Part shown: positions 1 to 64,000 of the stretch, piece after piece | How the letters are laid out: every line of letters begins with the position of its first letter | Position numbering within the stretch: position 1 is the first letter of the stretch | Source of the DNA: a virus | Virus record (IMG/VR): IMGVR_UViG_3300045988_170943 | Span: 320,001 to 384,000 of that record | Length of the DNA stretch: 64,000 nucleotides | Strand: one strand, 5' to 3' | The notes under the pieces: generated by a model | Seen by the model: the letters and a program-made list of their open reading frames with translations, nothing else | Database searches by the model: none | What the model was told of the DNA's origin: nothing | Position numbers and translations under genes: made by a program

Positions 1-31
1 TCGCGCCGCCACCGAAGAAAGCGACTAAAAC

Positions 32-949
32 ATGGCAATCACATTCACACAAAAAGACGAAGATCTTGACGACGCCTACCTGTCTAGCGCCCAGCAGGCG
101 TCCTCCGACGGTGACGACGACTCCGTACTATACCAGACCCAGGAAGCGCCATCCCAACCCTACAACCTGGCACCGGTAGAGCCTCCTGTCGCCTCACAGA
201 GCGCATACAGTCCTGAGTTGGCACCAGCGTACACCACACCAGCCGCAGAAGCAACATATGTTGACGCTACCGAGGGCGAGGGAGACTACTACCAAGACTA
301 CGAGGCCAGCCAGTACCCCACCACCTACCAAGACCAAAGCACCTACACACAGCAGGGAGACACGTACCCCAGCAACGAGGCAGGGAGGTACGAGTACGAT
401 ACCCCCGCAACCGTACCCCCAGCCCCCACACCAGAACCGGCCAGGACCTCACCCCCCGCACAGGTAGCCGCCCCGACAGGCCCAAGCCGCAAAGACATCA
501 AGAAATACGACCAGCAGGTCGAATACACATACCGGATCATCAGGATGCTGGACGCATACCGCGGAATCGGCCTCGACGAAAAACGCGCAGTCGGCACAGT
601 CATCTACGACAATGGCGACTTCAGTATGGACACCGAGACCGCTGAGGCTGATCTTATCGTCAGTATCCTCAACGCCGACGACATGGTGGGTATCACCCTC
701 AAGAACCTCCGCGATGCCGCCGAAGAAAAGGATCGAGTGGCCCGCGTATTCATGATCCTGGAACTGCCCGACACCCAGTTGGCTGCACTCGGGGTAATGG
801 CCGCCAGGTTCGTCCCAGAAGGCGTCACATACCAGTACAATGCGCGAGACCGCATCCGATACTCCCGCGAGGTCGAGCAGGCCATTGAAATGATCCCAGA
901 CGTGCAGGTGTCCGACATGTCTGCTGTTGAATCCGTCATCAACGCCTAA
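32..949 (+). CDS. hypothetical protein with an acidic, low-complexity (D/E/Y/Q/T-rich) N-terminal half and a structured C-terminal domain
   Basis: Complete 305-aa ORF. No motif I recognise. Internal overlapping ORFs (258..467 and others) are compositional artefacts. Confidence 0.45.
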   Translation: MAITFTQKDEDLDDAYLSSAQQASSDGDDDSVLYQTQEAPSQPYNLAPVEPPVASQSAYSPELAPAYTTPAAEATYVDATEGEGDYYQDYEASQYPTTYQDQSTYTQQGDTYPSNEAGRYEYDTPATVPPAPTPEPARTSPPAQVAAPTGPSRKDIKKYDQQVEYTYRIIRMLDAYRGIGLDEKRAVGTVIYDNGDFSMDTETAEADLIVSILNADDMVGITLKNLRDAAEEKDRVARVFMILELPDTQLAALGVMAARFVPEGVTYQYNARDRIRYSREVEQAIEMIPDVQVSDMSAVESVINA

Positions 950-1006
950 TCCGACCGGATTGAACCACAAAGACACCCCACTTATCAACCCAGTAGTTTC
1001 GGTAGA

Positions 1007-3727
1007 ATGCGCCATATGACGGCTATCGACTTTGGGATCACAGACTCGGCCGCAACCCCCAAAAAGGAGGAGGCGGCCGAGTCGTTTCCGGTGCCATCAG
1101 ACAATGAGGTCATCGTCAAGACTGACGGCGAAAACATTGACCTATACAGTCGCCACAGTCTCGAAAACACAGACACCGCCAACAACCTGAAACCATTCCG
1201 CCGCATCGTAACCACCAGGGGTGTCAACCACTACCGGACCAGGCTCACTGAAGCGAACGCATTCACCCTCCGATACGGGCTTACTCGACTGGGGAAGCCG
1301 GTCCTGGATGAAGACACAAAACAGGCACTCAAGGGCAAAGCCGACACTGCACCTATGCCATACGCGACCCTGGACGCATCCGGCACCAAAGTCGTTGTCA
1401 CTATCCCACCAGTCCCGCACTACCTGGACATGATTGTCGGCACCATCAACGCCACATTCAAGGACGGTAAACGAGTATTCCCCATCTCCAGGCTACTTAA
1501 CCTCCAGGCCCTCCAAGATAACTATGATGGGCCTCTACCGCCTATCATCCTCAATGATGAGGTCGAACAGATCAACTCCGCCCCCATCCCCGGCTACGAC
1601 GGCACAGTCGAGTCTCTGAGAACCATACCCATCACCGTCCTCAACATTGTCCAGGCTGACATCCAGTCCGGTAAGGAGCGAGGCAAGTCCCGCAAGACAT
1701 TCGCCGAGAAGATGACAAAACTCGGGATCGAGACCCTACACGACCTCCTGTTCTGGGTGCCGCTACGTCACATCTCCAGGCGACACGACCAGGACCTCAC
1801 CGGCATCGTCGAAGGTGAAACAGTCACCATCCTCGGACGTATTCAGTCCATAACACCACTCAACGGGAAAGTCCCCGGAACCAGATTCACTATCACCACA
1901 GACACCGGCCAGGAACTCAAAGCCACCTACTTCAACCAGGCATGGCTCGCCCGAAAATTCAAGGTCGGTGACGAAGTAGTAGCCTCCGGCAAGTGGAAGC
2001 CTTGGAAAGGCACCCCACAGATCAACGGCTCCACCATGGACGCATCCAAGGAGGCGGAGATGATGCCAATCGTCCCCGTCTACCGACAACTACCCAGTAT
2101 CGGACTCACTAGCAGACTCATCCTGTCCGCCGTGAGAGAGATGCTTTCCAGACTCCCCCGGATCGATCCACCAAAGTACCTACAAGGCATACAGGTAGAC
2201 GGCAACAGCACCAGTTACCATGATGCTGTCACAGCCATGCACTTCTGTGAGGACGAGGACCAGTACGATGAGGCCACCGGACTGCTCGCACTCATCGAAG
2301 TCATCTACATGCAACTACTGATCCTCTCCAGCCAGGAAACCAACGCCAGTAAGCGCGCAGTCACCATCACCAGCGGTAGGGGCGGACTCCAGGCCGATGC
2401 CATTAAGGCACTACCATTCAACCTGACCAACGGGCAGAAGAAAGCCCTCGTCAGAATGAACCGGAAGATGGAGTCCACCACACCATCCTCCACCCTACTG
2501 AGCGCAGATGTCGGAGCCGGGAAAACAGTTGTCGCACAAATGACGGCAATGCGAGCCGTCGGCGCGGGAAAGCAGGCCGTCATGCTCGCCCCCACCGATG
2601 TGCTCGCCCGCCAACTGTATGAGTCCACCCTCAACGTCACCAGCAGGCTCAAAGAAAAGACCGGCCAAGACATTGAGGTCACCCTGTTCTCAGGCAGCAT
2701 GAAAGCCGCCCAGAAACGTGAGGCAAAGAAAACCATTGCGGACGGCACCTCACAGATCATCATCGGCACCCACGCCCTCCTATCCAATGATGTCGAGTAC
2801 CACGACTTGGGGTTCATCGCCGTTGATGAGCAGCAAAAGTTCGGTGTAGAACAACGAGAGCGCCTACTGAACTCCCGCTCAGACGGACTGATCCCCCACC
2901 TTATGACTATGACCGCCACCCCCATCCCCCGCAGTACCGCACAAGTGTTCTATGGGGGCATGGATCTCATCGAGTTGAAGGACAAGCCGCCCGGCCGCCT
3001 ACCCATCATCACTCAATGGATCCAGGAGAACCCCATCACCTTCAGTGAGCAGTCCATCAACCCTGTATGGGCTGACATCATCAACGAGGCCCACAAAGGC
3101 AATCAGACATTCGTTATCACCCCACTAGTCAGTGAGTCCAGCAAGGTAGATGCCGCCAGCGTAGACGCCACCACCAAGAACCTCACCAGCCTTCCCCTGT
3201 CTGGTCTCAAGGTAGGGAAAGTTCATGGACAGATGAAGCCCGACGAGCAGCGCAACATCATGCAACAGTTCCGAGACAAGAAGTTCGACGTCCTTGTCGC
3301 ATCCACAGTCGTCGAGGTCGGGGTGGACATCCCAGACGCAACCAGGGTCGTCATCCTGTCCGCAGAACGCCTTGGGGCCGCCTCTCTCCACCAAATCCGG
3401 GGCAGAGTAGGCAGAAACAGCAAACAGTCACGATGCTACCTCATCTCTGAAGGAACCACCAGCAGTGCACAGGCACGCATGAATGCGCTCGTTGACTCCA
3501 ACGATGGGTTCAAGATCGCCCAGAGTGACCTCGGACAGCGCGGTGAAGGGCGCATCTTCGGTACCCAGCAGTCCGGCAACACTGGCATGCTGTTCGCATC
3601 CGTTCTCGGCAGCATGGACAAGATCAGCCAGGCCCAAAAGGTAGCCAGAGATATTTTGGCGTCAGACAGCAGAGGACAAGCGCTAGCGGACGCCCACGCA
3701 TACTTCCACACTGACGAAGGAAAGTAG
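1007..3727 (+). CDS. RecG-like superfamily-2 DNA helicase with wedge/OB domain
   Basis: GAGKT Walker A with RecG-type context (AGKTVVA...LAPTDVLARQ), the VDEQQKFGVEQRE motif (RecG/Mfd DEQHRFG), an N-terminal wedge-like OB region and a C-terminal helicase domain. 906 aa. Confidence 0.75.
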   Translation: MRHMTAIDFGITDSAATPKKEEAAESFPVPSDNEVIVKTDGENIDLYSRHSLENTDTANNLKPFRRIVTTRGVNHYRTRLTEANAFTLRYGLTRLGKPVLDEDTKQALKGKADTAPMPYATLDASGTKVVVTIPPVPHYLDMIVGTINATFKDGKRVFPISRLLNLQALQDNYDGPLPPIILNDEVEQINSAPIPGYDGTVESLRTIPITVLNIVQADIQSGKERGKSRKTFAEKMTKLGIETLHDLLFWVPLRHISRRHDQDLTGIVEGETVTILGRIQSITPLNGKVPGTRFTITTDTGQELKATYFNQAWLARKFKVGDEVVASGKWKPWKGTPQINGSTMDASKEAEMMPIVPVYRQLPSIGLTSRLILSAVREMLSRLPRIDPPKYLQGIQVDGNSTSYHDAVTAMHFCEDEDQYDEATGLLALIEVIYMQLLILSSQETNASKRAVTITSGRGGLQADAIKALPFNLTNGQKKALVRMNRKMESTTPSSTLLSADVGAGKTVVAQMTAMRAVGAGKQAVMLAPTDVLARQLYESTLNVTSRLKEKTGQDIEVTLFSGSMKAAQKREAKKTIADGTSQIIIGTHALLSNDVEYHDLGFIAVDEQQKFGVEQRERLLNSRSDGLIPHLMTMTATPIPRSTAQVFYGGMDLIELKDKPPGRLPIITQWIQENPITFSEQSINPVWADIINEAHKGNQTFVITPLVSESSKVDAASVDATTKNLTSLPLSGLKVGKVHGQMKPDEQRNIMQQFRDKKFDVLVASTVVEVGVDIPDATRVVILSAERLGAASLHQIRGRVGRNSKQSRCYLISEGTTSSAQARMNALVDSNDGFKIAQSDLGQRGEGRIFGTQQSGNTGMLFASVLGSMDKISQAQKVARDILASDSRGQALADAHAYFHTDEGK

Positions 3728-4339
3728 ATGACACTACTTGTTGAATGGCTGACTAGGCTCCGTAAGGAGTACAACACCAACCCCATGCGCCTCCTATGGT
3801 GGATCCTTGGCGTGATCGCAGCAACCACCCTTGGCGGGGTACTCATGGACCTATTTCTACCCTATGGAGGATGGGGCAACATTGCCAGAAGTATCTGGCT
3901 TGCCCCCTCATCAGCCGCTCTGTTCGCCCTCATATATACGGTCGGCCTGTTCCTGCACAACTCGAAGGTGAGAACAGACCCCAACTGGGTGCCTTATCGG
4001 GCGCGGTACTCCCAAAGAACTAGAGTCCAGTACTCCATCATCGCTGGGGCGGTCATGTTCGTCACTGTCTACGCCACAGGCTATCGGGTAGGGTTTACGT
4101 TCATGTCCTCTCTGATCGCCGCCCTCCTCATCTGCTGCGTCGTTTTCTGTCGCTCCACCAGACAAGAACGCTACGATCAGGCAAACGGTGTACAGGACGC
4201 GCGAGACATCGCCACCCAGGTGTACATCTCTGAGAAAATCAGAAAGCATAATGAGCAAAAGCGACGCAAGAAAGCACTGAAAGCCAACCGGTCCAGGCGT
4301 TGGCCATTCCGTGGGACACTGGGCGACGAAGATATCTGA
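3728..4339 (+). CDS. hypothetical membrane protein
   Basis: Start ATG overlaps the upstream stop. Several hydrophobic helices and a basic C-terminal tail. Confidence 0.4.
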   Translation: MTLLVEWLTRLRKEYNTNPMRLLWWILGVIAATTLGGVLMDLFLPYGGWGNIARSIWLAPSSAALFALIYTVGLFLHNSKVRTDPNWVPYRARYSQRTRVQYSIIAGAVMFVTVYATGYRVGFTFMSSLIAALLICCVVFCRSTRQERYDQANGVQDARDIATQVYISEKIRKHNEQKRRKKALKANRSRRWPFRGTLGDEDI

Positions 4340-4504
4340 ACTTTGAGCGTATCCAGAACGTAAACACGTCTCCTGCTGAGCCGCCCCAGAGCCCGGATGA
4401 GTCTCTGGGGCGGCTTCCTTGTACCTGGATGCAGTGAGGGCACCCCGCCGCATAACAACTTCTCAGCACTCCAGCAGAAGTAACCAACCTGCCCCCTACA
4501 GGTA

Positions 4505-4534
4505 GTGACACACCCCACTTGGACGTGTTAGAAT
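4505..4534 (+). promoter_or_regulatory. sigma70-like promoter GTGACA-N18-TAGAAT upstream of nrdE
   Basis: Matches the N18-spacer promoter family found throughout this window, with a weaker -35 than the others. Confidence 0.4.
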
Positions 4535-4635
4535 ACACTCCACTAACCATAGGACCATAGAGTCAAACCCAGTCAGGTAGACAACACCACAGGGGCAAGA
4601 CTCCAGCACGAACACGGACAAAAGGACACACCGCC

Positions 4636-6816
4636 TTGACCGCAGAAGCAAACAACAACCTCGACTACGACGAGACCCCCCGCGAGCCCGCCCTCGACTA
4701 CCACGCCCTCAACGCTAAACTGAACCTCGTCGGAGACGACGGCAAACTTCAGTTAGACGCCGACCATGAGGCGGCCAGGCAGTTCTTCCTCCAGCACGTC
4801 AACCACAACACCGTATACTTTGACGACCTGGAAAAAAAGATAGACTATCTCATCACCAACCACTACTACGAACGCGAGTTCATCGAACAGTACGACTGGG
4901 CATTCGTCAAAGACCTGTACAAGCGAGCCTACTCCTACAAGTTCCGATTCCCCACCTTCATGGGCGCCTTCAAGTACTACTCCTCCTACACGCTCAAAAC
5001 CTTCGATGGCAAACGCTACCTGGAGCGATACGAAGACCGAGTAGTCGCCAACGCCCTCTACCTCGGGCGTGGAGACCAAGAACTAGCCACCAGCATTCTC
5101 GATGAGATCATGACTGGCCGCTACCAGCCCGCCACCCCCACCTTCCTTAACGCCGGGAAAGCACAACGTGGCGAACTAGTGTCGTGCTTCCTAACCAGGG
5201 TGGAAGACAACCTGGAATCCATCAGCCGTGCCATTACAAACGCCCTACAACTGTCCAAACGAGGCGGCGGAGTAGCCCTCCTACTCACCAACATTCGTGA
5301 AACCGGTGCACCCATCAAGCGCATCGAGAACCAGTCCAGCGGAATCGTGCCTGTCATGAAACTACTGGAGGACTCATTCTCCTATGCCAACCAGTTAGGT
5401 GCCCGCCAAGGAGCAGGAGCCGTCTACCTCAGCGCCCACCACCCCGACATCATGAAGTTCCTCGACACCAAGCGAGAGAACGCCGACGAGAAGATCCGCA
5501 TCAAGACCCTCTCTCTGGGTGTCGTTATCCCAGACATCACCTTCGAGTTGGCTAAGAACAACGACGACATGTACCTGTTCAGCCCCTATGATGTCGAACG
5601 AGTCTACGGCACACCCATGTCAGACATCTCGATCACCGAGAAGTACCGCGAGATGGTGGAGAACCCGGATATCAGGAAGACCAAGATCAAGGCCCGACGG
5701 CTCTTCCAGGTCATCGCAGAGATCTCAATGGAGTCAGGATACCCCTATCTTCTGTTCGAGGACACCGCTACCAAGGCGAACCCTCTAAACGGGCGCATCA
5801 ACATGTCCAACCTCTGTAGCGAGATACTTCAGGTAAATGAGGCATCCGAGTACCATCCTAATGGTTCTTACAGTCACGTTGGCAAGGATATCTCCTGCAA
5901 CCTAGGCAGTCTGAACATCGCCAAGACGTTCGACAGCCCAGACTTCGCCAAAACCATCGAAACCGGAATCCGGGCACTCACATCCGTCAGTGACCTATCC
6001 AACATCGATGCTGTACCATCAGTTGAAAACGGAAACCACAGCACCCACAGCATTGGACTCGGAATGATGAACCTACACGGGTTCCTCGCACGCGAACATA
6101 TCCACTATGACTCTCCTGAGGCGGTAGAGTTCGCCGGACTGTTCGCATATGCATTCAACTACTGGTCTATTGTCGCATCAAACAAGATCGCAAAAGAAAC
6201 AGGACAGGTATTTGACGGGTTCGACACCAGCGAATACGCTAACGGCACCTATTTCAATAAATACATTGAGAAGAACTGGAGACACACCACCTCACCCAAA
6301 ATCTCGGCACTGCTAGGAAGAAGTAGCATCTACTTGCCTACACAAGCCGACTGGGAGAAATTAAAGAATGACGTGATGGAGAATGGACTATATAATGGGT
6401 ATCGCCTATGCATCCCCCCAACGGGGAGCATCAGTTACCTGAATTATTCCACCGCATCAATTCACCCAATCATCTCTCCAATTGAAATTAGAAAGGAAGG
6501 AAAGTTGGGTCGAGTTTATGCCCCAGCACCCTATCTTTCTGATGACACTCTGCCTTTCTATCGTGATGCGTACAAGATTGGCCCTGAGGCAATCATCGAC
6601 ATCTATGCGGCCATGACCCCACACATCGACCAGGGTTTGAGCCTCACATTGTTCTGGCCGGACACTGCAACCACGCGAGACATGAACAAGGCGTACATCT
6701 ATGCATGGCGCAAGGGGATCAAGACAATCTACTATGCCCGCATCCGCCAACTGGCTCTTGAAGGCACTCAGGTAGAGGGTACTGCCGCCGGGTACTGCGA
6801 GTCCTGCCAGTTGTGA
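4636..6816 (+). CDS. nrdE: ribonucleoside-diphosphate reductase alpha subunit, class Ib (NrdE-like)
   Basis: Near-colinear similarity to NrdE over the full length (DYHALNA N-terminus, NLCSEI active site, C-terminal GYCESCQL tail). No ATP cone. TTG start. Confidence 0.92.
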
Positions 6817-6843
6817 TGCTGACACAATGTCGGTAGGTATCTG

Positions 6844-6892
6844 AACTCGAACCGCGCCCTCATCTTGCACATGCAGGGCGCGGTTCGAGTTT
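6844..6892 (+). terminator. stem-loop with perfect 17-bp inverted repeat downstream of nrdE
   Basis: aactcgaaccgcgccct ... agggcgcggttcgagtt, followed by ttcgtt. Confidence 0.6.
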
Positions 6893-7085
6893 CGTTACAA
6901 TCCTCCCGTTTTCTCGCGTTGAGTTAAGAAGTGAGGGTAATGTGTTGGGTGCTACGATGTTGTTTCAGTTCGACGATGATGGGGCGCTGGCGGCGTTGAG
7001 TACTGGGTCGTCGTCTGGCTGGGTATGATGAGTGCAGGTATCAACGTCTGTTGACCGATGTAGACCTTCTGAAAGGGGATGTGAG

Positions 7086-7661
7086 ATGTCTGAGAGCGTG
7101 GTTACTCCTAACATACCATCCTCTGGTTGTGGCTCGGGCGTGTCTGCAAGTCAGGACCTACCAGCGCCTCGTCAGGATGTTAGGGTTCAGGGCTCTCCAA
7201 GCGATCAATTGGGTTATGGTGGCGACAGACAGGTGCCCACCCCTGGGTCTCCCCCTAACTTCACTATTCCAACTCTGAAGGGTTGGTCGGCCGAGAAATT
7301 CTACAACTACCACGAGCAGGTTATTGACTATGAAGACCTGAAGCGTCTGAATGAGTCAATCAATGAGGCTCGTATGGGCCTGTTTCGGGTGACTGACACG
7401 ATCAATTACTATGATCGTGAGGAGCGTCGCCTGAAGGTGATCTATGATCGTGCGTGGCGTCGCGCCTATATTGAATCCAATGGGCGCACTGACAAGGAGC
7501 GCCAGTATCGTGCAGACATGGTGTGCGAGTCCATGGAAGACGACTGGATCGTGGCGTCACAGTTGAAGGCGGAACTGATTAAGGTATCTCAAACGATCCG
7601 CATGGAGTTAGAGACTTTACAGTCGATTGGAAACAATCTCCGCCAGCAGATGAAGATGTGA
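7086..7661 (+). CDS. hypothetical protein
   Basis: ORF track starts at 7032. ATG at 7086 is preferred because it follows aaagggga. Pro/Ser-rich N-terminus and a charged helical C-terminus. Confidence 0.4.
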   Translation: MSESVVTPNIPSSGCGSGVSASQDLPAPRQDVRVQGSPSDQLGYGGDRQVPTPGSPPNFTIPTLKGWSAEKFYNYHEQVIDYEDLKRLNESINEARMGLFRVTDTINYYDREERRLKVIYDRAWRRAYIESNGRTDKERQYRADMVCESMEDDWIVASQLKAELIKVSQTIRMELETLQSIGNNLRQQMKM

Positions 7662-7673
7662 GTAGGTGCGGTT

Positions 7674-8306
7674 TTGTCTGGTAGTGGTTCTAGTGCAGTG
7701 ACGCCTGGGCGGGCACGTAAGCGTAGCCGTGGGCTGGATGCTGCGACTTGGGGCGTGGTTCGACGTGCCCTGGTTATTGTTGGTGCTACTGTGGCTGCGG
7801 TAACTGCTGTGTCCTTGATCCTTCTGGCGGCCGTCCCGGCTTTTGGTGTGTCGGTGTGGACTGTTCTGGGATCGTCGATGGAACCCACCCTGGATGATGG
7901 GTCCATAGTGGCTGTCCGCAACAGTGACAGGCCGATCCAGCACGGCGAGATCGTGGTGGTTGGCAAACCGGAGTCCTGGTATCGTGAGGGGAAGGACGCA
8001 TCTAGTCACCGCGACGTACTGGTGAAGCGAGTGGCGGCTGTCCCTGGTGATACCTTGGAGGTCGTGGGTGGTGAGATCCTGGTGAATGGCGCGGTGATCT
8101 ACTCCTTGAAGGAGTCAGGGTACCCATGTCCGGCTGTGACTGGTGACTACAGGCACACGTTGGGGGACAGTGAAGTGATGGTGCTGGGTGACAATGCGTT
8201 CTTTTCTCTGGACTCACGTAAGGTGATGTGCACGATGGGCACTGGCGGCATGTTCGTGGATGCGAGGCAGGTTCGGGCTCACGGTAGGATCCTAGCGAGC
8301 ACCTGA
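7674..8306 (+). CDS. signal peptidase I (S26 family, Gram-positive SipS type)
   Basis: N-terminal TM helix, catalytic-Ser motif LGSSMEPTL, Lys box VLVKRVAAVPGDT and C-terminal GDN...SxDSR. GTG start. Confidence 0.7.
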   Translation: MSGSGSSAVTPGRARKRSRGLDAATWGVVRRALVIVGATVAAVTAVSLILLAAVPAFGVSVWTVLGSSMEPTLDDGSIVAVRNSDRPIQHGEIVVVGKPESWYREGKDASSHRDVLVKRVAAVPGDTLEVVGGEILVNGAVIYSLKESGYPCPAVTGDYRHTLGDSEVMVLGDNAFFSLDSRKVMCTMGTGGMFVDARQVRAHGRILAST

Positions 8307-8410
8307 CGCTCCCCTGAACTCGCCTGCCCTACTTGTTCACGCACTTAGGTAGATGGGAAGTGTAGGGCCGGAGGCGACACTGGGACGGACGACTACAGGA
8401 GGGGCACTAT

Positions 8411-9409
8411 ATGAGTGACAGTGGCGGCAGTGTTAGTAGCACCCATGGTTTGCGTGTCGCTTTGGTCCTAGATAAGTCTGAGACGTGGGTGCGGTTCAAA
8501 CGCGACGAGGTACTGGCCTCATGGGGCGTGGCTGGTGGCGAAGTGGAGTACACGGACAGTGTTGCCACTGCTGGCGTCACTAACATGTTCGGTGACGTGA
8601 TCACACCTGTGGTACACCTGAAGGATGCGACCCATGCGAAACGCATCTTAGGTGAACTGGAAGGTTTGTGGGACTTGGGCGTGAGTGCCAGCGTGCTGAT
8701 CGTTGGTACGGTTGCCAGAAACTCCACGAAACGCCTGGAGAAAATGGTGGCAGATCTTGGCGGTAGCGTTCATCTGGCGAGACAGAACAGTCGGGACAAG
8801 ACAAACCCCGCCAGCGAAGTGATCGACGCCCTGCACGTGTCTCAAGAGGTGAAAACCTTCCTTCGTGACTACGCGGGGGATGACTACTCCCTGATCCTGG
8901 GTGTCGCACGGTCATTGTCCACGTTGACGCCGCAGCAACAGGCACGTATCGGCCTGGAAGATGTGGCTATCCGCTTACCGAAGGCTCCTGGTGCTGTACC
9001 TCCATGGGAGATCGACAAGCCTCTGTTCATTCAGCCTGACCCAGACCGCACGGTGAAGATGTTTCGGCGTATCATTGTGCACACGCATCATCTGGTCGTT
9101 CTGTTGCTGTTGAAGGCGAAGTTGCAGACCGCGCATCTCTCGCTCAGGTTGAAGTTGTTGGGGATGACGCAGCCCACTGATATCGCTGACGCGCTTGGGG
9201 TGGCGAACAACTACCAGTTCAAGGCCGCCACCCAGTTGGGGGACCGCCTGGGCGTAGCACTCACCAAGAGGCTGCTGGATGAGGTGTTGGAGGTGGAGGC
9301 TCAAGTGAAGGGTGGCTCCAGGATTGATGGTAACGCTTTGGTAGAGATGGCTTTGTTGCGTATATGTCTGTTGGTAAAGCATCACATGGAGCATACTGGT
9401 CAGAGGTGA
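8411..9409 (+). CDS. hypothetical protein (weak resemblance to clamp-loader delta-type helical domains)
   Basis: aggagg RBS 9 nt upstream. 332 aa. No decisive motif. Confidence 0.35.
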   Translation: MSDSGGSVSSTHGLRVALVLDKSETWVRFKRDEVLASWGVAGGEVEYTDSVATAGVTNMFGDVITPVVHLKDATHAKRILGELEGLWDLGVSASVLIVGTVARNSTKRLEKMVADLGGSVHLARQNSRDKTNPASEVIDALHVSQEVKTFLRDYAGDDYSLILGVARSLSTLTPQQQARIGLEDVAIRLPKAPGAVPPWEIDKPLFIQPDPDRTVKMFRRIIVHTHHLVVLLLLKAKLQTAHLSLRLKLLGMTQPTDIADALGVANNYQFKAATQLGDRLGVALTKRLLDEVLEVEAQVKGGSRIDGNALVEMALLRICLLVKHHMEHTGQR

Positions 9410-9588
9410 CGACCTTCATAGCGCGGTGGCATGGGGTACAATAGGCGACAGAAGCCAACTGCTAGAACGACACAAACCTCAACTTGACACTTCCCCACAC
9501 ACTCAACATCCTTCAAAACAAGTGGCAACACCTATTGATGCCGCATGTTTAGGGTGCAAGACAGGGGAGGACAAGGGCGTAAGGGTGG

Positions 9589-11208
9589 TTGGTGTACCTA
9601 CTCTTTTTCGACTCGGAGGAAAGACCGCTCGTGCCAACTAAGACACAGAACTCCCTGAACAAAGTACGAGAAAGGCGCTCAACCTCCCTCAACAAAATTC
9701 TCAACGACCCCTACATCGGGTACGGCAGTATCCAGGAGGCATCTAACGACTGCAAGGGGTCATCCCAGGTGGAGGTCCTGTGCAGGCTGCTCAATAGGGA
9801 AAACCTGTTCATCTCCGGCCCAGCAGGTTCAGGCAAGACTACCATCATCAAGCGTTTTATCGACCTCATCGACGCAATCTATGGCGGGGTGTTCAACATC
9901 GCCGTTACCGCCACCACAGGACTCGCAGCAACCAACGTCGGCGGTAGAACCATCCACTCCTGGAGCGGACTAGGCGTCATGGAAGAACCCTTCAACCTCA
10001 GTGCGCTACGCAAGTCCGGCAAACTCATGAGAATGAGCGCAGCCAGGACACGAGCACGATACTGCGACGTGCTCATCATCGACGAGATCAGTATGCTGCA
10101 CGCCTACTACCTGGACAACCTGGACGCCTTCATGAAGTACGCGCGCCGCAGCCAGGAGCCCTTCGGCGGGGTGCAGGTCGTATTCCTTGGGGACTTCATG
10201 CAGTTGCCGCCAGTCGCCCCCAGGGAACCCCTGGAGGGACTGAACTACGGGTTCGCCATCCAATCCAAAGCATGGATGGAAGCCAACATTCAACACTGCT
10301 ACTTGGACAAGATCCACAGGGCGGAGGACCCAGAACTCAAGCACCTACTGTTCTGCATCGAGCGTGAACGCATGGATGACCGTGCAATCAAAGTCATCGA
10401 ACGGTGCAAGCATAACGGCAAAGACTCGGACAAGGTGTACACCACCCTGTTCACTACGAACCGGAACGTTGACACCTACAACAACGACCGACTGGACGAG
10501 AACCCCAACCCAGCCAAGAACTTCAAGACAATAAAACTCCTAGGATCAGCCAAGGATCTAGAGGCACTGAAACGAGATCACAACATCCCCGAGACAGTGC
10601 GACTGAAGAAGGGCGCAACCGTGATCGTGACCCGCAACCTCACCACCCCCGATGGAGACCTCCTGGCGGCAAACGGGTCCGTCGGCAAGGTTGAAACGTT
10701 CCACAACGGCGACGTTCAAGTCCGCCTCAACGACGGCAGTGTCGTCGATGTCTCCAAGCAACGAGCATCCATCAGCAAACGGAAGACCACCAAGAACGAG
10801 GACGGGGAAACCATCACCTTCGACGAGGAGACGGCAGCAGTCCTCTACATGCCCCTGAAACTGGGGTACGCGATCACCGTCCACAAATCACAGGGGCAGA
10901 CCCTTGACGGTATCGAGGTTGACCTGTCCAGGTGCTTCTCACCTGGCCTGGGGTACGTGGCGCTGTCCAGAGTGCGTAACGCTGACAGTATGGTCATCTC
11001 CAAGATCAATGATGACGCCTTCAGGGTGAACCCCCTATGTAAACAGATCAGCACTTTTGTGAAGCGCAAGTCGGTTGATGGCCGCAAGGAGTTCCTGACC
11101 CACCAGGGTGATTATGAGCCTCTGCTGACTGGTGGTGCAGCCCTGTCTGAGAAGTGGGACGTTCTTGAGTCTGGTACGGAACGTCAGGAGCGAGCAAAGA
11201 AGAAGTGA
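9589..11208 (+). CDS. PIF1/RecD-like 5'-3' DNA helicase
   Basis: GPAGSGKTT Walker A, LIIDEISML, VVFLGDFMQLPPV and YAITVHKSQGQTLD motifs of the AAA_30/UvrD_C_2 (Pif1/RecD) architecture. Confidence 0.75.
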   Translation: MVYLLFFDSEERPLVPTKTQNSLNKVRERRSTSLNKILNDPYIGYGSIQEASNDCKGSSQVEVLCRLLNRENLFISGPAGSGKTTIIKRFIDLIDAIYGGVFNIAVTATTGLAATNVGGRTIHSWSGLGVMEEPFNLSALRKSGKLMRMSAARTRARYCDVLIIDEISMLHAYYLDNLDAFMKYARRSQEPFGGVQVVFLGDFMQLPPVAPREPLEGLNYGFAIQSKAWMEANIQHCYLDKIHRAEDPELKHLLFCIERERMDDRAIKVIERCKHNGKDSDKVYTTLFTTNRNVDTYNNDRLDENPNPAKNFKTIKLLGSAKDLEALKRDHNIPETVRLKKGATVIVTRNLTTPDGDLLAANGSVGKVETFHNGDVQVRLNDGSVVDVSKQRASISKRKTTKNEDGETITFDEETAAVLYMPLKLGYAITVHKSQGQTLDGIEVDLSRCFSPGLGYVALSRVRNADSMVISKINDDAFRVNPLCKQISTFVKRKSVDGRKEFLTHQGDYEPLLTGGAALSEKWDVLESGTERQERAKKK

Positions 11209-11365
11209 CATTTGGGTGGGTTAATATACCACACTCTCCTGTAACGAACCTGTAACCATCCTGGGTTCCGGCTGGTAACCACAGCAGGTCTTTGGTAGGA
11301 TGCGCTGGAGTTATGTCAAGACTTTTAAACACTTGACACCCCAGTAGTGGTCAGAAGGAGAGAAT

Positions 11366-12844
11366 ATGACCAGCAATGACAATGCATCCTCGTTGCCGGA
11401 CCTGGAACTGCCTGCCCCGGCACCCACGGGCTCGGACCCGGAGGCAGCCTCCACAGGGATTGACGCCCAGGGCGAAGCACGGAGCGCAGTAGACGGAGAC
11501 GTGTCGGTCACTCCACAAAACGCGCTGGCCGACATGGTTGCTGACACCCAGGAGCATGGCGACTATGACGAGCCAATGTCACCATCCAAGGTTGCCAACG
11601 TCATTAAGAACATTCGTCACGAGGAATCCACCGCAGAGTCCCAAGGCCACAGCGGTCAGACGGGAGGCCCTGGCCTGGATGTCGATACGGACGAAGATTT
11701 CAGTGAGCCTGATCTTCCTCCCTTGGATTTGGACGGTGGCGAGTCTGAAATGAACTTTCAGGGTGGCGAGAGTGATGTTGACTCAGATGCTACCGCGGTC
11801 ATCGACGCCGTGGAGGGTGCTGACAGTTCCGCTGAGGGCCGAAAGGGTGGCAGGCTGAAGCAAGCCATGGTCGAGTCCCGTGTGGCCGCCAGGAAGGCTG
11901 AGAGGCGCGCTCGTGCTGTCCGGGCTGTTTCCGTCGTCGCTGGCGGGATTCTCTTGGTTGGGGTTGCTGGTGGGGCGGGCTACTGGGGGTGGCTGAAGTG
12001 GCGCAGTGGCGTGGCCAGCGTGCCGTCCGCCGTCACCAGGATCAACGTGACTGACGCCTCTCTGGATCCGTGCAAGACATTCGTTGACGAGGGCCTGAAG
12101 TGCAAGGCTACTTGGCAGATCAAGGATGGCACCAAGCGTGGCGAACTCATCAGTCAGTCTATCAGTGCTGGTCAGAATGTCCCGAAGGGGTCGGGTGTCA
12201 ACCTTGTATACTCCAACGGGCCGGAGACCACCAAGATGCCCAACGTCGTCGGCATGCCTTTGGATCAGGCGAAGCAAGCCATCTACGAGGTGGGTGTGGA
12301 TGTCTCTGAGGTTAACGTGGTGGAGAAACCGGGGGTCAGTGAGAACACAGTCACCTCCTCCTCCATCCAGGCCGGTGCTGAGGTGACGAACGGCAACGGC
12401 GTGAACCTGGAGGTCGCTAACGGAAAGGTTGGCATCCCTGACTGGACCGGCAAGACTAAGGACTTCGTGGAGCAGGACGCCAAGAAGCACGGCATCAAGG
12501 TCAAGTACTTGGAGGAGGACTCAGACAAGACTCCCGGCACAGTCCTGTCACAGTCTCCAAAGGCTACAGAGAGTGCCCCCACGAACGAGGTGCAGGTGAC
12601 CATTGCCCGCTCCGCCAAGGCCAGTGACATCAGCGTCCCGGATGTTGTGGGTAAGAGCGAGCAGGAGGCTCAATCCACACTGGCTACCGCTGGACTCAGA
12701 AAGATCAGCACAGTCAAGGTTCCGAACTGTGCCGTGTCCTCTTCTCAAGTGACGCAGACGATCCCGGCGGCGGGAGGTTCAGTGAAGTCGGATGCGGACG
12801 TGACGATTATCGTGTCCGACCCTGACGCCAGTTGCAGCAAGTGA
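11366..12844 (+). CDS. membrane-anchored protein with three to four PASTA domains
   Basis: Acidic N-terminus, one TM helix (AVSVVAGGILLVGVAGGAGYWGWL), then repeated 65-70-aa units with the PASTA signature (MPNVVGMPLDQAKQ..., IPDWTGKTKDF..., VPDVVGKSEQEAQSTLATAGL...). GAAGGAG RBS upstream. Confidence 0.65.
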   Translation: MTSNDNASSLPDLELPAPAPTGSDPEAASTGIDAQGEARSAVDGDVSVTPQNALADMVADTQEHGDYDEPMSPSKVANVIKNIRHEESTAESQGHSGQTGGPGLDVDTDEDFSEPDLPPLDLDGGESEMNFQGGESDVDSDATAVIDAVEGADSSAEGRKGGRLKQAMVESRVAARKAERRARAVRAVSVVAGGILLVGVAGGAGYWGWLKWRSGVASVPSAVTRINVTDASLDPCKTFVDEGLKCKATWQIKDGTKRGELISQSISAGQNVPKGSGVNLVYSNGPETTKMPNVVGMPLDQAKQAIYEVGVDVSEVNVVEKPGVSENTVTSSSIQAGAEVTNGNGVNLEVANGKVGIPDWTGKTKDFVEQDAKKHGIKVKYLEEDSDKTPGTVLSQSPKATESAPTNEVQVTIARSAKASDISVPDVVGKSEQEAQSTLATAGLRKISTVKVPNCAVSSSQVTQTIPAAGGSVKSDADVTIIVSDPDASCSK

Positions 12845-13127
12845 ACTAGAGATTCGGCTGGCGGCACAATCTGAAACAGACAGTAAACCACCAACCGAAT
12901 TATTCTAGGGGCTTATATATACCTGGTCAGGTATATACGCTACCACGATATTCGCCCACCGCAACACAACAGAAACGTACAAAAAGGGACAGGAAAGAAC
13001 CGGCGAGTTCTTACCACAGTTACTCAAAAAGCAGAATGGGTACACAAGCATCCCAAACTACTATAGAGGACAAGGAAACACGGCCACAAGCCGAATAACC
13101 CTCTGTGAAAGGCAAACTCACAAGCAC

Positions 13128-14237
13128 ATGACACCTCACTACAGCAAGACCAAGCACACCAGTAAGATCCTCATCGGTTCGGTACTCGCAGCCGTCACCA
13201 TGGCCGGAACCTCTGGGGGAGTCGCAGTAGCAGCCTCCCTCGACGAAACCCCAACAAACAACAACACGGGGGCACAGGACACCCACTCCAGCGACAGCAA
13301 GGGTGGCGCACACAAGTCCACCTACCGGGCTACCATCTTTCTCACCACCCAAGGCGACCTCACCCCAGTCACCATCGACAGTGACACCACTACCGTTAAC
13401 GAAGCCATCGCCGCGTCCGGCCACAACCTCGCCGACTACCGCACCATCGACGGCAACAAGGTAGACGGCAACCGCACCCTCACAAACGGCGAGCACCTAG
13501 CCCTCCTCCAAGCCGAAACCAGCACCGCCACCAGCGAGAACATCAGCATCCCCGCACCAGAGACCACCAAGGAGTCCCCAGACCTCCTCGTCGGCGAGAC
13601 CAAGGTGGAATCTGAAGGCAAGGCCGGGCAGGCCATCAAGACCGTCGTCACCACCAAGGACGAGAAGACCGGCAAGACCACCAGCAAGGAATCATTGGCC
13701 GTCACCGCCGCCCCGCAAGCCAAAGTCACCCTCATCGGCACCAAGAAACCCTCCACAGACAACACTGAGACCACCTCCACCAGTGACACCAACACGGGCG
13801 CACAGTACATCGGCCGCCACGTAGCCAACCCCAGCAGCAGCGACAGCAACTCCAACGCGGCCACCGCGAAAGCCGTAGCCTCCAACCTCGCTGACGGAGC
13901 CAAGGCAGCAGAGATCGCCAAGGCACAGGTCGGCAAACCCTATATGTGGGGATCCGCTGGACCGAACGCCTTCGACTGCTCCGGCCTCATCTACTACGCA
14001 TTCGGAACCCAGTTGGGGTACAACATCCCCCGCACAGCCTCCGACATCGGCCACTCCTCCACTCCCATTTCCAAGAGCGACCTTCAGGTAGGGGACATCC
14101 TCTACACAGAGACCCACATTGGCATCTACGTCGGGAATGGGCAGGTAGTTCACGCCGCCACTGAAAACACTGGAGTCGTCTACGACAGCATTAACGGCTA
14201 CTTCTCATCCTTCCAGGCAGGGCGACTCACCCGGTGA
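13128..14237 (+). CDS. secreted NlpC/P60 peptidoglycan endopeptidase with G5-like domain (candidate lysin)
   Basis: Signal peptide. Central G5-like block (ETKVESEGKAGQAIKTVVTTKDEKTGK). C-terminal NlpC/P60 domain (PYMWGSAGPNAFDCSGLIYYAF ... GDILY...THIGIYVGNGQVVHA) with Cys and His. Confidence 0.85.
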   Translation: MTPHYSKTKHTSKILIGSVLAAVTMAGTSGGVAVAASLDETPTNNNTGAQDTHSSDSKGGAHKSTYRATIFLTTQGDLTPVTIDSDTTTVNEAIAASGHNLADYRTIDGNKVDGNRTLTNGEHLALLQAETSTATSENISIPAPETTKESPDLLVGETKVESEGKAGQAIKTVVTTKDEKTGKTTSKESLAVTAAPQAKVTLIGTKKPSTDNTETTSTSDTNTGAQYIGRHVANPSSSDSNSNAATAKAVASNLADGAKAAEIAKAQVGKPYMWGSAGPNAFDCSGLIYYAFGTQLGYNIPRTASDIGHSSTPISKSDLQVGDILYTETHIGIYVGNGQVVHAATENTGVVYDSINGYFSSFQAGRLTR

Positions 14238-14336
14238 CGGACACCACGCCCCAGAATCACGGGCAAACCCCCTGACCACTGGAACCATAGACTAGGGCCA
14301 CCCCAGTTACTCTCCTTCCTGGGGTGGCCCTTCAAC

Positions 14337-14366
14337 TTGCCAAAACCCAGGTCAACGGCATACAAT
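14337..14366 (+). promoter_or_regulatory. sigma70-like promoter TTGCCA-N18-TACAAT
   Basis: Exact 18-nt spacer. Lies upstream of the TrmH-like gene. Confidence 0.5.
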
Positions 14367-14376
14367 AGACTACACT

Positions 14377-15006
14377 ATGACCAAGAACAGTAAGACCGTG
14401 ACCTCCACAGTAGGTAACACTCTCAGTAGCCAAGCCACTAACACGACCACCACCCTGGACACCATCACCTACACGGAAGGAGTACCAGACAACGTGCGCG
14501 ACGACCTCAAGGGGCTCACCACCCAGCAGGTCAAGGACACTCTAGAGACACACCGCACCCCCATGGTCACAGTGTGCATGAACCTCACCAGCGACTTCAA
14601 CAAGGCGTCAGTGATCCGCGCCCACAACGCATTCCTCGGCAACGACATCATCATCGTCGGCAAGCGTCGATTCGACCGCCGCGGCACGGTAGGCACCTAC
14701 CACTACGAGACGATCAAGCACACCCCCAACTTCATGGACGTCTACTCCCACCTTAAGGGACGTGGCTACACCCTCATCGCAGTGGACAACACACCCCAGT
14801 TCAGCCCACAGTCCGTCTATGACACCAACATCCCCAGACATGCTGCGTTCATCTATGGTGAGGAGCAGAAGGGCCTCAGCGAGGACGTGGTGGCCCTATG
14901 TGACATGGTGGTTTACATCCCCCAGTACGGTAGTGTCAGGTCCATCAATGTGGCACAGGCGGCCGCAGTCATGATGAGCGAGTACAACCGCCGCCACCGC
15001 CCCTAA
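14377..15006 (+). CDS. SpoU/TrmH-family RNA 2'-O-methyltransferase
   Basis: SPOUT C-terminal motifs: FIYGEEQKGLSEDVVALCD, VYIPQYGSVRSINVAQAAAVMMSEY. Confidence 0.72.
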   Translation: MTKNSKTVTSTVGNTLSSQATNTTTTLDTITYTEGVPDNVRDDLKGLTTQQVKDTLETHRTPMVTVCMNLTSDFNKASVIRAHNAFLGNDIIIVGKRRFDRRGTVGTYHYETIKHTPNFMDVYSHLKGRGYTLIAVDNTPQFSPQSVYDTNIPRHAAFIYGEEQKGLSEDVVALCDMVVYIPQYGSVRSINVAQAAAVMMSEYNRRHRP

Positions 15007-15094
15007 AAACAGGGGCAACCCGCCACCAGTAAGCCCAGACGAGAAGTCGGTAACCTAAAAGGGTAAACCCACACCACCCTTGGAGGCTCGCCTG

Positions 15095-16345
15095 ATGATC
15101 AAGATCGCACACCTGAGCGACATTCACGCCGGATACACGGCCACCAGGCACCTCAACAACCAAGGCATCAACGTGCGTGAAGCCGACGGATATGTAGCGT
15201 TCGCCCGAATCGTCACCGACTGCATCAACCACGACGTTGATCTTGTAGTGATCGCTGGAGACACCTTCCACACCTCCACCCCCAGCATCCGCACAATCAT
15301 CTTCGTGCAAAACCAGTTCCGACGCCTCGCCGCAGCAGGGATCCCCATCTACGCGCTTGCTGGAAACCACGACGTAGACGACATTCGAGCCAACATTGCA
15401 GCATCACGAGTCCTGGATGATCCACTCAGGGACATCCACTCCCACATAGAACCCTATGCAGTCCACGAAGTATTCGATGGTGTTCACCTACACATGGTGT
15501 CACACCACATGTTCATGGACCAGTCTCAAACCCTCCCTAACGTGAAAAGCGTTGACGGCGCTATCAACATCTTCACCACGCACGGATCTGTCATAGACCC
15601 CATCCTGGAGATGAAACTTCACACAGAGCAGTCCCCCCGTGAGATCGTCATCCCCGACTGGCTACTGGCTGAAAACAACTGGGACGCCATCATGCTAGGC
15701 CATATCCACGAACGCGGCTGGGTAGGATCCAGTGACGGACGCACAGACACAGCCAGCACGGGCATCTTCTACAACGGGTCCATCATCCGACGGGGCTTCG
15801 CCGACAAGACCTGCACGCTCGGACGAGGCTGGACACTGTGGACCATACAGGACGATGGAACCTTCACCCAGGACATCAAGACCATACCGCAGCGCCCCCA
15901 GTACGACTTCACCCCCATCGACGCCAGCGCCCTGACCGCTAGTGAGGTCACCGACATCGTAATCAACAACCTCAAGTCCACCCAACCAGACGACGGACCA
16001 GTGTTCAACGCCGCCAGCGCCCCCATCATCCGGCAACGCATCGAGAACATCACACCCGGAAAGAAGTCCGCCCTCGACCTGAAAGCCATCAGCGACAACG
16101 CGGCCCACGCACTCCACTGGGACATGCCAGCATCCTTCACCCCCACAAGCAACAATGACACCACTCGGCGAGCCAGCGAGGAAAGAATCGGCACCAGTAG
16201 CGCGGACCTCCTAGGCGTCTACGACGAGTGGGCAGAGGACAACGAGACCCTGAAAAACATCTCCGATAACATGCGTGAGAACGTGTCCAGGAAAGCCCGC
16301 GAGTTCGTCAAAATGGGGCAGGAAGAAGTACTCGCCGCAGAATAA
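15095..16345 (+). CDS. SbcD/Mre11-like calcineurin-type nuclease
   Basis: Phosphoesterase motifs IAHLSDIHAG, VVIAGDTFH, LAGNHD and GHIHER. GGAGG RBS 8 nt upstream of ATG 15095 (ORF track begins at TTG 15080). No Rad50/SbcC partner adjacent. Confidence 0.75.
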   Translation: MIKIAHLSDIHAGYTATRHLNNQGINVREADGYVAFARIVTDCINHDVDLVVIAGDTFHTSTPSIRTIIFVQNQFRRLAAAGIPIYALAGNHDVDDIRANIAASRVLDDPLRDIHSHIEPYAVHEVFDGVHLHMVSHHMFMDQSQTLPNVKSVDGAINIFTTHGSVIDPILEMKLHTEQSPREIVIPDWLLAENNWDAIMLGHIHERGWVGSSDGRTDTASTGIFYNGSIIRRGFADKTCTLGRGWTLWTIQDDGTFTQDIKTIPQRPQYDFTPIDASALTASEVTDIVINNLKSTQPDDGPVFNAASAPIIRQRIENITPGKKSALDLKAISDNAAHALHWDMPASFTPTSNNDTTRRASEERIGTSSADLLGVYDEWAEDNETLKNISDNMRENVSRKAREFVKMGQEEVLAAE

Positions 16346-16465
16346 CCCGAGTAGGGTAGGACACCCCAGGCGACAACATAAACCCAACCAAGGGGCGGCA
16401 ATAGTGGACATTGTTAAGATATTCGCGTACTCTGAACAAGGAAAAGACTAGATGAGGGCGAACAT

Positions 16466-17389
16466 ATGACACGACCACGAGGAAAACACGTCAAGGAAAC
16501 CAGGCGCACAAGCAAGCCCATACGACACCTGATTCCACCCCTCATCGCATCAACCGCTATACTCAACCCAGGCGCGACAGCAGCAGCCTACCAGCCAAGC
16601 GGCCAGCAGGACGTCCCAGGGATCCCCTCCGGCCTCTCAGACAGCATCACTGACCTGTCTACGACTGACACCAAAGCCATCCCCTACCCGACCCGTGTCG
16701 TCGAGGACAAGGGGCTACCAGCAGGCATTGAAGTCGTCATCCAAGAAGGCAGGGACGGGGTACTCAAGACCGTCACAGGGTTCAGGCAGGCGGCAGGAAC
16801 AGGGGGCACCCAACACAACTCCAGGGTCAGACACACCTACATCGACACCCCCGCCACAGAGAAAGTCATCCGCAAAGGCACCAAGACTGAGGTCATCGAA
16901 GGGGTAGCAGACAAGGTAGTGCAGGCCGAAGCCAAGATCGCGGAGCAGAAAAAAGCAGAGGAAGCCACCCAAGCCAAACGGGACGTGGAGCAGCAGGCAC
17001 AGGCCACTGCGGCACCAACCAGCCTTGACAACAGTGCCGCCGCCCAAAACAACAGCAGTGACAGTGGCTCCACCACGCCGCCCCCAGCAAATCAGGCGAC
17101 CGGAACGAAGACCGACTGGATGCGTGCCGCCGGAATAGCCGAGTCGGACTGGCCCTATGTGGACTACATCATCAGCCACGAGTCCGGGTGGAACCCCAAC
17201 GCCGTCAACGCATCCAGTGGCGCTCACGGCCTACCACAGGCCCTACCAGGAGGGAAGATGGCGTCAGCCGGTGAGGACTGGGCCACCAACCCTGTCACCC
17301 AGTTAAAGTGGGCCAGCGGGTACGCAGTCGGCCGATACGGATCCTGGGCCGCCGCCTACAACGCATGGCGGTCACAGAACTGGTGGTAG
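16466..17389 (+). CDS. secreted G5-domain lytic transglycosylase (SLT-domain cell-wall hydrolase)
   Basis: Signal peptide. G5 block (YPTRVVEDKGLPAGIEVVIQEGRDGVLKTV). Ala/Gln-rich linker. C-terminal SLT-like motif ISHESGWNPNAVNASSGAHGLPQ. Confidence 0.7.
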   Translation: MTRPRGKHVKETRRTSKPIRHLIPPLIASTAILNPGATAAAYQPSGQQDVPGIPSGLSDSITDLSTTDTKAIPYPTRVVEDKGLPAGIEVVIQEGRDGVLKTVTGFRQAAGTGGTQHNSRVRHTYIDTPATEKVIRKGTKTEVIEGVADKVVQAEAKIAEQKKAEEATQAKRDVEQQAQATAAPTSLDNSAAAQNNSSDSGSTTPPPANQATGTKTDWMRAAGIAESDWPYVDYIISHESGWNPNAVNASSGAHGLPQALPGGKMASAGEDWATNPVTQLKWASGYAVGRYGSWAAAYNAWRSQNWW

Positions 17390-17420
17390 AAAAAAGAGAG
17401 GGGCGATAGGCGCTGACAAG

Positions 17421-17831
17421 GTGTATGAGTGTATCCACCCCAGAACACCCTGTACCTTCATGCACAAAGTAGCCCCAACCAGCAGACACGCCGCCGCACA
17501 GGCCCAAGAAACCGGAGAAACACGCATGTACACAATCAGCCAGCACAACCCCGACACAGACACCTACACTGAGGTCGAGATGGGCCTCTCCGGTGGGGAA
17601 GTTCGCCAGTCCATCCTCGACCGTGTGCGAGGAGACCTACACCATGAGGACGAGAACGGCCTAGACTGGAGAACCAGAGTCATGTGCCGACCCCAGGACC
17701 TCAAAGCCACAGACGGGGCGTACAGGCAGGCAGACGAGGCGATATACGCCATGAACGACACCCAGATCGAGGGCGACTGGGTATTCACCACCAGCGGCAG
17801 AATCAAGGTGACCCAAGATGACGAAAACTAG
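17421..17831 (+). CDS. hypothetical protein
   Basis: 136-aa ORF. An alternative ATG at 17527 is possible. Confidence 0.35.
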   Translation: MYECIHPRTPCTFMHKVAPTSRHAAAQAQETGETRMYTISQHNPDTDTYTEVEMGLSGGEVRQSILDRVRGDLHHEDENGLDWRTRVMCRPQDLKATDGAYRQADEAIYAMNDTQIEGDWVFTTSGRIKVTQDDEN

Positions 17832-17985
17832 CCAAACCATACGACGTCGGGCAGCACTTATTGGTGCCACCCTCGCCCTAGCGCTCATAGCCATCATCAG
17901 TGCGTGCATGACCCACACCATGCCCACACAGACCATGGCCCCACCCAGCCCAGGTCCATCCCCATACATCAAGACCATCTCCTGA
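17818..17985 (+). CDS. small lipoprotein (55 aa) with lipobox IISAC
   Basis: Absent from the ORF track because it is under 60 aa. ATGA overlap with the upstream stop, signal-like LIGATLALALIAIISAC, then a Pro/Thr-rich tail. Confidence 0.45.
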   Translation: MTKTSQTIRRRAALIGATLALALIAIISACMTHTMPTQTMAPPSPGPSPYIKTIS

Positions 17986-18081
17986 CCTGAGGTCTCAAAG
18001 GAGCCAAACCTGCCCAATACCCCGGCAACTCAGCAAAGCCAACACCAAACACAGAAAACAGACAGGAAGGTAAACAGCGCC

Positions 18082-19950
18082 GTGCAGTTCGTCATCGAGG
18101 ACTGGCCCTTCGGTCAACCCTTCCCTAAAGGTAACGCCCGCACCTCCAGTCGCGGATGGTGGGACAAAAACCTCGGCTTCCACGTCTACAGCGGAGCCAC
18201 CCTACCCAAAGAACTACGCCCATACCGCAGCAAAGACTTCTCACTCGCCCGCTGGTGCGAAGACGAGATAAACGGCACAGTCATACCCACCACCCCCTCC
18301 AGCACCAGGTACGAGCCCAGACCCCACCAGGTCGAAGGAGCCCAACAGATCATCCACGCCTATGGGAACGGCGAACGCGGCTTCCTGGAGGCTGACGGTA
18401 CCGGACTAGGTAAAACCCTCACCATCCTGTCCGCAGTCACCCAGATCGCCGAAGAGAACACGTATGGCGCCCGCCCAGAAGAAAAGGCCCGCGTCCTCAT
18501 CGTCTGCCCCAAATCCGTCATCCCACACTGGCGGCAAACCATCCGCTCATACCCCCCAGCACTCACCTACACCAGGCCACTCATCATCAACTACCAGCGG
18601 CTCAACAAGATCCTCAAAGAGCCAGACACACAAACCTACCGGGCTACCGGAGGAACCAAGAAAAGCCGCATCAAAGCCAGCAAACCAGCCCGCCGCAGCA
18701 CCAAGAGAACCAACCGCACTCTCGCCAGGTACGGGGAACCAAAAACAGACTGGGACATCATCATCTTCGATGAGGCTCACGCACTCAAAAACTACCCAGA
18801 CTCCAACACGTCCCTAGCCGCAGTCTCAGTAGCCAGACTCAACCAAGCATACGCTCCCAAACAAGACGGCTACCACGCCCGCACACCGTTCGTCATCTTC
18901 TCCACCGCCACCCCAGGCGCATCCCCGCTGAACCTGGCTGCCATGGCCGGGATCATCGCCCCCCGCATCAACAAGACCTCCACCAGAGTCACACCCTCCA
19001 GGTGGGGCCAGTTCCTCCATGACCAAGGCTTCCATGTCACCAAGACCAAGAAAGGTCAGTGGCAGTGGGTCACAGCACCATGGTGGGGGAAAGACTCAAC
19101 CGACCCCACCGAGAAGAGCCGGTACCAGCGAGGAGTCAAAGACGCACGCCAGAAACAACGCCGAGACAGTCTCCGTGTTGGTAAGGCCCTCACTTCTCCA
19201 GGATCACCATTCCTCAGAAGAAACCCCAAAGACATTGCTGGCTGGCCGGAACAGCAAATCATCCCCTTCCCCATCAGCATGGACCCCACCCAGCAGAAAA
19301 TCTACGAGACCTTATGGAGCAGGTTTCGTCAGTTCCTCAACCTTACCCCAGCCCACAAAGACCCCAAAGCTGCACTCACCGAACGACTCCGATACCGGCA
19401 AAAAACCTCCCTGCTCAAAGTTGACAACATGGTCCCCTTCATCGCCGACCAGGTAAATGCGGGCAACCAGGTCCTCATCGCCTGTGAGTTCACCGAAACT
19501 ATCGACAGGTACCATGCCGCCCTCCAATCCCTGAAGATCACCAGCACCGAGATCAGCGGTCGAGTCCTAGGGGAAGAACGCGAACACAACCGCCTCAACT
19601 TCCAGACAGGGCGGGCCCAAGTCGTCATGTGCACCATCCCAGAAGGCATCTCACTTCACGCGGGCGAAATCCTACCCGACGGAACCAAAGCCACCACGAA
19701 CCCACGCATCACAATCCTGCATGAGGTCCGCGAGAACAACGTCCAAAACAACCAGATCCTAGGCAGAGCACACCGAGACGGACAAAACTCCCTCACCTAT
19801 GTGCCCTACCTCGAAGACACCGTGGACACCCAGGTCATCGCCTCATACGTCAACAAGACAGCCAACATGAACACCATGACCGGTGAAGAAGACGCAGACC
19901 AGTACGAGCGGATCTTCCGGCAAGCAGCAGCCACCAGCAGACACCCATAA
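18082..19950 (+). CDS. SNF2-family (Swi2/Snf2) helicase/ATPase
   Basis: GTGLGKT motif I, DEAHALKN motif II and a C-terminal helicase domain. Confidence 0.75.
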   Translation: MQFVIEDWPFGQPFPKGNARTSSRGWWDKNLGFHVYSGATLPKELRPYRSKDFSLARWCEDEINGTVIPTTPSSTRYEPRPHQVEGAQQIIHAYGNGERGFLEADGTGLGKTLTILSAVTQIAEENTYGARPEEKARVLIVCPKSVIPHWRQTIRSYPPALTYTRPLIINYQRLNKILKEPDTQTYRATGGTKKSRIKASKPARRSTKRTNRTLARYGEPKTDWDIIIFDEAHALKNYPDSNTSLAAVSVARLNQAYAPKQDGYHARTPFVIFSTATPGASPLNLAAMAGIIAPRINKTSTRVTPSRWGQFLHDQGFHVTKTKKGQWQWVTAPWWGKDSTDPTEKSRYQRGVKDARQKQRRDSLRVGKALTSPGSPFLRRNPKDIAGWPEQQIIPFPISMDPTQQKIYETLWSRFRQFLNLTPAHKDPKAALTERLRYRQKTSLLKVDNMVPFIADQVNAGNQVLIACEFTETIDRYHAALQSLKITSTEISGRVLGEEREHNRLNFQTGRAQVVMCTIPEGISLHAGEILPDGTKATTNPRITILHEVRENNVQNNQILGRAHRDGQNSLTYVPYLEDTVDTQVIASYVNKTANMNTMTGEEDADQYERIFRQAAATSRHP

Positions 19951-20173
19951 AGACCAGGCGACACAACCTACCGCAAGTGCGAGCACATGTGACAAGCGCT
20001 CCGAATCTAAACCAGCCCCACTCACCCGCACGCTTACTCAGTGGAAGCGAATCAGTGTAGGCGTCAGGTCGCGCACCGTCCGCCACGCACTGAGTAGAAA
20101 CATGCCCGCAGCCCACATGGCGGGGATCCCTCCCCCACCCCCAATAATGTGACTTAGATCACAGCGGGAGGGG

Positions 20174-20204
20174 TTGACAGTATCACCCACCACCATGGTA
20201 GAGT
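20174..20204 (+). promoter_or_regulatory. promoter TTGACA-N19-TAGAGT (extended -10 TGG)
   Basis: Consensus -35 and -10. Starts an ORF-poor 1.1-kb region upstream of the tRNA array. Confidence 0.5.
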
Positions 20205-20290
20205 ATGGGCACAACAACATCGGGGGTTGCGGACACCACCTCAAACCCAGGGAAACCAGGGAGTGAGACAGGAGCTACAACCGGTAAGGG

Positions 20291-20319
20291 TTGACAAGCC
20301 CGAACCAACCTGATATTGT
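20291..20319 (+). promoter_or_regulatory. promoter TTGACA-N17-TATTGT
   Basis: Consensus hexamers. Confidence 0.5.
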
Positions 20320-20363
20320 TGCTCCAACAACACCGACACGAGCAACAGAAGGAGGTCGGTCAC

Positions 20364-20495
20364 ATGTTGAGTAATCAGATTCAGCACAAACAATCAAATA
20401 CCGCCCTCTGGCTCACACGCCATGAGCGACCATATAGTATGGTGGCCGTGACGTGGGGAGAAAACCCCGGTCGGTTTGATAAGTCCTCGCACTGA
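20364..20495 (+). CDS. small ORF (43 aa) with strong Shine-Dalgarno
   Basis: AAGGAGG 8 nt upstream of ATG. Not in the ORF track (under 60 aa). No recognisable motif. Confidence 0.3.
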   Translation: MLSNQIQHKQSNTALWLTRHERPYSMVAVTWGENPGRFDKSSH

Positions 20496-20574
20496 GGCAG
20501 ACAATCTGACAGGTTAGGCTCCCGAGACACCGGTAGAGCAAAGAACAAGTGACGCGGTTCACAGAAACCAGCAC

Positions 20575-20604
20575 TTGACAACAGAAAACCTGAATACTTA
20601 GGAT
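20575..20604 (+). promoter_or_regulatory. promoter TTGACA-N18-TAGGAT
   Basis: Identical -10 to the promoter at 38264. Lies inside the noncoding region. Confidence 0.5.
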
Positions 20605-21298
20605 TGTGACTGAGGCCGACAAAACTGTGACGGCCAAGGACCCCAAAAGGCCCAAGAAGGTCAGAGCACCTACACGATGACCCGCCGAGATGGTGGCGAG
20701 GTAGGGAACGGACTGGAGTAAGCCAAACGGGGACACTGAAACCAATCAGTTAAACCGCCTCAAAACAATCCTCCTGGAACCACAACAACCCCCAGGCAAC
20801 AACTAACCCACCTCGCAAGGGGCAGGTGAAGTCAAGCCCAAGGGAATATAGTGAGAACAGGCCCAAACTGAATAAGAGGACCACCCCGATCACAGGGTGG
20901 AGGAAGACTCAACAGGCGCACCCCACACTGGCAAAGGTGCGGGAACAAAACGCCTGGGATTGCCCCAATCGGGAGGGCTCGTAGATAGGAAAATCCCGTG
21001 TCTGATGGCGACGTCAGTCCGCCCCAGCAGCAAGCCAAAACTACTGGGGCAACGTGCGAAGGACTGACAAGAACTTGAAAGTATTGTCGTGATGACAAGA
21101 CCAGATAACTAGCCATTGGGCGCCGCTCATGCGGATATAAGAAACAATAACCCTCACTGGGAAGGCGACAACTGGTTATGTCCAGGAAAGACCAGGACCA
21201 GATCCGTCCCCCATGACCCAGTGAGGCGAGTGTGGAGGATTGGAGGCAGCGGACACCTCCACACAGCACAACAACTCCCTAAAACACGGGAGTAACTT

Positions 21299-21371
21299 CG
21301 GCGTGTAGCGCAGTTTGGTAGCGCACCTGTTTCGGGAACAGGGGCCACAGGTTCAAATCCTGTTACGCCGA
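21299..21371 (+). tRNA. tRNA-Pro(CGG)
   Basis: Cloverleaf: 7-bp acceptor, D arm gcgc/gcgc, anticodon loop ttCGGga, T arm acagg-ttcaaat-cctgt. No encoded CCA. Confidence 0.8.
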
Positions 21372-21425
21372 CGACGAGAACACTAAAAGGCGTCAACAAG
21401 CATGACAACAAGTGCTCTCACAAAT

Positions 21426-21510
21426 GTCACGGTAAAGCGTAACTGGTAGCGCGCCGGTCTGTAAAACCGGTCTGAAAGGTCTGTGGGTTCAAGTCCCACC
21501 CGTGGCACCA
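21426..21510 (+). tRNA. tRNA-Tyr(GUA), type II, CCA encoded
   Basis: Anticodon arm ccggt-ctGTAaa-accgg, long variable arm, T arm gtggg-ttcaagt-cccac, 3' ...gtggcACCA. Confidence 0.7.
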
Positions 21511-21511
21511 T

Positions 21512-21585
21512 TCTCCTGTAGTTTAATGGCAAAACAGGTGACTGTTAATCACTCATTTCAGGTTCGAATCCTGGCGGGAGAGCCA
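21512..21585 (+). tRNA. tRNA-Asn(GUU), CCA encoded
   Basis: D arm gttt/aaac, anticodon arm ggtga-ctGTTaa-tcact, T arm tcagg-ttcgaat-cctgg, acceptor tctcctg/cgggaga. Confidence 0.75.
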
Positions 21586-21649
21586 ATTACGAAACACAAG
21601 TTGCGGCACAACCTTCAACAAAATACAGGAACACGTGCCTACAACAAAT

Positions 21650-21732
21650 GCTCTTGTGGCGAAATGGTATACGCAGCAGACTTAAAATCTGTCTCCCTTG
21701 CGGGATTAAGGGTTCGAGTCCCTTCAGGAGCA
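21650..21732 (+). tRNA. tRNA-Leu(UAA), type II
   Basis: Anticodon arm gcaga-ctTAAaa-tctgt, long variable arm, T arm aaggg-ttcgagt-ccctt. Confidence 0.75.
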
Positions 21733-21734
21733 CG

Positions 21735-21819
21735 GTGTATGTGGTGGAATAGGTATACACACCAGGTTGTGGCCCTGGGTCCATATGGACACATGCGGGT
21801 TCGATCCCCGTCATACACC
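21735..21819 (+). tRNA. tRNA with GUG anticodon (His-like) carrying a long variable hairpin
   Basis: Acceptor gtgtatg/catacac perfect. Anticodon arm ccagg-ttGTGgc-cctgg. Extra hairpin gtccatatggac. T arm gcggg-ttcgatc-cccgt. The class-II-like arm is atypical for His. Confidence 0.55.
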
Positions 21820-22099
21820 CGATGGAAGCAAGTCCGGGCAACTGCTTTCTGACACATGAAGAGACGCGAGTGAAAATCTCGCTGGTTCCTACAATGGAGC
21901 CATAGTTTGTGAATGCAGTGAATGTGTTTGCAACAAGGTGCGACCGCAATCGAGTACATGTGGCGTTGCAACCACACGTACTACTCCTCCGCAAGAGGAG
22001 ACATCCTGCACAACGACTGACAGTACCAAAACACTTCATGCATCAAAAATAGAGATGCCAGAATGGCTACTATAAAGCCTTCAAAGTTGCTTCCACCAC

Positions 22100-22173
22100 T
22101 GGCGTGTGGCGCAGTAGGTTAGCGCGGCACTCTGATAAAGTGCAGGTCGTGAGTTCAAATCTCACCACGCCAA
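22100..22173 (+). tRNA. tRNA-Ile(GAU)
   Basis: Acceptor tggcgtg/cacgcca, D arm gcgc/gcgc, anticodon arm gcact-ctGATaa-agtgc, T arm gtgag-ttcaaat-ctcac. Confidence 0.8.
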
Positions 22174-22174
22174 C

Positions 22175-22258
22175 GGAGAAAATGGTAAAATTGGCTATCC
22201 AACCACCTCGAAAGTGGTGCCTGTAACAGGGCTGGGGGTTCGATTCCCTCTTTCTCCG
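22175..22258 (+). tRNA. tRNA-Ser(CGA), type II
   Basis: Acceptor ggagaaa/tttctcc, anticodon arm accac-ctCGAaa-gtggt, long variable arm gcctgtaacagggc, T arm ggggg-ttcgatt-ccctc. Confidence 0.75.
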
Positions 22259-22319
22259 CCGTGAATGAGTTGTCAGTAAGTGGCTTAATGACGTCATTTT
22301 GATAGGTACATTCATCAAT

Positions 22320-22410
22320 GCCCATGTAGTTCAATTGGACAGAACACTCCGCTACGGACGGAGAGGGAGCCGAAAGGCCATTGGGGGTTCAAGTCCCTCC
22401 ATGGGCACCA
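22320..22410 (+). tRNA. tRNA-Arg(ACG) with extended variable region, CCA encoded
   Basis: Acceptor gcccatg/catgggc, D arm gttc/gaac, anticodon arm ctccg-ctACGga-cggag, 19-nt variable region, T arm, ACCA. Confidence 0.65.
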
Positions 22411-22417
22411 CAACAAT

Positions 22418-22490
22418 GCCACCATAGTGTAAAGGATCCGCACAGGACTCTCCGAAGGTCCCAGTTCAGGTTCGACTCCTGATGGTGGCA
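22418..22490 (+). tRNA. tRNA-Arg(CCG)
   Basis: Acceptor gccacca/tggtggc, anticodon arm ggact-ctCCGaa-ggtcc, T arm tcagg-ttcgact-cctga. Confidence 0.75.
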
Positions 22491-22508
22491 CGAACTAGAC
22501 ACAATCTA

Positions 22509-22579
22509 CGTGGATTGGCCGAGAGGATAGGCGAGGGTCTGCAAAACCCTAGACACCAGTTCGAATCTGGTATCCACGT
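22509..22579 (+). tRNA. tRNA-Cys(GCA)
   Basis: Acceptor cgtggat/atccacg, anticodon arm agggt-ctGCAaa-accct, T arm accag-ttcgaat-ctggt. Confidence 0.7.
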
Positions 22580-22580
22580 C

Positions 22581-22677
22581 TGCGGGGTAGAGGAGTTCGG
22601 AGTCCTCGCTGGGCTCATATCCCAGAGAATCTACAACAAACCTTGTAGTGTCGCGGGTTCAAATCCCGCCCCCGCCA
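22581..22677 (+). tRNA. tRNA-Met(CAU) with initiator-like anticodon stem and a 1:72 mismatch, plus a long variable hairpin
   Basis: Anticodon arm ctggg-ctCATat-cccag (three G-C pairs as in tRNA-fMet), T1-C72 mismatch, extra hairpin ctacaacaaaccttgtag, T arm gcggg-ttcaaat-cccgc. Confidence 0.6.
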
Positions 22678-22971
22678 CGGGTCGATACCTTGCAAGAGGC
22701 GTTGACTAGGCTACTCTAATCCTACTATAAGAGTAGCAAAGCAATCGGTGAAACAGGCAAGTGGACCGCAGAACTTCTAGGGCGTCTAGAGAGTAATCTC
22801 TAGATACAGGTGATTTGTAGTTACTTGTCGTTATTCCCAATTGTGTAAGACCCTAGCGCTCTTTTTAAAATCCTTTGCGGTTTTTAAAAATATGTGAGTA
22901 ACCACCTGTACGACTTCTTCATAAGTGCAGAAGCCTATGCTGATGTAGGGTACATGTGGCAGGTGGACAAT

Positions 22972-23044
22972 GGTCATGTAACTCAGATGGTAGAGTACCT
23001 GAACGACACTCAGGAGGCCACAGGTTCAAGTCCTGTCATGACCA
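22972..23044 (+). tRNA. tRNA-Val(GAC)
   Basis: Acceptor ggtcatg/catgacc, D arm actc/gagt, anticodon arm cctga-acGACac-tcagg, T arm acagg-ttcaagt-cctgt. Confidence 0.7.
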
Positions 23045-23045
23045 C

Positions 23046-23128
23046 GGAAAGTAAGCGAATGGTTAGCGGCCGCTTTGGAACAGTGGTGCCTCGTTAAGGG
23101 GTTGTGGGTTCGAGTCCCGTGCTTTCCG
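23046..23128 (+). tRNA. tRNA-like gene, anticodon arm not resolvable (possible pseudo-tRNA)
   Basis: Good acceptor (ggaaagt/gctttcc) and T arm (gtggg-ttcgagt-cccgt), but no clean 5-bp anticodon stem. Contains a gcggccgc palindrome. Confidence 0.4.
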
Positions 23129-23186
23129 CTACAACAGCACCATAAATCCTACACTATCCTGTGACCCAACACACGCAGAAACACAG

Positions 23187-23216
23187 TTGACACACTACAA
23201 ACCCACATGGTATGCT
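23187..23216 (+). promoter_or_regulatory. promoter TTGACA-N18-TATGCT (extended -10 TGG)
   Basis: Consensus hexamers. Upstream of tRNA-Phe. Confidence 0.5.
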
Positions 23217-23236
23217 AGTGTCATCAAGCAAGGGAG

Positions 23237-23266
23237 TTGACAACCATGACACCCTCATGGTAAACT
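23237..23266 (+). promoter_or_regulatory. promoter TTGACA-N18-TAAACT (extended -10 TGG)
   Basis: Tandem with the promoter at 23187. Confidence 0.5.
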
Positions 23267-23306
23267 TCCTTCAAGCGTTGTTTGAGAACTAGATAGTGGT
23301 AGCATT

Positions 23307-23379
23307 GCCGACTTGGCTCAGTTGGAAGAGCGTCCGGTTGAAGCCCGGAAGGTCAAAGGTTCGATCCCTTTAGTCGGCA
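23307..23379 (+). tRNA. tRNA-Phe(GAA)
   Basis: Acceptor gccgact/agtcggc, D arm gctc/gagc, anticodon arm tccgg-ttGAAgc-ccgga, T arm aaagg-ttcgatc-ccttt. Confidence 0.85.
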
Positions 23380-24301
23380 CGACAGGCATGGCTGATAAAC
23401 CTAGGCGACTAGGCCAAAGGCTATCCCAACGGATGAGGGAAGCCACCCAACCTCCAGGAGGTAGGGCACCCCATGCAATATGCCGGGTTCTAAAGCGTGT
23501 GCCAGCAGATGGCGCACGAACCCCTAAGTGAGGCTCAGGCCCAATGGTAAATACTGAGGGCACGACCAAATCAGTCTCAATGAGCCAGTAACTCACGACA
23601 AGGTTAACCCGACATAAGGGAGAAACAAGTCCGAGACACGCAAAATCAAGGGCGGTCTCCCACCTGGAAACAAGGAAGACCTGATAAGTCTCCCACGTCG
23701 CCAGGAATGGAGCGGGTAGCGCCAATCCTAGAGAATGTGAGGACTTTCGTGGGCCAAAATCCCATGAACCTCTAGGGAAGCACATTCTCACAATCCTCAC
23801 AATAACAACGCAAAAGACTTCCCTGATTACTGGATGAAAATGTCCTAAACCTGACGGCCGTATGGTCAAGTCAGGCTGAGATGAGACCGCAAGTCTCACC
23901 CCAGTTGGGTAGACGGAAGTGCAACCCAGCAGGTCGCGTCTGCTGCGTGAAACATCCCACCCGAGTAGCCCAGTAATCTACAGAGTGATTCACTCAAAGA
24001 ATCGGGCATGACGTTCTAACACGGTACGCCTGGAAACAGGGTGCCATGTGGACAAGCAGGCAACACGGTAAACGTGGTAATCCTGACGAAAGGAACGTCG
24101 GAACAAGGTATAGTCTCAGCCTCATCACCTCAACTTACTTATGTGCCCCACAGAGTCTAGGGTTTCTGTGGTGGACCACCCACATGGAGTGGTTTCAGAC
24201 AACCAGCGGCACGACGAATCCAGTGGATAAACTGCCCATTAATACTATGGATTTTATCCTAAGGAGTAGTCATACCCTCAGCCATGTTCAAAACAACAAA
24301 T

Positions 24302-24376
24302 GGCCCTATGGTCCAGCCAGGTTAGGACGCCTCCCTGTCAAGGAGGAGATCGCCGGTTCAAATCCGGTTAGGGTCG
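24302..24376 (+). tRNA. tRNA-Asp(GUC)
   Basis: Acceptor ggcccta/tagggtc, D arm gtcc/ggac, anticodon arm cctcc-ctGTCaa-ggagg, T arm gccgg-ttcaaat-ccggt. Confidence 0.85.
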
Positions 24377-24413
24377 CTATCCCAGGTGGTGCGCAACAAG
24401 CCTGGGAACAAAT

Positions 24414-24486
24414 TGGCCTATAACTCAATTGGCAGAGTGATCCGCTGTTAACGGATTGGTTGAAAGTTCGAGTCTTTCTAGGCCAG
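24414..24486 (+). tRNA. tRNA-Asn(GUU), second copy
   Basis: Acceptor tggccta/taggcca, D arm actc/gagt, anticodon arm atccg-ctGTTaa-cggat, T arm gaaag-ttcgagt-ctttc. Confidence 0.75.
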
Positions 24487-24640
24487 CGCAAAGGTCACCC
24501 GGTTTGAGAGACCGTACTAGCAAAGCACAGTCAAAATAGGTTGGTGATCGCCTGACTCGTGTGCTGCCTGTCCTGAGTGTGCTCTCAACATGCTCGCAGT
24601 TACTTTATGGCCTGGCCTTGAGGATACGACCAGGTTACTT

Positions 24641-24732
24641 GGAGGGTTCGCATAGCCAGGTTTATTGCGCTCCCCTGCTAAGGGAGTAGGGCCTAAAAAC
24701 CCTCATGGGTTCAAATCCCATACCCTCCGCCA
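24641..24732 (+). tRNA. tRNA-Ser(GCU), type II, CCA encoded
   Basis: Acceptor ggagggt/accctcc, anticodon arm ctccc-ctGCTaa-gggag, variable arm gggcctaaaaaccc, T arm atggg-ttcaaat-cccat, GCCA. Confidence 0.8.
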
Positions 24733-24759
24733 TCACACATACAGCAAACATGTGTGAAT

Positions 24760-24834
24760 GCCCTGTTGGTCTAGTCTGGTTAGGATGCCTCCCTCTCAAG
24801 GAGGAGATCGCCGGTTCAAATCCGGTACAGGGTA
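24760..24834 (+). tRNA. tRNA-Glu(CUC)
   Basis: Acceptor gccctgt/acagggt, anticodon arm cctcc-ctCTCaa-ggagg, T arm gccgg-ttcaaat-ccggt. Confidence 0.8.
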
Positions 24835-25319
24835 CGCAGAAGAGGACTCCACACACGGTGCTCAACTAGCCGGGAGCCTGCACAGGTGCCCTCTGCCACC
24901 AAAATCACCTTTCTGTGAGGTCAGGGAGTAGTTACCCTGGGGCAGAAGGAAAGAATGGTGACAAGGTTTCATATCCTGTCCTCCACCTCCACAGCAGATT
25001 CTCTCAAGGGTACCTAATTTGGGAGAATTGAATCCTCCGGGACGTGTGACTGGGACGTGAGACCTCATGAATGTTCTAGACAGGAGGTCGTCTGGTGCCA
25101 TGGTGGTATGCGCATTAAAGATGGTTCGAATCCATCCACCAGATCTATTTCAAAACCTACCCGAAAGAAACCCTGGCGGCTTTGTGTACAGTGCCGCGCT
25201 ACCCAGGGCGTGCTTTTTCAGAGAAGAGTTCTGTACCACCTTTATTCATAAAAGAATAAAAGGTCGGCGAGACATTTTCTGAAAATGCTAGGGCAGGCTC
25301 GAAAACTGTACACATTAAC

Positions 25320-25410
25320 GCCCCTATAGCTCAGTTGGTAGAGCAGCGGACTTTTAATCCGATGGCAGGTCAATAACGACCGATCGTGGGTTCGAGCCCC
25401 ACTGGGGGCA
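25320..25410 (+). tRNA. tRNA-Lys(UUU) with an extra variable-region hairpin
   Basis: Acceptor gccccta/tgggggc, D arm gctc/gagc, anticodon arm (g)cgga-ctTTTaa-tccg(a), extra hairpin ggtcaataacgacc, T arm gtggg-ttcgagc-cccac. Confidence 0.65.
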
Positions 25411-25441
25411 CTATTTCAAGTGATTCGTTATAATGTGAATT

Positions 25442-26155
25442 ATGAACGAAGATTTGAAAGTATGTGGCATCTACGGCATTTTTGACACACTTACAGGAGA
25501 ATGCCTCTATGTAGGCCAGTCAAAGAACATTTATGAGCGCCGCCAATCTCATTTCAAGCGTCTTCGTGGAGAAAGACACCTTAAACCATTTACAGAATGG
25601 TTTGTCAGTATTGGAAAAGATGAGTCCAGACTGGATCTCAGGGTTCTTTGTAGATGTTTCGATAATGACGACATCAAGAACGAACTTGAAATCTTCTGGT
25701 TCAATGAACTTCACCCAAGATTCTACGGTGCTGTTCCGTCTGTCAACAACAGGTGGTCTCATTCAGAAGAGACTAGGAAGAAGATTGCTAGGAGGACATG
25801 TGAGTCTGAGCGACTTGGAAAGCATTATACATGTGCAGTGTACTATTACACATGTAAAATGTGTGACAAGTTTTTCGCCTCTTCAAGAAGGAAATCTAAA
25901 AAGCATATCTTCTGTTCAAAGCCATGCTCCCGCGCTTATGAAAAATCTCTGAAAATGGACACCCTTGATTACAACAGAGTTAAAAACTTGTATGAGTCTG
26001 GTGTTACTCAAGTGAAGATCGCTAAGGTGTTTGGTGTGTCGAATGCCACTGTCTCCAAGTTCATGAGAGACAATGGCATTTCTACAGGATACAAGCGTCA
26101 TGATCCTGGGCTGAAGAGGAAGTCTAGGAAGACAAGCAATGCGGATGTGGTGTAA
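25442..26155 (+). CDS. GIY-YIG homing endonuclease with C-terminal HTH DNA-binding domain
   Basis: GIYGIFD...YVGQSKNIYERRQSH GIY-YIG motif, a Zn-ribbon-like Cys pairs, and a C-terminal HTH (VTQVKIAKVFGVSNATVSKFM). Its 3' end overlaps the next tRNA by 15 nt. Confidence 0.8.
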   Translation: MNEDLKVCGIYGIFDTLTGECLYVGQSKNIYERRQSHFKRLRGERHLKPFTEWFVSIGKDESRLDLRVLCRCFDNDDIKNELEIFWFNELHPRFYGAVPSVNNRWSHSEETRKKIARRTCESERLGKHYTCAVYYYTCKMCDKFFASSRRKSKKHIFCSKPCSRAYEKSLKMDTLDYNRVKNLYESGVTQVKIAKVFGVSNATVSKFMRDNGISTGYKRHDPGLKRKSRKTSNADVV

Positions 26156-26214
26156 CGGTAGCACAAGACCCTTCCAAGGTTTTAGAGCGAGTTCGAGTCT
26201 CGTCATCCGCTCCA
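26141..26214 (+). tRNA. tRNA-Gly(UCC), CCA encoded
   Basis: Acceptor gcggatg/catccgc, anticodon arm agacc-ctTCCaa-ggttt, T arm gcgag-ttcgagt-ctcgt, TCCA. Confidence 0.75.
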
Positions 26215-26407
26215 GTCACTTTTTTGGCAGTCAGGAATACATGTGACCTAACTCATGTTTCCTGAGGTTGACTCACTCCTTGCTGGTGTGTTAGGATTGA
26301 GTCATCAAGCGGGGCAGGGGCGTTCTTCATAAGTCCTGGCGGCCATTGAGTCCAGAAATGGGAGCAGTGGTTTTAGAAGATTGTCAACTACATAGTGACT
26401 AAACAAT

Positions 26408-26480
26408 CCGCCTATAACTTAACTGGTTAGAGTACTTGCCTCTTAAGCTTGGAGTCCTGGTTCGAGTCCAGGTGGGCGGA
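26408..26480 (+). tRNA. tRNA-like gene with degenerate anticodon arm (anticodon undetermined)
   Basis: Acceptor ccgccta/tgggcgg and T arm cctgg-ttcgagt-ccagg are good. The region gcctcttaagctt has no regular 5-bp stem. Confidence 0.45.
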
Positions 26481-26736
26481 CGATCACCATAGCACCAGGT
26501 TTTGACGTGGCCGGTGCTGCCTCATCTAGTTTAATGACAGAACGCCGCGTGCTCACACATGCACGGGGAAGACAGGTTTGATTCCTGATTGGGGTTGTCG
26601 TTTGTGATTCAGGTCATGTGGGATTAAGATATGTGTGCACCCCTTGACTTGCACGTCAGCACTCACTTTTTAACATGCACAACAAGGTAAGTTTACTTCC
26701 GTTGATATTCCAACGGAAGTTAGGAGTCTTGTTTAT

Positions 26737-27366
26737 ATGGATGTTATATGTGGAGTTTATGCTATTTTTGATTCAAGTACAAATGAATGCTTGTATGTTG
26801 GCCAGTCAAGTAATGTGCTATTACGATTCAAGAAGCACTTGTATTTGTTAAAGTCAAGAAAGCATAGGAAGGATTTTGTGGCGTGGTTTGAAGATCGTAA
26901 TTTCGACGCTAAAGCCATTAGGTTTGAGATAATGGAGATATGCGATAATGAGGATAATATAAAAAACTCACTTGAAATAAAGTGGTTCAATGAGTTGTCT
27001 CCGAAATTTTATGGTCAAGTTCCATCCATGAATAGCAAGTGGTCTCATTCGGAAGAAACTATTTCTAAAATAAAAGATCACTCCCAAAGAGGGTGCAAGA
27101 TATTTTACTACGACTGCGAAAGTTGTGGTAAGGTTTTTATATCTAACAAAAGAAGATATAAGAAACATGTATTCTGTAGTGTGAAATGTAGTTCAAGCCA
27201 CTTTTCTATAGTTAACAAATTTGACTACGATACAATATCTGGTATGTATGCTAGTGGTATGACTCAATGTGAAATTGCGAAAGAACTCAATGTTTCAAAT
27301 ACGAGCATATCAAAATTTATGATGTTAAATGGAATCTCAACTGGATATTCCAAACACAAAAAATAG
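26737..27366 (+). CDS. GIY-YIG homing endonuclease, AT-rich paralogue of 25442..26155
   Basis: GVYAIFD...YVGQSSNVLLRFKKH, with the same domain order as the other GIY-YIG gene (FNELxPxFYGxVPSxNxxWSHSEET, C-terminal HTH ...SNTSISKFM). GC is far below the window average. Confidence 0.8.
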   Translation: MDVICGVYAIFDSSTNECLYVGQSSNVLLRFKKHLYLLKSRKHRKDFVAWFEDRNFDAKAIRFEIMEICDNEDNIKNSLEIKWFNELSPKFYGQVPSMNSKWSHSEETISKIKDHSQRGCKIFYYDCESCGKVFISNKRRYKKHVFCSVKCSSSHFSIVNKFDYDTISGMYASGMTQCEIAKELNVSNTSISKFMMLNGISTGYSKHKK

Positions 27367-27441
27367 CGGAATGTAGCTCAGGTGGTAGAGCGCTCGCTTT
27401 GGGAGCGAGAGGTTTCGCGGGTTCGAGCCCCGCCATTCCGA
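27367..27441 (+). tRNA. tRNA-Pro(UGG)
   Basis: Begins immediately after the GIY-YIG stop. Acceptor cggaatg/cattccg, D arm gctc/gagc, anticodon arm ctcgc-ttTGGga-gcgag, T arm gcggg-ttcgagc-cccgc. Confidence 0.8.
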
Positions 27442-27553
27442 CTGGGTGAACCGGAGGAGGGCCTATCCGCGGCATGGGCTTTCTTCCACATAGGAGTTGC
27501 TGTCAGTACTTGTGGACGCACAGGGTAGCGGGTGACCGAATGAGTATGGTGAG

Positions 27554-27622
27554 TGGCTTATAGTTTAATGGCAGAAGGCTCGACGGAAATCGAGTGGACA
27601 AGGTTCGATTCCTTTGAAGGCC
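27554..27622 (+). tRNA. tRNA-like gene with a 6- or 8-nt anticodon loop (acggaaat region)
   Basis: Acceptor ggcttat/gaaggcc (one mismatch) and T arm aagg-ttcgatt-cctt. The stem ctcga/tcgag encloses a 6-nt loop. Only 69 nt long. Confidence 0.35.
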
Positions 27623-27634
27623 AGCCCAATTTCT

Positions 27635-27719
27635 TGGTAGTGTGTGCCGAGTGGCGAAGGCAACTGACTGTAAATCAGCGACGTTAGAAACACCGGGGGT
27701 TCGACTCCCTCCACTACCA
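27635..27719 (+). tRNA. type II tRNA, most likely Tyr(GUA) (loop ctGTAaa)
   Basis: Acceptor ggtagtg/cactacc perfect, D arm tgcc/ggca, 4-bp anticodon stem ctga/tcag, 16-nt variable arm, T arm ggggg-ttcgact-ccctc. Confidence 0.55.
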
Positions 27720-27837
27720 CTGCTGTGCAAGAATCTCACGCAAAATTGGCTACCCGCGTGTGAACAGTGAGGGTTCGACTCCCTCATCGAGTGATTAGCC
27801 ATCTCGGGGCGGTCCCTGGTGCTTGCATGGTTTTCTT

Positions 27838-27910
27838 GGGGATGTAGCACAATTGGTGGTGCGCCTGCTTTGCAAGCAGATGGTTGCGGGTTCGAGTCCC
27901 GTCTTCTCCA
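27838..27910 (+). tRNA. tRNA-Ala(UGC)
   Basis: Acceptor ggggatg/cttctcc, D arm gcac/gtgc, anticodon arm (c)ctgc-ttTGCaa-gcag(a), T arm gcggg-ttcgagt-cccgt. Confidence 0.75.
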
Positions 27911-27967
27911 CAACCTTTCGGTAAATATTCCGTGAGGGTGAACATCTTTCAGAAGGGAAAGAGCAGT

Positions 27968-28204
27968 ATGGATCGCAAGCAGGCTCTAGAAGTTTTGGCA
28001 AGGGATTTCTCTGCTGGCAATACTGAGTGTGATGCCGATGAGTATATGTCGCTCGCAGAGGCATTCGATGGCTATGGGTTAGATTATGAAGATGACAATG
28101 ATGGCACCATTGATGGTTTTGCTAATAGTTTGCGCACTCTAGCCCGATCGATTCAGCCTAGTCATAGCGAAATTGATGAGGCTGTTAAGGTTCTTTCCTC
28201 TTGA
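27968..28204 (+). CDS. small acidic hypothetical protein (78 aa)
   Basis: ATG preceded by gaagggaaagag. The ORF-track version (27884) would start inside tRNA-Ala. Confidence 0.35.
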   Translation: MDRKQALEVLARDFSAGNTECDADEYMSLAEAFDGYGLDYEDDNDGTIDGFANSLRTLARSIQPSHSEIDEAVKVLSS

Positions 28205-28263
28205 CGAAAGTCTTCCTGTATTACGCTTGCATTTGAGATTTTTGGTAGGTGTGGTGCAGGTTT

Positions 28264-28339
28264 GCTCGCTTAACTCAGTTGGTAGAGTGGATCTCTTACA
28301 AGGATTTGGTCGGGGGTTCAAGTCCCTCAGCGAGCACCA
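28264..28339 (+). tRNA. tRNA-Val(UAC), CCA encoded
   Basis: Acceptor gctcgct/agcgagc, D arm actc/gagt, anticodon arm gatct-ctTACaa-ggatt, T arm ggggg-ttcaagt-ccctc, ACCA. Confidence 0.8.
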
Positions 28340-28347
28340 TTGCTTTT

Positions 28348-28419
28348 GCCGGTGTAGCCAAGTGGTAAGGCACCTCTCTCATAATGAGGTCATCGCTGGT
28401 TCGATTCCAGCCATCGGTA
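28348..28419 (+). tRNA. tRNA-Met(CAU), elongator or Ile2-type
   Basis: Acceptor gccggtg/catcggt, anticodon arm cctct-ctCATaa-tgagg, T arm gctgg-ttcgatt-ccagc. Confidence 0.75.
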
Positions 28420-28424
28420 CTTAT

Positions 28425-28495
28425 TCCCCCTTGGTGTAGTGGCAGCACAACCGACTTTGGATCGGTTAGCCTAGGTTCGAGTCCTGGCGGGGGAG
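28425..28495 (+). tRNA. tRNA-Gln(UUG)
   Basis: D arm gtgt/gcac, anticodon arm accga-ctTTGga-tcggt, T arm ctagg-ttcgagt-cctgg. Confidence 0.7.
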
Positions 28496-28537
28496 CGACG
28501 CTGTGGCGTGCTTTTTGGGGTGCGTGTTGGCGTTCTT

Positions 28538-28609
28538 TGCCTCTTAGTGTAATTGGTAGCACGACTGATTCTGGTTCAGTTATTCTAGGTTCGAGTCCTG
28601 GAGGGGCAG
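28538..28609 (+). tRNA. tRNA-Gln(CUG)
   Basis: Paralogue of the previous tRNA. Anticodon arm actga-ttCTGgt-tcagt, acceptor tgcctct/aggggca. Confidence 0.7.
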
Positions 28610-28989
28610 CGATGTGAGATGGTTTCAACTGGTGCTGGTGGGCCTAGTGTTTTCAGGGTTCCTTTCCAGTTCATGACCTTGGATGACGCGACGTTTTGTT
28701 TGCGCCACGTTGCTATACTGTCTCATATTCTCCCAGTTTGCCTGACACTGGGGTCTAGGAAGTCGGGTGTCTAGCGTAGAGACCGTCCCGCTGGTAGGGC
28801 GGCGAGCCGGTTGTCATGAAGCCGGTACTTTTGCTCACGGGTTGCGCTAGTTGCCGGGCATTAGTGGACTTTGCTTGGTTTTGTGGGAAGTGGTGGAAGT
28901 TGGACGTTCTGCTGCGATTTTGTTTTCTGGTGTCACCTGCTCTTGTTAGACTTATTCCTCCTCTTGCGGGGTGGGTGGCGCCGGAATAT

Positions 28990-29061
28990 GCAGATGTGGT
29001 GTTAATGGTAGCACGCGACCTTGCCATGGTTGTAGAGCGGGTTCGAGTCCCGTCGTCTGCT
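28990..29061 (+). tRNA. tRNA-Gly(GCC)
   Basis: Acceptor gcagatg/cgtctgc, anticodon arm cgacc-ttGCCat-ggttg, T arm gcggg-ttcgagt-cccgt. Confidence 0.75.
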
Positions 29062-29190
29062 CGGAGTTCATGGAGATGTGTAGTGGTTTGGTTACTTCAT
29101 ATTTGGGTTATGTATTGCACCGGATTACGTCTTTTCTCTCTGTGTCTCTTTTTCTTGATCCTGTCACGTTCTTGTGGCAGGGTTATTGTT

Positions 29191-29266
29191 TCCGGGTGAC
29201 GCTATTGGCTTTTAGCGGGTGATCTCCAAAGTCACTGTCATTGGGGTTCGATTCCTCCACCCGGGG
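29191..29266 (+). tRNA. tRNA-Trp(CCA)
   Basis: Acceptor tccgggt/acccggg, D arm cgct/agcg, anticodon arm gtgat-ctCCAaa-gtcac, T arm (t)gggg-ttcgatt-cctc(c). Confidence 0.7.
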
Positions 29267-29660
29267 CGGGCTGCTCATGGCCTGAAACTGTTGGGTGATT
29301 GATGTGTTCTTTCATTCTCAGTGTTTTAGGTTGTGGGTCGTTCATTGGGCATTGAGGTTCTTCCACGGTTCATGGGCGGCTGGTGCTCTTGAGCAACGCA
29401 TTGCGATGATGTTAGTGAACTCCATCTGGTGTGTTGTGCTGCTGCGGCACAAGGGGACCTTCGCAGTTGCCTCTTGTGTGGTTCCCTGTGCTGTTCGAAG
29501 TGGTTGACAATACGGGGTGCGGTCGGGTTTATGCTGACAAGACCTGTCCGCCACACGGAGGCTTGCTGGTAGCAACAGTAAAGCACGCTTCCCTTTGATG
29601 CTGCGAGTGTGTGCTGTGGTCGCTCGTCAATCGTGTGTTTGATTCTTTGGGGCCCTTTTT

Positions 29661-29733
29661 GGGGATGTAGCACAACTGGTAGTGCGTCCGCTTGGCTTGC
29701 GGGAGGTTACGGGTTCGAGTCCCGTCTTCTCCA
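29661..29733 (+). tRNA. tRNA-Ala(GGC)
   Basis: Paralogue of tRNA-Ala(UGC), sharing its acceptor and D arm. Anticodon arm tccgc-ttGGCtt-gcggg. Confidence 0.75.
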
Positions 29734-38293: not shown

Positions 38294-38367
38294 GTAGCCA
38301 CAACGTTGAGAACAGGGTTCTGGCACACTCAGGGCGCTGGGTGATATTCCTGCCTCAACTGAATAAT

Positions 38368-38452
38368 GGATGGTTGCCCGAGCGGCCAAAGGGGACAGCC
38401 TTGAAAACTGTAGTGCTGAAAGGCACCGGGGGTTCGAATCCCTCACCATCCG
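38368..38452 (+). tRNA. tRNA-Ser(UGA), type II
   Basis: Acceptor ggatggt/accatcc perfect, D arm ccc/ggg, anticodon arm acag(c)-ctTGAaa-(a)ctgt, variable arm gtgctgaaaggcacc, T arm ggggg-ttcgaat-ccctc. Confidence 0.8.
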
Positions 38453-38504
38453 CGACCAGGTGAACCCCCACGGACGGGTTTGAGCCGGTGTCACAACCAA
38501 ATAT

Positions 38505-38577
38505 GCCGTTTTAGTTCAATTGGTAGAACGCCTGTCTTGTAAACAGGAGGTCATCGGTTCGATCCCGATAAGCGGCT
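38505..38577 (+). tRNA. tRNA-Thr(UGU)
   Basis: Acceptor gccgttt/aagcggc, D arm gttc/gaac, anticodon arm cctgt-ctTGTaa-acagg, T arm atcgg-ttcgatc-ccgat. Confidence 0.8.
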
Positions 38578-38580
38578 CTA

Positions 38581-38632
38581 GGGCGCACGCTCTCTTTCCT
38601 TCCTTATAGTGTGCGCCCGCCCCCCTTTTTTG
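38581..38632 (+). terminator. rho-independent terminator ending the tRNA operon
   Basis: gggcgcac ... gtgcgccc inverted repeat followed by ccccccTTTTTT. Confidence 0.7.
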
Positions 38633-38815
38633 GTGTTTCCCCTGGTGTTAAAAGGTGGATAGACTCCCTGCACCCATAACCACCCACACCATATTATGTG
38701 TGATTGTTTTCTCAGTATGGTGCGAGAGTGGAAAAGACAACAGGGTCTTCCTTGTTGGATAAACTAGGTAGCAGCAAATGTCATCTACCACAGAAATCCA
38801 CTAGAGGAGAAACAC

Positions 38816-39355
38816 ATGGCGTCAGATCAGAGCCGCAAGGTTGAAGAGTTCTACAGGGCGTTCCAGCAGGAGCGGTACCTGCCTGACCCTGAAAGCAAGC
38901 CGTCACTAGAAGTCATGGGTGATAGTCGAGTTGACCTTAGGATGAGCCTGATCGTTGAGGAGTTCTGCGAGTTGATTGCAGCAGTCTACAACGAGAAGGC
39001 TGCACAGGAGATGGAGAACACCTGGTGGAACCTTTTCGACGATCATGTCATCACTGAGGAGAACCGCAACTATAATGTGGTTGCTGCCGCAGACGCCACC
39101 GGGGACCTCCGTTACGTCATTGAAGGGCTGGACCTGGAGGCCAATATTCCCTCCGAGGCTATCTTCAATGAGATCCATGTCTCCAACATGTCTAAACTTG
39201 ATGACGAAGGTAACCCGGTCATCTCGGACGGCACAAACAAACCCAAGGGGAAGATCCTCAAGGGTGACAACTACTTCGCGCCAGACCTCAAAGCCATCAT
39301 CGAAGGTCGTACCCCAGACCGCACCCCAGTAAAGTCCAAGAAGGAGAACGCATGA
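38816..39355 (+). CDS. MazG-like (all-alpha NTP pyrophosphohydrolase family) protein
   Basis: EExxE-type helix LIVEEFCELIAAV and a downstream acidic helix RYVIEGLDLE. Confidence 0.5.
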   Translation: MASDQSRKVEEFYRAFQQERYLPDPESKPSLEVMGDSRVDLRMSLIVEEFCELIAAVYNEKAAQEMENTWWNLFDDHVITEENRNYNVVAAADATGDLRYVIEGLDLEANIPSEAIFNEIHVSNMSKLDDEGNPVISDGTNKPKGKILKGDNYFAPDLKAIIEGRTPDRTPVKSKKENA

Positions 39356-40110
39356 GACTAGCCAGGAGCCATGGAACAAGGGTAAGAAAGACGATCCTTA
39401 CTGCCGCACTAGGCGTCCTCGTCGCTGGTCTCCTGTCCAGTTGCGGTGGGGCATCCAAGACTAACCCATCATCCACAGTCAGTGCGGGGGTAAACGCCAC
39501 CGCCATCGCAACCACAGGTTCAGGTGCACAGGCCCCAGGCGCGGTAAAGAACGACACCACTGGTGCGGCCCAGTTCGCCAAGTCCTACTATGAGGCATGG
39601 TTCACGTCCAGCAGTGACAGCACCTACAGTGAACTCAGCAACGCCCTGAACGAGGCCACCAAGGACATTGACCGAAACAAGGTCGTCCAGGATGACCCCA
39701 TGAGCGTGTTCAACGCCATGACCGAGGCGCAGCAGAAGAGCATCGCTGAGAAAACCACCCAGATCAACCCCATGTCCGACTACTACGACACTACGGGCAT
39801 GACCGATGCCGAGATCGCCATCCTCAACGTCATCGCCACCGGATTCTCCTCCGGCTACCACACGGACCAGAAGGTTACTGTGGCCGTCAATAAGGACAAG
39901 GTGACAGTAGACGGTAGCACCGGATCGGTCCCCTACACTGCTCTCACTGTGACCGTTGGAGACAAGAGCAACACGCCTACCGGCACCGACTTCACTCTGC
40001 CCCTGATCTACAAGGATGGCAAGTGGAAGGTTGACGGGAAGAAGTTCAGCGCCATGGTGATCAGCAACTACAACACCCACCAGTCCGCAACCGCCACACC
40101 AACACCATAA
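39352..40110 (+). CDS. lipoprotein (lipobox LLSSC)
   Basis: ATGA overlap with the upstream gene, signal peptide plus LSSC, then a Ser/Thr/Ala-rich mature domain. Confidence 0.55.
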   Translation: MRLARSHGTRVRKTILTAALGVLVAGLLSSCGGASKTNPSSTVSAGVNATAIATTGSGAQAPGAVKNDTTGAAQFAKSYYEAWFTSSSDSTYSELSNALNEATKDIDRNKVVQDDPMSVFNAMTEAQQKSIAEKTTQINPMSDYYDTTGMTDAEIAILNVIATGFSSGYHTDQKVTVAVNKDKVTVDGSTGSVPYTALTVTVGDKSNTPTGTDFTLPLIYKDGKWKVDGKKFSAMVISNYNTHQSATATPTP

Positions 40111-40163
40111 CAAACAGTCAGGTAGGTGTGACACTATTCACACAATACGGCCCCTCCCAGGAG

Positions 40164-40193
40164 TTGACATTCGGGAGGGGCTGTTGATATATT
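40164..40193 (+). promoter_or_regulatory. promoter TTGACA-N18-TATATT driving the tmRNA
   Basis: Consensus hexamers about 14 nt upstream of the tmRNA 5' end. Confidence 0.55.
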
Positions 40194-40206
40194 AGAGTCA
40201 CGCCTT

Positions 40207-40582
40207 GGGGCAGACAGGTATTCGACATGCGATGCTTGCTTGTGTTGAGTGCGAGCCACCCTTGAACCATGGGTGTCAAACAGGTTCAAACCAACAGTTG
40301 CCAACTCTGACAACTTCGCTCTCGCCGCCTGAGAGCCGCCTGAATCCCACAAGGTAAGGCCCTGCCGGGACTCAATTCAGGTGTTATCGCTAGGGGCTAT
40401 GGTCAAGCGCCTGTCACCTGGGTGCGGGCCGAGAAACTAAACAGGTGACAACCAGGGTTGTGGTAGTCATGCAGGACCATTCCAAACCTTACATGGTTGT
40501 AAAACACTAACGGATCCTGCTACGCTCGTAGAACTTAAAACAGGCACATTCTTGGACGAGGGTTCGATTCCCTCCTGCTCCA
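40207..40582 (+). ncRNA. ssrA: tmRNA (ssrA) with tag reading frame ANSDNFALAA-stop
   Basis: 5' GGGGCAGACAGGTATTCGACATGCG (tmRNA 5' acceptor and D analogue). 3' GGACGAGGGTTCGATTCCCTCCTGCTCCA (T arm plus acceptor pairing with the 5' end). Internal frame GCC AAC TCT GAC AAC TTC GCT CTC GCC GCC TGA at 40300..40332. Confidence 0.8.
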
Positions 40583-40590
40583 CTATCCAA

Positions 40591-40632
40591 CCGGGGTGCC
40601 GCCAGTGAGTGATGAAACTGGCGGCACCCCGG
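40591..40632 (+). terminator. long perfect hairpin immediately after the tmRNA
   Basis: ccggggtgccgccagt-N10-actggcggcaccccgg. No U tract. Confidence 0.5.
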
Positions 40633-40789
40633 CTTCCTGCATATGCTCATGCCAATACCACATTAGGTGGCTACCCCTATCCCAGTGTGTCCATACGTTC
40701 TATCTCCTGTAGCAGTCGATACACTATGAGGTAGCACCTGCCATAACCGATGCGGTACCCCATCACGGCGCCCTACCCTGAGGAGAATC

Positions 40790-41980
40790 ATGCTTGACAA
40801 AATAAGAGAGACGGAGTTCTACCAGGAACTTGCAACCGTCATGAAGACTAACAGCACAATGCTGACTGGTTTCGCCGCGATCCTCATCATGGTGTCAGGG
40901 GTCTCTGTCGTTGACCACACTGAACGCTGGTGGGTACCTGTCGTATCCTTAACCGTATTCAGTCTCGTGGTGTTCCTGTTCATGAACTTCAGGGTCATCA
41001 TCAAGGCTATCGGGTCTACTGTCGCCACAGTTATGCTGTCGTCGTTCGCTTTCACAGGCGGGTCGCTGGCAGACCGCTTCGGACTGGGAGGGCTCGTCTG
41101 GGTTGGGATGATCTGGGCGTTGTTCTTCGGCACCCTGGCGTGGTCTTACGGGTTTCAGTCAGGCAGGTCCAGGTGGGCACCCATCATGCTGGCCCAGTTC
41201 GTGTCCTTCTCCGCCACCTACACCCTGATCATGGGGTCTATACCTGTCGCATGGTCCGCCCTGGCTGGTACGACCCTGGGGTTTGTGACGTTCATCGTTG
41301 GGTATACGGTGTTCGGTAGGACCAGGTTCCGAGCGAAGAGCACTCCAGTCAACTTCCTGGACGACGAACTGGCGGCCACCATCGTCGAGGGCGCTGAGAA
41401 CCTTGGCTGGGAGGCCACACCCATGCCAGGTAAGAGCGACACTGGGTCTGTGCTTGTGTGGAACGATGAACGCGCATACCTGCTGCACCCTATCAAGATG
41501 ACGACACCATTCGGCACCATCGGCAAAAGAAGCCAGTCCCTTTCATACCGGCGTAAAAGTATCACCCCATGGTTGAACCACCTGATCTACCACCGGATCC
41601 CGTTGTGGAGGTCCAGGGGCGCTGACATCACGCTCGTGCTAGTGGACCTGAACCGCCGCAACAGTGAATCCATGAAGGTGATTGCCCAGCCTGTGCCTGA
41701 CTCTAACCGGTTCGTGCCTGTGTGTGTGGCACCGATCAGCAGAAAACGTAGCCCCCAGAAGGTTGAACGTATGCTGAAGGACGTGGATTCAACCATGGGG
41801 CCCATGAAACGGCACCTAACAGGGAAGCAACTTAAGGCCCTCGCTGGCATCGGAGCCAAAGATGCCCCAACTGACGAGGCAGACGATGCTGACGAGGAGA
41901 CCACATCCATCACCAACACGACTAGCAGCGAAGACGACACCGGAACCATCGAACACTCGCTGACTAGGTTGGGGTCCTAG
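40790..41980 (+). CDS. polytopic membrane protein, hypothetical
   Basis: Five to six hydrophobic helices N-terminally and a charged, acidic C-terminus. The last codons overlap a 22-nt repeat shared with the 57.08-kb locus. Confidence 0.4.
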   Translation: MLDKIRETEFYQELATVMKTNSTMLTGFAAILIMVSGVSVVDHTERWWVPVVSLTVFSLVVFLFMNFRVIIKAIGSTVATVMLSSFAFTGGSLADRFGLGGLVWVGMIWALFFGTLAWSYGFQSGRSRWAPIMLAQFVSFSATYTLIMGSIPVAWSALAGTTLGFVTFIVGYTVFGRTRFRAKSTPVNFLDDELAATIVEGAENLGWEATPMPGKSDTGSVLVWNDERAYLLHPIKMTTPFGTIGKRSQSLSYRRKSITPWLNHLIYHRIPLWRSRGADITLVLVDLNRRNSESMKVIAQPVPDSNRFVPVCVAPISRKRSPQKVERMLKDVDSTMGPMKRHLTGKQLKALAGIGAKDAPTDEADDADEETTSITNTTSSEDDTGTIEHSLTRLGS

Positions 41981-42100
41981 CGCACCCCAAAAGAACGCAA
42001 GTAGATGCCCATAGTGTCCCTGGCCTGGAGGTAGAATCCGCCCCAGGGCAACCCGACCCAGGTACCCCAATAGTCAAAACACAACAGCAGTGAGGTAGCC

Positions 42101-43597
42101 ATGCCAGCAGTCAAGGATCAGTTCGTCTCCCTGCACATGCACTCCGACTACTCCCTACTGGACGGCTACGCCAAGCCAGGAGAGTACATCAACAGGGCTA
42201 TCGAACTTGGGCAGCCAGCCATTGGGCTCACAGATCACGGGAACCTTCATGGCATCAAGCAGTTCATTGACCAAACCAGGGACGCTGGCCTCACCCCAGT
42301 ACCCGGTTCCGAGTTCTACATGGCCCCCATCAGTGATGACGGACCATACCCCAAGCATCCTGTCTACTACGGTGAGGGTGGCCGCAAGAACCCTGAGCAT
42401 GACGTGTCCGCTAACGGGACCTACCTGCACCTAACTGTCTGGGCTTACAATGACGCCGGTTTGAGTAACCTGAAGCGCCTGTCCACGCTCGCCTATGCCC
42501 CAGAACGCTACTACCGGAAACCACGCATCGGGTTTGACGACCTGGCGGACCACTCAGACGGACTCATCGTATCCACGGGCTGCCCCTCATCAGAGATCAG
42601 CACCAGGTTACTCATGGGACAGGAGCAAGCAGCCTATGAGTACGCTGGGCGCATGAAGGAAGTGTTCAAGGACCAACTGTTCATGGAGATCATGAACCAT
42701 AACATGAGCATCGACCTTGAACGCAAACTACTGCCTCAGCAGATGCGTCTAGCGAAACGACTCAACCTCCCCCTACTGGCAACCAACGACTGCCACTACG
42801 CCAACTCCGGGGACGCCCAGGGACACAGTGAGATGCTTTGCATCCAGTCAAAGTCCCTCATGAGTGACAAGACCTATGATCAGGGCGGTAAACGGTTCGC
42901 GTTCAACGGCGACCAGTACTACATGAAGTCCGGGGCACAGATGGCGGCACTGTTCCCTGAAGATGACTATCCCGGCGCCCTGTCGAACACGCTACTGATC
43001 GCAGAGATGGCCTCAGACATTAGGATGGTGTTCGACCCCCACCTGAGGCCCGTCCCGTTTGTCCCTGAGGGCACCACGGTAGAGAAGCATCTCCAGCAGA
43101 TGATCAACGACGGATACAAGGCCAAGTATGTGAACCGTGACTACCCAAGCGTGGAGGAGCGCAAACGTGTCCTGAGTGAAGCAAAACGACGCATTCGTGA
43201 AGAGTGGGAGGTCATCTACTCGTCCGCGTTTGACGGGTACATGTTGGTCGTGGAGGACTATCTGAGATATATCCGGGAGAATTACTCGGTGCGAGGCGAG
43301 AACGGGGAGATCCTTGCATCTCCGTTGGGGCCGGGCCGCGGCAGTGTCGGCGGGTGCATCATCGCATACCTGCTGGGCATCTCTGAGATCGACCCTATTG
43401 AGTATGATCTCCTGTTCGAGCGTTTCCTGTCTCCTGGGCGTGGCGCTGTCTGTCGGGTCACTTATGATGACGGCACTACCGAGGACCTTGTGGTGTCCGA
43501 AACCAGAACTGTGCTGGGTGATGATGGTCAGGAGGTAGGCAGATACATTCACCAGATCAACATTGGGGATAAGGTTGTCATTGAAGAGGAGCACTAA
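42101..43597 (+). CDS. dnaE: DNA polymerase III alpha (DnaE) N-terminal fragment (PHP domain plus start of palm), truncated before the catalytic aspartates
   Basis: PHP motif LHMHSDYSLLDG at the N-terminus. GPGRGSVGGCIIAYLLGISEIDPIEYDLLFERFLSPGRG corresponds to the conserved segment directly preceding the DnaE catalytic DxD. The ORF then continues as Cys-initiated CRVTYDDGTTEDLVVSE...EEEH and stops. A TnpB gene follows on the opposite strand. Confidence 0.65.
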   Translation: MPAVKDQFVSLHMHSDYSLLDGYAKPGEYINRAIELGQPAIGLTDHGNLHGIKQFIDQTRDAGLTPVPGSEFYMAPISDDGPYPKHPVYYGEGGRKNPEHDVSANGTYLHLTVWAYNDAGLSNLKRLSTLAYAPERYYRKPRIGFDDLADHSDGLIVSTGCPSSEISTRLLMGQEQAAYEYAGRMKEVFKDQLFMEIMNHNMSIDLERKLLPQQMRLAKRLNLPLLATNDCHYANSGDAQGHSEMLCIQSKSLMSDKTYDQGGKRFAFNGDQYYMKSGAQMAALFPEDDYPGALSNTLLIAEMASDIRMVFDPHLRPVPFVPEGTTVEKHLQQMINDGYKAKYVNRDYPSVEERKRVLSEAKRRIREEWEVIYSSAFDGYMLVVEDYLRYIRENYSVRGENGEILASPLGPGRGSVGGCIIAYLLGISEIDPIEYDLLFERFLSPGRGAVCRVTYDDGTTEDLVVSETRTVLGDDGQEVGRYIHQINIGDKVVIEEEH

Positions 43598-43707
43598 AAC
43601 CATCTGAGTACGTATGTGCCACTTCATCTGAACACCTCCCCCTACCTCCTGGAGCAACCGGACCCGTGACTTCTCACGTGTTATTGTGGTTACCATATAG
43701 GGTATGA

Positions 43708-45249
43708 CTATTCCTTAGGATAAACCACATCTACTGTATTTGCAACAGATAGGTCCCTTGTTGGAATTGTCGTGCCGCTGGTTGTCTGAAACCACTCCCT
43801 GTGGTCCACCGCAGAAACCCTAGACTCTGCGGGGCACATCCTTACACTCACCTCCCTCGACTGAAAAGATGGGCGAGTGTGGGTCTTCTTCTGGTTCTGG
43901 GGTGCTTTAGGAGTAGGCCTGTTCTTCGTGCCAGGATGCCTCAGTGGCTTCACACGGCACTTGGATCTTCTGATGCGCTTGGTCTTTGTGGCGTGCCGTC
44001 TCCGTGTCTGGCACGCCTTCTTGACATTCACTCGCTGAGCGATGTTCGCCGCCGCGTTCAAGTCACGATGATGAGTGATGCCACAGGCCGTACAGCGCGG
44101 CTGAGAATAGTCCTGCATGTCCAGGTCAGACTGACACACATGACACCTTCGGGATGTGTGCGCGGCGTTGACCTTCAAGACGCGCCCGCCGTCAGCCTCA
44201 ACCATATCCCGAGTACGCCTGTGGACCTCGCCACGAAACCAGCGGCCGAACTTCATGGTGTTCTTGATGTGAGACAAGTCCTCAAAGGAGACGATGGCAT
44301 TGTCATAACGCCAGGCCGCGTCTGTGATCTCCTGAGCAACGAGGATGCTCAGTTCCTTACGCCGGTTAGACAAGTGACCCCTGTGTGATGCGGCCTCCTC
44401 AGGGCGGTTCTTCCTCTGCAAAGAGGAAACCTGAACCTGAGCCCTCTTAATCTTATTGTTCAAGGACCTGGCACGCTGCCCTAGAAGAGACTGATCAACA
44501 ACCTTTCTGCCCTTGGTATCCCAGACGACGTAAGTGGCCGGGTTAGTCACACCAACATCCACGCCAATAACATAGCGGCTAGAAAACTCGGGACGTCCAG
44601 GATTGGTCTTGCCATGAAAGCCAAACATCACGCGATTCTGATTATCGACCCATATGTCCGGCACGCCAGTCTCACAACCCTTTTCCAGTAATTGGGGTGG
44701 CGTTGGGAAGTGAAGAGTAGTCCATTGGCCTTGAACGACTAGATCCAGGATGATCTTGTCTTCCTGGACATGAATCCTTCTGTACTGGTTGTTTGTTGCA
44801 GAAAGAGAAAGGCGAGGTTGCAGGTCTTTTGGTTTAGAATCCTTGACTGTTCTCTTCCACCCGGCCGAAACATAACCATTATGCGTCCCGTTAGTGGCAT
44901 TGACTCGGGCGGCCCAGGATCTCAGTGTCGAGACCACTCGCTCACGAAACAGCATCTCCAACCGTGAGGCCCCACTCCTGAACCGATTCTTCACCTCACT
45001 GGGAAGAAACAGGCCCATACGCCTACCAGCCTCAGCGGGCTTGAACCTGTCGAAGTAGGTCACCAGGGCAAGATTCTGCTCAGTCAACTCCCGCAGAGCA
45101 TACTCGGCAACCAGTTCAGCATCCGCTCTGATGCCGTCCAGGACCTCATCAAGGTTCAGAGGATCACCAGTCTTACTGAACGCAGCATATGGTGTCCTTG
45201 GGTACGTACGCGACACAGTAGTTCTAGACACCTGGTGAGCCTCCCCCAA
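43708..45249 (-). mobile_element. tnpB: IS605-family OrfB/TnpB-like RNA-guided-nuclease homologue (no tnpA adjacent)
   Basis: RuvC-I IGVDVGVTNPATYVV, RuvC-II FEDLSHIK, zinc finger CHVCQS...CTACG, RuvC-III HHRDLNAAANIAQR. 513 aa. Confidence 0.8.
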
Positions 45250-45448
45250 GAACTTGACTGGTTGATGGTATGCGTGTATTATAGCACAATATTAGTGGAG
45301 AATACCAGTAGGAGTAAGGTTAACATAATAATGGTGAACTACAGTGGAATAGGCAGATACAGAACCTATGTCGCGCCTCCACACTAAGAGGACAGACTGG
45401 GATGACAGCATGTGGTGAAACCTTGTACAGGGTGGACGGAGAATACGG

Positions 45449-46537
45449 ATGGCAGATAGAAACAGTGGTAGCGACCCGAAGTTGGAACTCTACAAGCGGT
45501 ACCGGCCCAGCAGGTGGGATGAACTCGTTGGGCAGCAAAAGGTTGCTCACAGTATCCAGGCGGCACTAGCCGCAAATCGGGTCCCTACTGCCTATGGTTT
45601 CTTTGGCCCGCGTGGATGCGGTAAGACTAGCGCCGCATTCATCTTGGCGAAGTCCCTCAACTGCCTCAACATACAGGACGGCCAGAACCCTTGTAATGAG
45701 TGTGACGTGTGCCAGGCTATTGACGACCGCTCCCAGCCGGGCGTCCAGTACATCAGCATGGCGAACCATGGCAGTGTTGACCATATCCGGGAACTTATGC
45801 GTGACTCCAGTCAGGCGACCTACATCAACCGGGCTGTCATCATCATGGACGAGGTGCACAACATCAGCCGCAGCGCATTTGACTCGATGCTGACTACGAT
45901 AGAGGATGAGCACACTCCAGCCCTTATGATCTTCTGCTCCACTGAAGAGGACAAGATCCCCGACACTATCATCTCCCGGCTTCAGGCCCGCACCTTCCGG
46001 CTCGTGAACAGTGATGACATGATTGGTCTCGTATCCCGAATTCTGGACGAGGAGGATGTGTCTGTCAGTGACGAGGCCCTGCTGGAAGTGATTCAGCGTG
46101 GTCGCGGGTCTGTGCGTGACACCTTGTCTGTGTTGGAGGGCCTGATCGTTGGCGGGGACCTGTTGGAGCGTCCTGCCGGGCTGGGGATCCTGGAGGCGTT
46201 GGCTGCCCTGGACGTGCCTGGGTGCTTGAAGGCTGTGAAGGAAGGGTCGGATGCGGGCTACAGTGGACGAACTATGGCTGAGGGTTTGTTCTCGGACCTC
46301 GTGAGCGTCATACAGGCGGTTTCTGGTGTTCGAGGCGTCGTACCTCCAGTGCGGGATGTTCAGGGCTTCTATGACGCCATGGGCGGGTTGCGTGGCCTGT
46401 TCGCGGTGGAGCGCGAGGTGGGGGACGCTATCAATCGTATGTCCATTGGGGCGGACTCTCTGATCCTGTTCCAGATTGCTCTTTTCAACGCTTTGGATAA
46501 GTTGAGGGACATCAGAGATGGTGTAGGCAAGAAGTAG
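45449..46537 (+). CDS. dnaX: DNA polymerase III gamma/tau-like clamp-loader subunit (DnaX-like, short form)
   Basis: AAA+ Walker A GPRGCGKTS, zinc module CNECDVCQAI, DEVHNIS (Walker B), SRLQARTFRL sensor. 362 aa. Confidence 0.8.
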   Translation: MADRNSGSDPKLELYKRYRPSRWDELVGQQKVAHSIQAALAANRVPTAYGFFGPRGCGKTSAAFILAKSLNCLNIQDGQNPCNECDVCQAIDDRSQPGVQYISMANHGSVDHIRELMRDSSQATYINRAVIIMDEVHNISRSAFDSMLTTIEDEHTPALMIFCSTEEDKIPDTIISRLQARTFRLVNSDDMIGLVSRILDEEDVSVSDEALLEVIQRGRGSVRDTLSVLEGLIVGGDLLERPAGLGILEALAALDVPGCLKAVKEGSDAGYSGRTMAEGLFSDLVSVIQAVSGVRGVVPPVRDVQGFYDAMGGLRGLFAVEREVGDAINRMSIGADSLILFQIALFNALDKLRDIRDGVGKK

Positions 46538-46560
46538 CGCCTGGAAGAAAACACCTGAGG

Positions 46561-46640
46561 TCAACATGTGTTGAGTTTTTGGGCATTAAGAACGGCGGCC
46601 ATATGTAGAAGTTAAAGCACCTCTACGGCCGCCGTTTTTC
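46561..46640 (+). terminator. two tandem rho-independent terminators after dnaX
   Basis: tcaacatgtgttga plus GTTTTT, then acggcggcc-N26-ggccgccgt plus TTTTT. Confidence 0.65.
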
Positions 46641-46820
46641 GTTGCTTAAGTGTCCTTGCGCACCAATATCAGAAACAATAGCCCTCCAGACGTTGTAACA
46701 GAAAGCCCTGACGCTCAACGGAACAGCCCCAGAAACGGGGTTGAACACAGGTCGTCATATGTGCTACAGTGACATGCTGCATGCCTGAAACCGTTGATAG
46801 AACTGTGAGGATTTAACTAC

Positions 46821-47360
46821 ATGACGTACGCACTCTCAATCGTCCTGGGTCTGGTGGCGTCCGGCCTGCTGGCTGCCATCTCATACTCGTCACGCAACAG
46901 GACGATAACGATCCTGTCTGCGGTCATGTCTGGTATCGTCTGCGGCCAGTACGTCCTGCTCAACCACCCCGGCGCGGCAGTCCTCAGCGCCATCTCCCTC
47001 GTCTTCTCTATCGCATCGCTCTCGCTCAGCAAATCCAGAGCATGGAGACCCAAGGTCGTGCTCGTTACCATGATCCTGTCAATGGTTACCGCCCAATGGA
47101 TCATCAACGGCGTCAGTGTTGGATATGAGACGTTACCACTGGTCGGGTCTGTGCTCATGGCGTCACTGATCTGCATTCACAACCGGGTTGCCATCAAGAC
47201 CATCCAGTTCATCGCTGGGATCGTGTGGATCATCTACCAGGTGCATGTCGGCGCGTGGGGTCAGATGCCAGGAGAGGTCATCTACTTCATCGCATGGTGG
47301 CTGTCAGTCGCACCCAGCAAGTCACGAACTCTAGGTCTGGCGGTCGCTTCTGGCCGCTAG
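46821..47360 (+). CDS. small polytopic membrane protein (possible PnuC-like transporter)
   Basis: 179 aa with about six TM helices, Trp-rich C-terminal helices (IAGIVWIIYQ...IAWWL), and the position directly upstream of nrdD. No decisive motif. Confidence 0.3.
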   Translation: MTYALSIVLGLVASGLLAAISYSSRNRTITILSAVMSGIVCGQYVLLNHPGAAVLSAISLVFSIASLSLSKSRAWRPKVVLVTMILSMVTAQWIINGVSVGYETLPLVGSVLMASLICIHNRVAIKTIQFIAGIVWIIYQVHVGAWGQMPGEVIYFIAWWLSVAPSKSRTLGLAVASGR

Positions 47361-47534
47361 AGCCGGAGTGACGTGCCATCCGCATTCTGACACAACATAT
47401 AGTATGGTTGCATCACTGTAAACACCACAGGTAGTGCTTTCGTCCCTACCGTCCAAGAGTCTGTCACGTTAGATACTTACAAGAACCAAAAACGAGACAA
47501 GAACCAAGAAAGACAGCAGGAGGACTGCACAGGT

Positions 47535-49523
47535 ATGAACCTTACCAGCGTGATCGACAACTACTGCGGCCATGACGAGAAGATCATGGACGAGAACGCA
47601 AACAAGGACAGCAAGGTGTTCGCCACCCAGAGAGACCTTCTGGCCGGGGCAATCAGCAAAGAGTACGCACTAGAGAAACTACTCCCCAAGAACGTCGCCG
47701 AAGCACACAAAAAAGGATGGATACACTTCCACGACCTAGACTACGTACTCAATGCCTCCGGGGGCCTGTTCAACTGTATGCTGATCGACTTCCCCGGAAT
47801 GCTCGCCCACGGGTTCACGCTAGGCAACGCGGAGATCGAACCACCCAAGTCCCTCCACACCGCCGGAGAGGTCATCCCCCAAATCGTTGCCAACGTGTCC
47901 AGCAATATGTACGGAGGTGTCTCTGCACACAGGATAGACGAGTTCCTGGAACCATATGCCATCCTGTCCTACCGGAAACACCTCTGCCGTAACCTCGCCA
48001 GAGCCGCCCAGTACACGGGAGTCACCATCACCCCAACCCAGGTGGCTGCCCTCGCCGAGCACTACGTACAGGCGTGCCCACAGACAGACAACGAGTTCAA
48101 GAACGACACCCCAGCCACCACCCCTGTGCCACCAGGGCAGTCCCCCTTACCCCTGGCGGCACAGGACATAGCCGTCAAGGACGCCATCAGCGACACCGGT
48201 AAGGAAGTCGCAGACACGTGCCAGTCATTGGAGTACGAGTGCATGGCACTCTTCAGTGGAAACGGACAAACCCCATTTTTCACCTTTAACCTGGGGTTGG
48301 GGACCGGCAAGTGGGCGCGCGAGATCCAGAAACACATCCTCAAAGTCAGGATCGAAGGACTCGGCCCTGAGAAACGCACCGCCGTCTTCCCGAAACTTGT
48401 CTACACCCTCAAGGAAAGCCACAACCTAAAACCAGGTGACCCCAACTATGACATCAAGAGACTAGCCGTAGAATGCTCCACCAAACGCATCTACCCTGAC
48501 ATCCTCTCCTATGAGAAAGTCATGGAAATCTATGGCACCTTTGTCTCCCCCATGGGGTGCAGGTCATTCCTCAGTGACTACCGGGACAAGGACGGCAACC
48601 ACGTCACCTATGGTCGTCGAAACATTGGGGTCGTCTCCCTCAACCTCCCCAACATCGCCCTCACTGTGAACACTCCCGACGAGTTCATGACCCTACTTGA
48701 TCAGCGTATCCAGGCGGTCAAGGACGGCCTCATGTACCGTTACAACAGGCTCGCCAGCACCACAGCCAGAAACGCGCCCATCCTCTACCAGTACGGGGCG
48801 ACCGGCCACAGGCTTAACTCCGATGAAACCGTGCAACGAATCTTCAATGACGGTGAAGCCACAGCATCCATTGGGTACGTTGGCCTCCACGAGACAGCAA
48901 CAAGATTCTGGGGTAACGACTGGCAGGACAACCCTGAAGCCAAGAACTTCACCATCCAGGTCCTCCGCCGCCTCAACCACTGGAAGGAAAAGTGGGCAGA
49001 AGAGACCGGTATAGCGTTCTCCGTCTACAGCACCCCAGCAGAATCACTCATCTCACGGTTCGCGGAAATCGACAAGGCAACCTTCGGCAGCATCAAGGAC
49101 ATCACAGACAAAGGCTACTACACCAACTCCTTCCACCTGGACGTCCGCAAGCAAGTCACGCCGTTCGAAAAAATCGACTTCGAGGCAGACTACCCGCCAC
49201 TAGCCGCTGGAGGAAACATCTGCTACGTAGAACAGCCATCCCTCATCAAAAACCCCGACGCCCTAGAAGCCATCTGGGACTACATGCACGACCGGGTTCC
49301 GTTCTCCGGTGTCAACACCCCCATCAGCCGATGCTACAAGTGCAACCACGAAGGAGACTTCGACGCTGACGCACGCGGATTCTACTGCCCCCAGTGCGGA
49401 AACCGCGATCCCCAGCAGTGCGAAGTTGTGGAACGGCTCTGCGGCTACCTCGGATCCGTGTCCATGCGTAAACCCATCAGCGGTCGCGTCAAGGAAATGA
49501 AATCCAGAGTCAAACACCAGTAA
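47535..49523 (+). CDS. nrdD: anaerobic ribonucleoside-triphosphate reductase, class III (NrdD)
   Basis: N-terminal NrdD signature (ANKD...FATQRDLLAG...AEAHKKGWIHFHD), C-terminal Zn ribbon CYKCNHEGDF...CPQCG and glycyl-radical motif RLCGYLGS. Confidence 0.88.
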   Translation: MNLTSVIDNYCGHDEKIMDENANKDSKVFATQRDLLAGAISKEYALEKLLPKNVAEAHKKGWIHFHDLDYVLNASGGLFNCMLIDFPGMLAHGFTLGNAEIEPPKSLHTAGEVIPQIVANVSSNMYGGVSAHRIDEFLEPYAILSYRKHLCRNLARAAQYTGVTITPTQVAALAEHYVQACPQTDNEFKNDTPATTPVPPGQSPLPLAAQDIAVKDAISDTGKEVADTCQSLEYECMALFSGNGQTPFFTFNLGLGTGKWAREIQKHILKVRIEGLGPEKRTAVFPKLVYTLKESHNLKPGDPNYDIKRLAVECSTKRIYPDILSYEKVMEIYGTFVSPMGCRSFLSDYRDKDGNHVTYGRRNIGVVSLNLPNIALTVNTPDEFMTLLDQRIQAVKDGLMYRYNRLASTTARNAPILYQYGATGHRLNSDETVQRIFNDGEATASIGYVGLHETATRFWGNDWQDNPEAKNFTIQVLRRLNHWKEKWAEETGIAFSVYSTPAESLISRFAEIDKATFGSIKDITDKGYYTNSFHLDVRKQVTPFEKIDFEADYPPLAAGGNICYVEQPSLIKNPDALEAIWDYMHDRVPFSGVNTPISRCYKCNHEGDFDADARGFYCPQCGNRDPQQCEVVERLCGYLGSVSMRKPISGRVKEMKSRVKHQ

Positions 49524-49546
49524 AGCCCCCGACACAGCAACACGCG

Positions 49547-49596
49547 AGTGCGCCCCACCAGAATGCTATCAGGTTTCTGGGTGGGGCGCACTTATT
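49547..49596 (+). terminator. bidirectional hairpin terminator between nrdD and the convergent HNH gene
   Basis: agtgcgccccacca-N17-tgggtggggcgcact. Confidence 0.5.
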
Positions 49597-49618
49597 CTCT
49601 GATCTGCAAACCTATAAG

Positions 49619-50758
49619 TCACCTCAGGGACTCCCGCAACTTCATGATCTGACTGTTATAGACACCCCGAATACGCCCAGAGGACCTTCGGTCATAGCGC
49701 CCATCTTCCCCAACCTCAAACTGTTTCATGAACCTGTTAATGTAGTCAATAGACTTCGACACCTTCTTAACCTGCTCAGGAGTCATCTCCTTATACAGGG
49801 CAAACCGGCGGAAACTCTCAATCCTTGACAGAACCTCATCCTTCTTATCCTCAGGGACCCTGCTGGTAGACTGCACCCACTCGTTCAAGTCCTTGTTACG
49901 TCGCTCACTGTTGCAGCCAATACACGCCAGGGCCATATTCCCGTAGCGAGTTGTGCCAGGAGGCGGATTCTTCGGGGTCACTGGTGTCAAATGCTCCCCG
50001 GATGCTGCATGCTCATTACCAACACCCGACTGAAACGGCTTGTGGCAGTAGCAGCAGCGGCCACCAAAGAACATAACCGAGGCAACATACCGCTCACGGG
50101 TCATGTCGTTCATCGCAGACGTCAAGATTATCCTTTGAGGCTGATGACGCCTACCATCATTGCGCCACTCAATTGAGGCCGTCATAGACTTGACGTTAGT
50201 AGCAATGATCCTTGAGAACTCCTTCAAATCGACATCATCACCAAGGAACTCCCTCGTCCTCCTGGCGATTGGATCCTTACTTGACAAGAAAGCGTAAATG
50301 TTTCCCTCCGCTCTCTGAAAACGCCTCTGGAGCCTAGGATCATTCAGCCTGTCCTCAAACTTGCTGTAGAAGTCCCGGATAAACGAATAGTCCTCATGAG
50401 AAAACTGCTCCGCCACAGACTCAACCGACTCATGGAACTCCTTCCGAGTCATGCTTCTACCGTAGTACGAGGACACCATGCCAGGAGTCGGTGTCGCCTT
50501 CTTCAAGGCCACCTCAGTGCTCTGCTCGCCTTCTTGCCGAGCCTTGTTCGTCGATGTCGCCAACGCGCCATGAGCCTTCGCCAGAACCTCCTCATTGAAC
50601 GCCCGGATCGTCGCATCACTAGCGTCACTCATAATGTGCTGGCCGTGCTTACAGCGGCCCTTACCTACATTCTCCGGTTTCGCCCTGCACAAAGACAAGG
50701 TACCATCAGCGTTCTGCCCAAAACGACGCTCAACAGCCACCACGAACCACACTCCCAC
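49619..50758 (-). CDS. free-standing HNH-family endonuclease
   Basis: C-terminal-half HNH motif CCYCHKPF...GEHLTPV...GNMALACIGCNSERRNKDLNEW. Confidence 0.65.
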   Translation of the reverse strand: MGVWFVVAVERRFGQNADGTLSLCRAKPENVGKGRCKHGQHIMSDASDATIRAFNEEVLAKAHGALATSTNKARQEGEQSTEVALKKATPTPGMVSSYYGRSMTRKEFHESVESVAEQFSHEDYSFIRDFYSKFEDRLNDPRLQRRFQRAEGNIYAFLSSKDPIARRTREFLGDDVDLKEFSRIIATNVKSMTASIEWRNDGRRHQPQRIILTSAMNDMTRERYVASVMFFGGRCCYCHKPFQSGVGNEHAASGEHLTPVTPKNPPPGTTRYGNMALACIGCNSERRNKDLNEWVQSTSRVPEDKKDEVLSRIESFRRFALYKEMTPEQVKKVSKSIDYINRFMKQFEVGEDGRYDRRSSGRIRGVYNSQIMKLRESLR

Positions 50759-50973
50759 AAAATCTCAAACCAGCAAACCCTATCACCCTAGGAATAAAGC
50801 CAGCACACTGTACACGACAGTAAACATTCCTACAGGACATATCTAAAACCACTTGTCCAGAACCAGCCGGACAACACTCCAACAAGCGCCCCTAAGAACG
50901 ACAGGCACCAGAAGACCCAGAGTGTCACCCTTCTCATGCCACAAACCTAGAGCAACGGGCGCAAGGAAGGCCC

Positions 50974-52758
50974 CTACCGGTCCTTACGCCACACAAACGA
51001 GCGCACACCACAATCGAACACCTGCACATACCCCTCCATCTGAAGCACGTCAGCATTCGACACCCTAGAACCATCCTCACGAAACCTCGGATAACGCTCA
51101 CCCACCTCAAACCCCAACAGACGATCCGCACCCACACGCCTTGCAGCAGAATCTCGCACATACGCCGGACCCTCACCACCCACCACACGCACCCACATCG
51201 AGTTAGGCCGCCCCGTACGCTCAGCAACCCAACCCGCAAACATTGACTCCGTACGCCCAGTCCCCGTCGCCAAATCCACATACGACACCACCGACACCGG
51301 GTCCACCTCACGGAAAAACACGCTGTCACACCGGCTGAAACCACCCTGCACATGCCACCCCAGCCGCGAACACGACCGAATAGCCTCCCACTCCACATTA
51401 GACCTGAACCGGGCAGGACCATACGACTGCACATGCACCAAATCCCCCCTATAGGTCAGACCCACACAGAACGTCTGACCATTCGCCGCCCCCAACAAGT
51501 GATTCTCCCGGAAAAACCGGTTCGCATCCGCCTGAGACAACGACACAACCTCACACTCACGAGCCCCAACCGAATACGGGCAAACCCCCAACTTCGCCGC
51601 CACCATAGACGCAAAAATACCCTCATCCATCCAGTCAAAATACTGCATCAACGTCACCCCCGCAGACTCCGCCACAAGTGCACGCTCCTGATGGTGACGA
51701 GGCTCAACCGGCAGATGCCTCTTGCGTCCGCACGAACCAGACTCCACAAACTCTGTACACCTGCCCGTCGCATGAGCAAACGACACCGTACTATTATGCG
51801 AGAACGACGGGTTGACATCCACCAACACACCCCCACACCCAAGATCAGCACACCACACGCCGCCACCATCACCAGCAGACCCGAACGCCACCTCAGTATC
51901 AAACCGGTGCCCAGTGACCTCCTCCAAGCGGGCCTTCCACCCCAGATTCACCTTAGACACGCGCCCACCACTAGCAGCAGCACGCTTTTGAACCTCAGGC
52001 AACTGGAAGATGTTCTCAACCCCATACCTCTCCAACATCGTCACCCGGTTACGCTCCGCAAACCCAGGCGCAGTGAACACACACTCAGAACCATACCGCT
52101 CCAACACAGTAGCACGCCCCCTAGCCTGAACCTCTTTGCTCATCATCGGGCTGCGCACCCCAAACCGCTCCATGAACGTCCGCTCACGCTTAGCACGCAC
52201 CTCAGGAGACAACGAAGGATTCGTCACCCCATAGTGAGCCATCAAAGTCTCAGCCTTCTTCGCCTTCACCTCCTCCACCTGAGACACGTTCTTAACACCA
52301 TACCGCTCCATCACCGTCGCATCATGCTTACGCTGACGATCCTCATAGTCAATGAGCCCCCTGGAACACGCCTTCGAGCACGACAAGGAAGGCTGATACA
52401 CATCCACCTCAAACTCCTTCCCGCACACCACACAAGTACGATAATGCGGGCCAGGACAGTACTTCGCCGTACTCCGGTCAGCAGTGAACTCACGACCACA
52501 CCCATCAAACTGGCAAACACACTCCACCACAGGACGATGCGCACGATAATACACGCCAGAACACTTCTTAGAACAGAACCGCAAAATCTTGACCCCAGGC
52601 TTCCGCTGCAACACCTGCCCACCACAAACCTCACACTCAGTATAGTGCGGGCCAGGACAGAACCGGTTAGTCCTCATCTTCGGAGTGAACTCTTTACCAC
52701 AGAACTCACACTGGCGTACAGGCAGATCGACCACGGAACACACCCCAAAATCAACCAA
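50974..52758 (-). CDS. repeat-containing putative DNA-binding or homing-endonuclease-like protein
   Basis: Two N-terminal Zn-ribbon-like units (CEFCGKEFT...CPGPHY...CEVCG, repeated), five tandem 30-aa repeats around the core ERYGVxN...PEV, and a 300-aa C-terminal domain. Real internal repeats support this strand over the overlapping plus-strand frame. Confidence 0.5.
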   Translation of the reverse strand: MVDFGVCSVVDLPVRQCEFCGKEFTPKMRTNRFCPGPHYTECEVCGGQVLQRKPGVKILRFCSKKCSGVYYRAHRPVVECVCQFDGCGREFTADRSTAKYCPGPHYRTCVVCGKEFEVDVYQPSLSCSKACSRGLIDYEDRQRKHDATVMERYGVKNVSQVEEVKAKKAETLMAHYGVTNPSLSPEVRAKRERTFMERFGVRSPMMSKEVQARGRATVLERYGSECVFTAPGFAERNRVTMLERYGVENIFQLPEVQKRAAASGGRVSKVNLGWKARLEEVTGHRFDTEVAFGSAGDGGGVWCADLGCGGVLVDVNPSFSHNSTVSFAHATGRCTEFVESGSCGRKRHLPVEPRHHQERALVAESAGVTLMQYFDWMDEGIFASMVAAKLGVCPYSVGARECEVVSLSQADANRFFRENHLLGAANGQTFCVGLTYRGDLVHVQSYGPARFRSNVEWEAIRSCSRLGWHVQGGFSRCDSVFFREVDPVSVVSYVDLATGTGRTESMFAGWVAERTGRPNSMWVRVVGGEGPAYVRDSAARRVGADRLLGFEVGERYPRFREDGSRVSNADVLQMEGYVQVFDCGVRSFVWRKDR

Positions 52759-52860
52759 CAGAAACTACCCAAGTATATCCGCGCACACCCCGGAAGTCAA
52801 GGGATATTCCACCGCAGACACCTCACCTACCACACCAAGACGGAAGAGGCAACACAACCA

Positions 52861-52980
52861 ATGCGCGTCACCTCCATCAAAAAGATAGACCCCAAGCCAT
52901 CACGCTGCATCGAAGTCACCGGAGAAGACCGACTTTTCGCAGCAGGAGGCCAAAACGGCCACTCCATCGTCTCCCACAAC
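52861..52980 (+). other. IntC-like segment (Hint C-terminal blocks F/G)
   Basis: ...CIEVTGEDRLFAAGGQNGHSIVSHN immediately followed by Ser. Confidence 0.5.
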
Positions 52981-53955
52981 AGCGTTACACAGCGCATCAT
53001 CATTAACAGCGTCATCATGCGCCCCGACAGGTGGCGACTCCTCGGCATCGACCTGAAAAAAGTCGAGTTATCGCGCTACCGCAAATACAGTAACGTCGTC
53101 CTCGGAGTAGCCACCGAGATGGAGGATGCCGTAACAATCCTCAAGTTCGCGCATCAGACCATGATGAAGCGTTACTCAGAGATGGAACAGTTGGGAATCA
53201 ACAACTTCGTCAACCTCCCTGAGCCTGGTTTTTCTCTCATGATCCTAGCCGACGAGATCGGTGAGCTCTTCGGGGCGTCTGGTAATAAATCCGATGAAGG
53301 CAAGGCTAAGGACGCGATGGCTAGCGAGTGTCAGTTCATCGCCGGATCTATTCTTCGTCTAGGCCGTGCTGCGGGTGTTCACATGATTCAGGCTACGCAG
53401 CGCCCTGACGCGAAGTTGATCCCTGGTGAGTCTAAGGCTAACCTGGCAGTTCGCATCAACTGTGGCCGCACAGATTCGACAGCCTCCAGCATGATTCTAG
53501 ACAATAGTGAGGGGACTCGCGTACGCGGCTACCCTCGTGGTCGCTTGTGGTTGCAGATTAATGGCGTGGGGAATCATGCTCAGGGGTTTTGGGCTGATGA
53601 GGACTGGTTGGATGAGTGGTTGGCGTCTAAGGGGCTGAATGCTGATGGTTCGCCTGTGGGTTCTGGGGGGCAGTCTCGTCTTGCTCATTTGGCGAATATG
53701 GGCGATTTTGATGGGACGGATTTGGATACTCAGTCGGGTGTGGATAATGCGTCTGTGATTGAGCGTATTCGTGAGGAGGATGAGTGGGGGTTTGATGATG
53801 AGGAGGGTGAGAGTGATCCTGCTCCAGCGTATGATGATGGCCCTATGGGGCGGCCTGAGTTGGGGTCTGTTGGTAAGGGTAGGGGGGATGCTGTGCGTGG
53901 TGATGGGGAGTGGGATCCGTTGATGCAGTTTGTTGCGGGCGAGAATAATGCCTGA
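52861..53955 (+). CDS. split-intein C-terminal half (IntC-like, 40 aa) fused to an FtsK/SpoIIIE-family ATPase C-terminal fragment
   Basis: First 40 aa MRVTSIKKIDPKPSRCIEVTGEDRLFAAGGQNGHSIVSHN then S: an intein block F/G pattern ending in HN plus a +1 Ser, aligning with split DnaE IntC sequences. The downstream extein has FtsK motifs (LMILADEIGEL, RAAGVHMIQATQRPDAKLIPGESKANLAVRINCGRTDSTASSMILD) beginning just after where the Walker A would be. GAAGAGG sits upstream of the ATG. Confidence 0.55.
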   Translation: MRVTSIKKIDPKPSRCIEVTGEDRLFAAGGQNGHSIVSHNSVTQRIIINSVIMRPDRWRLLGIDLKKVELSRYRKYSNVVLGVATEMEDAVTILKFAHQTMMKRYSEMEQLGINNFVNLPEPGFSLMILADEIGELFGASGNKSDEGKAKDAMASECQFIAGSILRLGRAAGVHMIQATQRPDAKLIPGESKANLAVRINCGRTDSTASSMILDNSEGTRVRGYPRGRLWLQINGVGNHAQGFWADEDWLDEWLASKGLNADGSPVGSGGQSRLAHLANMGDFDGTDLDTQSGVDNASVIERIREEDEWGFDDEEGESDPAPAYDDGPMGRPELGSVGKGRGDAVRGDGEWDPLMQFVAGENNA

Positions 53956-54257
53956 GTTATTTGTGGTGGTCTAGAGCTTTGCCTGAGGTAGTGCCTGTCG
54001 GCTTGTGGGGCGTGTTCTATAGGCTGGCGGGCGCCTTCCTTTCGCCTTGAGTGTGTAGGGTGCGTCTTCTGGGGTGTAGGTGCGCGCGGCTGCCATCAAG
54101 GGTCGCGGGGTGTCTGTGATTCTGGCCAGGGGTTGGGGTGTTTGTGTGTCTGGTGGCGGTTTTCCTTCCCCTTTGCTTGTGTTGCTCCTTGTTGACTTTG
54201 TGGTGGTTTGATGGTAGTGTGTTGGGCGGTTTAGTGTAGTGTGCGCCCTGTCTTGGC

Positions 54258-56243
54258 GTGCTGGCTTGGAGGTTTGTGGTGTCTGAGATGTTGCAGGGGC
54301 CGTTGTTTGAGCAGGGTCTTGTTGCGATGACTGATGCGGGTCTGCGTATTGAGGATGAGGAGATCAGTGCGGCGTTTGACCGTAAGTCGTTGAGCCCGTC
54401 ACTGGTGTCGTCTGTTGTGGATGAGAATGCGTGTATGGCTCGTATGCTGGCTTCGTCGTTTGTGGTTGATCGACTGGTGACGCCTCCGGTGGATACGGAT
54501 GCGTCTAGGGGGTCGATGTTTCATAAGGTGATGGAGGAGTTTTTCTCTCTTCCTCCTGAGGGGCGCACGAATGAGGGTATGAATCAGGCGTTCCGGGAGG
54601 TGTTGGCGTCGGATAAGTTCAGGGACCTTGGGGGCATCCCGGATGCGCGGGACTGGCTTGTGCGGGCTGTTCAGGGCTATTTCAAGATGGGGTCTAAGCC
54701 TGATAGGGTGCGGGTGGCTGAACTGGATGTGGGGCATGGTGCGCGCCCTGGCCTTGAGGTTTTTGTGAAGGGGCAGATTGGTGCAGCGTCTCGCCCTACT
54801 TTGGGGTTTGTTGACCGCGTGACTGTGGACCCTAGGGATGGTAAGTCTTTGGTGGTGGAAGACTATAAGGGGCTGGCTCTGGATACTCCGATCCCTACTC
54901 CTTATGGCTGGTCAACAATGGGAAGTCTCAGGGTGGGGGATTTTGTGTTGGGGACGACTGGGGCCTGTAGGGTGACGGTGAAGTCGAGTGTGCATTATGG
55001 TCGGCCTTGCTTCCGGGTGGGGACTGCTGATGGTGGGGCCTTGGTGGCGGATAATGTGCACTTGTGGTATGTGGCTCTCGTTCCGCCGGGAGGTTTTGGT
55101 GGTGGCGTGGTTGAGTATGCGGTCATCAGCACTGAGCGTATGGCTGAGTTTGTGCGTGCAGGATACCTGGTGTTTGTTCCTTCCCCTGACCCGTGGGAGC
55201 CTAAGGCTACTGTTGGCGGTGGCACTGTGAACAGTGTTAGTGGCGGCAGTGTTGACGGTGGGCGCTCTGTGGGGTTCTACTATGGCATGTCGCTGGGGCT
55301 CATGGACAGTGGTAACCTTGACCGGTATATTCAGGCTCACGGCAGTGCGGGCGGCGAGTTCTCCATGATTGAGGTGGCGGACCGTGCACTGGCTGGCACC
55401 ATGGATAACATTTTCGTGATCCCAGCCAATATACGGCGGGACATCATTGACGGCATTATTCACGTGTCCACCATAGAGGCGCCAGCGGACACTCCAGCAG
55501 GGTTGCGTGGTTTCAGGTGGCTGCGGTTCAATGAGTCACCTGACGGGCCTAAGGCTATTTCCACGATCCTTCTTGATCTCATGTACTTGTCTGGGATGTC
55601 CCCCATGCGCGTATTCGACCGCTCCCTAGATGACGGTAGGGGTGTGACTGAGATTGTGGTACGGGACGACCTGTACGCGCACCCACTAGGCATGGAACCT
55701 GGCTGGTGCATGGATGATGGCCTGGACGGTGGCTGGCGTGAGATCACCGTGGTTGAGGCTGTTGACTCTGTGCCCACCCAGTGCATCCAGGTGGACTCCC
55801 CCGACAGCCTCTATCTTGCTGGGCGCACCATGATCACCACACACAACACGGGCAAGGTGAAGAGGTGGAAACCAAACACGAAGGGCGACAAGGGTCTGGC
55901 TGAGCAGCGGCAGCAGACCATCTACTCAATGCTTCTGGAACAGCACGGATTCGAGGTGTCAGCAGCCAGACTCATCTACCCCGTCTATGGCGAGATCGTG
56001 AACGTCAACAAGAATGACGAATGGCTACGCAACCGGGTCGTGGAAGACATTGAACGGGCCGACGTCCTCATGAAGGCGTGCCGGGACGAGAACCTGTTCG
56101 AGTACTCACCATCATTCCTTTGCGCATGGTGCCCGCTAGCAAAACTGTGCCCCGTCGCAGACATCAAAGGCGGAAAATGCCAGGTAGCCTTCCAGAAGCA
56201 GCCAGAGCCAGAACAACTACTTGCGGGGATCAAGATTCGATGA
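54258..56243 (+). CDS. Cas4/RecB-family PD-(D/E)xK exonuclease with C-terminal Fe-S cysteine cluster, interrupted by an in-frame intein
   Basis: Extein: GFVDRV...LVVEDYK then TGKVKRW (the hhDYKTGK motif is reconstituted across the insert), a QRQQTIYSML Q-h-x-x-Y motif, and C-terminal CAWCPLAKLCP...C. Insert: Hint N-block (L)ALDTPIPTPYGWSTMGSLRVGDFVLG and C-block ...CIQVDSPDSLYLAGRTMITTHN then T. Confidence 0.65.
   Translation: MLAWRFVVSEMLQGPLFEQGLVAMTDAGLRIEDEEISAAFDRKSLSPSLVSSVVDENACMARMLASSFVVDRLVTPPVDTDASRGSMFHKVMEEFFSLPPEGRTNEGMNQAFREVLASDKFRDLGGIPDARDWLVRAVQGYFKMGSKPDRVRVAELDVGHGARPGLEVFVKGQIGAASRPTLGFVDRVTVDPRDGKSLVVEDYKGLALDTPIPTPYGWSTMGSLRVGDFVLGTTGACRVTVKSSVHYGRPCFRVGTADGGALVADNVHLWYVALVPPGGFGGGVVEYAVISTERMAEFVRAGYLVFVPSPDPWEPKATVGGGTVNSVSGGSVDGGRSVGFYYGMSLGLMDSGNLDRYIQAHGSAGGEFSMIEVADRALAGTMDNIFVIPANIRRDIIDGIIHVSTIEAPADTPAGLRGFRWLRFNESPDGPKAISTILLDLMYLSGMSPMRVFDRSLDDGRGVTEIVVRDDLYAHPLGMEPGWCMDDGLDGGWREITVVEAVDSVPTQCIQVDSPDSLYLAGRTMITTHNTGKVKRWKPNTKGDKGLAEQRQQTIYSMLLEQHGFEVSAARLIYPVYGEIVNVNKNDEWLRNRVVEDIERADVLMKACRDENLFEYSPSFLCAWCPLAKLCPVADIKGGKCQVAFQKQPEPEQLLAGIKIR
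54873..55847 (+). other. intein (about 325 aa) inserted at the catalytic (D/E)xK motif of the Cas4-like nuclease
   Basis: N-terminal block A (ALDTPI...VGD.VLG, Ala/Leu rather than Cys at position 1, so the exact boundary is uncertain by 1-2 codons). C-terminal block G ends in THN, with a +1 Thr. The central 200 aa have no clear LAGLIDADG or HNH motif. Confidence 0.55.
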
Positions 56244-56836
56244 GGAAAGCAAAAACAGTTGAAGTGCCAGACCGTGAACTCACCTTCGACGAGTTTGAGA
56301 AACTACGCAAGCACGCCCTGAACTCGGCCACCTGGTATGTGGACAGGTACCAGTGGTCCAGGAACAGGGTCAGACAGCGGCTCGCCGAGAAGGGCTACAC
56401 CACGGAACCAGTCACCTACCGGGACCCAGGTGGCACCACCCACACGTGCGACATCATTGAGGAGACCCTGGCTGCGCTACCCTCCAAAGGTGTCCTGGAT
56501 GACACTGACATCGCATCAAGCCGGGTCTGGTCACTCATGGACTCGGGGAAGAGCGCGCGATTCGTCACCACAAGGCTCAGACAGCGCGGATTCATGGACT
56601 CCGACATTCAGGCCGCCATCAACGACTACCTGGGCCACAACCCAGGCCACGATGAGGATGTTGTGGACCGTGCCGCCACGAAGTACGTCAACCGGTCGGC
56701 TTTCCGGGGTGAGCCTGACATGTACAGGCGGGCCCAAAAACTGAAAGCCCACATGATGTCCAAGAGTATCGACCTGGACAGTGTTGACACCTGGATCGCA
56801 GAGCACCCAGAGTACTTCACAGAGGACAACAACTAG
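56241..56836 (+). CDS. RecX-like regulatory protein
   Basis: Three-helix repeat pattern with YVDRYQWSRNRVRQRLAEKGY. ATGA overlap with the upstream stop (ORF-track frame begins earlier at 56078). Confidence 0.45.
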
Positions 56837-57089
56837 AACAAGGAAGCGGCCGCACCCACCCCGCCTACTCTCCTGTGTAGTGGGCCATAGTGCGTCACTT
56901 ACGCTGTCACCCCCACCCTGCCATGTGCGCCCCAACACCCCGGTTCTGCGGCCTGTGAACCTGCTGGCTGATAATGCCCACACCAGGCACTCTAAAACCC
57001 AGCGGGGGTTCCGCTACCCCTGCTGTCGGTAGAATCCGCACGCTGACAAAGAAATACACCCACAGGGGAAGGGATTGAACACTCGCTGA

Positions 57090-64000: not shown

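Follow-up and report, generated by a model that had tools for sequence, protein, structure and literature searches.

The window, a 64,000-nt stretch of a 418,686-bp contig, carries a tRNA array in which ARAGORN finds 44 tRNAs and one tmRNA. The phage has a genome of roughly 400 kb and comes from the human mouth, and human oral metagenomes are the source of its close relatives. Within the array lie two intact ORFs, HEG1 (237 aa) and HEG2 (209 aa), which an initial annotation had read as GIY-YIG endonucleases. That reading holds, as both proteins match Pfam GIY-YIG (PF01541) above its cut-off (E 4e-7 for HEG1, 6e-10 for HEG2). Across a comparison set of about 40 related contigs, both genes are cassettes that are present or absent, each at the 5' edge of a tRNA gene. 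Among GenBank phages, megablast of 24800-28000 returned short tRNA matches only and tblastn with HEG1 returned no match; the window phage is without a cultured or deposited relative. The features of the locus are as follows.

24122..24402, + strand: segment including tRNA-Asp, the HEG3 site, replaced in some relatives
25320..25411, + strand: tRNA-Lys(UUU), 92-nt allele with a long extra arm (ARAGORN; Rfam tRNA, 63.4 bits)
25412..25441, + strand: HEG1 leader, 30 nt, GC 23%, with TATAAT at 25429-25434
25442..26155, + strand: HEG1, 237 aa, GIY-YIG / NUMOD3-like / 4-Cys zinc finger / HTH
26141..26214, + strand: tRNA-Gly(UCC), starting GCGGATGTGG (ARAGORN)
26408..26481, + strand: tRNA-Lys(CUU), one of several very divergent alleles
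26482..26661, + strand: conserved spacer ending ...CACGTCAG at the left HEG2 junction (alignments)
26662..26736, + strand: HEG2 leader, part of the inserted cassette, missing from all empty alleles
26664..27525, + strand: 862-nt tract, 100% identical between the window and L004/L005 (mismatch positions)
26737..27366, + strand: HEG2, 209 aa, GIY-YIG / NUMOD3-like / 4-Cys zinc finger / HTH
27367..27442, + strand: tRNA-Pro(UGG), allele C (ARAGORN; alignments)
27912..28263, + strand: empty HEG4 site between tRNA-Ala(UGC) and tRNA-Val(UAC), occupied in about half of the relatives

The fit between nuclease and tRNA genes is tight, as the initial annotation had observed. The final 15 nt of HEG1 lie inside tRNA-Gly(UCC), HEG1 ending at 26155 and the tRNA starting at 26141, and the HEG2 stop codon ends at 27366, directly abutting tRNA-Pro(UGG) at 27367 with zero gap. 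Directly 5' of HEG1, tRNA-Lys(UUU) folds as a cloverleaf plus its extra arm; the alleles of relatives are 74 or 76 nt long and are without this arm. Between-strain identity of tRNA-Lys(CUU) alleles falls as low as 62%, with the acceptor stem kept. The HEG2 leader contains AGGAG at 26722-26726 and a perfect 10-bp hairpin (26695-26704/26711-26720; -14.6 kcal/mol, z -3.25), and in the HEG1 leader there is no clear Shine-Dalgarno sequence. Rfam detected no intron, a promoter/terminator scan of 25000-27700 gave counts not above those of shuffled sequence, and the spacer at 26482-26661, assessed as a structured RNA, had no excess folding stability (z 0.37).

Both genes are clear composition outliers in the window, whose GC is 0.548 (54.8%), bearing out the contrast first reported. 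HEG1 has a GC of 0.420 (GC3 0.454, GC2 0.391) and HEG2 one of 0.332 that is flat across codon positions (0.319/0.333/0.343), as against 0.519-0.614, with GC3 of 0.511-0.800, in the window's 35 other long ORFs.

Domain build of the two proteins

HEG1 and HEG2 are 46% identical over 214 aa (BLASTP, E 9e-70) and have their domain order in common: an N-terminal catalytic domain, then a linker with a NUMOD3-like motif reading WSHSEET(x)KI and a zinc finger built on C127/C130/C147/C151, and a C-terminal helix-turn-helix domain for DNA binding. The long identical stretches that were initially reported alongside this order proved to be overstated, the longest runs being ECLYVGQS (8 aa), WSHSEET (7) and NGISTGY (7). 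We rejected a recent duplication within the genome as the origin of the pair, given this level of identity and the only moderate support for the two as sisters (66/100 NJ bootstraps). A protein from an unrelated phage contig (P0002/L104) falls inside the HEG1 clade, nearer to HEG1 than HEG2 is. The length of the linker is hypervariable among HEG1 alleles, and the HTH_7 cut-off of 23.8 bits is passed by HEG1, with HEG2 below it at 19.8 bits.

Residues Y8, Y20, R30, H34 and E80 align to Y6, Y17, R27, H31 and E75 of I-TevI, the endonuclease of the T4 td group I intron. Across 40 family members there is no variation at G22, R30, H34, N77, E80 or three of the four Cys, and conservation is at least 90% at Y8, Y20 and the fourth Cys. 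I-TevI has the same order of catalytic domain, zinc-finger linker and C-terminal HTH, and its catalytic domain is the best solved-structure match both by sequence (E 1.2e-3) and by predicted fold, an AlphaFold2 model of HEG2 (pLDDT 89) matching 1MK0/1LN0 best in the PDB (TM 0.80, probability 1.0). In the model, the finger is a beta-hairpin and the C-terminal domain is helical. TIGR01453 (group I intron endonuclease) aligns over its full length to both proteins, scoring 25.5 and 25.4 bits where the cut-off is 56.05; they are related to it in layout but fall outside that subfamily. I-TevI is intron-encoded, whereas HEG1 and HEG2 are best read as free-standing genes of the GIY-YIG homing-endonuclease type, I-TevI-like in modular build and not intron-borne, with activity predicted.

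Insertion and identical tract of HEG2

HEG2 with its leader is a clean 705-nt insertion in place of TTTT, between ...CACGTCAG and the CGGAATG... that starts tRNA-Pro. The empty junction reads ...CTTGCACGTCAGTTTTCGGAATGTAGCTCAGG... and is found with tRNA-Pro alleles A, B and C; in L070, which has allele C, the empty site is ...CTTGCACGTCAG-TTTT-CGGAATGTAGC.... Junctions are sharp, the interval measuring 885 nt when occupied versus 182-185 or 280 nt when empty. About 4 of 23 haplotypes carry the gene (three distinct occupied ones plus L072) versus 19 that are empty, and it is missing from the closest relatives, including L062 and L074, whose HEG1 is 97% identical to that of the window. The exact HEG2 protein is present on 19 contigs, a set that was retrieved by exact protein match and is biased towards identical copies, but such retrieval does not account for zero synonymous or flanking differences. 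There are 0/630 nt differences among carriers L004-L011. A second haplotype at the same site, in L072, differs at 40/630 positions, 27 of them third codon positions.

The identity extends beyond the gene itself. The 862-nt tract shared by the window and L004/L005 begins at 26648 in L006-L008, and its flanks diverge by 5-12% between strains. Overall, the window and L004 are 92.2% identical over 5,987 nt, a level at which about 67 differences would be expected in the tract, where 0 were observed. Between the same two genomes, dS is 0 for HEG2, 0.118 for SNF2, 0.231 for Ro60 and 0.278 for the CCA enzyme, and HEG2 sits on three backgrounds that differ in HEG1 state. The recent invasion proposed in the initial annotation is thus upheld for HEG2, which is unchanged over 630 nt where neighbour dS is 0.12-0.28 and is absent from the 19 empty haplotypes. 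To the right the tract reaches 159 nt past HEG2, through and beyond tRNA-Pro, and to the left almost nothing; this asymmetry (about 160 nt on one side only) makes a break in or just past tRNA-Pro likely. HEG2 is sporadic and has spread recently, in a pattern that fits recent homing with co-conversion.

HEG1 in the related phages

HEG1 was found in 20/21 distinct haplotypes. Its 20 distinct alleles in relatives encode proteins of 227-275 aa, with a dN/dS of 0.09-0.22 and dS up to >1, and one further copy, in L066, is frameshifted. The initial annotation had named similar composition in all relatives as the sign of an old, ameliorated insertion, and this is what HEG1 displays, with an intermediate GC of 0.39-0.44 in nearly all of them; its insertion is old. 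It is an older, nearly fixed relative of HEG2 under purifying selection, and its GC3 has begun rising towards the genome value.

Every HEG1 carrier keeps the leader together with the ORF, as does the unrelated phage contig L104. This contig has a HEG1-like copy that is 58% identical, and its homology to the window is confined to the cassette and the stretches beside it, 40 nt from the 3' end of tRNA-Lys and 26 nt from the 5' end of tRNA-Gly. Three contigs without HEG1 (L006-L008) have an unrelated 193-nt spacer in its place, and the interval is 723-845 nt when occupied versus 193 nt when not. Their homology to the window breaks at 25360, within tRNA-Lys(UUU); the right border of the cassette is the tRNA-Gly(UCC) 5' edge, homology with empty alleles resuming at 26135. 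The HEG1-less allele is a replacement and not a clean empty site, gain and loss being indistinguishable there. L004 and L012 have HEG1 genes that are identical in nucleotides, though their other genes differ.

The whole array is mosaic, with divergent tRNA alleles also far from the HEGs. A clustering of hypervariable tRNAs beside the HEGs was considered and rejected, HEG-adjacent mean pairwise identity being 0.84-0.94 versus 0.77-0.98 in the rest of the array. We also rejected a private, cleavage-resistant tRNA allele in the carriers. Allele C of tRNA-Pro is present in all HEG2 carriers and also in three empty contigs (L036, L045, L070) and, not being exclusive, gives a resistant allele no support; likewise, several HEG1 carriers have the short tRNA-Lys(UUU) allele that is seen in the contigs without HEG1. 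Among the array's 44 tRNAs, the motif CGGA(A)TGT[AG]G is carried by tRNA-Gly(UCC) and tRNA-Pro(UGG) only.

Further GIY-YIG sites and the wider family

The clade of the window phage has four polymorphic GIY-YIG sites in its tRNA array, which supports the repeated invasion of this island that was first proposed, and the four genes are different, each at a tRNA 5' edge. At the HEG4 site spacer lengths are bimodal (345-355 versus 1010-1020 nt), and HEG4 (GC 0.369) scores 28.9 bits against SegE_GIY-YIG (cut-off 25) and just reaches the 24.6-bit cut-off of HTH_23. In some relatives HEG3 (GC 0.377), a third GIY-YIG gene, and a divergent tRNA-Asp-like sequence take the place of 24122..24402. Both sites are empty in the window.

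A word-indexed protein search found nothing for HEG2 beyond the 95% cluster to which it belongs, and an exhaustive HMMER search was required to reach the wider family, which comprises 115 clusters at E<=1e-30. Nine distant members were sampled from 3,223 family matches; each of the nine is part of a phage tRNA array and richer in AT than the sequence on either side, and the phages themselves vary in GC. As in HEG1, the gene runs into the downstream tRNA in at least two of them, by 24-30 nt. By sequence comparison, HEG1 and HEG2 appear to belong to a large family resident in phage tRNA arrays, just 5' of a same-strand tRNA gene.

Discussion

These patterns are most probably due to homing with co-conversion by free-standing GIY-YIG endonucleases at tRNA edges, nuclease activity as well as cut and recognition sites being predicted. 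A carrier and a non-carrier phage would co-infect one cell, the enzyme would break the empty allele on or close to a tRNA gene's 5' edge, and repair off the carrier genome would copy in the nuclease gene with adjacent sequence. Since the insertion splits the spacer/tRNA junction, the carrier itself would be protected. The putative recognition and cut sites are drawn solely from the junctions and the extent of the identical tract. As expected of co-conversion, that tract continues past HEG2, and the L104 cassette brings part of each flanking tRNA with it. Segments of the array are also moved by ordinary recombination between tRNA genes.

Such recombination, acting between conserved tRNA genes of co-infecting strains, might by itself have produced the patterns, with the nucleases as inactive passengers. 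Mosaicism and divergent tRNA alleles throughout the array would agree with this, as would the identity of HEG1 between L004 and L012 and the HEG1-less allele, which is a replacement and not a precise excision. However, the catalytic residues and zinc finger are conserved, and purifying selection is seen in HEG1 and between the two HEG2 haplotypes with their excess of third-position differences. The positions of the four genes at tRNA 5' edges also speak against inert cargo, and inert genes would hardly be expected to show the family-wide link to tRNA arrays (9/9), making this explanation highly improbable. A different reading, compatible with homing, is that one or both nucleases, HEG1 especially, have been domesticated and are kept for a benefit to the phage: they could keep out the tRNA regions of competitors when infections are mixed, or trigger segmental tRNA-gene amplification against host defences that cleave tRNAs, as SegB is reported to do. 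HEG1 is close to fixation and constrained despite its high dS, whereas a fixed, purely selfish element would be expected to decay, and just one copy is frameshifted. In addition, SegB promotes tRNA-Tyr amplification against Septu, and its homologues show enrichment in the vicinity of tRNAs (PMC13096335). However, the tRNA lists of the window and its relatives show no tandem amplification of tRNA segments, and continual re-invasion in a polymorphic population can also keep an ORF intact. We regard domestication as possible but on balance doubtful.

The base composition of the genes can be read in two ways. The initial annotation invoked a lower-GC source, which proved untraceable: no full-length homologue above about 47% identity was found outside HEG2's own cluster in IMG/VR or in a 1.84-billion representative set. 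As all nine distant members are AT-richer than their flanks, low GC is possibly a family trait and not a donor signature. These would then be AT-rich genes for DNA-binding proteins rich in Lys, Asn, Ile and Tyr, perhaps selected for low expression, and the 42% of HEG1 and 33% of HEG2 would reflect residence time and not two sources. The sampled members are AT-richer than flanks ranging in GC from 0.33 to 0.51, HEG3 and HEG4 are similarly poor in GC, and HEG1 has stayed at its intermediate value in 20 alleles despite a long stay in a 55% GC genome; the codon positions of HEG2 are flat, whereas the excess of GC3 over GC2 in HEG1 is what partial amelioration predicts. On the other hand, tRNA-rich flanks inflate flank GC at those loci, and distant relatives of the window phage with 33-41% GC (L015, L016) could be donors, although the search for a donor with a close HEG2 homologue yielded none, either way. 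We give an intrinsically low GC an even chance of being the correct explanation.

Since SegB, phage tRNA clusters have been known to house homing endonucleases, and the association of these enzymes with tRNAs was surveyed in 2026. The present case leaves current understanding unchanged and clearly illustrates a known process in a natural setting. SegB of T4, a GIY-YIG enzyme of the tRNA cluster, cleaves tRNA genes, and its inheritance in mixed infection is close to 100%; close relatives lack the gene in otherwise homologous tRNA regions, and it spreads along with the tRNA sequence next to it (PMC2330249). Across phages there is a statistical enrichment of SegB homologues close to tRNAs (PMC13096335). 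HEG1 and HEG2 resemble SegB in having GIY-YIG with a NUMOD3 motif and in lying on the same strand between tRNA genes of a phage cluster. Yet BLASTP gave E 0.12, over an 11-aa NUMOD3-like stretch only, and hhalign of the 40-sequence family profile gave a probability of 0.7% against SegB, a single-sequence template that limits sensitivity. Neither the Cys4 finger nor the C-terminal HTH had a counterpart in SegB by these comparisons. The arrangement parallels that of T4 segB without detectable homology, and the likeness first pointed out stands as an analogy only. Their host also differs, being a roughly 400-kb phage with 55% GC, 44 tRNAs and up to four different GIY-YIG genes. SegB targets the TpsiC stem-loop (GGTTCRANTCC), whereas the HEG2 junction and tract only suggest a break in or near tRNA-Pro, and the 5' motif shared by the two downstream tRNAs points to the acceptor/D-arm side, not TpsiC. 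The T4-type Seg proteins of 'intronless homing', such as SegE, are likewise free-standing, intergenic GIY-YIG enzymes with variable presence and co-conversion of flanking markers. The HEG4 of relatives matches the SegE model, but HEG1 and HEG2 match the general GIY-YIG model only, and the HEG insertions differ from Seg in lying precisely at tRNA 5' edges, where the ORF end can overlap the tRNA.

More speculatively, and in our view rather unlikely, a GIY-YIG clade distinct from SegB may have specialised on the tRNA arrays of many phage lineages. Insertion would then fall exactly at tRNA 5' edges, with ORF ends often running into the tRNA, and RNase P maturation of the downstream tRNA would be mutually exclusive with a nuclease mRNA bearing its stop codon. 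This could act as a built-in throttle on nuclease dosage in a phage that has a tmRNA gene of its own as well. The sequences recognised by HEG1 and HEG2 would be related ones of the acceptor/D-arm part (CGGA(A)TGTRG), and several nucleases would drive allelic turnover, possibly amplification, of tRNA genes in huge phages, linking selfish homing to the evasion of host tRNA-targeting defences.

The large GIY-YIG family associated with tRNA arrays, which is not detectably SegB, could be a source of new nuclease domains of the I-TevI type and of modules that bind DNA with specificity for tRNA genes, and defined empty and occupied junctions are now available for synthesis and direct cleavage assays. 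The locus also gives a natural, culture-free view of the life cycle of homing endonucleases in one huge oral phage population, whose single array holds an old and nearly fixed HEG1, a HEG2 that has been spreading recently, HEG3 and HEG4 at intermediate frequency and, in L066, a decaying copy.

Two paralogous GIY-YIG genes and their phage

The tRNA array, which comprises 44 tRNA genes and a tmRNA, encloses two GIY-YIG genes, here termed HEG1 and HEG2:

25442..26155, + strand: HEG1, GIY-YIG ORF of 237 aa in the tRNA array
26737..27366, + strand: HEG2, GIY-YIG ORF of 209 aa in the tRNA array

Both proteins match Pfam GIY-YIG, and HTH_7 was above cut-off in HEG1 and below it in HEG2. They are 46% identical over 214 aligned amino acids (E 9e-70), confirming the initial annotation of two paralogues inside the array, although the long identical stretches it described proved to be short motifs of at most 8 aa. 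In a neighbour-joining tree HEG2 and the HEG1 clade are sister groups, moderately supported (66/100), and HEG3, a GIY-YIG gene found elsewhere in the array of relatives, is distant. Aligning HEG1, HEG2 and a 95% variant of HEG2 revealed the catalytic set (GIY...YVG, R30, H34, E80), followed by a WSHSEET NUMOD3-like motif, four cysteines (C127, C130, C147, C151) and a C-terminal HTH part. An exhaustive HMMER search gave 3,223 homologues with E<=1e-3, most of them full length, and 115 clusters with E<=1e-30; across 40 homologues the cysteines and catalytic residues vary little or not at all.

As first annotated, HEG1 overlaps tRNA-Gly(UCC) by 15 nt and the stop codon of HEG2 abuts tRNA-Pro(UGG). 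Since the last five codons and the stop of HEG1 sit inside tRNA-Gly, RNase P processing of this tRNA would cut off the stop codon, and only unprocessed transcripts would then yield nuclease.

By sequence (E 1.2e-3) and by predicted fold (TM 0.80; model pLDDT 89) the best solved structure is the I-TevI catalytic domain, and the alignment to TIGR01453 (group I intron endonuclease) spans the full length with a score below cut-off. I-TevI is thus nearest in structure and sequence, but the HEG genes are free-standing, because Rfam found no intron at them. A homing endonuclease in a phage tRNA cluster is already known: T4 SegB, a GIY-YIG enzyme from such a cluster, cleaves tRNA genes at a TpsiC-containing site and shows almost 100% inheritance in crosses (PMC2330249), and a 2026 study found SegB homologues widely enriched near tRNAs (PMC13096335). 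The HEG genes appear to work as SegB does, but the test for homology failed, with no significant similarity between T4 SegB and the HEG proteins. The proposed likeness to segB therefore holds for enzyme type and location and not for sequence.

A metagenomic contig of 418,686 bp (ERZ27262911) encodes the exact HEG1 and HEG2 proteins, and several further assemblies, including one labelled human oral metagenome, contain near-identical or related copies. The neighbours of the two genes (ribonucleotide reductases, helicases, DNA polymerase, topoisomerase II and a terminase-like protein) form a typical phage replication module. Relatives were gathered by exact protein look-up, through the CCA enzyme and with a 30-mer from the invariant spacer between HEG1 and HEG2; IMG/VR holds at least 16 related contigs, up to 398 kb, and no related deposited phage was found in GenBank.

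HEG2 has spread recently

The interval from tRNA-Lys(CUU) to tRNA-Pro measures 885 nt in HEG2 carriers as against 182-185 nt (or 280 nt) in non-carriers. In L070, a relative with an empty site, the sequence reads ...CACGTCAG TTTT CGGAATG..., and where HEG2 is present 705 nt (26662..27366) stand instead of TTTT; the junction is exact because L070 and the window have the same tRNA-Pro allele. By distinct haplotype, three sites are occupied (plus that of L072) and 19 are empty, the latter including L062 and L074, in both of which HEG1 is 97% identical to that of the window.

Carriers L004-L011 show 0 differences over the 630 nt of HEG2. The tract of identity spans 26664 (or 26648) to 27525, and directly outside it divergence is 5-12%, reaching 35% in tRNA-Lys(CUU); had the tract only the regional identity of 92.2%, its 862 nt should hold ~67 differences. 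Between the window and L004, dS is 0.118 for SNF2, 0.231 for Ro60, 0.278 for the CCA enzyme, 0.565 for HEG1 and 0 for HEG2. The same HEG2 haplotype occurs on three HEG1-site backgrounds, namely window-type HEG1, L004-type HEG1 and no HEG1. These comparisons indicate that one HEG2 haplotype spread very recently. HEG2 itself is not brand new, since a second haplotype at the same site (L072; cluster P0001) is 6% divergent, mostly at third codon positions. The tract reaches ~160 nt to the right and at most 15 nt to the left, an asymmetry that, under a double-strand-break repair model, suggests a break in or just past tRNA-Pro.

HEG1 is an old resident

Of 21 distinct haplotypes, 20 carry HEG1, in every case between tRNA-Lys(UUU) and tRNA-Gly(UCC). 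Its 20 alleles encode 227-275 aa and differ mainly by linker indels; dN/dS is 0.09-0.22, dS reaches >1, and one copy, in L066, is frameshifted. The sole HEG1-less allele (L006-L008) has an unrelated 193-nt spacer bordered by the same two tRNA genes, and is a replacement rather than a clean empty site. Near-universal presence, low dN/dS and uniform GC in relatives (0.39-0.44 across all alleles) all mark HEG1 as an old, maintained resident. The suggestion of recent or repeated invasion thus survives for HEG2 and gains from further GIY-YIG sites in the array, but fails for HEG1 by the refuting condition first set for it, as its composition is similar in nearly all relatives.

In L104, an unrelated phage contig that encodes SLH-domain and M78 peptidase proteins, a HEG1-like gene (2862..3628) is 58% identical in amino acids, and its upstream leader resembles that of HEG1. 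Outside the cassette, this contig resembles the window only in the final 40 nt of tRNA-Lys and the initial 26 nt of tRNA-Gly. These relic fragments are the footprint of an old transfer that took its flanks along.

The contrast in composition first reported was borne out, including at third codon positions: GC is 0.420 in HEG1 (GC3 0.454) and 0.332 in HEG2 (GC3 0.343), compared with 0.548 for the window and a GC3 of 0.51-0.80 in 35 other long ORFs. HEG2 is flat across codon positions (0.32/0.33/0.34), HEG1 has GC3 above GC1 and GC2 (0.45 vs 0.42/0.39), and in host genes GC3 is ~25 points higher than GC2. Taken with the population data, these values agree with a long stay and partial amelioration for HEG1 and a short stay for HEG2. 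A specific low-GC donor, as originally proposed, cannot be named, because no close HEG2 homologue was found elsewhere and low GC relative to the flanks is general in the family. The HEG2 gene was absent from the 21 kb examined of L015 and L016, more distant relatives of this phage with 33-41% GC.

The array as a hotspot of GIY-YIG genes

Two other GIY-YIG genes occupy further sites of the array in relatives:

2032..2808 of L036: HEG3; window site around 24122..24402 empty
7331..8290 of L012: HEG4 (SegE-type); window site 27912..28263 empty, with a 78-aa ORF at 27968..28204

HEG3 (GC 0.377) lies upstream of a tRNA-Asp-like sequence in 4 haplotypes, with 16 empty; HEG4 (GC 0.369; SegE_GIY-YIG) lies between tRNA-Ala(UGC) and tRNA-Val(UAC) in 8, with 12 empty. 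The array is thus a hotspot for GIY-YIG genes. The nine distant family members examined on their contigs all sit within the tRNA arrays of other phages and share the strand of the tRNAs; all nine are AT-richer than the remainder of their locus, and in two the ORF end overlaps the next tRNA by 24-30 nt. One ~33% GC phage contig (L099) has two tandem GIY-YIG genes within its array (551..2604), so such pairing also occurs outside this phage. Only 2 of the 44 window tRNA genes start with CGGA(A)TGT[AG]G, those directly downstream of HEG1 and HEG2, which is suggestive, short of proof, of related enzymes recognising related acceptor/D-arm sequences.

The best explanation, and in our judgement a quite probable one, is nuclease-driven homing at tRNA gene 5' edges, in which the nuclease would home to the edge and flanking sequence would be co-converted; HEG2 offers the best evidence for recent activity. 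Passive hitch-hiking, whereby ordinary recombination moves the genes, could draw on the mosaic nature of the entire array, which extends beyond the nuclease-gene neighbourhoods, but fits poorly with conserved active sites, purifying selection and a family-wide association with tRNAs. A role beneficial to the phage, in which the nucleases would keep out competitors or, as with SegB, amplify tRNA genes to counter tRNA-cleaving defences, is compatible with the conservation of HEG1 and with the recent SegB work (PMC13096335), although no amplification is visible in these assemblies. The locus is of value as a natural example resolved in detail; it supplies test substrates ready for use and points to a large GIY-YIG family associated with tRNA arrays.

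Other features of the array

Between strains with 88-97% amino-acid identity in their protein genes, tRNA alleles (26408..26481; whole array 21299..29734) diverge by up to 35-45%; the acceptor stems are preserved, and arm changes are compensated. Four tRNAs of 91-98 nt fold as cloverleaves with a long extra arm, unusual for their isotypes:

22320..22410, + strand: long-armed tRNA-Arg(ACG)
22581..22678, + strand: long-armed tRNA-Met
25320..25411, + strand: long-armed tRNA-Lys(UUU)
35489..35582, + strand: long-armed tRNA-Ile(UAU)

The extra arm is polymorphic, as relatives have tRNA-Lys and tRNA-Met alleles of ordinary length (74-78 nt). The spacer 26482..26661 has ~100 nt that are invariant between strains, unlike the tRNA genes on either side. 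Its folding is not unusually stable (z 0.37), and it may be a tRNA relic, because it contains the TpsiC-arm-like AGGTTTGATTCCT. AT skews are very strong and opposite, ~+0.4 at 16000..20000 and -0.3 to -0.4 at 28000..30000, the latter region having positive GC skew and several inter-tRNA spacers of 380-520 nt without a convincing ORF.

The island also encodes:

30251..31774: CCA-adding enzyme
32596..34197: Ro60/TROVE protein
34277..34350: weak SRP-like RNA match
40207..40583: tmRNA (tag ANSDNFALAA)

The SRP-like match, placed between the Ro60 gene and tRNA-Leu, scores 37.1 bits (gathering score 40) and could be a Y-RNA-like partner of Ro60. A match to the Rfam GOLLD RNA (23730..24122, + strand) between tRNA-Phe and tRNA-Asp in the array covers the full model with 147.5 bits (gathering score 150; E 1e-39), and is ~77% conserved in L036.

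Follow-up and report, generated by a model that had tools for sequence, protein, structure and literature searches.

A one-piece tmRNA gene in a probable huge phage of the human oral cavity, and its syntenic relatives

The tmRNA gene, its structure and its expression signals

The window, by which we mean the whole 64-kb stretch of DNA analysed here, carries a tmRNA (ssrA) gene next to a large array of tRNA genes (Table 1). ARAGORN run over the window reports a single tmRNA, at 40207..40583 on the plus strand, with the tag ANSDNFALAA* and its coding part at positions 94-126. The Rfam model RF00023 matches 40207..40585 over its full length (model positions 1-374 of 374) with 106 bits and E=2e-40; the gathering score of the model is 47 bits. 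The two-piece (permuted) tmRNA model RF04321 gives only sub-threshold matches, 21-23 bits against a threshold of 47, and the gene is colinear. The window gene is a standard one-piece tmRNA, not a two-piece or permuted one. The original prediction had placed such a gene at 40207-40582 and had proposed the covariance model as a check; both programs bear it out, with 40582 as the discriminator base.

The tRNA-like ends, the T arm and the tag frame led by a GCC resume codon all read as they had been described, and the frame is the one that ARAGORN calls. The acceptor stem contains a G3.U70 wobble pair, the alanine identity pair, and the AlaRS identity set of the tmRNA is identical to that of the two phage tRNA-Ala genes. 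The loop of the T arm is of the GUUCRANNC type. The discriminator is an A, followed by CUA, so CCA is not encoded in the gene. The mRNA-like domain has a resume codon that lacks start signals (GCC, 40300-40302) and has PK1 directly upstream of it, a short ORF, an in-frame stop that lies within helix 5 (UGA, 40330-40332) and a hydrophobic C-terminus of the ALAA type.

Table 1. Features of the tmRNA locus and related elements, in window coordinates.
Feature	Position	Strand	Remarks
Array of 44 tRNA genes	21299..38578	+	all 20 amino acids; same strand as the tmRNA, which comes after the array
Phage CCA-adding enzyme	30251..31774	+	PHROG tRNA nucleotidyltransferase, E=7e-53; Pfam PolyA_pol
Upstream hairpin	40147..40184	+	-26.7 kcal/mol, z=-4.5; loop and 3' arm hold the -35 hexamer
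Sigma-70/SigA-type promoter	40164..40193	+	TTGACA, 18-nt spacer, TGn-TATATT; 11/12 consensus matches
tmRNA (ssrA) gene	40207..40582	+	376 nt to the discriminator; ARAGORN, RF00023, covariation in 7 lineages
Acceptor stem, 5' strand GGGGCAG	40207..40213	+	pairs with 40575-40581 CUGCUCC; 7 bp
Pseudoknot PK1	40257..40289	+	stems 51-55:65-69 and 56-62:77-83 (tmRNA numbering)
Tag frame GCC AAC UCU GAC AAC UUC GCU CUC GCC GCC UGA	40300..40332	+	encodes ANSDNFALAA and stop
Helix 5 (112-117:125-130)	40318..40336	+	contains the UGA stop; structure written out from the sequence
PK2, PK3, PK4 region	40337..40520	+	least conserved part of the RNA; candidate stems
T arm GAGGG-UUCGAUU-CCCUC	40558..40574	+	paired in 100%, 2 pairs covarying
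Terminator or processing hairpin	40591..40632	+	16-bp stem 40591-40606/40617-40632; -38.2 kcal/mol, z=-6.35

We wrote out the full structure, pseudoknots included, and tested it on a MAFFT alignment of seven lineages, which are the window and the six lineages L195-L200 described below. In this alignment 81.8% of the cells pair, compared with 38-45% in controls with slid partners, and double-sided changes occur in 51 pairs (18-30 in the slid controls). A covariation score of 0.329 compares with a maximum of 0.115, and none of 500 shuffles reaches any of these measures. All ten sequences (10 of 10) have G1-C, G2-C and G3.U unchanged in the acceptor stem, while its other pairs covary (4/7). Helix 2 covaries across lineages at 17 of its 20 pairs. 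For PK1, stem 1 is 100% paired with four of five pairs covarying, and stem 2 is 81.8% paired with four of seven; in the single sequence, PK1 has a shuffle p=0.035. The pseudoknots had been named as a point at which the prediction might be refuted, and PK1, backed by covariation, does not refute it. The region of PK2 to PK4 is modelled less securely than the remaining structure. Its nested stems are matched by the RF00023 covariance model, and the region is 54-86% paired in an alignment in which MAFFT misaligns the distant lineages there. The second stem of PK3 (9 bp) reaches a shuffle p=0.0006, that of PK4 reaches about 0.06, and PK2 is at chance level, which leaves the second stems of PK2 and PK4 without support. 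For PK4, the candidate second stem 265-270:309-314 is further weakened by a mismatch at pair 269:310 in four of the eight variants of the oral lineage. PK2-PK4 are also the most dispensable part of the E. coli tmRNA.

Within the oral lineage alone (eight variants) the structure is self-consistent. Covariation at this depth is uninformative because 93 of the 102 pairs never vary, and apparent cases such as 184:203 were discarded as lineage-linked substitutions. Conservation at the same depth is more telling. Positions 1-190 and 299-379 of the tmRNA are 98.4-100% identical to those of relatives, while the adjacent ORF reaches only 91-92%. Among close relatives the fastest-evolving part of the RNA, which lies in the PK2-PK4 region, is 89-91% identical, compared with 98-100% for the tRNA-like domain, PK1, the tag and PK2. 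The tag is unchanged in 13 of 13 copies of the oral lineage despite a synonymous change of its Ser codon (UCU/UCG). This pattern shows that the tmRNA gene is under purifying selection.

From its flanking signals, the gene appears to be transcribed independently: a strong promoter of the SigA/sigma-70 type precedes it and a hairpin follows it, both of which had been proposed and both of which hold up. In the promoter, the -35 hexamer TTGACA (40164-40169) and the -10 hexamer TATATT (40188-40193, preceded by TGn) are such that the -10 hexamer ends 13 nt upstream of the mature 5' end; the short leader that this position implies would be removed by RNase P. A generic promoter scan by itself is not significant. 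Sites with 11 of 12 consensus matches number three in the 64 kb (34626, 36263 and 40164) against 0.38 expected from shuffles, and all three are on the plus strand, have an 18-nt spacer and lie upstream of RNA genes. The promoter is 98% conserved in L001, and in L195 a perfect TTGACA-N18-TATAAT lies equally far from the tmRNA. The hairpin that overlaps the -35 hexamer is probably the terminator of the ORF at 39352-40110; in L195 the -35 hexamer likewise sits in the loop of an upstream hairpin, with a stem sequence that differs from the one in the window. The 16-bp hairpin downstream of the tmRNA has no U tract. Both L001 and L008 preserve it, with changes at its base that are compensatory, and a hairpin is present 3' of the tmRNA in five lineages, L195, L196, L198 and L200 among them.

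The carrier of the gene

The carrier is very probably a huge phage, about 400 kb in size, of the human mouth, a reading based on IMG/VR classification and gene content. Three viral contigs in IMG/VR, 394, 248 and 201 kb long and about 91% identical to the window, contain the stretch that encodes the tag. Scans of IMG/VR with a 5'-end pattern and with DnaE return only these three contigs, and the next match drops to 30% identity. Exact copies of neighbouring proteins are found on ENA and Logan contigs of 257 kb up to 418,686 bp, the largest being ENA ERZ27262911 k119_16908; some of these contigs carry the label human oral metagenome (PRJEB6997). When metagenomes are scanned for the tag, ten contigs of up to 409 kb come up, all of the same lineage (89.5-96% identical) and none bacterial. 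Altogether the same gene context is present in at least 13 independent assemblies.

The gene content of the window is similar to that of jumbo actinophages. GIY-YIG/HNH homing endonucleases interrupt the tRNA array, and the window also encodes a Ro60/TROVE protein, class Ib and anaerobic ribonucleotide reductases, helicases and a DnaE fragment. Among isolated phages, DnaE has its best matches in Streptomyces and Saccharomonospora phages, the PD-(D/E)XK exonuclease in cluster C mycobacteriophages, and the RNR is 73-77% identical in nucleotides to that of 190-kb Microbacterium phages. INPHARED holds no close relative of the window at the DNA level. BLAST searches with the tmRNA, for near and for distant matches, against INPHARED phages and PLSDB plasmids return nothing beyond a 33-nt T-arm/acceptor match to the tmRNAs of crAss-like and Cellulophaga phages. 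The CCA-adding enzyme is a likely maturation partner of the tmRNA, because the tmRNA and most of the tRNAs lack an encoded CCA. An SRP-RNA-like hairpin is found among the translation-related elements of the phage. A weak YrlA match at 35424-35517 overlaps two tRNAs and was put down to tRNA-likeness.

The host is probably Gram-positive, as indicated by several proteins of the phage (G5+NlpC/P60, G5+SLT, a class A PBP that bears PASTA and a protein with 4xPASTA). Two other candidate links to a host were rejected. The class A PBP has homologues that are 50-56% identical on contigs of 0.4-0.7 Mb, and these contigs are diverged phage relatives with the same synteny, not bacteria. The two copies of TnpB are only 24% identical to each other, and neither looks like a recent transposition.

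The gene was originally called phage-encoded. The IMG/VR relatives, the oral contigs of 257-419 kb and the actinophage-like genes agree with this, while the window, which has no virion gene, does not by itself prove it. We have considered a carrier that is a megaplasmid, another extrachromosomal element or a very small genome of an oral Gram-positive bacterium, with the tmRNA as a second cellular or plasmid copy. Such a carrier would fit the lack of capsid, portal and terminase genes in the 64-kb window and the flanks examined. It would also fit the cellular-looking genes (class A PBP, signal peptidase, FtsK, RecA, DnaB and a Clp-like ATPase) and the fact that Actinomycetota megaplasmids such as pMP7017 can bear a tmRNA. 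It is at odds with three relatives that are IMG/VR viral contigs, with best protein matches in actinophages, and with the layout of the element, which is that of the Bixzunavirus Catera: homing endonucleases interrupt a single array of 44 tRNAs, and a Ro60 homologue occurs together with a "minor tail" protein of the lysin type. Neither a ribosomal protein, an rRNA nor an aminoacyl-tRNA synthetase gene occurs in about 85 kb, and PLSDB has no plasmid match. We regard a non-phage carrier as unlikely.

Syntenic tmRNAs and their tags in related lineages

The identity of homologues of the PBP and of the 498-aa N-terminal DnaE fragment declines step by step to about 50%, and the contigs that bear them are as large as 727 kb. 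These contigs are diverged relatives of the window lineage and not bacteria, because the phage gene order is common to them. The 698-kb and 727-kb members could be assembly concatenations, a problem that has been described for large phage contigs (PMC7162821).

A full-length tmRNA occupies the same slot in six of the seven lineages examined (L195-L200), with RF00023 scores of 113-133 bits. The slot consists of a PRA-PH/MazG-like gene, a gene of roughly 245 aa, the tmRNA, a gene of roughly 400 aa and DnaE-N. The seventh lineage, L201, has no tmRNA near DnaE, so the gene seems dispensable for some members of the clade. With ANSDNFALAA in the window as the reference, the tag is GNNTDFALAA in L195 (DnaE 76% identical to that of the window), VNFDDFALVA in L196 (63%), ANANKNDFALAA in L197 (57%), VNKNKNAFALAA in L198 (56%), ANTAKSDWALAA in L199 (56%) and ANTTKNDWALAA in L200 (54%). 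The tags of the seven lineages differ and all fit the pattern x-N-...-[DNA]-[FW]-A-L-[AV]-A. The GC content of the locus ranges from 0.34 to 0.55, with every tmRNA close in composition to the genome that carries it. CCA is encoded in the tmRNA gene of three lineages. Identity of the tmRNA to that of the window drops in parallel with DnaE identity, from 66 to 58 and then to 49-46%. This parallel fall argues for co-divergence and not for repeated capture, and comparison of these genomes indicates that a clade of huge phages has passed the tmRNA on by inheritance in a single syntenic slot.

Comparing the tag with those of bacteria had been suggested as a way to infer the host, and this part of the prediction fails. 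The exact tag ANSDNFALAA, in any codons, is found in none of 185,579 species representatives. A relaxed scan of the same representatives for ...DNFALAA followed by a stop finds at least 120 loci. Among the 120 loci listed, at least 94 hold real tmRNAs, from at least 10 phyla. The tags among these listed matches are ANDNFALAA (at least 39), AEDNFALAA (at least 38), ANDDNFALAA (at least 10) and a few others, and the organisms include Clostridia, Synergistota, Gemmatimonadota, Acidimicrobiia, Acidobacteriota, Cloacimonadota, Spirochaetota and Gammaproteobacteria. The closest tag among them, ANDDNFALAA, differs by one residue and belongs to marine Gammaproteobacteria, and outside the tag region and the T arm the bacterial tmRNAs listed have no resemblance to the phage RNA. 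Since the nearest tags are scattered over phyla and the RNAs are alike only in these two parts, the similarity of the tags reflects convergence on a degron, not ancestry. Tag similarity is thus an unreliable predictor of the host, with nearest tags in marine Gammaproteobacteria and other unrelated phyla.

Proposed function and comparison with known systems

Our main reading, to which we give a probability of about 0.85, is that an oral huge phage of about 400 kb carries here a standard one-piece tmRNA (SsrA) gene that is functional and rescues ribosomes. By analogy with established tmRNA biology, the precursor would be trimmed by RNase P at the 5' end and by host nucleases at the 3' end, CCA would be added post-transcriptionally, plausibly by the phage CCA-adding enzyme, and host AlaRS would charge the RNA with alanine through G3.U70. 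With host SmpB and EF-Tu, the tmRNA would then enter ribosomes stalled on truncated mRNAs. Translation would resume at GCC, append (A)ANSDNFALAA and terminate at UGA, and the conserved [FW]-A-L-[AV]-A end would send the product to Clp-type proteolysis. During infection, host transcription, including that of the host ssrA, may be off, and mRNA cleavage may generate non-stop messages. The likely benefit is ribosome recycling sustained through a long infection, alongside the 44 phage tRNAs.

A possible extension of this reading involves a Clp/Hsp100-family ATPase encoded just left of the window (L180:8057-9997) and syntenic in distant relatives. Its N-terminal domain, 330 aa long, is novel and is combined with one D2 ring; where ClpA and ClpC have their ClpP-docking loop, the protein has AGF or PGF, as placed against reference segments of these two proteins. 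The tmRNA and the ATPase might form a tagging-and-degradation module owned by the phage, in which the RNA writes a lineage-specific degron x-N-...-[FW]ALAA and the unfoldase reads it. We mention this as a speculation that is rather unlikely to be correct. If it were, then together with the 44 tRNAs, the CCA-adding enzyme, Ro60 and the SRP-RNA-like hairpin, it would make translation quality control of the phage largely independent of the host, and a tagger and unfoldase pair owned by a phage would be new.

The RNA could instead act mainly as a decoy or inhibitor that titrates host SmpB or competes with the host tmRNA, and so blocks trans-translation or a tmRNA-dependent response. Such an action has been proposed for the tmRNA-like gene of mycobacteriophage DS6A, which consists of the tRNA-like domain only (PMC4131195). 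Also in its favour, a tblastn search of about 85 of the 419 kb with an E. coli SmpB query has no match. We think this very unlikely, because a decoy has no need of a conserved degron-coding frame. Here the complete mRNA-like domain, the resume-codon context, the stop and the ALAA-type end are kept down to 54% DnaE identity, and the synonymous codon change preserves the tag. That the tag body drifts while the degron is kept argues that the phage gains from real trans-translation and proteolytic tagging and not from a mere tRNA-like decoy. The 3' ends of tmRNA genes are common integration sites, and phages can carry ssrA fragments by this route. That our gene is such an attP-type fragment, a recent capture of a host ssrA or an assembly contamination, without a history of its own in phages, is nevertheless scarcely credible, given a full-length gene with its own promoter and no adjacent integrase, the same context in 13 or more assemblies, a tag missing from every species representative and co-diverging tmRNAs in the same slot of six further lineages.

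Returning to the main reading of a functional phage tmRNA, the architecture is that of the bacterial one-piece tmRNA. The E. coli SsrA tag is ANDENYALAA. The window gene agrees with E. coli SsrA in architecture and in G3.U70, and both tags have 10 residues, are very similar in composition and end in ALAA. It differs in being borne by a phage, in leaving CCA unencoded and in having an exact tag that the species representatives lack.

Phage tmRNAs have been documented in cluster C mycobacteriophages, in Wildcat and in Bacillus phage G, and in DS6A in a form with the tRNA-like domain only (PMC4131195); INPHARED annotates further ones in crAss-like and Cellulophaga phages. Compared with the DS6A gene, the window gene has a complete mRNA-like domain and pseudoknots. 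The Bixzunavirus or cluster C1 phages (Bxz1, Catera; PMC4131195, PMC1475703) also have their tmRNA at or within a large tRNA array. As in the window, the array of Catera includes homing endonucleases and a lysin-type minor tail protein, and the phage encodes a Ro60-like protein, a DnaE-type polymerase and a related PD-(D/E)XK exonuclease. The Catera tmRNA itself is different. It is 435 nt long and has a long acidic tag, ATDTDATVTDAEIEAFFAEEAAALV, without an ALAA end, whereas the window tag is short and of the canonical degron type, and the two RNAs have no similarity beyond the universal core. With neither homology beyond the core nor a long acidic tag ending in AALV, we ruled out membership of the window gene in the Bixzunavirus (cluster C1) tmRNA lineage.

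On the megaplasmid pMP7017 of Bifidobacterium breve, a tmRNA that adjoins a tRNA region is highly transcribed (PMC10832533). Like the gene described here, it is an extra tmRNA on a mobile element of a human-associated Gram-positive. Its carrier is a conjugative plasmid and its tag is ANTVSSSRFTLAA, while the window RNA has no sequence match in PLSDB.

A close precedent for the carrier is the collection of huge phages of Al-Shayeb et al. 2020 (PMC7162821). That study reports huge phages that carry tmRNA and also SmpB, and that combine ARAGORN-detected tmRNAs with large tRNA sets and translation genes in genomes over 200 kb, with human oral material among the samples, as in our case. In the parts of the study considered here the tmRNAs are given as presence only, and what we describe is an oral lineage, a syntenic slot, the evolution of the tag, covariation and expression signals. 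That phages have tmRNAs is already known; the additions are the clade-wide syntenic inheritance, the series of tags and the negative result on host inference. The case shows that a tmRNA can belong to the core genes of a clade of huge phages, stable and inherited vertically, and need not be an occasional capture. It persists across hosts of very different base composition, its tag body drifting while the C-terminal degron is kept, and the clade supplies a set of natural tag variants for testing.

An SRP-RNA-like hairpin within a large tRNA array

The tRNA array upstream of the tmRNA covers all 20 amino acids with 44 genes, most of which lack an encoded CCA, and embedded in it are a CCA-adding enzyme and a Ro60/TROVE+vWA protein. 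After the Ro60 gene, and before tRNA-Leu(tag), we find a 74-nt hairpin that matches the whole of the bacterial small SRP RNA model (RF00169) with 37.1 bits, below the threshold of 40 bits, and a local E-value of 7.6e-07. It carries the hallmarks of domain IV (GGCCAGG, a GNRA tetraloop, and AGCA) and has a TTGACA promoter of its own. Amongst the relatives, the hairpin is almost unchanged, the sole substitution (GGAA to GAAA) being one that keeps the GNRA loop. In the sister lineage L195, the core of the hairpin is about 95% conserved, whereas the flanks are about 55% identical. The hairpin may be a phage-encoded mimic of the SRP RNA, of which a limited literature search found no earlier report.

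Over 148 aa, the Ro60 homologue shares 28% identity with Catera gp223, which carries the annotation "RNA-binding protein". We found no convincing Y RNA to accompany it; the weak YrlA match (35424..35517) overlaps tRNAs. Four tRNAs of the array (Met-cat, Ile-tat, Lys-ttt and Arg-acg) are unusually long, and may include introns or insertions. The array region also has two GIY-YIG homing endonucleases. In the distant clade member L200, a GOLLD RNA (RF02032, 153.4 bits with a threshold of 150) is found within the tRNA array (3616..4043, + strand), with a tRNA nested inside it. Separately, the AT-rich clade member L199 has a tRNA with anticodon CUA (8771..8843, - strand) that ARAGORN labels tRNA-Pyl. 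It is a possible amber suppressor, in which case there would be stop-codon recoding in that lineage.

Coordinates of features in the window and in related contigs (L180, 419-kb contig of the same oral lineage; L192, L193, L197-L200, diverged relatives)
Feature	Sequence	Position	Strand
Cell-wall genes	window	11366..12844, 13128..14237, 16466..17389	
tRNA array	window	21299..38578	+
Arg-acg tRNA, 91 nt	window	22320..22410	
Met-cat tRNA, 98 nt	window	22581..22678	
Lys-ttt tRNA, 92 nt	window	25320..25411	
GIY-YIG endonucleases	window	25442..26155, 26737..27366	
CCA-adding enzyme	window	30251..31774	+
Ro60/TROVE+vWA protein	window	32596..34197	+
SRP-RNA-like hairpin	window	34277..34350	+
Ile-tat tRNA, 94 nt	window	35489..35582	
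Hairpin upstream of tmRNA	window	40147..40184	
Hairpin upstream of tmRNA	L195	about 8195..8240	
DnaE N-terminal gene	window	42101..43597	+
Segment with first TnpB-like gene	window	43702..45348	
TnpB/Cas12f1-like_TNB gene	window	43708..45249	-
Second TnpB-like gene	window	57090..58619	-
Split DnaE	L197	14496-18212	
Split DnaE	L198	17598-20387	
Split DnaE	L199	15610-18258	
Split DnaE	L200	12558-15332	
Class A PBP	L180	1698-4052	
Clp/Hsp100-family ATPase	L180	8057-9997	
Clp/Hsp100-family ATPase	L192	16095-18146	
Clp/Hsp100-family ATPase	L193	15978-17909	

The tmRNA promoter and a Clp-family ATPase

In both the window and L195, a strong hairpin precedes the tmRNA, and its loop contains the -35 hexamer of the promoter. 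The stems of the two hairpins are wholly different in sequence, which suggests that the arrangement either is a conserved overlap of terminator and promoter or serves in regulation.

Directly left of window position 1, L180 encodes a Clp/Hsp100-family ATPase whose synteny is kept across the clade. The protein has about 330 aa of unique N-terminal sequence plus a single D2 AAA+ module, and its top matches are ClpA, ClpC and ClpB. The ClpP-docking loop is IGL in ClpA and VGF in ClpC; at that site, the phage protein has A-G-F or P-G-F. This ATPase may be relevant to the reading of ssrA-type tags.

Split DnaE, large contigs and cell-wall genes

DnaE is split in two throughout the clade. The N-terminal gene (about 490 aa) spans PHP and a portion of the pol III alpha domain; in relatives, the C-terminal part has a gene of its own (880-1240 aa), located a few genes further downstream, and no C-terminal part is found within the 64-kb window. 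Some DnaE versions of the clade contain intein or Hint domains. The segment directly after the DnaE fragment, which carries a TnpB-like gene, is missing from five relatives (L001, L182, L183, L185 and L190), and so is a lineage-specific insertion. The second TnpB-like gene is 24% identical to the first.

Contigs of relatives, L197 (727,571 bp) and L198 (697,643 bp) from JGI 3300031088, and k141_1824502 (727,572 bp) from ENA ERZ27247443, are close in size to the largest reported phage genome (735 kb). Their length reflects either a very large genome or an artefact of concatenation.

Across the clade, the class A PBP (Transgly+Transpeptidase+PASTA) is a syntenic core gene, with identities ranging from 50 to 99%. 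Other phage cell-wall genes encode a 4xPASTA protein, a G5+NlpC/P60 protein, a signal peptidase S26, and a G5+SLT protein with an RpfB-like architecture.

What the first reader, a model, noticed from the sequence alone, without database searches (positions are those of the whole stretch)
52861..53955. Fractured FtsK-like gene: IntC-like leader fused to an ATPase C-fragment, next to opposite-strand endonuclease genes
The gene begins with a 40-aa segment ending ...NGHSIVSHN then S. This matches intein blocks F/G and aligns with natural split-intein IntC halves. The extein starts exactly after the position of the FtsK Walker A, and the FtsK signatures downstream are clear. No N-extein or IntN lies upstream on this strand. 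Instead there are two convergent endonuclease-like genes (HNH at 49619..50758 and the ERYGV-repeat Zn-ribbon protein at 50974..52758). This resembles the 'fractured gene' arrangement reported for metagenomic phage split inteins. It implies a trans-splicing partner (Walker A half plus IntN) elsewhere in the genome.
Basis: partly seen in the sequence, partly recalled or inferred. Interest (0 to 1): 0.8.

Follow-up and report, generated by a model that had tools for sequence, protein, structure and literature searches.

The report
C-piece of three-piece split intein
This huge-phage gene encodes the back part of a membrane DNA-pumping ATPase, preceded by the last 40 residues of a self-splicing intein. 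In related phages the rest of that intein sits in two other genes, so this looks like the first natural intein split into three pieces.

Summary
Gene 52861..53955 (+) starts with a 40-aa intein C-terminal fragment (Cys16, Ser38-His39-Asn40 | Ser41). It continues with an FtsK/TcpA-like ATPase that begins at the Ser of the Walker A motif GKS. More than 100 homologue clusters from 200-700 kb phage contigs start the same way.

- The intein is class 3 (internal Cys nucleophile), so its partner does not start with Cys.
- No partner lies in the window or across the two endonuclease genes.
- In related genomes the N-half gene (membrane domain ... GGTGGGK) lies 90-115 kb from the C-half. It carries only 12-20 intein residues (block A).
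- The missing middle of the intein is a free-standing gene of about 210 aa, 0.3-9 kb downstream of the N-half. It holds block B (SGNHLWY) and a helical insert. It aligns with positions 15-192 of intact inteins at the same site (hhalign E 4e-21).

The best reading is therefore a three-piece (N/M/C) trans-splicing class 3 intein. Only engineered three-piece inteins have been described, and only one natural split class 3 intein.

Two limits remain. The N and M genes of this particular phage were not found. Splicing itself is inferred, not shown.

The parts
52842..52849 (+). Shine-Dalgarno-like GGAAGAGG, 11 nt before the ATG
   Evidence: Read directly from the sequence. All homologues start at the equivalent Met.
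52861..52980 (+). C-piece of the split class 3 intein (40 aa; blocks F and G). It carries Cys16 (52906..52908), Ser38, His39 and Asn40.
   Evidence: Cys16 and Asn40 are invariant in 45 aligned homologues. The leader aligns with the C-terminus of intact class 3 inteins.
52981..53955 (+). C-extein: FtsK/TcpA-like ATPase from the Walker A Ser (Ser41) to the acidic C-terminus, stop codon included
   Evidence: Pfam PF01580 E 2e-12 from profile position 53. PDB profile hits: TcpA-like coupling protein 6O1Z at E 4e-23 and FtsK 2IUS at E 9e-22.
50974..52758 (-). Free-standing homing-endonuclease-like gene (Zn ribbons, ERYGV/DUF7487 repeats, nuclease and C-terminal domains), divergent from the C-piece gene
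   Evidence: Pfam DUF7487 E 3e-22 and PHROG 3339 'homing endonuclease' E 1.5e-47. A paralogue also sits next to the C-half in L004 and L008 but not in L006.
49619..50758 (-). HNH endonuclease-like gene
   Evidence: Several HNH PHROGs, best E 3e-10. Pfam HNH is below its threshold (E 0.007).

Best explanation
The gene encodes the C-terminal piece of a membrane-anchored FtsK/TcpA-like DNA translocase whose gene is broken inside its P-loop (GxTGGGK|S) by a class 3 intein. That intein is itself encoded in three separate genes.

The three pieces:
- N-piece: the N-half protein (two or more transmembrane helices plus an N-extein of about 330 aa ending GGTGGGK) carries only the first 12-20 intein residues (block A, A/S-L-x-x-D/N-T-x-V).
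- M-piece: a free-standing protein of about 205-235 aa supplies the rest of the N-terminal HINT subdomain. It holds FGDLxxGD, block B S-G-N-H-L-W-Y, a helical insert of about 110 aa, and a second conserved motif (read by eye as VTTxE-like).
- C-piece: the 40-aa leader of the gene in this window supplies blocks F and G.

Inferred mechanism:
1. The three polypeptides assemble into one HINT fold.
2. Cys16 of the C-piece attacks the Lys-Ala/Ser bond at the end of the N-half, forming a branched thioester.
3. The acyl group passes to Ser41.
4. Asn40 cyclises.
5. An O-N shift restores an intact P-loop and a full-length translocase.

Shown: the anatomy of the C-piece here. Also shown: the existence, collinearity and co-occurrence on single contigs of the N, M and C genes in several related huge-phage lineages.

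Inferred: that this phage has N and M genes outside the window, and that splicing occurs.
For: C-piece anatomy and conservation.

Class 3 signature:
- Cys sits at the block F position where class 1 inteins have Asp.
- The motif is T/S-H-N followed by Ser.
- Intact family members start with Ala, Ser, Met, Gly, Leu or Gln and carry the H-x-W block B.
- The definition follows PMC7891396.

Intact class 3 inteins with LAGLIDADG domains sit at exactly the same GK|S site in unsplit relatives such as P0136, P0141 and P0168. Intein-less relatives also exist (P0134, P0140).

N-halves:
- P0269-P0277 and more than 25 loci all stop 12-20 aa after GK.
- N and C lie on the same contigs, 90-115 kb apart.

M gene:
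- It matches an intein HMM from position 14.
- A 9-lineage alignment keeps SGNHLWY invariant.
- hhalign against intact inteins at the same site gives 99.4%, E 3.9e-21, with M columns 4-185 on intein columns 15-192.
- In a concatenated N+M+C sequence, the M part aligns weakly with class 3 intein 6RIX from about its residue 16. The C part aligns with residues 109-138.
- M lies downstream of the N-half on the same strand in 28 of 43 metagenome loci.

All three genes lie on one 681,631-bp contig (Ga0308157_10000026): N at about 391 kb, M at about 400 kb, C at about 507 kb.

N and M clusters share contig lengths in the cluster look-up.

Engineered three-piece inteins split near residue 11 are functional (cited in 10.1101/2023.01.30.526203).
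Against: - The N and M genes of this phage itself were not found. They are not in the 64-kb window or within +/-10 kb in 98-99% identical relatives.
- Pattern scans did not hit this phage's three IMG/VR contigs.
- No experiment shows splicing.
- Pfam gives only sub-threshold Hint hits for M (E 0.004-0.014).
- One lineage has Met instead of Trp in block B.
- Two contigs carry broken N or M genes (L232, L267). These could be assembly errors or decay.
- The helical insert of about 110 aa in M has no assigned role.
Confidence: 0.68

Rival explanations
1. Ordinary two-piece split intein. A single partner gene elsewhere encodes the Walker A half plus a full IntN of about 100 aa, and the two products trans-splice.
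For: This is the usual form of natural split inteins. The 40-aa C-piece has the canonical length and break point. This phage's own partner was not seen, so its form is unknown.
Against: In every related lineage where the N-half was found (more than 10 lineages, GC 30-56%), it ends 12-20 aa after GK. Block B lies in a separate gene. No Cys-initiated IntN fits a class 3 C-piece.
Confidence: 0.1
2. Inactive relics. The intein fragments no longer splice. The N-half and C-half (with or without M) work as non-covalently associated subunits, with the HINT pieces serving only as a docking module. Alternatively the C-half works alone.
For: No splicing data exist. The DnaE pieces in the same genomes carry HINT-like tails that lack catalytic residues, so non-splicing remnants seem to occur in these phages. 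A P-loop cut between Lys and Ser might be rebuilt non-covalently.
Against: The residues kept invariant or nearly so are the catalytic ones of a class 3 intein: Cys F4, T/S-H-N, +1 Ser, and block B S-x-x-H-x-W. They are kept across lineages whose leaders and M pieces are otherwise only 35-60% identical. Docking alone would not demand Asn40 or Cys16.
Confidence: 0.17
3. Artefact: a mis-called start, a pseudogene or a mis-assembly of a normal FtsK gene.
For: Database gene callers extend the ORF upstream (P0001, 408 aa), because a stop-free antisense shadow joins it in frame.
Against: The same Met-initiated leader occurs in hundreds of independent assemblies. The upstream in-frame sequence overlaps the endonuclease gene on the other strand and carries no FtsK or HINT signal. 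N, M and C are each intact ORFs in many contigs.
Confidence: 0.02

Closest known systems
AceL NrdHF intein, the only reported naturally split class 3 intein (Hoffmann et al. 2020, PMC7891396)
   Same: Phage-like metagenomic origin. Ala at position 1 and an internal Cys in the block F (C2:4) position. The C-fragment is about 40-48 aa. A homing endonuclease gene lies next to it.
   Different: AceL NrdHF has two pieces (98 + 48 aa) in one fractured locus. It has an atypical MCT triplet and lacks the two C-terminal His residues. Here the triplet is the canonical W/C/T(S) in most lineages and His-Asn is kept. The N-piece is 12-20 aa, a separate M-piece exists, the host gene is an FtsK-like ATPase, and the genes are up to about 115 kb apart.
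Fractured genes with split inteins (Dassa et al. 2009, PMC2677866)
   Same: A phage replication or repair-type gene is broken by a split intein, with free-standing endonuclease genes adjacent. The paper predicts a Vsr-like endonuclease family.
   Different: In fractured genes the two halves flank the endonuclease gene and the intein has two pieces. Here the N-half is not across the endonucleases. NrdD is there instead. The intein has three pieces.
Atypically split natural inteins with very short N-fragments (AceL-TerL, 25 aa; VidaL, 16 aa). Recalled from my own knowledge, not checked with the tools here.
   Same: The break lies right after the first beta-strands (block A), leaving an N-fragment of 12-25 aa.
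   Different: Those inteins have one long C-fragment that carries the C-extein. Here that long fragment is broken again at the canonical site into a free M-piece and a 40-aa C-piece.
Engineered three-piece split inteins (Ssp/Rma DnaB, Npu DnaE, gp41-1; bioRxiv 10.1101/2023.01.30.526203)
   Same: N-, M- and C-intein architecture, with an N-piece of about 11 aa and a free M-piece.
   Different: Those are artificial class 1 inteins. [quoted passage not shown]
Intact class 3 inteins in the P-loop of FtsK-like proteins (for example P0136, P0141, P0168 here) and solved class 3 DnaB inteins (PDB 6RIX, 6BS8)
   Same: Same insertion site GK|S, same blocks, and the same helical insert after block B.
   Different: Those are one polypeptide, mostly with a LAGLIDADG domain.

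Membership tests
Intein (HINT) C-terminal fragment | Blocks F and G ending in His-Asn, followed by a Ser/Thr/Cys +1 nucleophile | tested here: met
   The leader reads ...SRCIEV...SIVSHN|S. It aligns with the C-termini of intact inteins and of PDB class 3 inteins.
Class 3 intein | No nucleophile at intein position 1 | tested here: inconclusive
   Met in relatives: the N-halves have Ala (some have Ser) after GK. This phage's own N-half was not found. Ser at position 1 in some lineages could in principle act as a nucleophile.
Class 3 intein | Cys at block F position 4 (C2:4) | tested here: met
   Cys16 is invariant in 45 aligned homologues. It aligns with the catalytic Cys region of 6RIX (VRCVEV).
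Class 3 intein | Trp at block B position 12 and Thr at block G position 5 (WCT triplet) | tested here: inconclusive
   G5 is Ser38 here and Thr or Ser in homologues. Trp lies in the M-piece of relatives (SGNHLWY), with Met in one lineage. The M-piece of this phage was not found.
Class 3 intein | Branched thioester intermediate on the internal Cys | not testable with these tools
   Needs biochemistry: C16A or N40A mutants and mass spectrometry.
Split intein (trans-splicing) | Complementary fragments on separate genes that together make a complete HINT domain | tested here: met
   Met in related genomes. N tail (positions 1 to about 12) + M (about 15-192 of intact inteins, hhalign E 3.9e-21) + C (last 40) lie on single contigs. 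Not shown for this phage.
Split intein (trans-splicing) | Exteins ligated into one functional protein | not testable with these tools
   Inferred from the contiguous relatives P0134 and P0140, which read GGGK-SV.QRNII.
Fractured gene (Dassa et al. 2009) | The two gene halves flank a free-standing endonuclease gene in one locus | tested here: not met
   NrdD lies upstream of the endonuclease genes. No N-half lies within the window or within +/-10 kb in relatives. The N-half is 90-115 kb away.
FtsK/SpoIIIE ATPase | Walker A, Walker B and RecA-like core of PF01580 | tested here: met
   The C-part matches PF01580 from position 53, TcpA-like 6O1Z and FtsK 2IUS. Walker A lies on the N-half in relatives. 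In this gene alone only the final Ser of Walker A is present.

The most novel reading that the evidence does not exclude
This gene family is one component of the first natural three-piece split intein. It would also be the second known natural split class 3 intein type, and by far the most widespread. A 12-aa N-tag, a 40-aa C-tag and a free-standing protein of about 210 aa act together as a trans-acting 'splicing subunit'. They ligate the two halves of a membrane DNA translocase in huge phages. Production of the active enzyme would then depend on three separately encoded, and possibly separately timed, gene products.
Probability: 0.6. Interest if true: 0.9.

Novelty: new variant of a known kind. 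Interest (0 to 1): 0.8.

Why it matters
- Whether inteins split into more than two fragments exist in nature was explicitly open in 2023 (bioRxiv 10.1101/2023.01.30.526203). Here the three genes can be named and tested directly.
- Natural split class 3 inteins were thought to be nearly absent: none among 1701 class 3 inteins in nr, and one metagenomic case. This family has more than 100 sequence clusters.
- A naturally evolved N/M/C system is the format sought for three-input protein logic and for peptide-tag ligation. It has a very short N-tag, a short C-tag and a free middle protein.
- Biologically, it suggests that huge phages may gate assembly of a membrane FtsK/TcpA-like DNA pump through three gene products.
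- It documents step-wise gene breaking by endonuclease genes: intact, two-piece and three-piece states all occur at the same site.

Tried and rejected
Searches for the partner in the window found only the intact intein in the neighbouring nuclease gene:
- Regex and tblastn for a Walker A + IntN ORF.
- HMMs of the N-half and M-piece.

Searches for an adjacent N-half in relatives found none:
- L004, L006, L008 and 45 IMG/VR loci.
- Small upstream ORFs in L004 and L006 were checked and are not HINT.

Other attempts:
- A chimeric P-loop + IntN profile search found only unrelated class 3 inteins in P-loops of terminases and an FtsK fragment.
- I tried to extend locus L055 upstream by a DNA pattern. 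The same stretch was returned and a scan was wasted.
- I asked whether the DUF7487 endonucleases carry the missing HINT middle. They do not.
- I asked whether the 205-aa gene after the N-half in L057 is the M-piece. It is not.

Searches for this phage's own N and M genes:
- By N-half motifs.
- By synteny with the SSB gene.
- By M motifs in metagenome and genome collections.
- By cluster look-up.

These found other lineages (280-730 kb contigs) but not this one. The INPHARED phage collection has no close relative.

Full report
**1. What is in the window**

The ORF 52861..53955 (+) is 364 aa. GGAAGAGG lies 11 nt upstream of its ATG. Residues 1-40 read MRVTSIKKIDPKPSRCIEVTGEDRLFAAGGQNGHSIVSHN and residue 41 is Ser.

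Pfam FtsK_SpoIIIE matches from residue 41 at profile position 53 of 221, directly after Walker A. A profile of the family hits the TcpA-like 'DNA translocase coupling protein' 6O1Z (E 4e-23) and FtsK 2IUS (E 9e-22).

The 867-aa ORF 51352..53955 is a stop-free antisense shadow of the neighbouring minus-strand gene joined in frame. Database gene callers therefore report a 408-aa product (P0001). All homologues start at the Met of the leader.

Upstream on the minus strand lie two endonuclease-like genes:
- 50974..52758: a DUF7487 / PHROG 3339 'homing endonuclease' gene.
- 49619..50758: an HNH-like gene.

Beyond them is a complete NrdD gene, not an FtsK N-half.

The window has no near relative among deposited phage genomes. 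Relatives at 98-99% identity sit on 200-424 kb contigs, and IMG/VR lists them as viral.

**2. The leader is a conserved class 3 intein C-fragment**

A database search gave 420 homologues. Nearly all of the 120 listed start with the same leader, M-x-I-K-S-I-x-x-I-x-P-x-x-S-R-C-I-E-V-D-S-x-D-R-L-F-A-x-G-G-...-T/S-H-N | S-V-x-Q-R-N-I-I. In a 45-sequence alignment Cys16, Asn40 and Ser41 are invariant and His39 nearly so.

Unsplit relatives read GxTGGGK-SVxQRNII (P0095, P0134, P0140), so Ser41 is the Walker A Ser.

Other relatives of about 1300-1650 aa carry an intact intein with a LAGLIDADG domain at exactly this GK|S site (P0136, P0141, P0168 and others). The window protein aligns with them in one stretch from its residue 3, that is, leader plus extein.

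Those intact inteins begin with Ala, Leu, Met or Gln, not Cys. They have H-L-W in block B, Cys in block F and T-H-N at the end. This fits the definition of class 3 inteins used by Hoffmann et al. (no Cys at position 1, Cys at C2:4, WCT triplet; PMC7891396).

The best solved-structure matches of the leader are class 3 DnaB inteins 6RIX, 6RIY and 6BS8, in register with their Cys. They are weak for the window's 45-aa leader alone (E 0.27). They reach E 6e-4 for a relative's leader.

**3. Where the partner is**

The window holds no ORF with a P-loop followed by intein block A or B. None was found within 10 kb of the C-half in 55 related loci.

Using the N-extein of the unsplit relative P0134 as query, I found the N-half family (P0269-P0277, 335-365 aa). 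These proteins have N-terminal hydrophobic helices and a conserved N-extein (AVPPLP...WSFFPIGLGVENG...). They end SPMxLIAGGTGGGK followed by only 12-20 residues. Examples are ALSADTLVRVLDEEK*, SLSIDTLVEVIRHENVEY* and AEDINTKVLRYVED*.

The conserved part, A/S-L-x-x-D/N-T-x-V, is intein block A.

N-half and C-half genes lie on the same IMG/VR contigs, 90-115 kb apart, on four contigs.

**4. The missing middle**

Twelve to 20 residues plus 40 residues cannot make a HINT domain. An intein N-region HMM then picked up an ORF 4.6 kb downstream of the N-half, matching from HMM position 14 onward. Homologues lie 0.9 and 9.3 kb downstream of the N-half in two other lineages.

A metagenome scan with this 'M-piece' returned 43 loci on contigs up to 727 kb. 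In 28 of them an N-half gene lies upstream on the same strand. In one (L253) the C-half is adjacent and divergent.

M-pieces are about 205-235 aa. After a few residues they start at (K/R)xFGDLxxGD. They contain EHxPxxMxE and an invariant block B, S-G-N-H-L-W-Y. One lineage outside that alignment has Met for Trp, as in AceL NrdHF. A helical segment of about 110 aa follows, then a second conserved motif that I read by eye as VTTxE-like. They end before block F.

A profile-profile comparison of nine M-pieces with the N-terminal 330 residues of seven intact inteins from the same site gives 99.4% probability and E 3.9e-21. M columns 4-185 align with intein columns 15-192, helical insert included.

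The three gene products are thus collinear, without overlap, with one intact intein: N is positions 1 to about 12, M runs from about 15 to the endonuclease insertion point, and C is the last 40.

On the 681,631-bp contig Ga0308157_10000026 the three genes lie at about 391 kb (N), 400 kb (M) and 507 kb (C), all on one strand. A cluster look-up shows N and M clusters sharing contigs of the same lengths.

**5. Mechanism (inferred)**

The three polypeptides would assemble into a class 3 HINT fold. Cys16 on the C-piece would then attack the Lys-Ala/Ser bond of the N-half. The acyl group would move to Ser41, Asn40 would cyclise, and the P-loop GGTGGGK-S would be restored. The result would be a full-length membrane-anchored translocase like the contiguous P0134 and P0140.

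Engineered inteins split after about residue 11, and engineered three-piece inteins, do splice (cited in 10.1101/2023.01.30.526203). This makes the architecture chemically plausible.

The residues that stay invariant across lineages with 35-60% overall identity are the catalytic ones. That argues for activity rather than mere docking. No tool here can show splicing.

**6. Limits**

This phage's own N and M genes were not found. They are not in the window or its +/-10 kb extensions. Motif scans did not hit its three IMG/VR contigs. Either they have diverged at the motifs used or they lie in parts not held.

The nearest lineage with all three pieces located has a C-half 64-65% identical to this one. 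Its pieces were found on records of identical length (398,101 bp: IMGVR_UViG_3300045988_154284 and ERZ772945.2 NODE-2), which I take to be the same contig.

**7. Comparison with what is known**

Only one natural split class 3 intein has been reported, AceL NrdHF. It has two pieces of 98 + 48 aa in a fractured locus, and was found after no split form turned up among 1701 class 3 inteins (PMC7891396).

Fractured genes place the two halves on either side of an endonuclease gene (PMC2677866). That is not the layout here.

A 2023 preprint states that inteins split into more than two fragments have not been shown in nature. My literature searches found no later report.

I therefore rate this as a new variant of a known kind. 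Its interpretation is partly supported, because the predicted partner (Cys-initiated, about 100 aa) and the 'fractured locus' reading do not hold.

Noticed in passing
window 54258..56243 (+); intein at 54870..55847: The next gene, a RecB/Cas4-like PD-(D/E)XK nuclease, carries an intact 326-aa class 3-type intein (GLALDTPIPTP...HLW...QCIQVDS...ITTHN|T). It is inserted in the DYK|TGK motif. Homologues in L004, L006 and L008 are 308-427 aa and appear too short to hold this 326-aa intein.
   Followed up: partly
window 43708..45249 (-) and 57090..58619 (-): Two TnpB/transposase-like genes (PHROG 506; the second is Cas12f1-like_TNB in relatives). The first sits between the DnaE N-part and dnaX here but is absent at that place in 99%-identical relatives (L001-L003). 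It is therefore a strain-variable insertion.
   Followed up: partly
window 42101..43597 (+); L006 1099..2580 and 3738..6455: DNA polymerase III alpha is encoded in pieces. The 498-aa N-part stops right after FERFLSPGR, in a tail of about 50 aa that looks like the start of a HINT domain (CRVTYDDG...GRYIHQINIGDKVV). In L006 a 905-aa C-part follows dnaX and begins 25 aa before PDIDTDF, without a His-Asn junction. This may be a second split or degenerate intein. The C-part of this phage is not in the window.
   Followed up: partly
L030 1..11100 and L055 4500..10300 (IMGVR_UViG_3300044557_000292): In a distant huge phage the FtsK-like gene is broken into at least four ORFs by further split inteins with other break points. 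One is split before block B at GP|TGGGKS, leaving a 4-residue mini-extein CGGP between two inteins. A 949-aa Vsr-like endonuclease gene lies on the opposite strand between pieces.
   Followed up: partly
homologues P0018, P0068-P0090, P0129-P0133: Many C-half homologues carry one or two additional intact class 3 inteins at two other sites (SG(V/I)K|...|T/S-DEGK and GETK|...|SN(V/L)). Each follows a Lys. Some N-halves carry an extra class 1 mini-intein before the P-loop (P0274, L059).
   Followed up: no
window 51352..53955 (+): An 867-aa stop-free ORF is an antisense shadow of the DUF7487 gene fused in frame to the real gene. It misleads automatic gene calls (408-aa P0001).
   Followed up: yes
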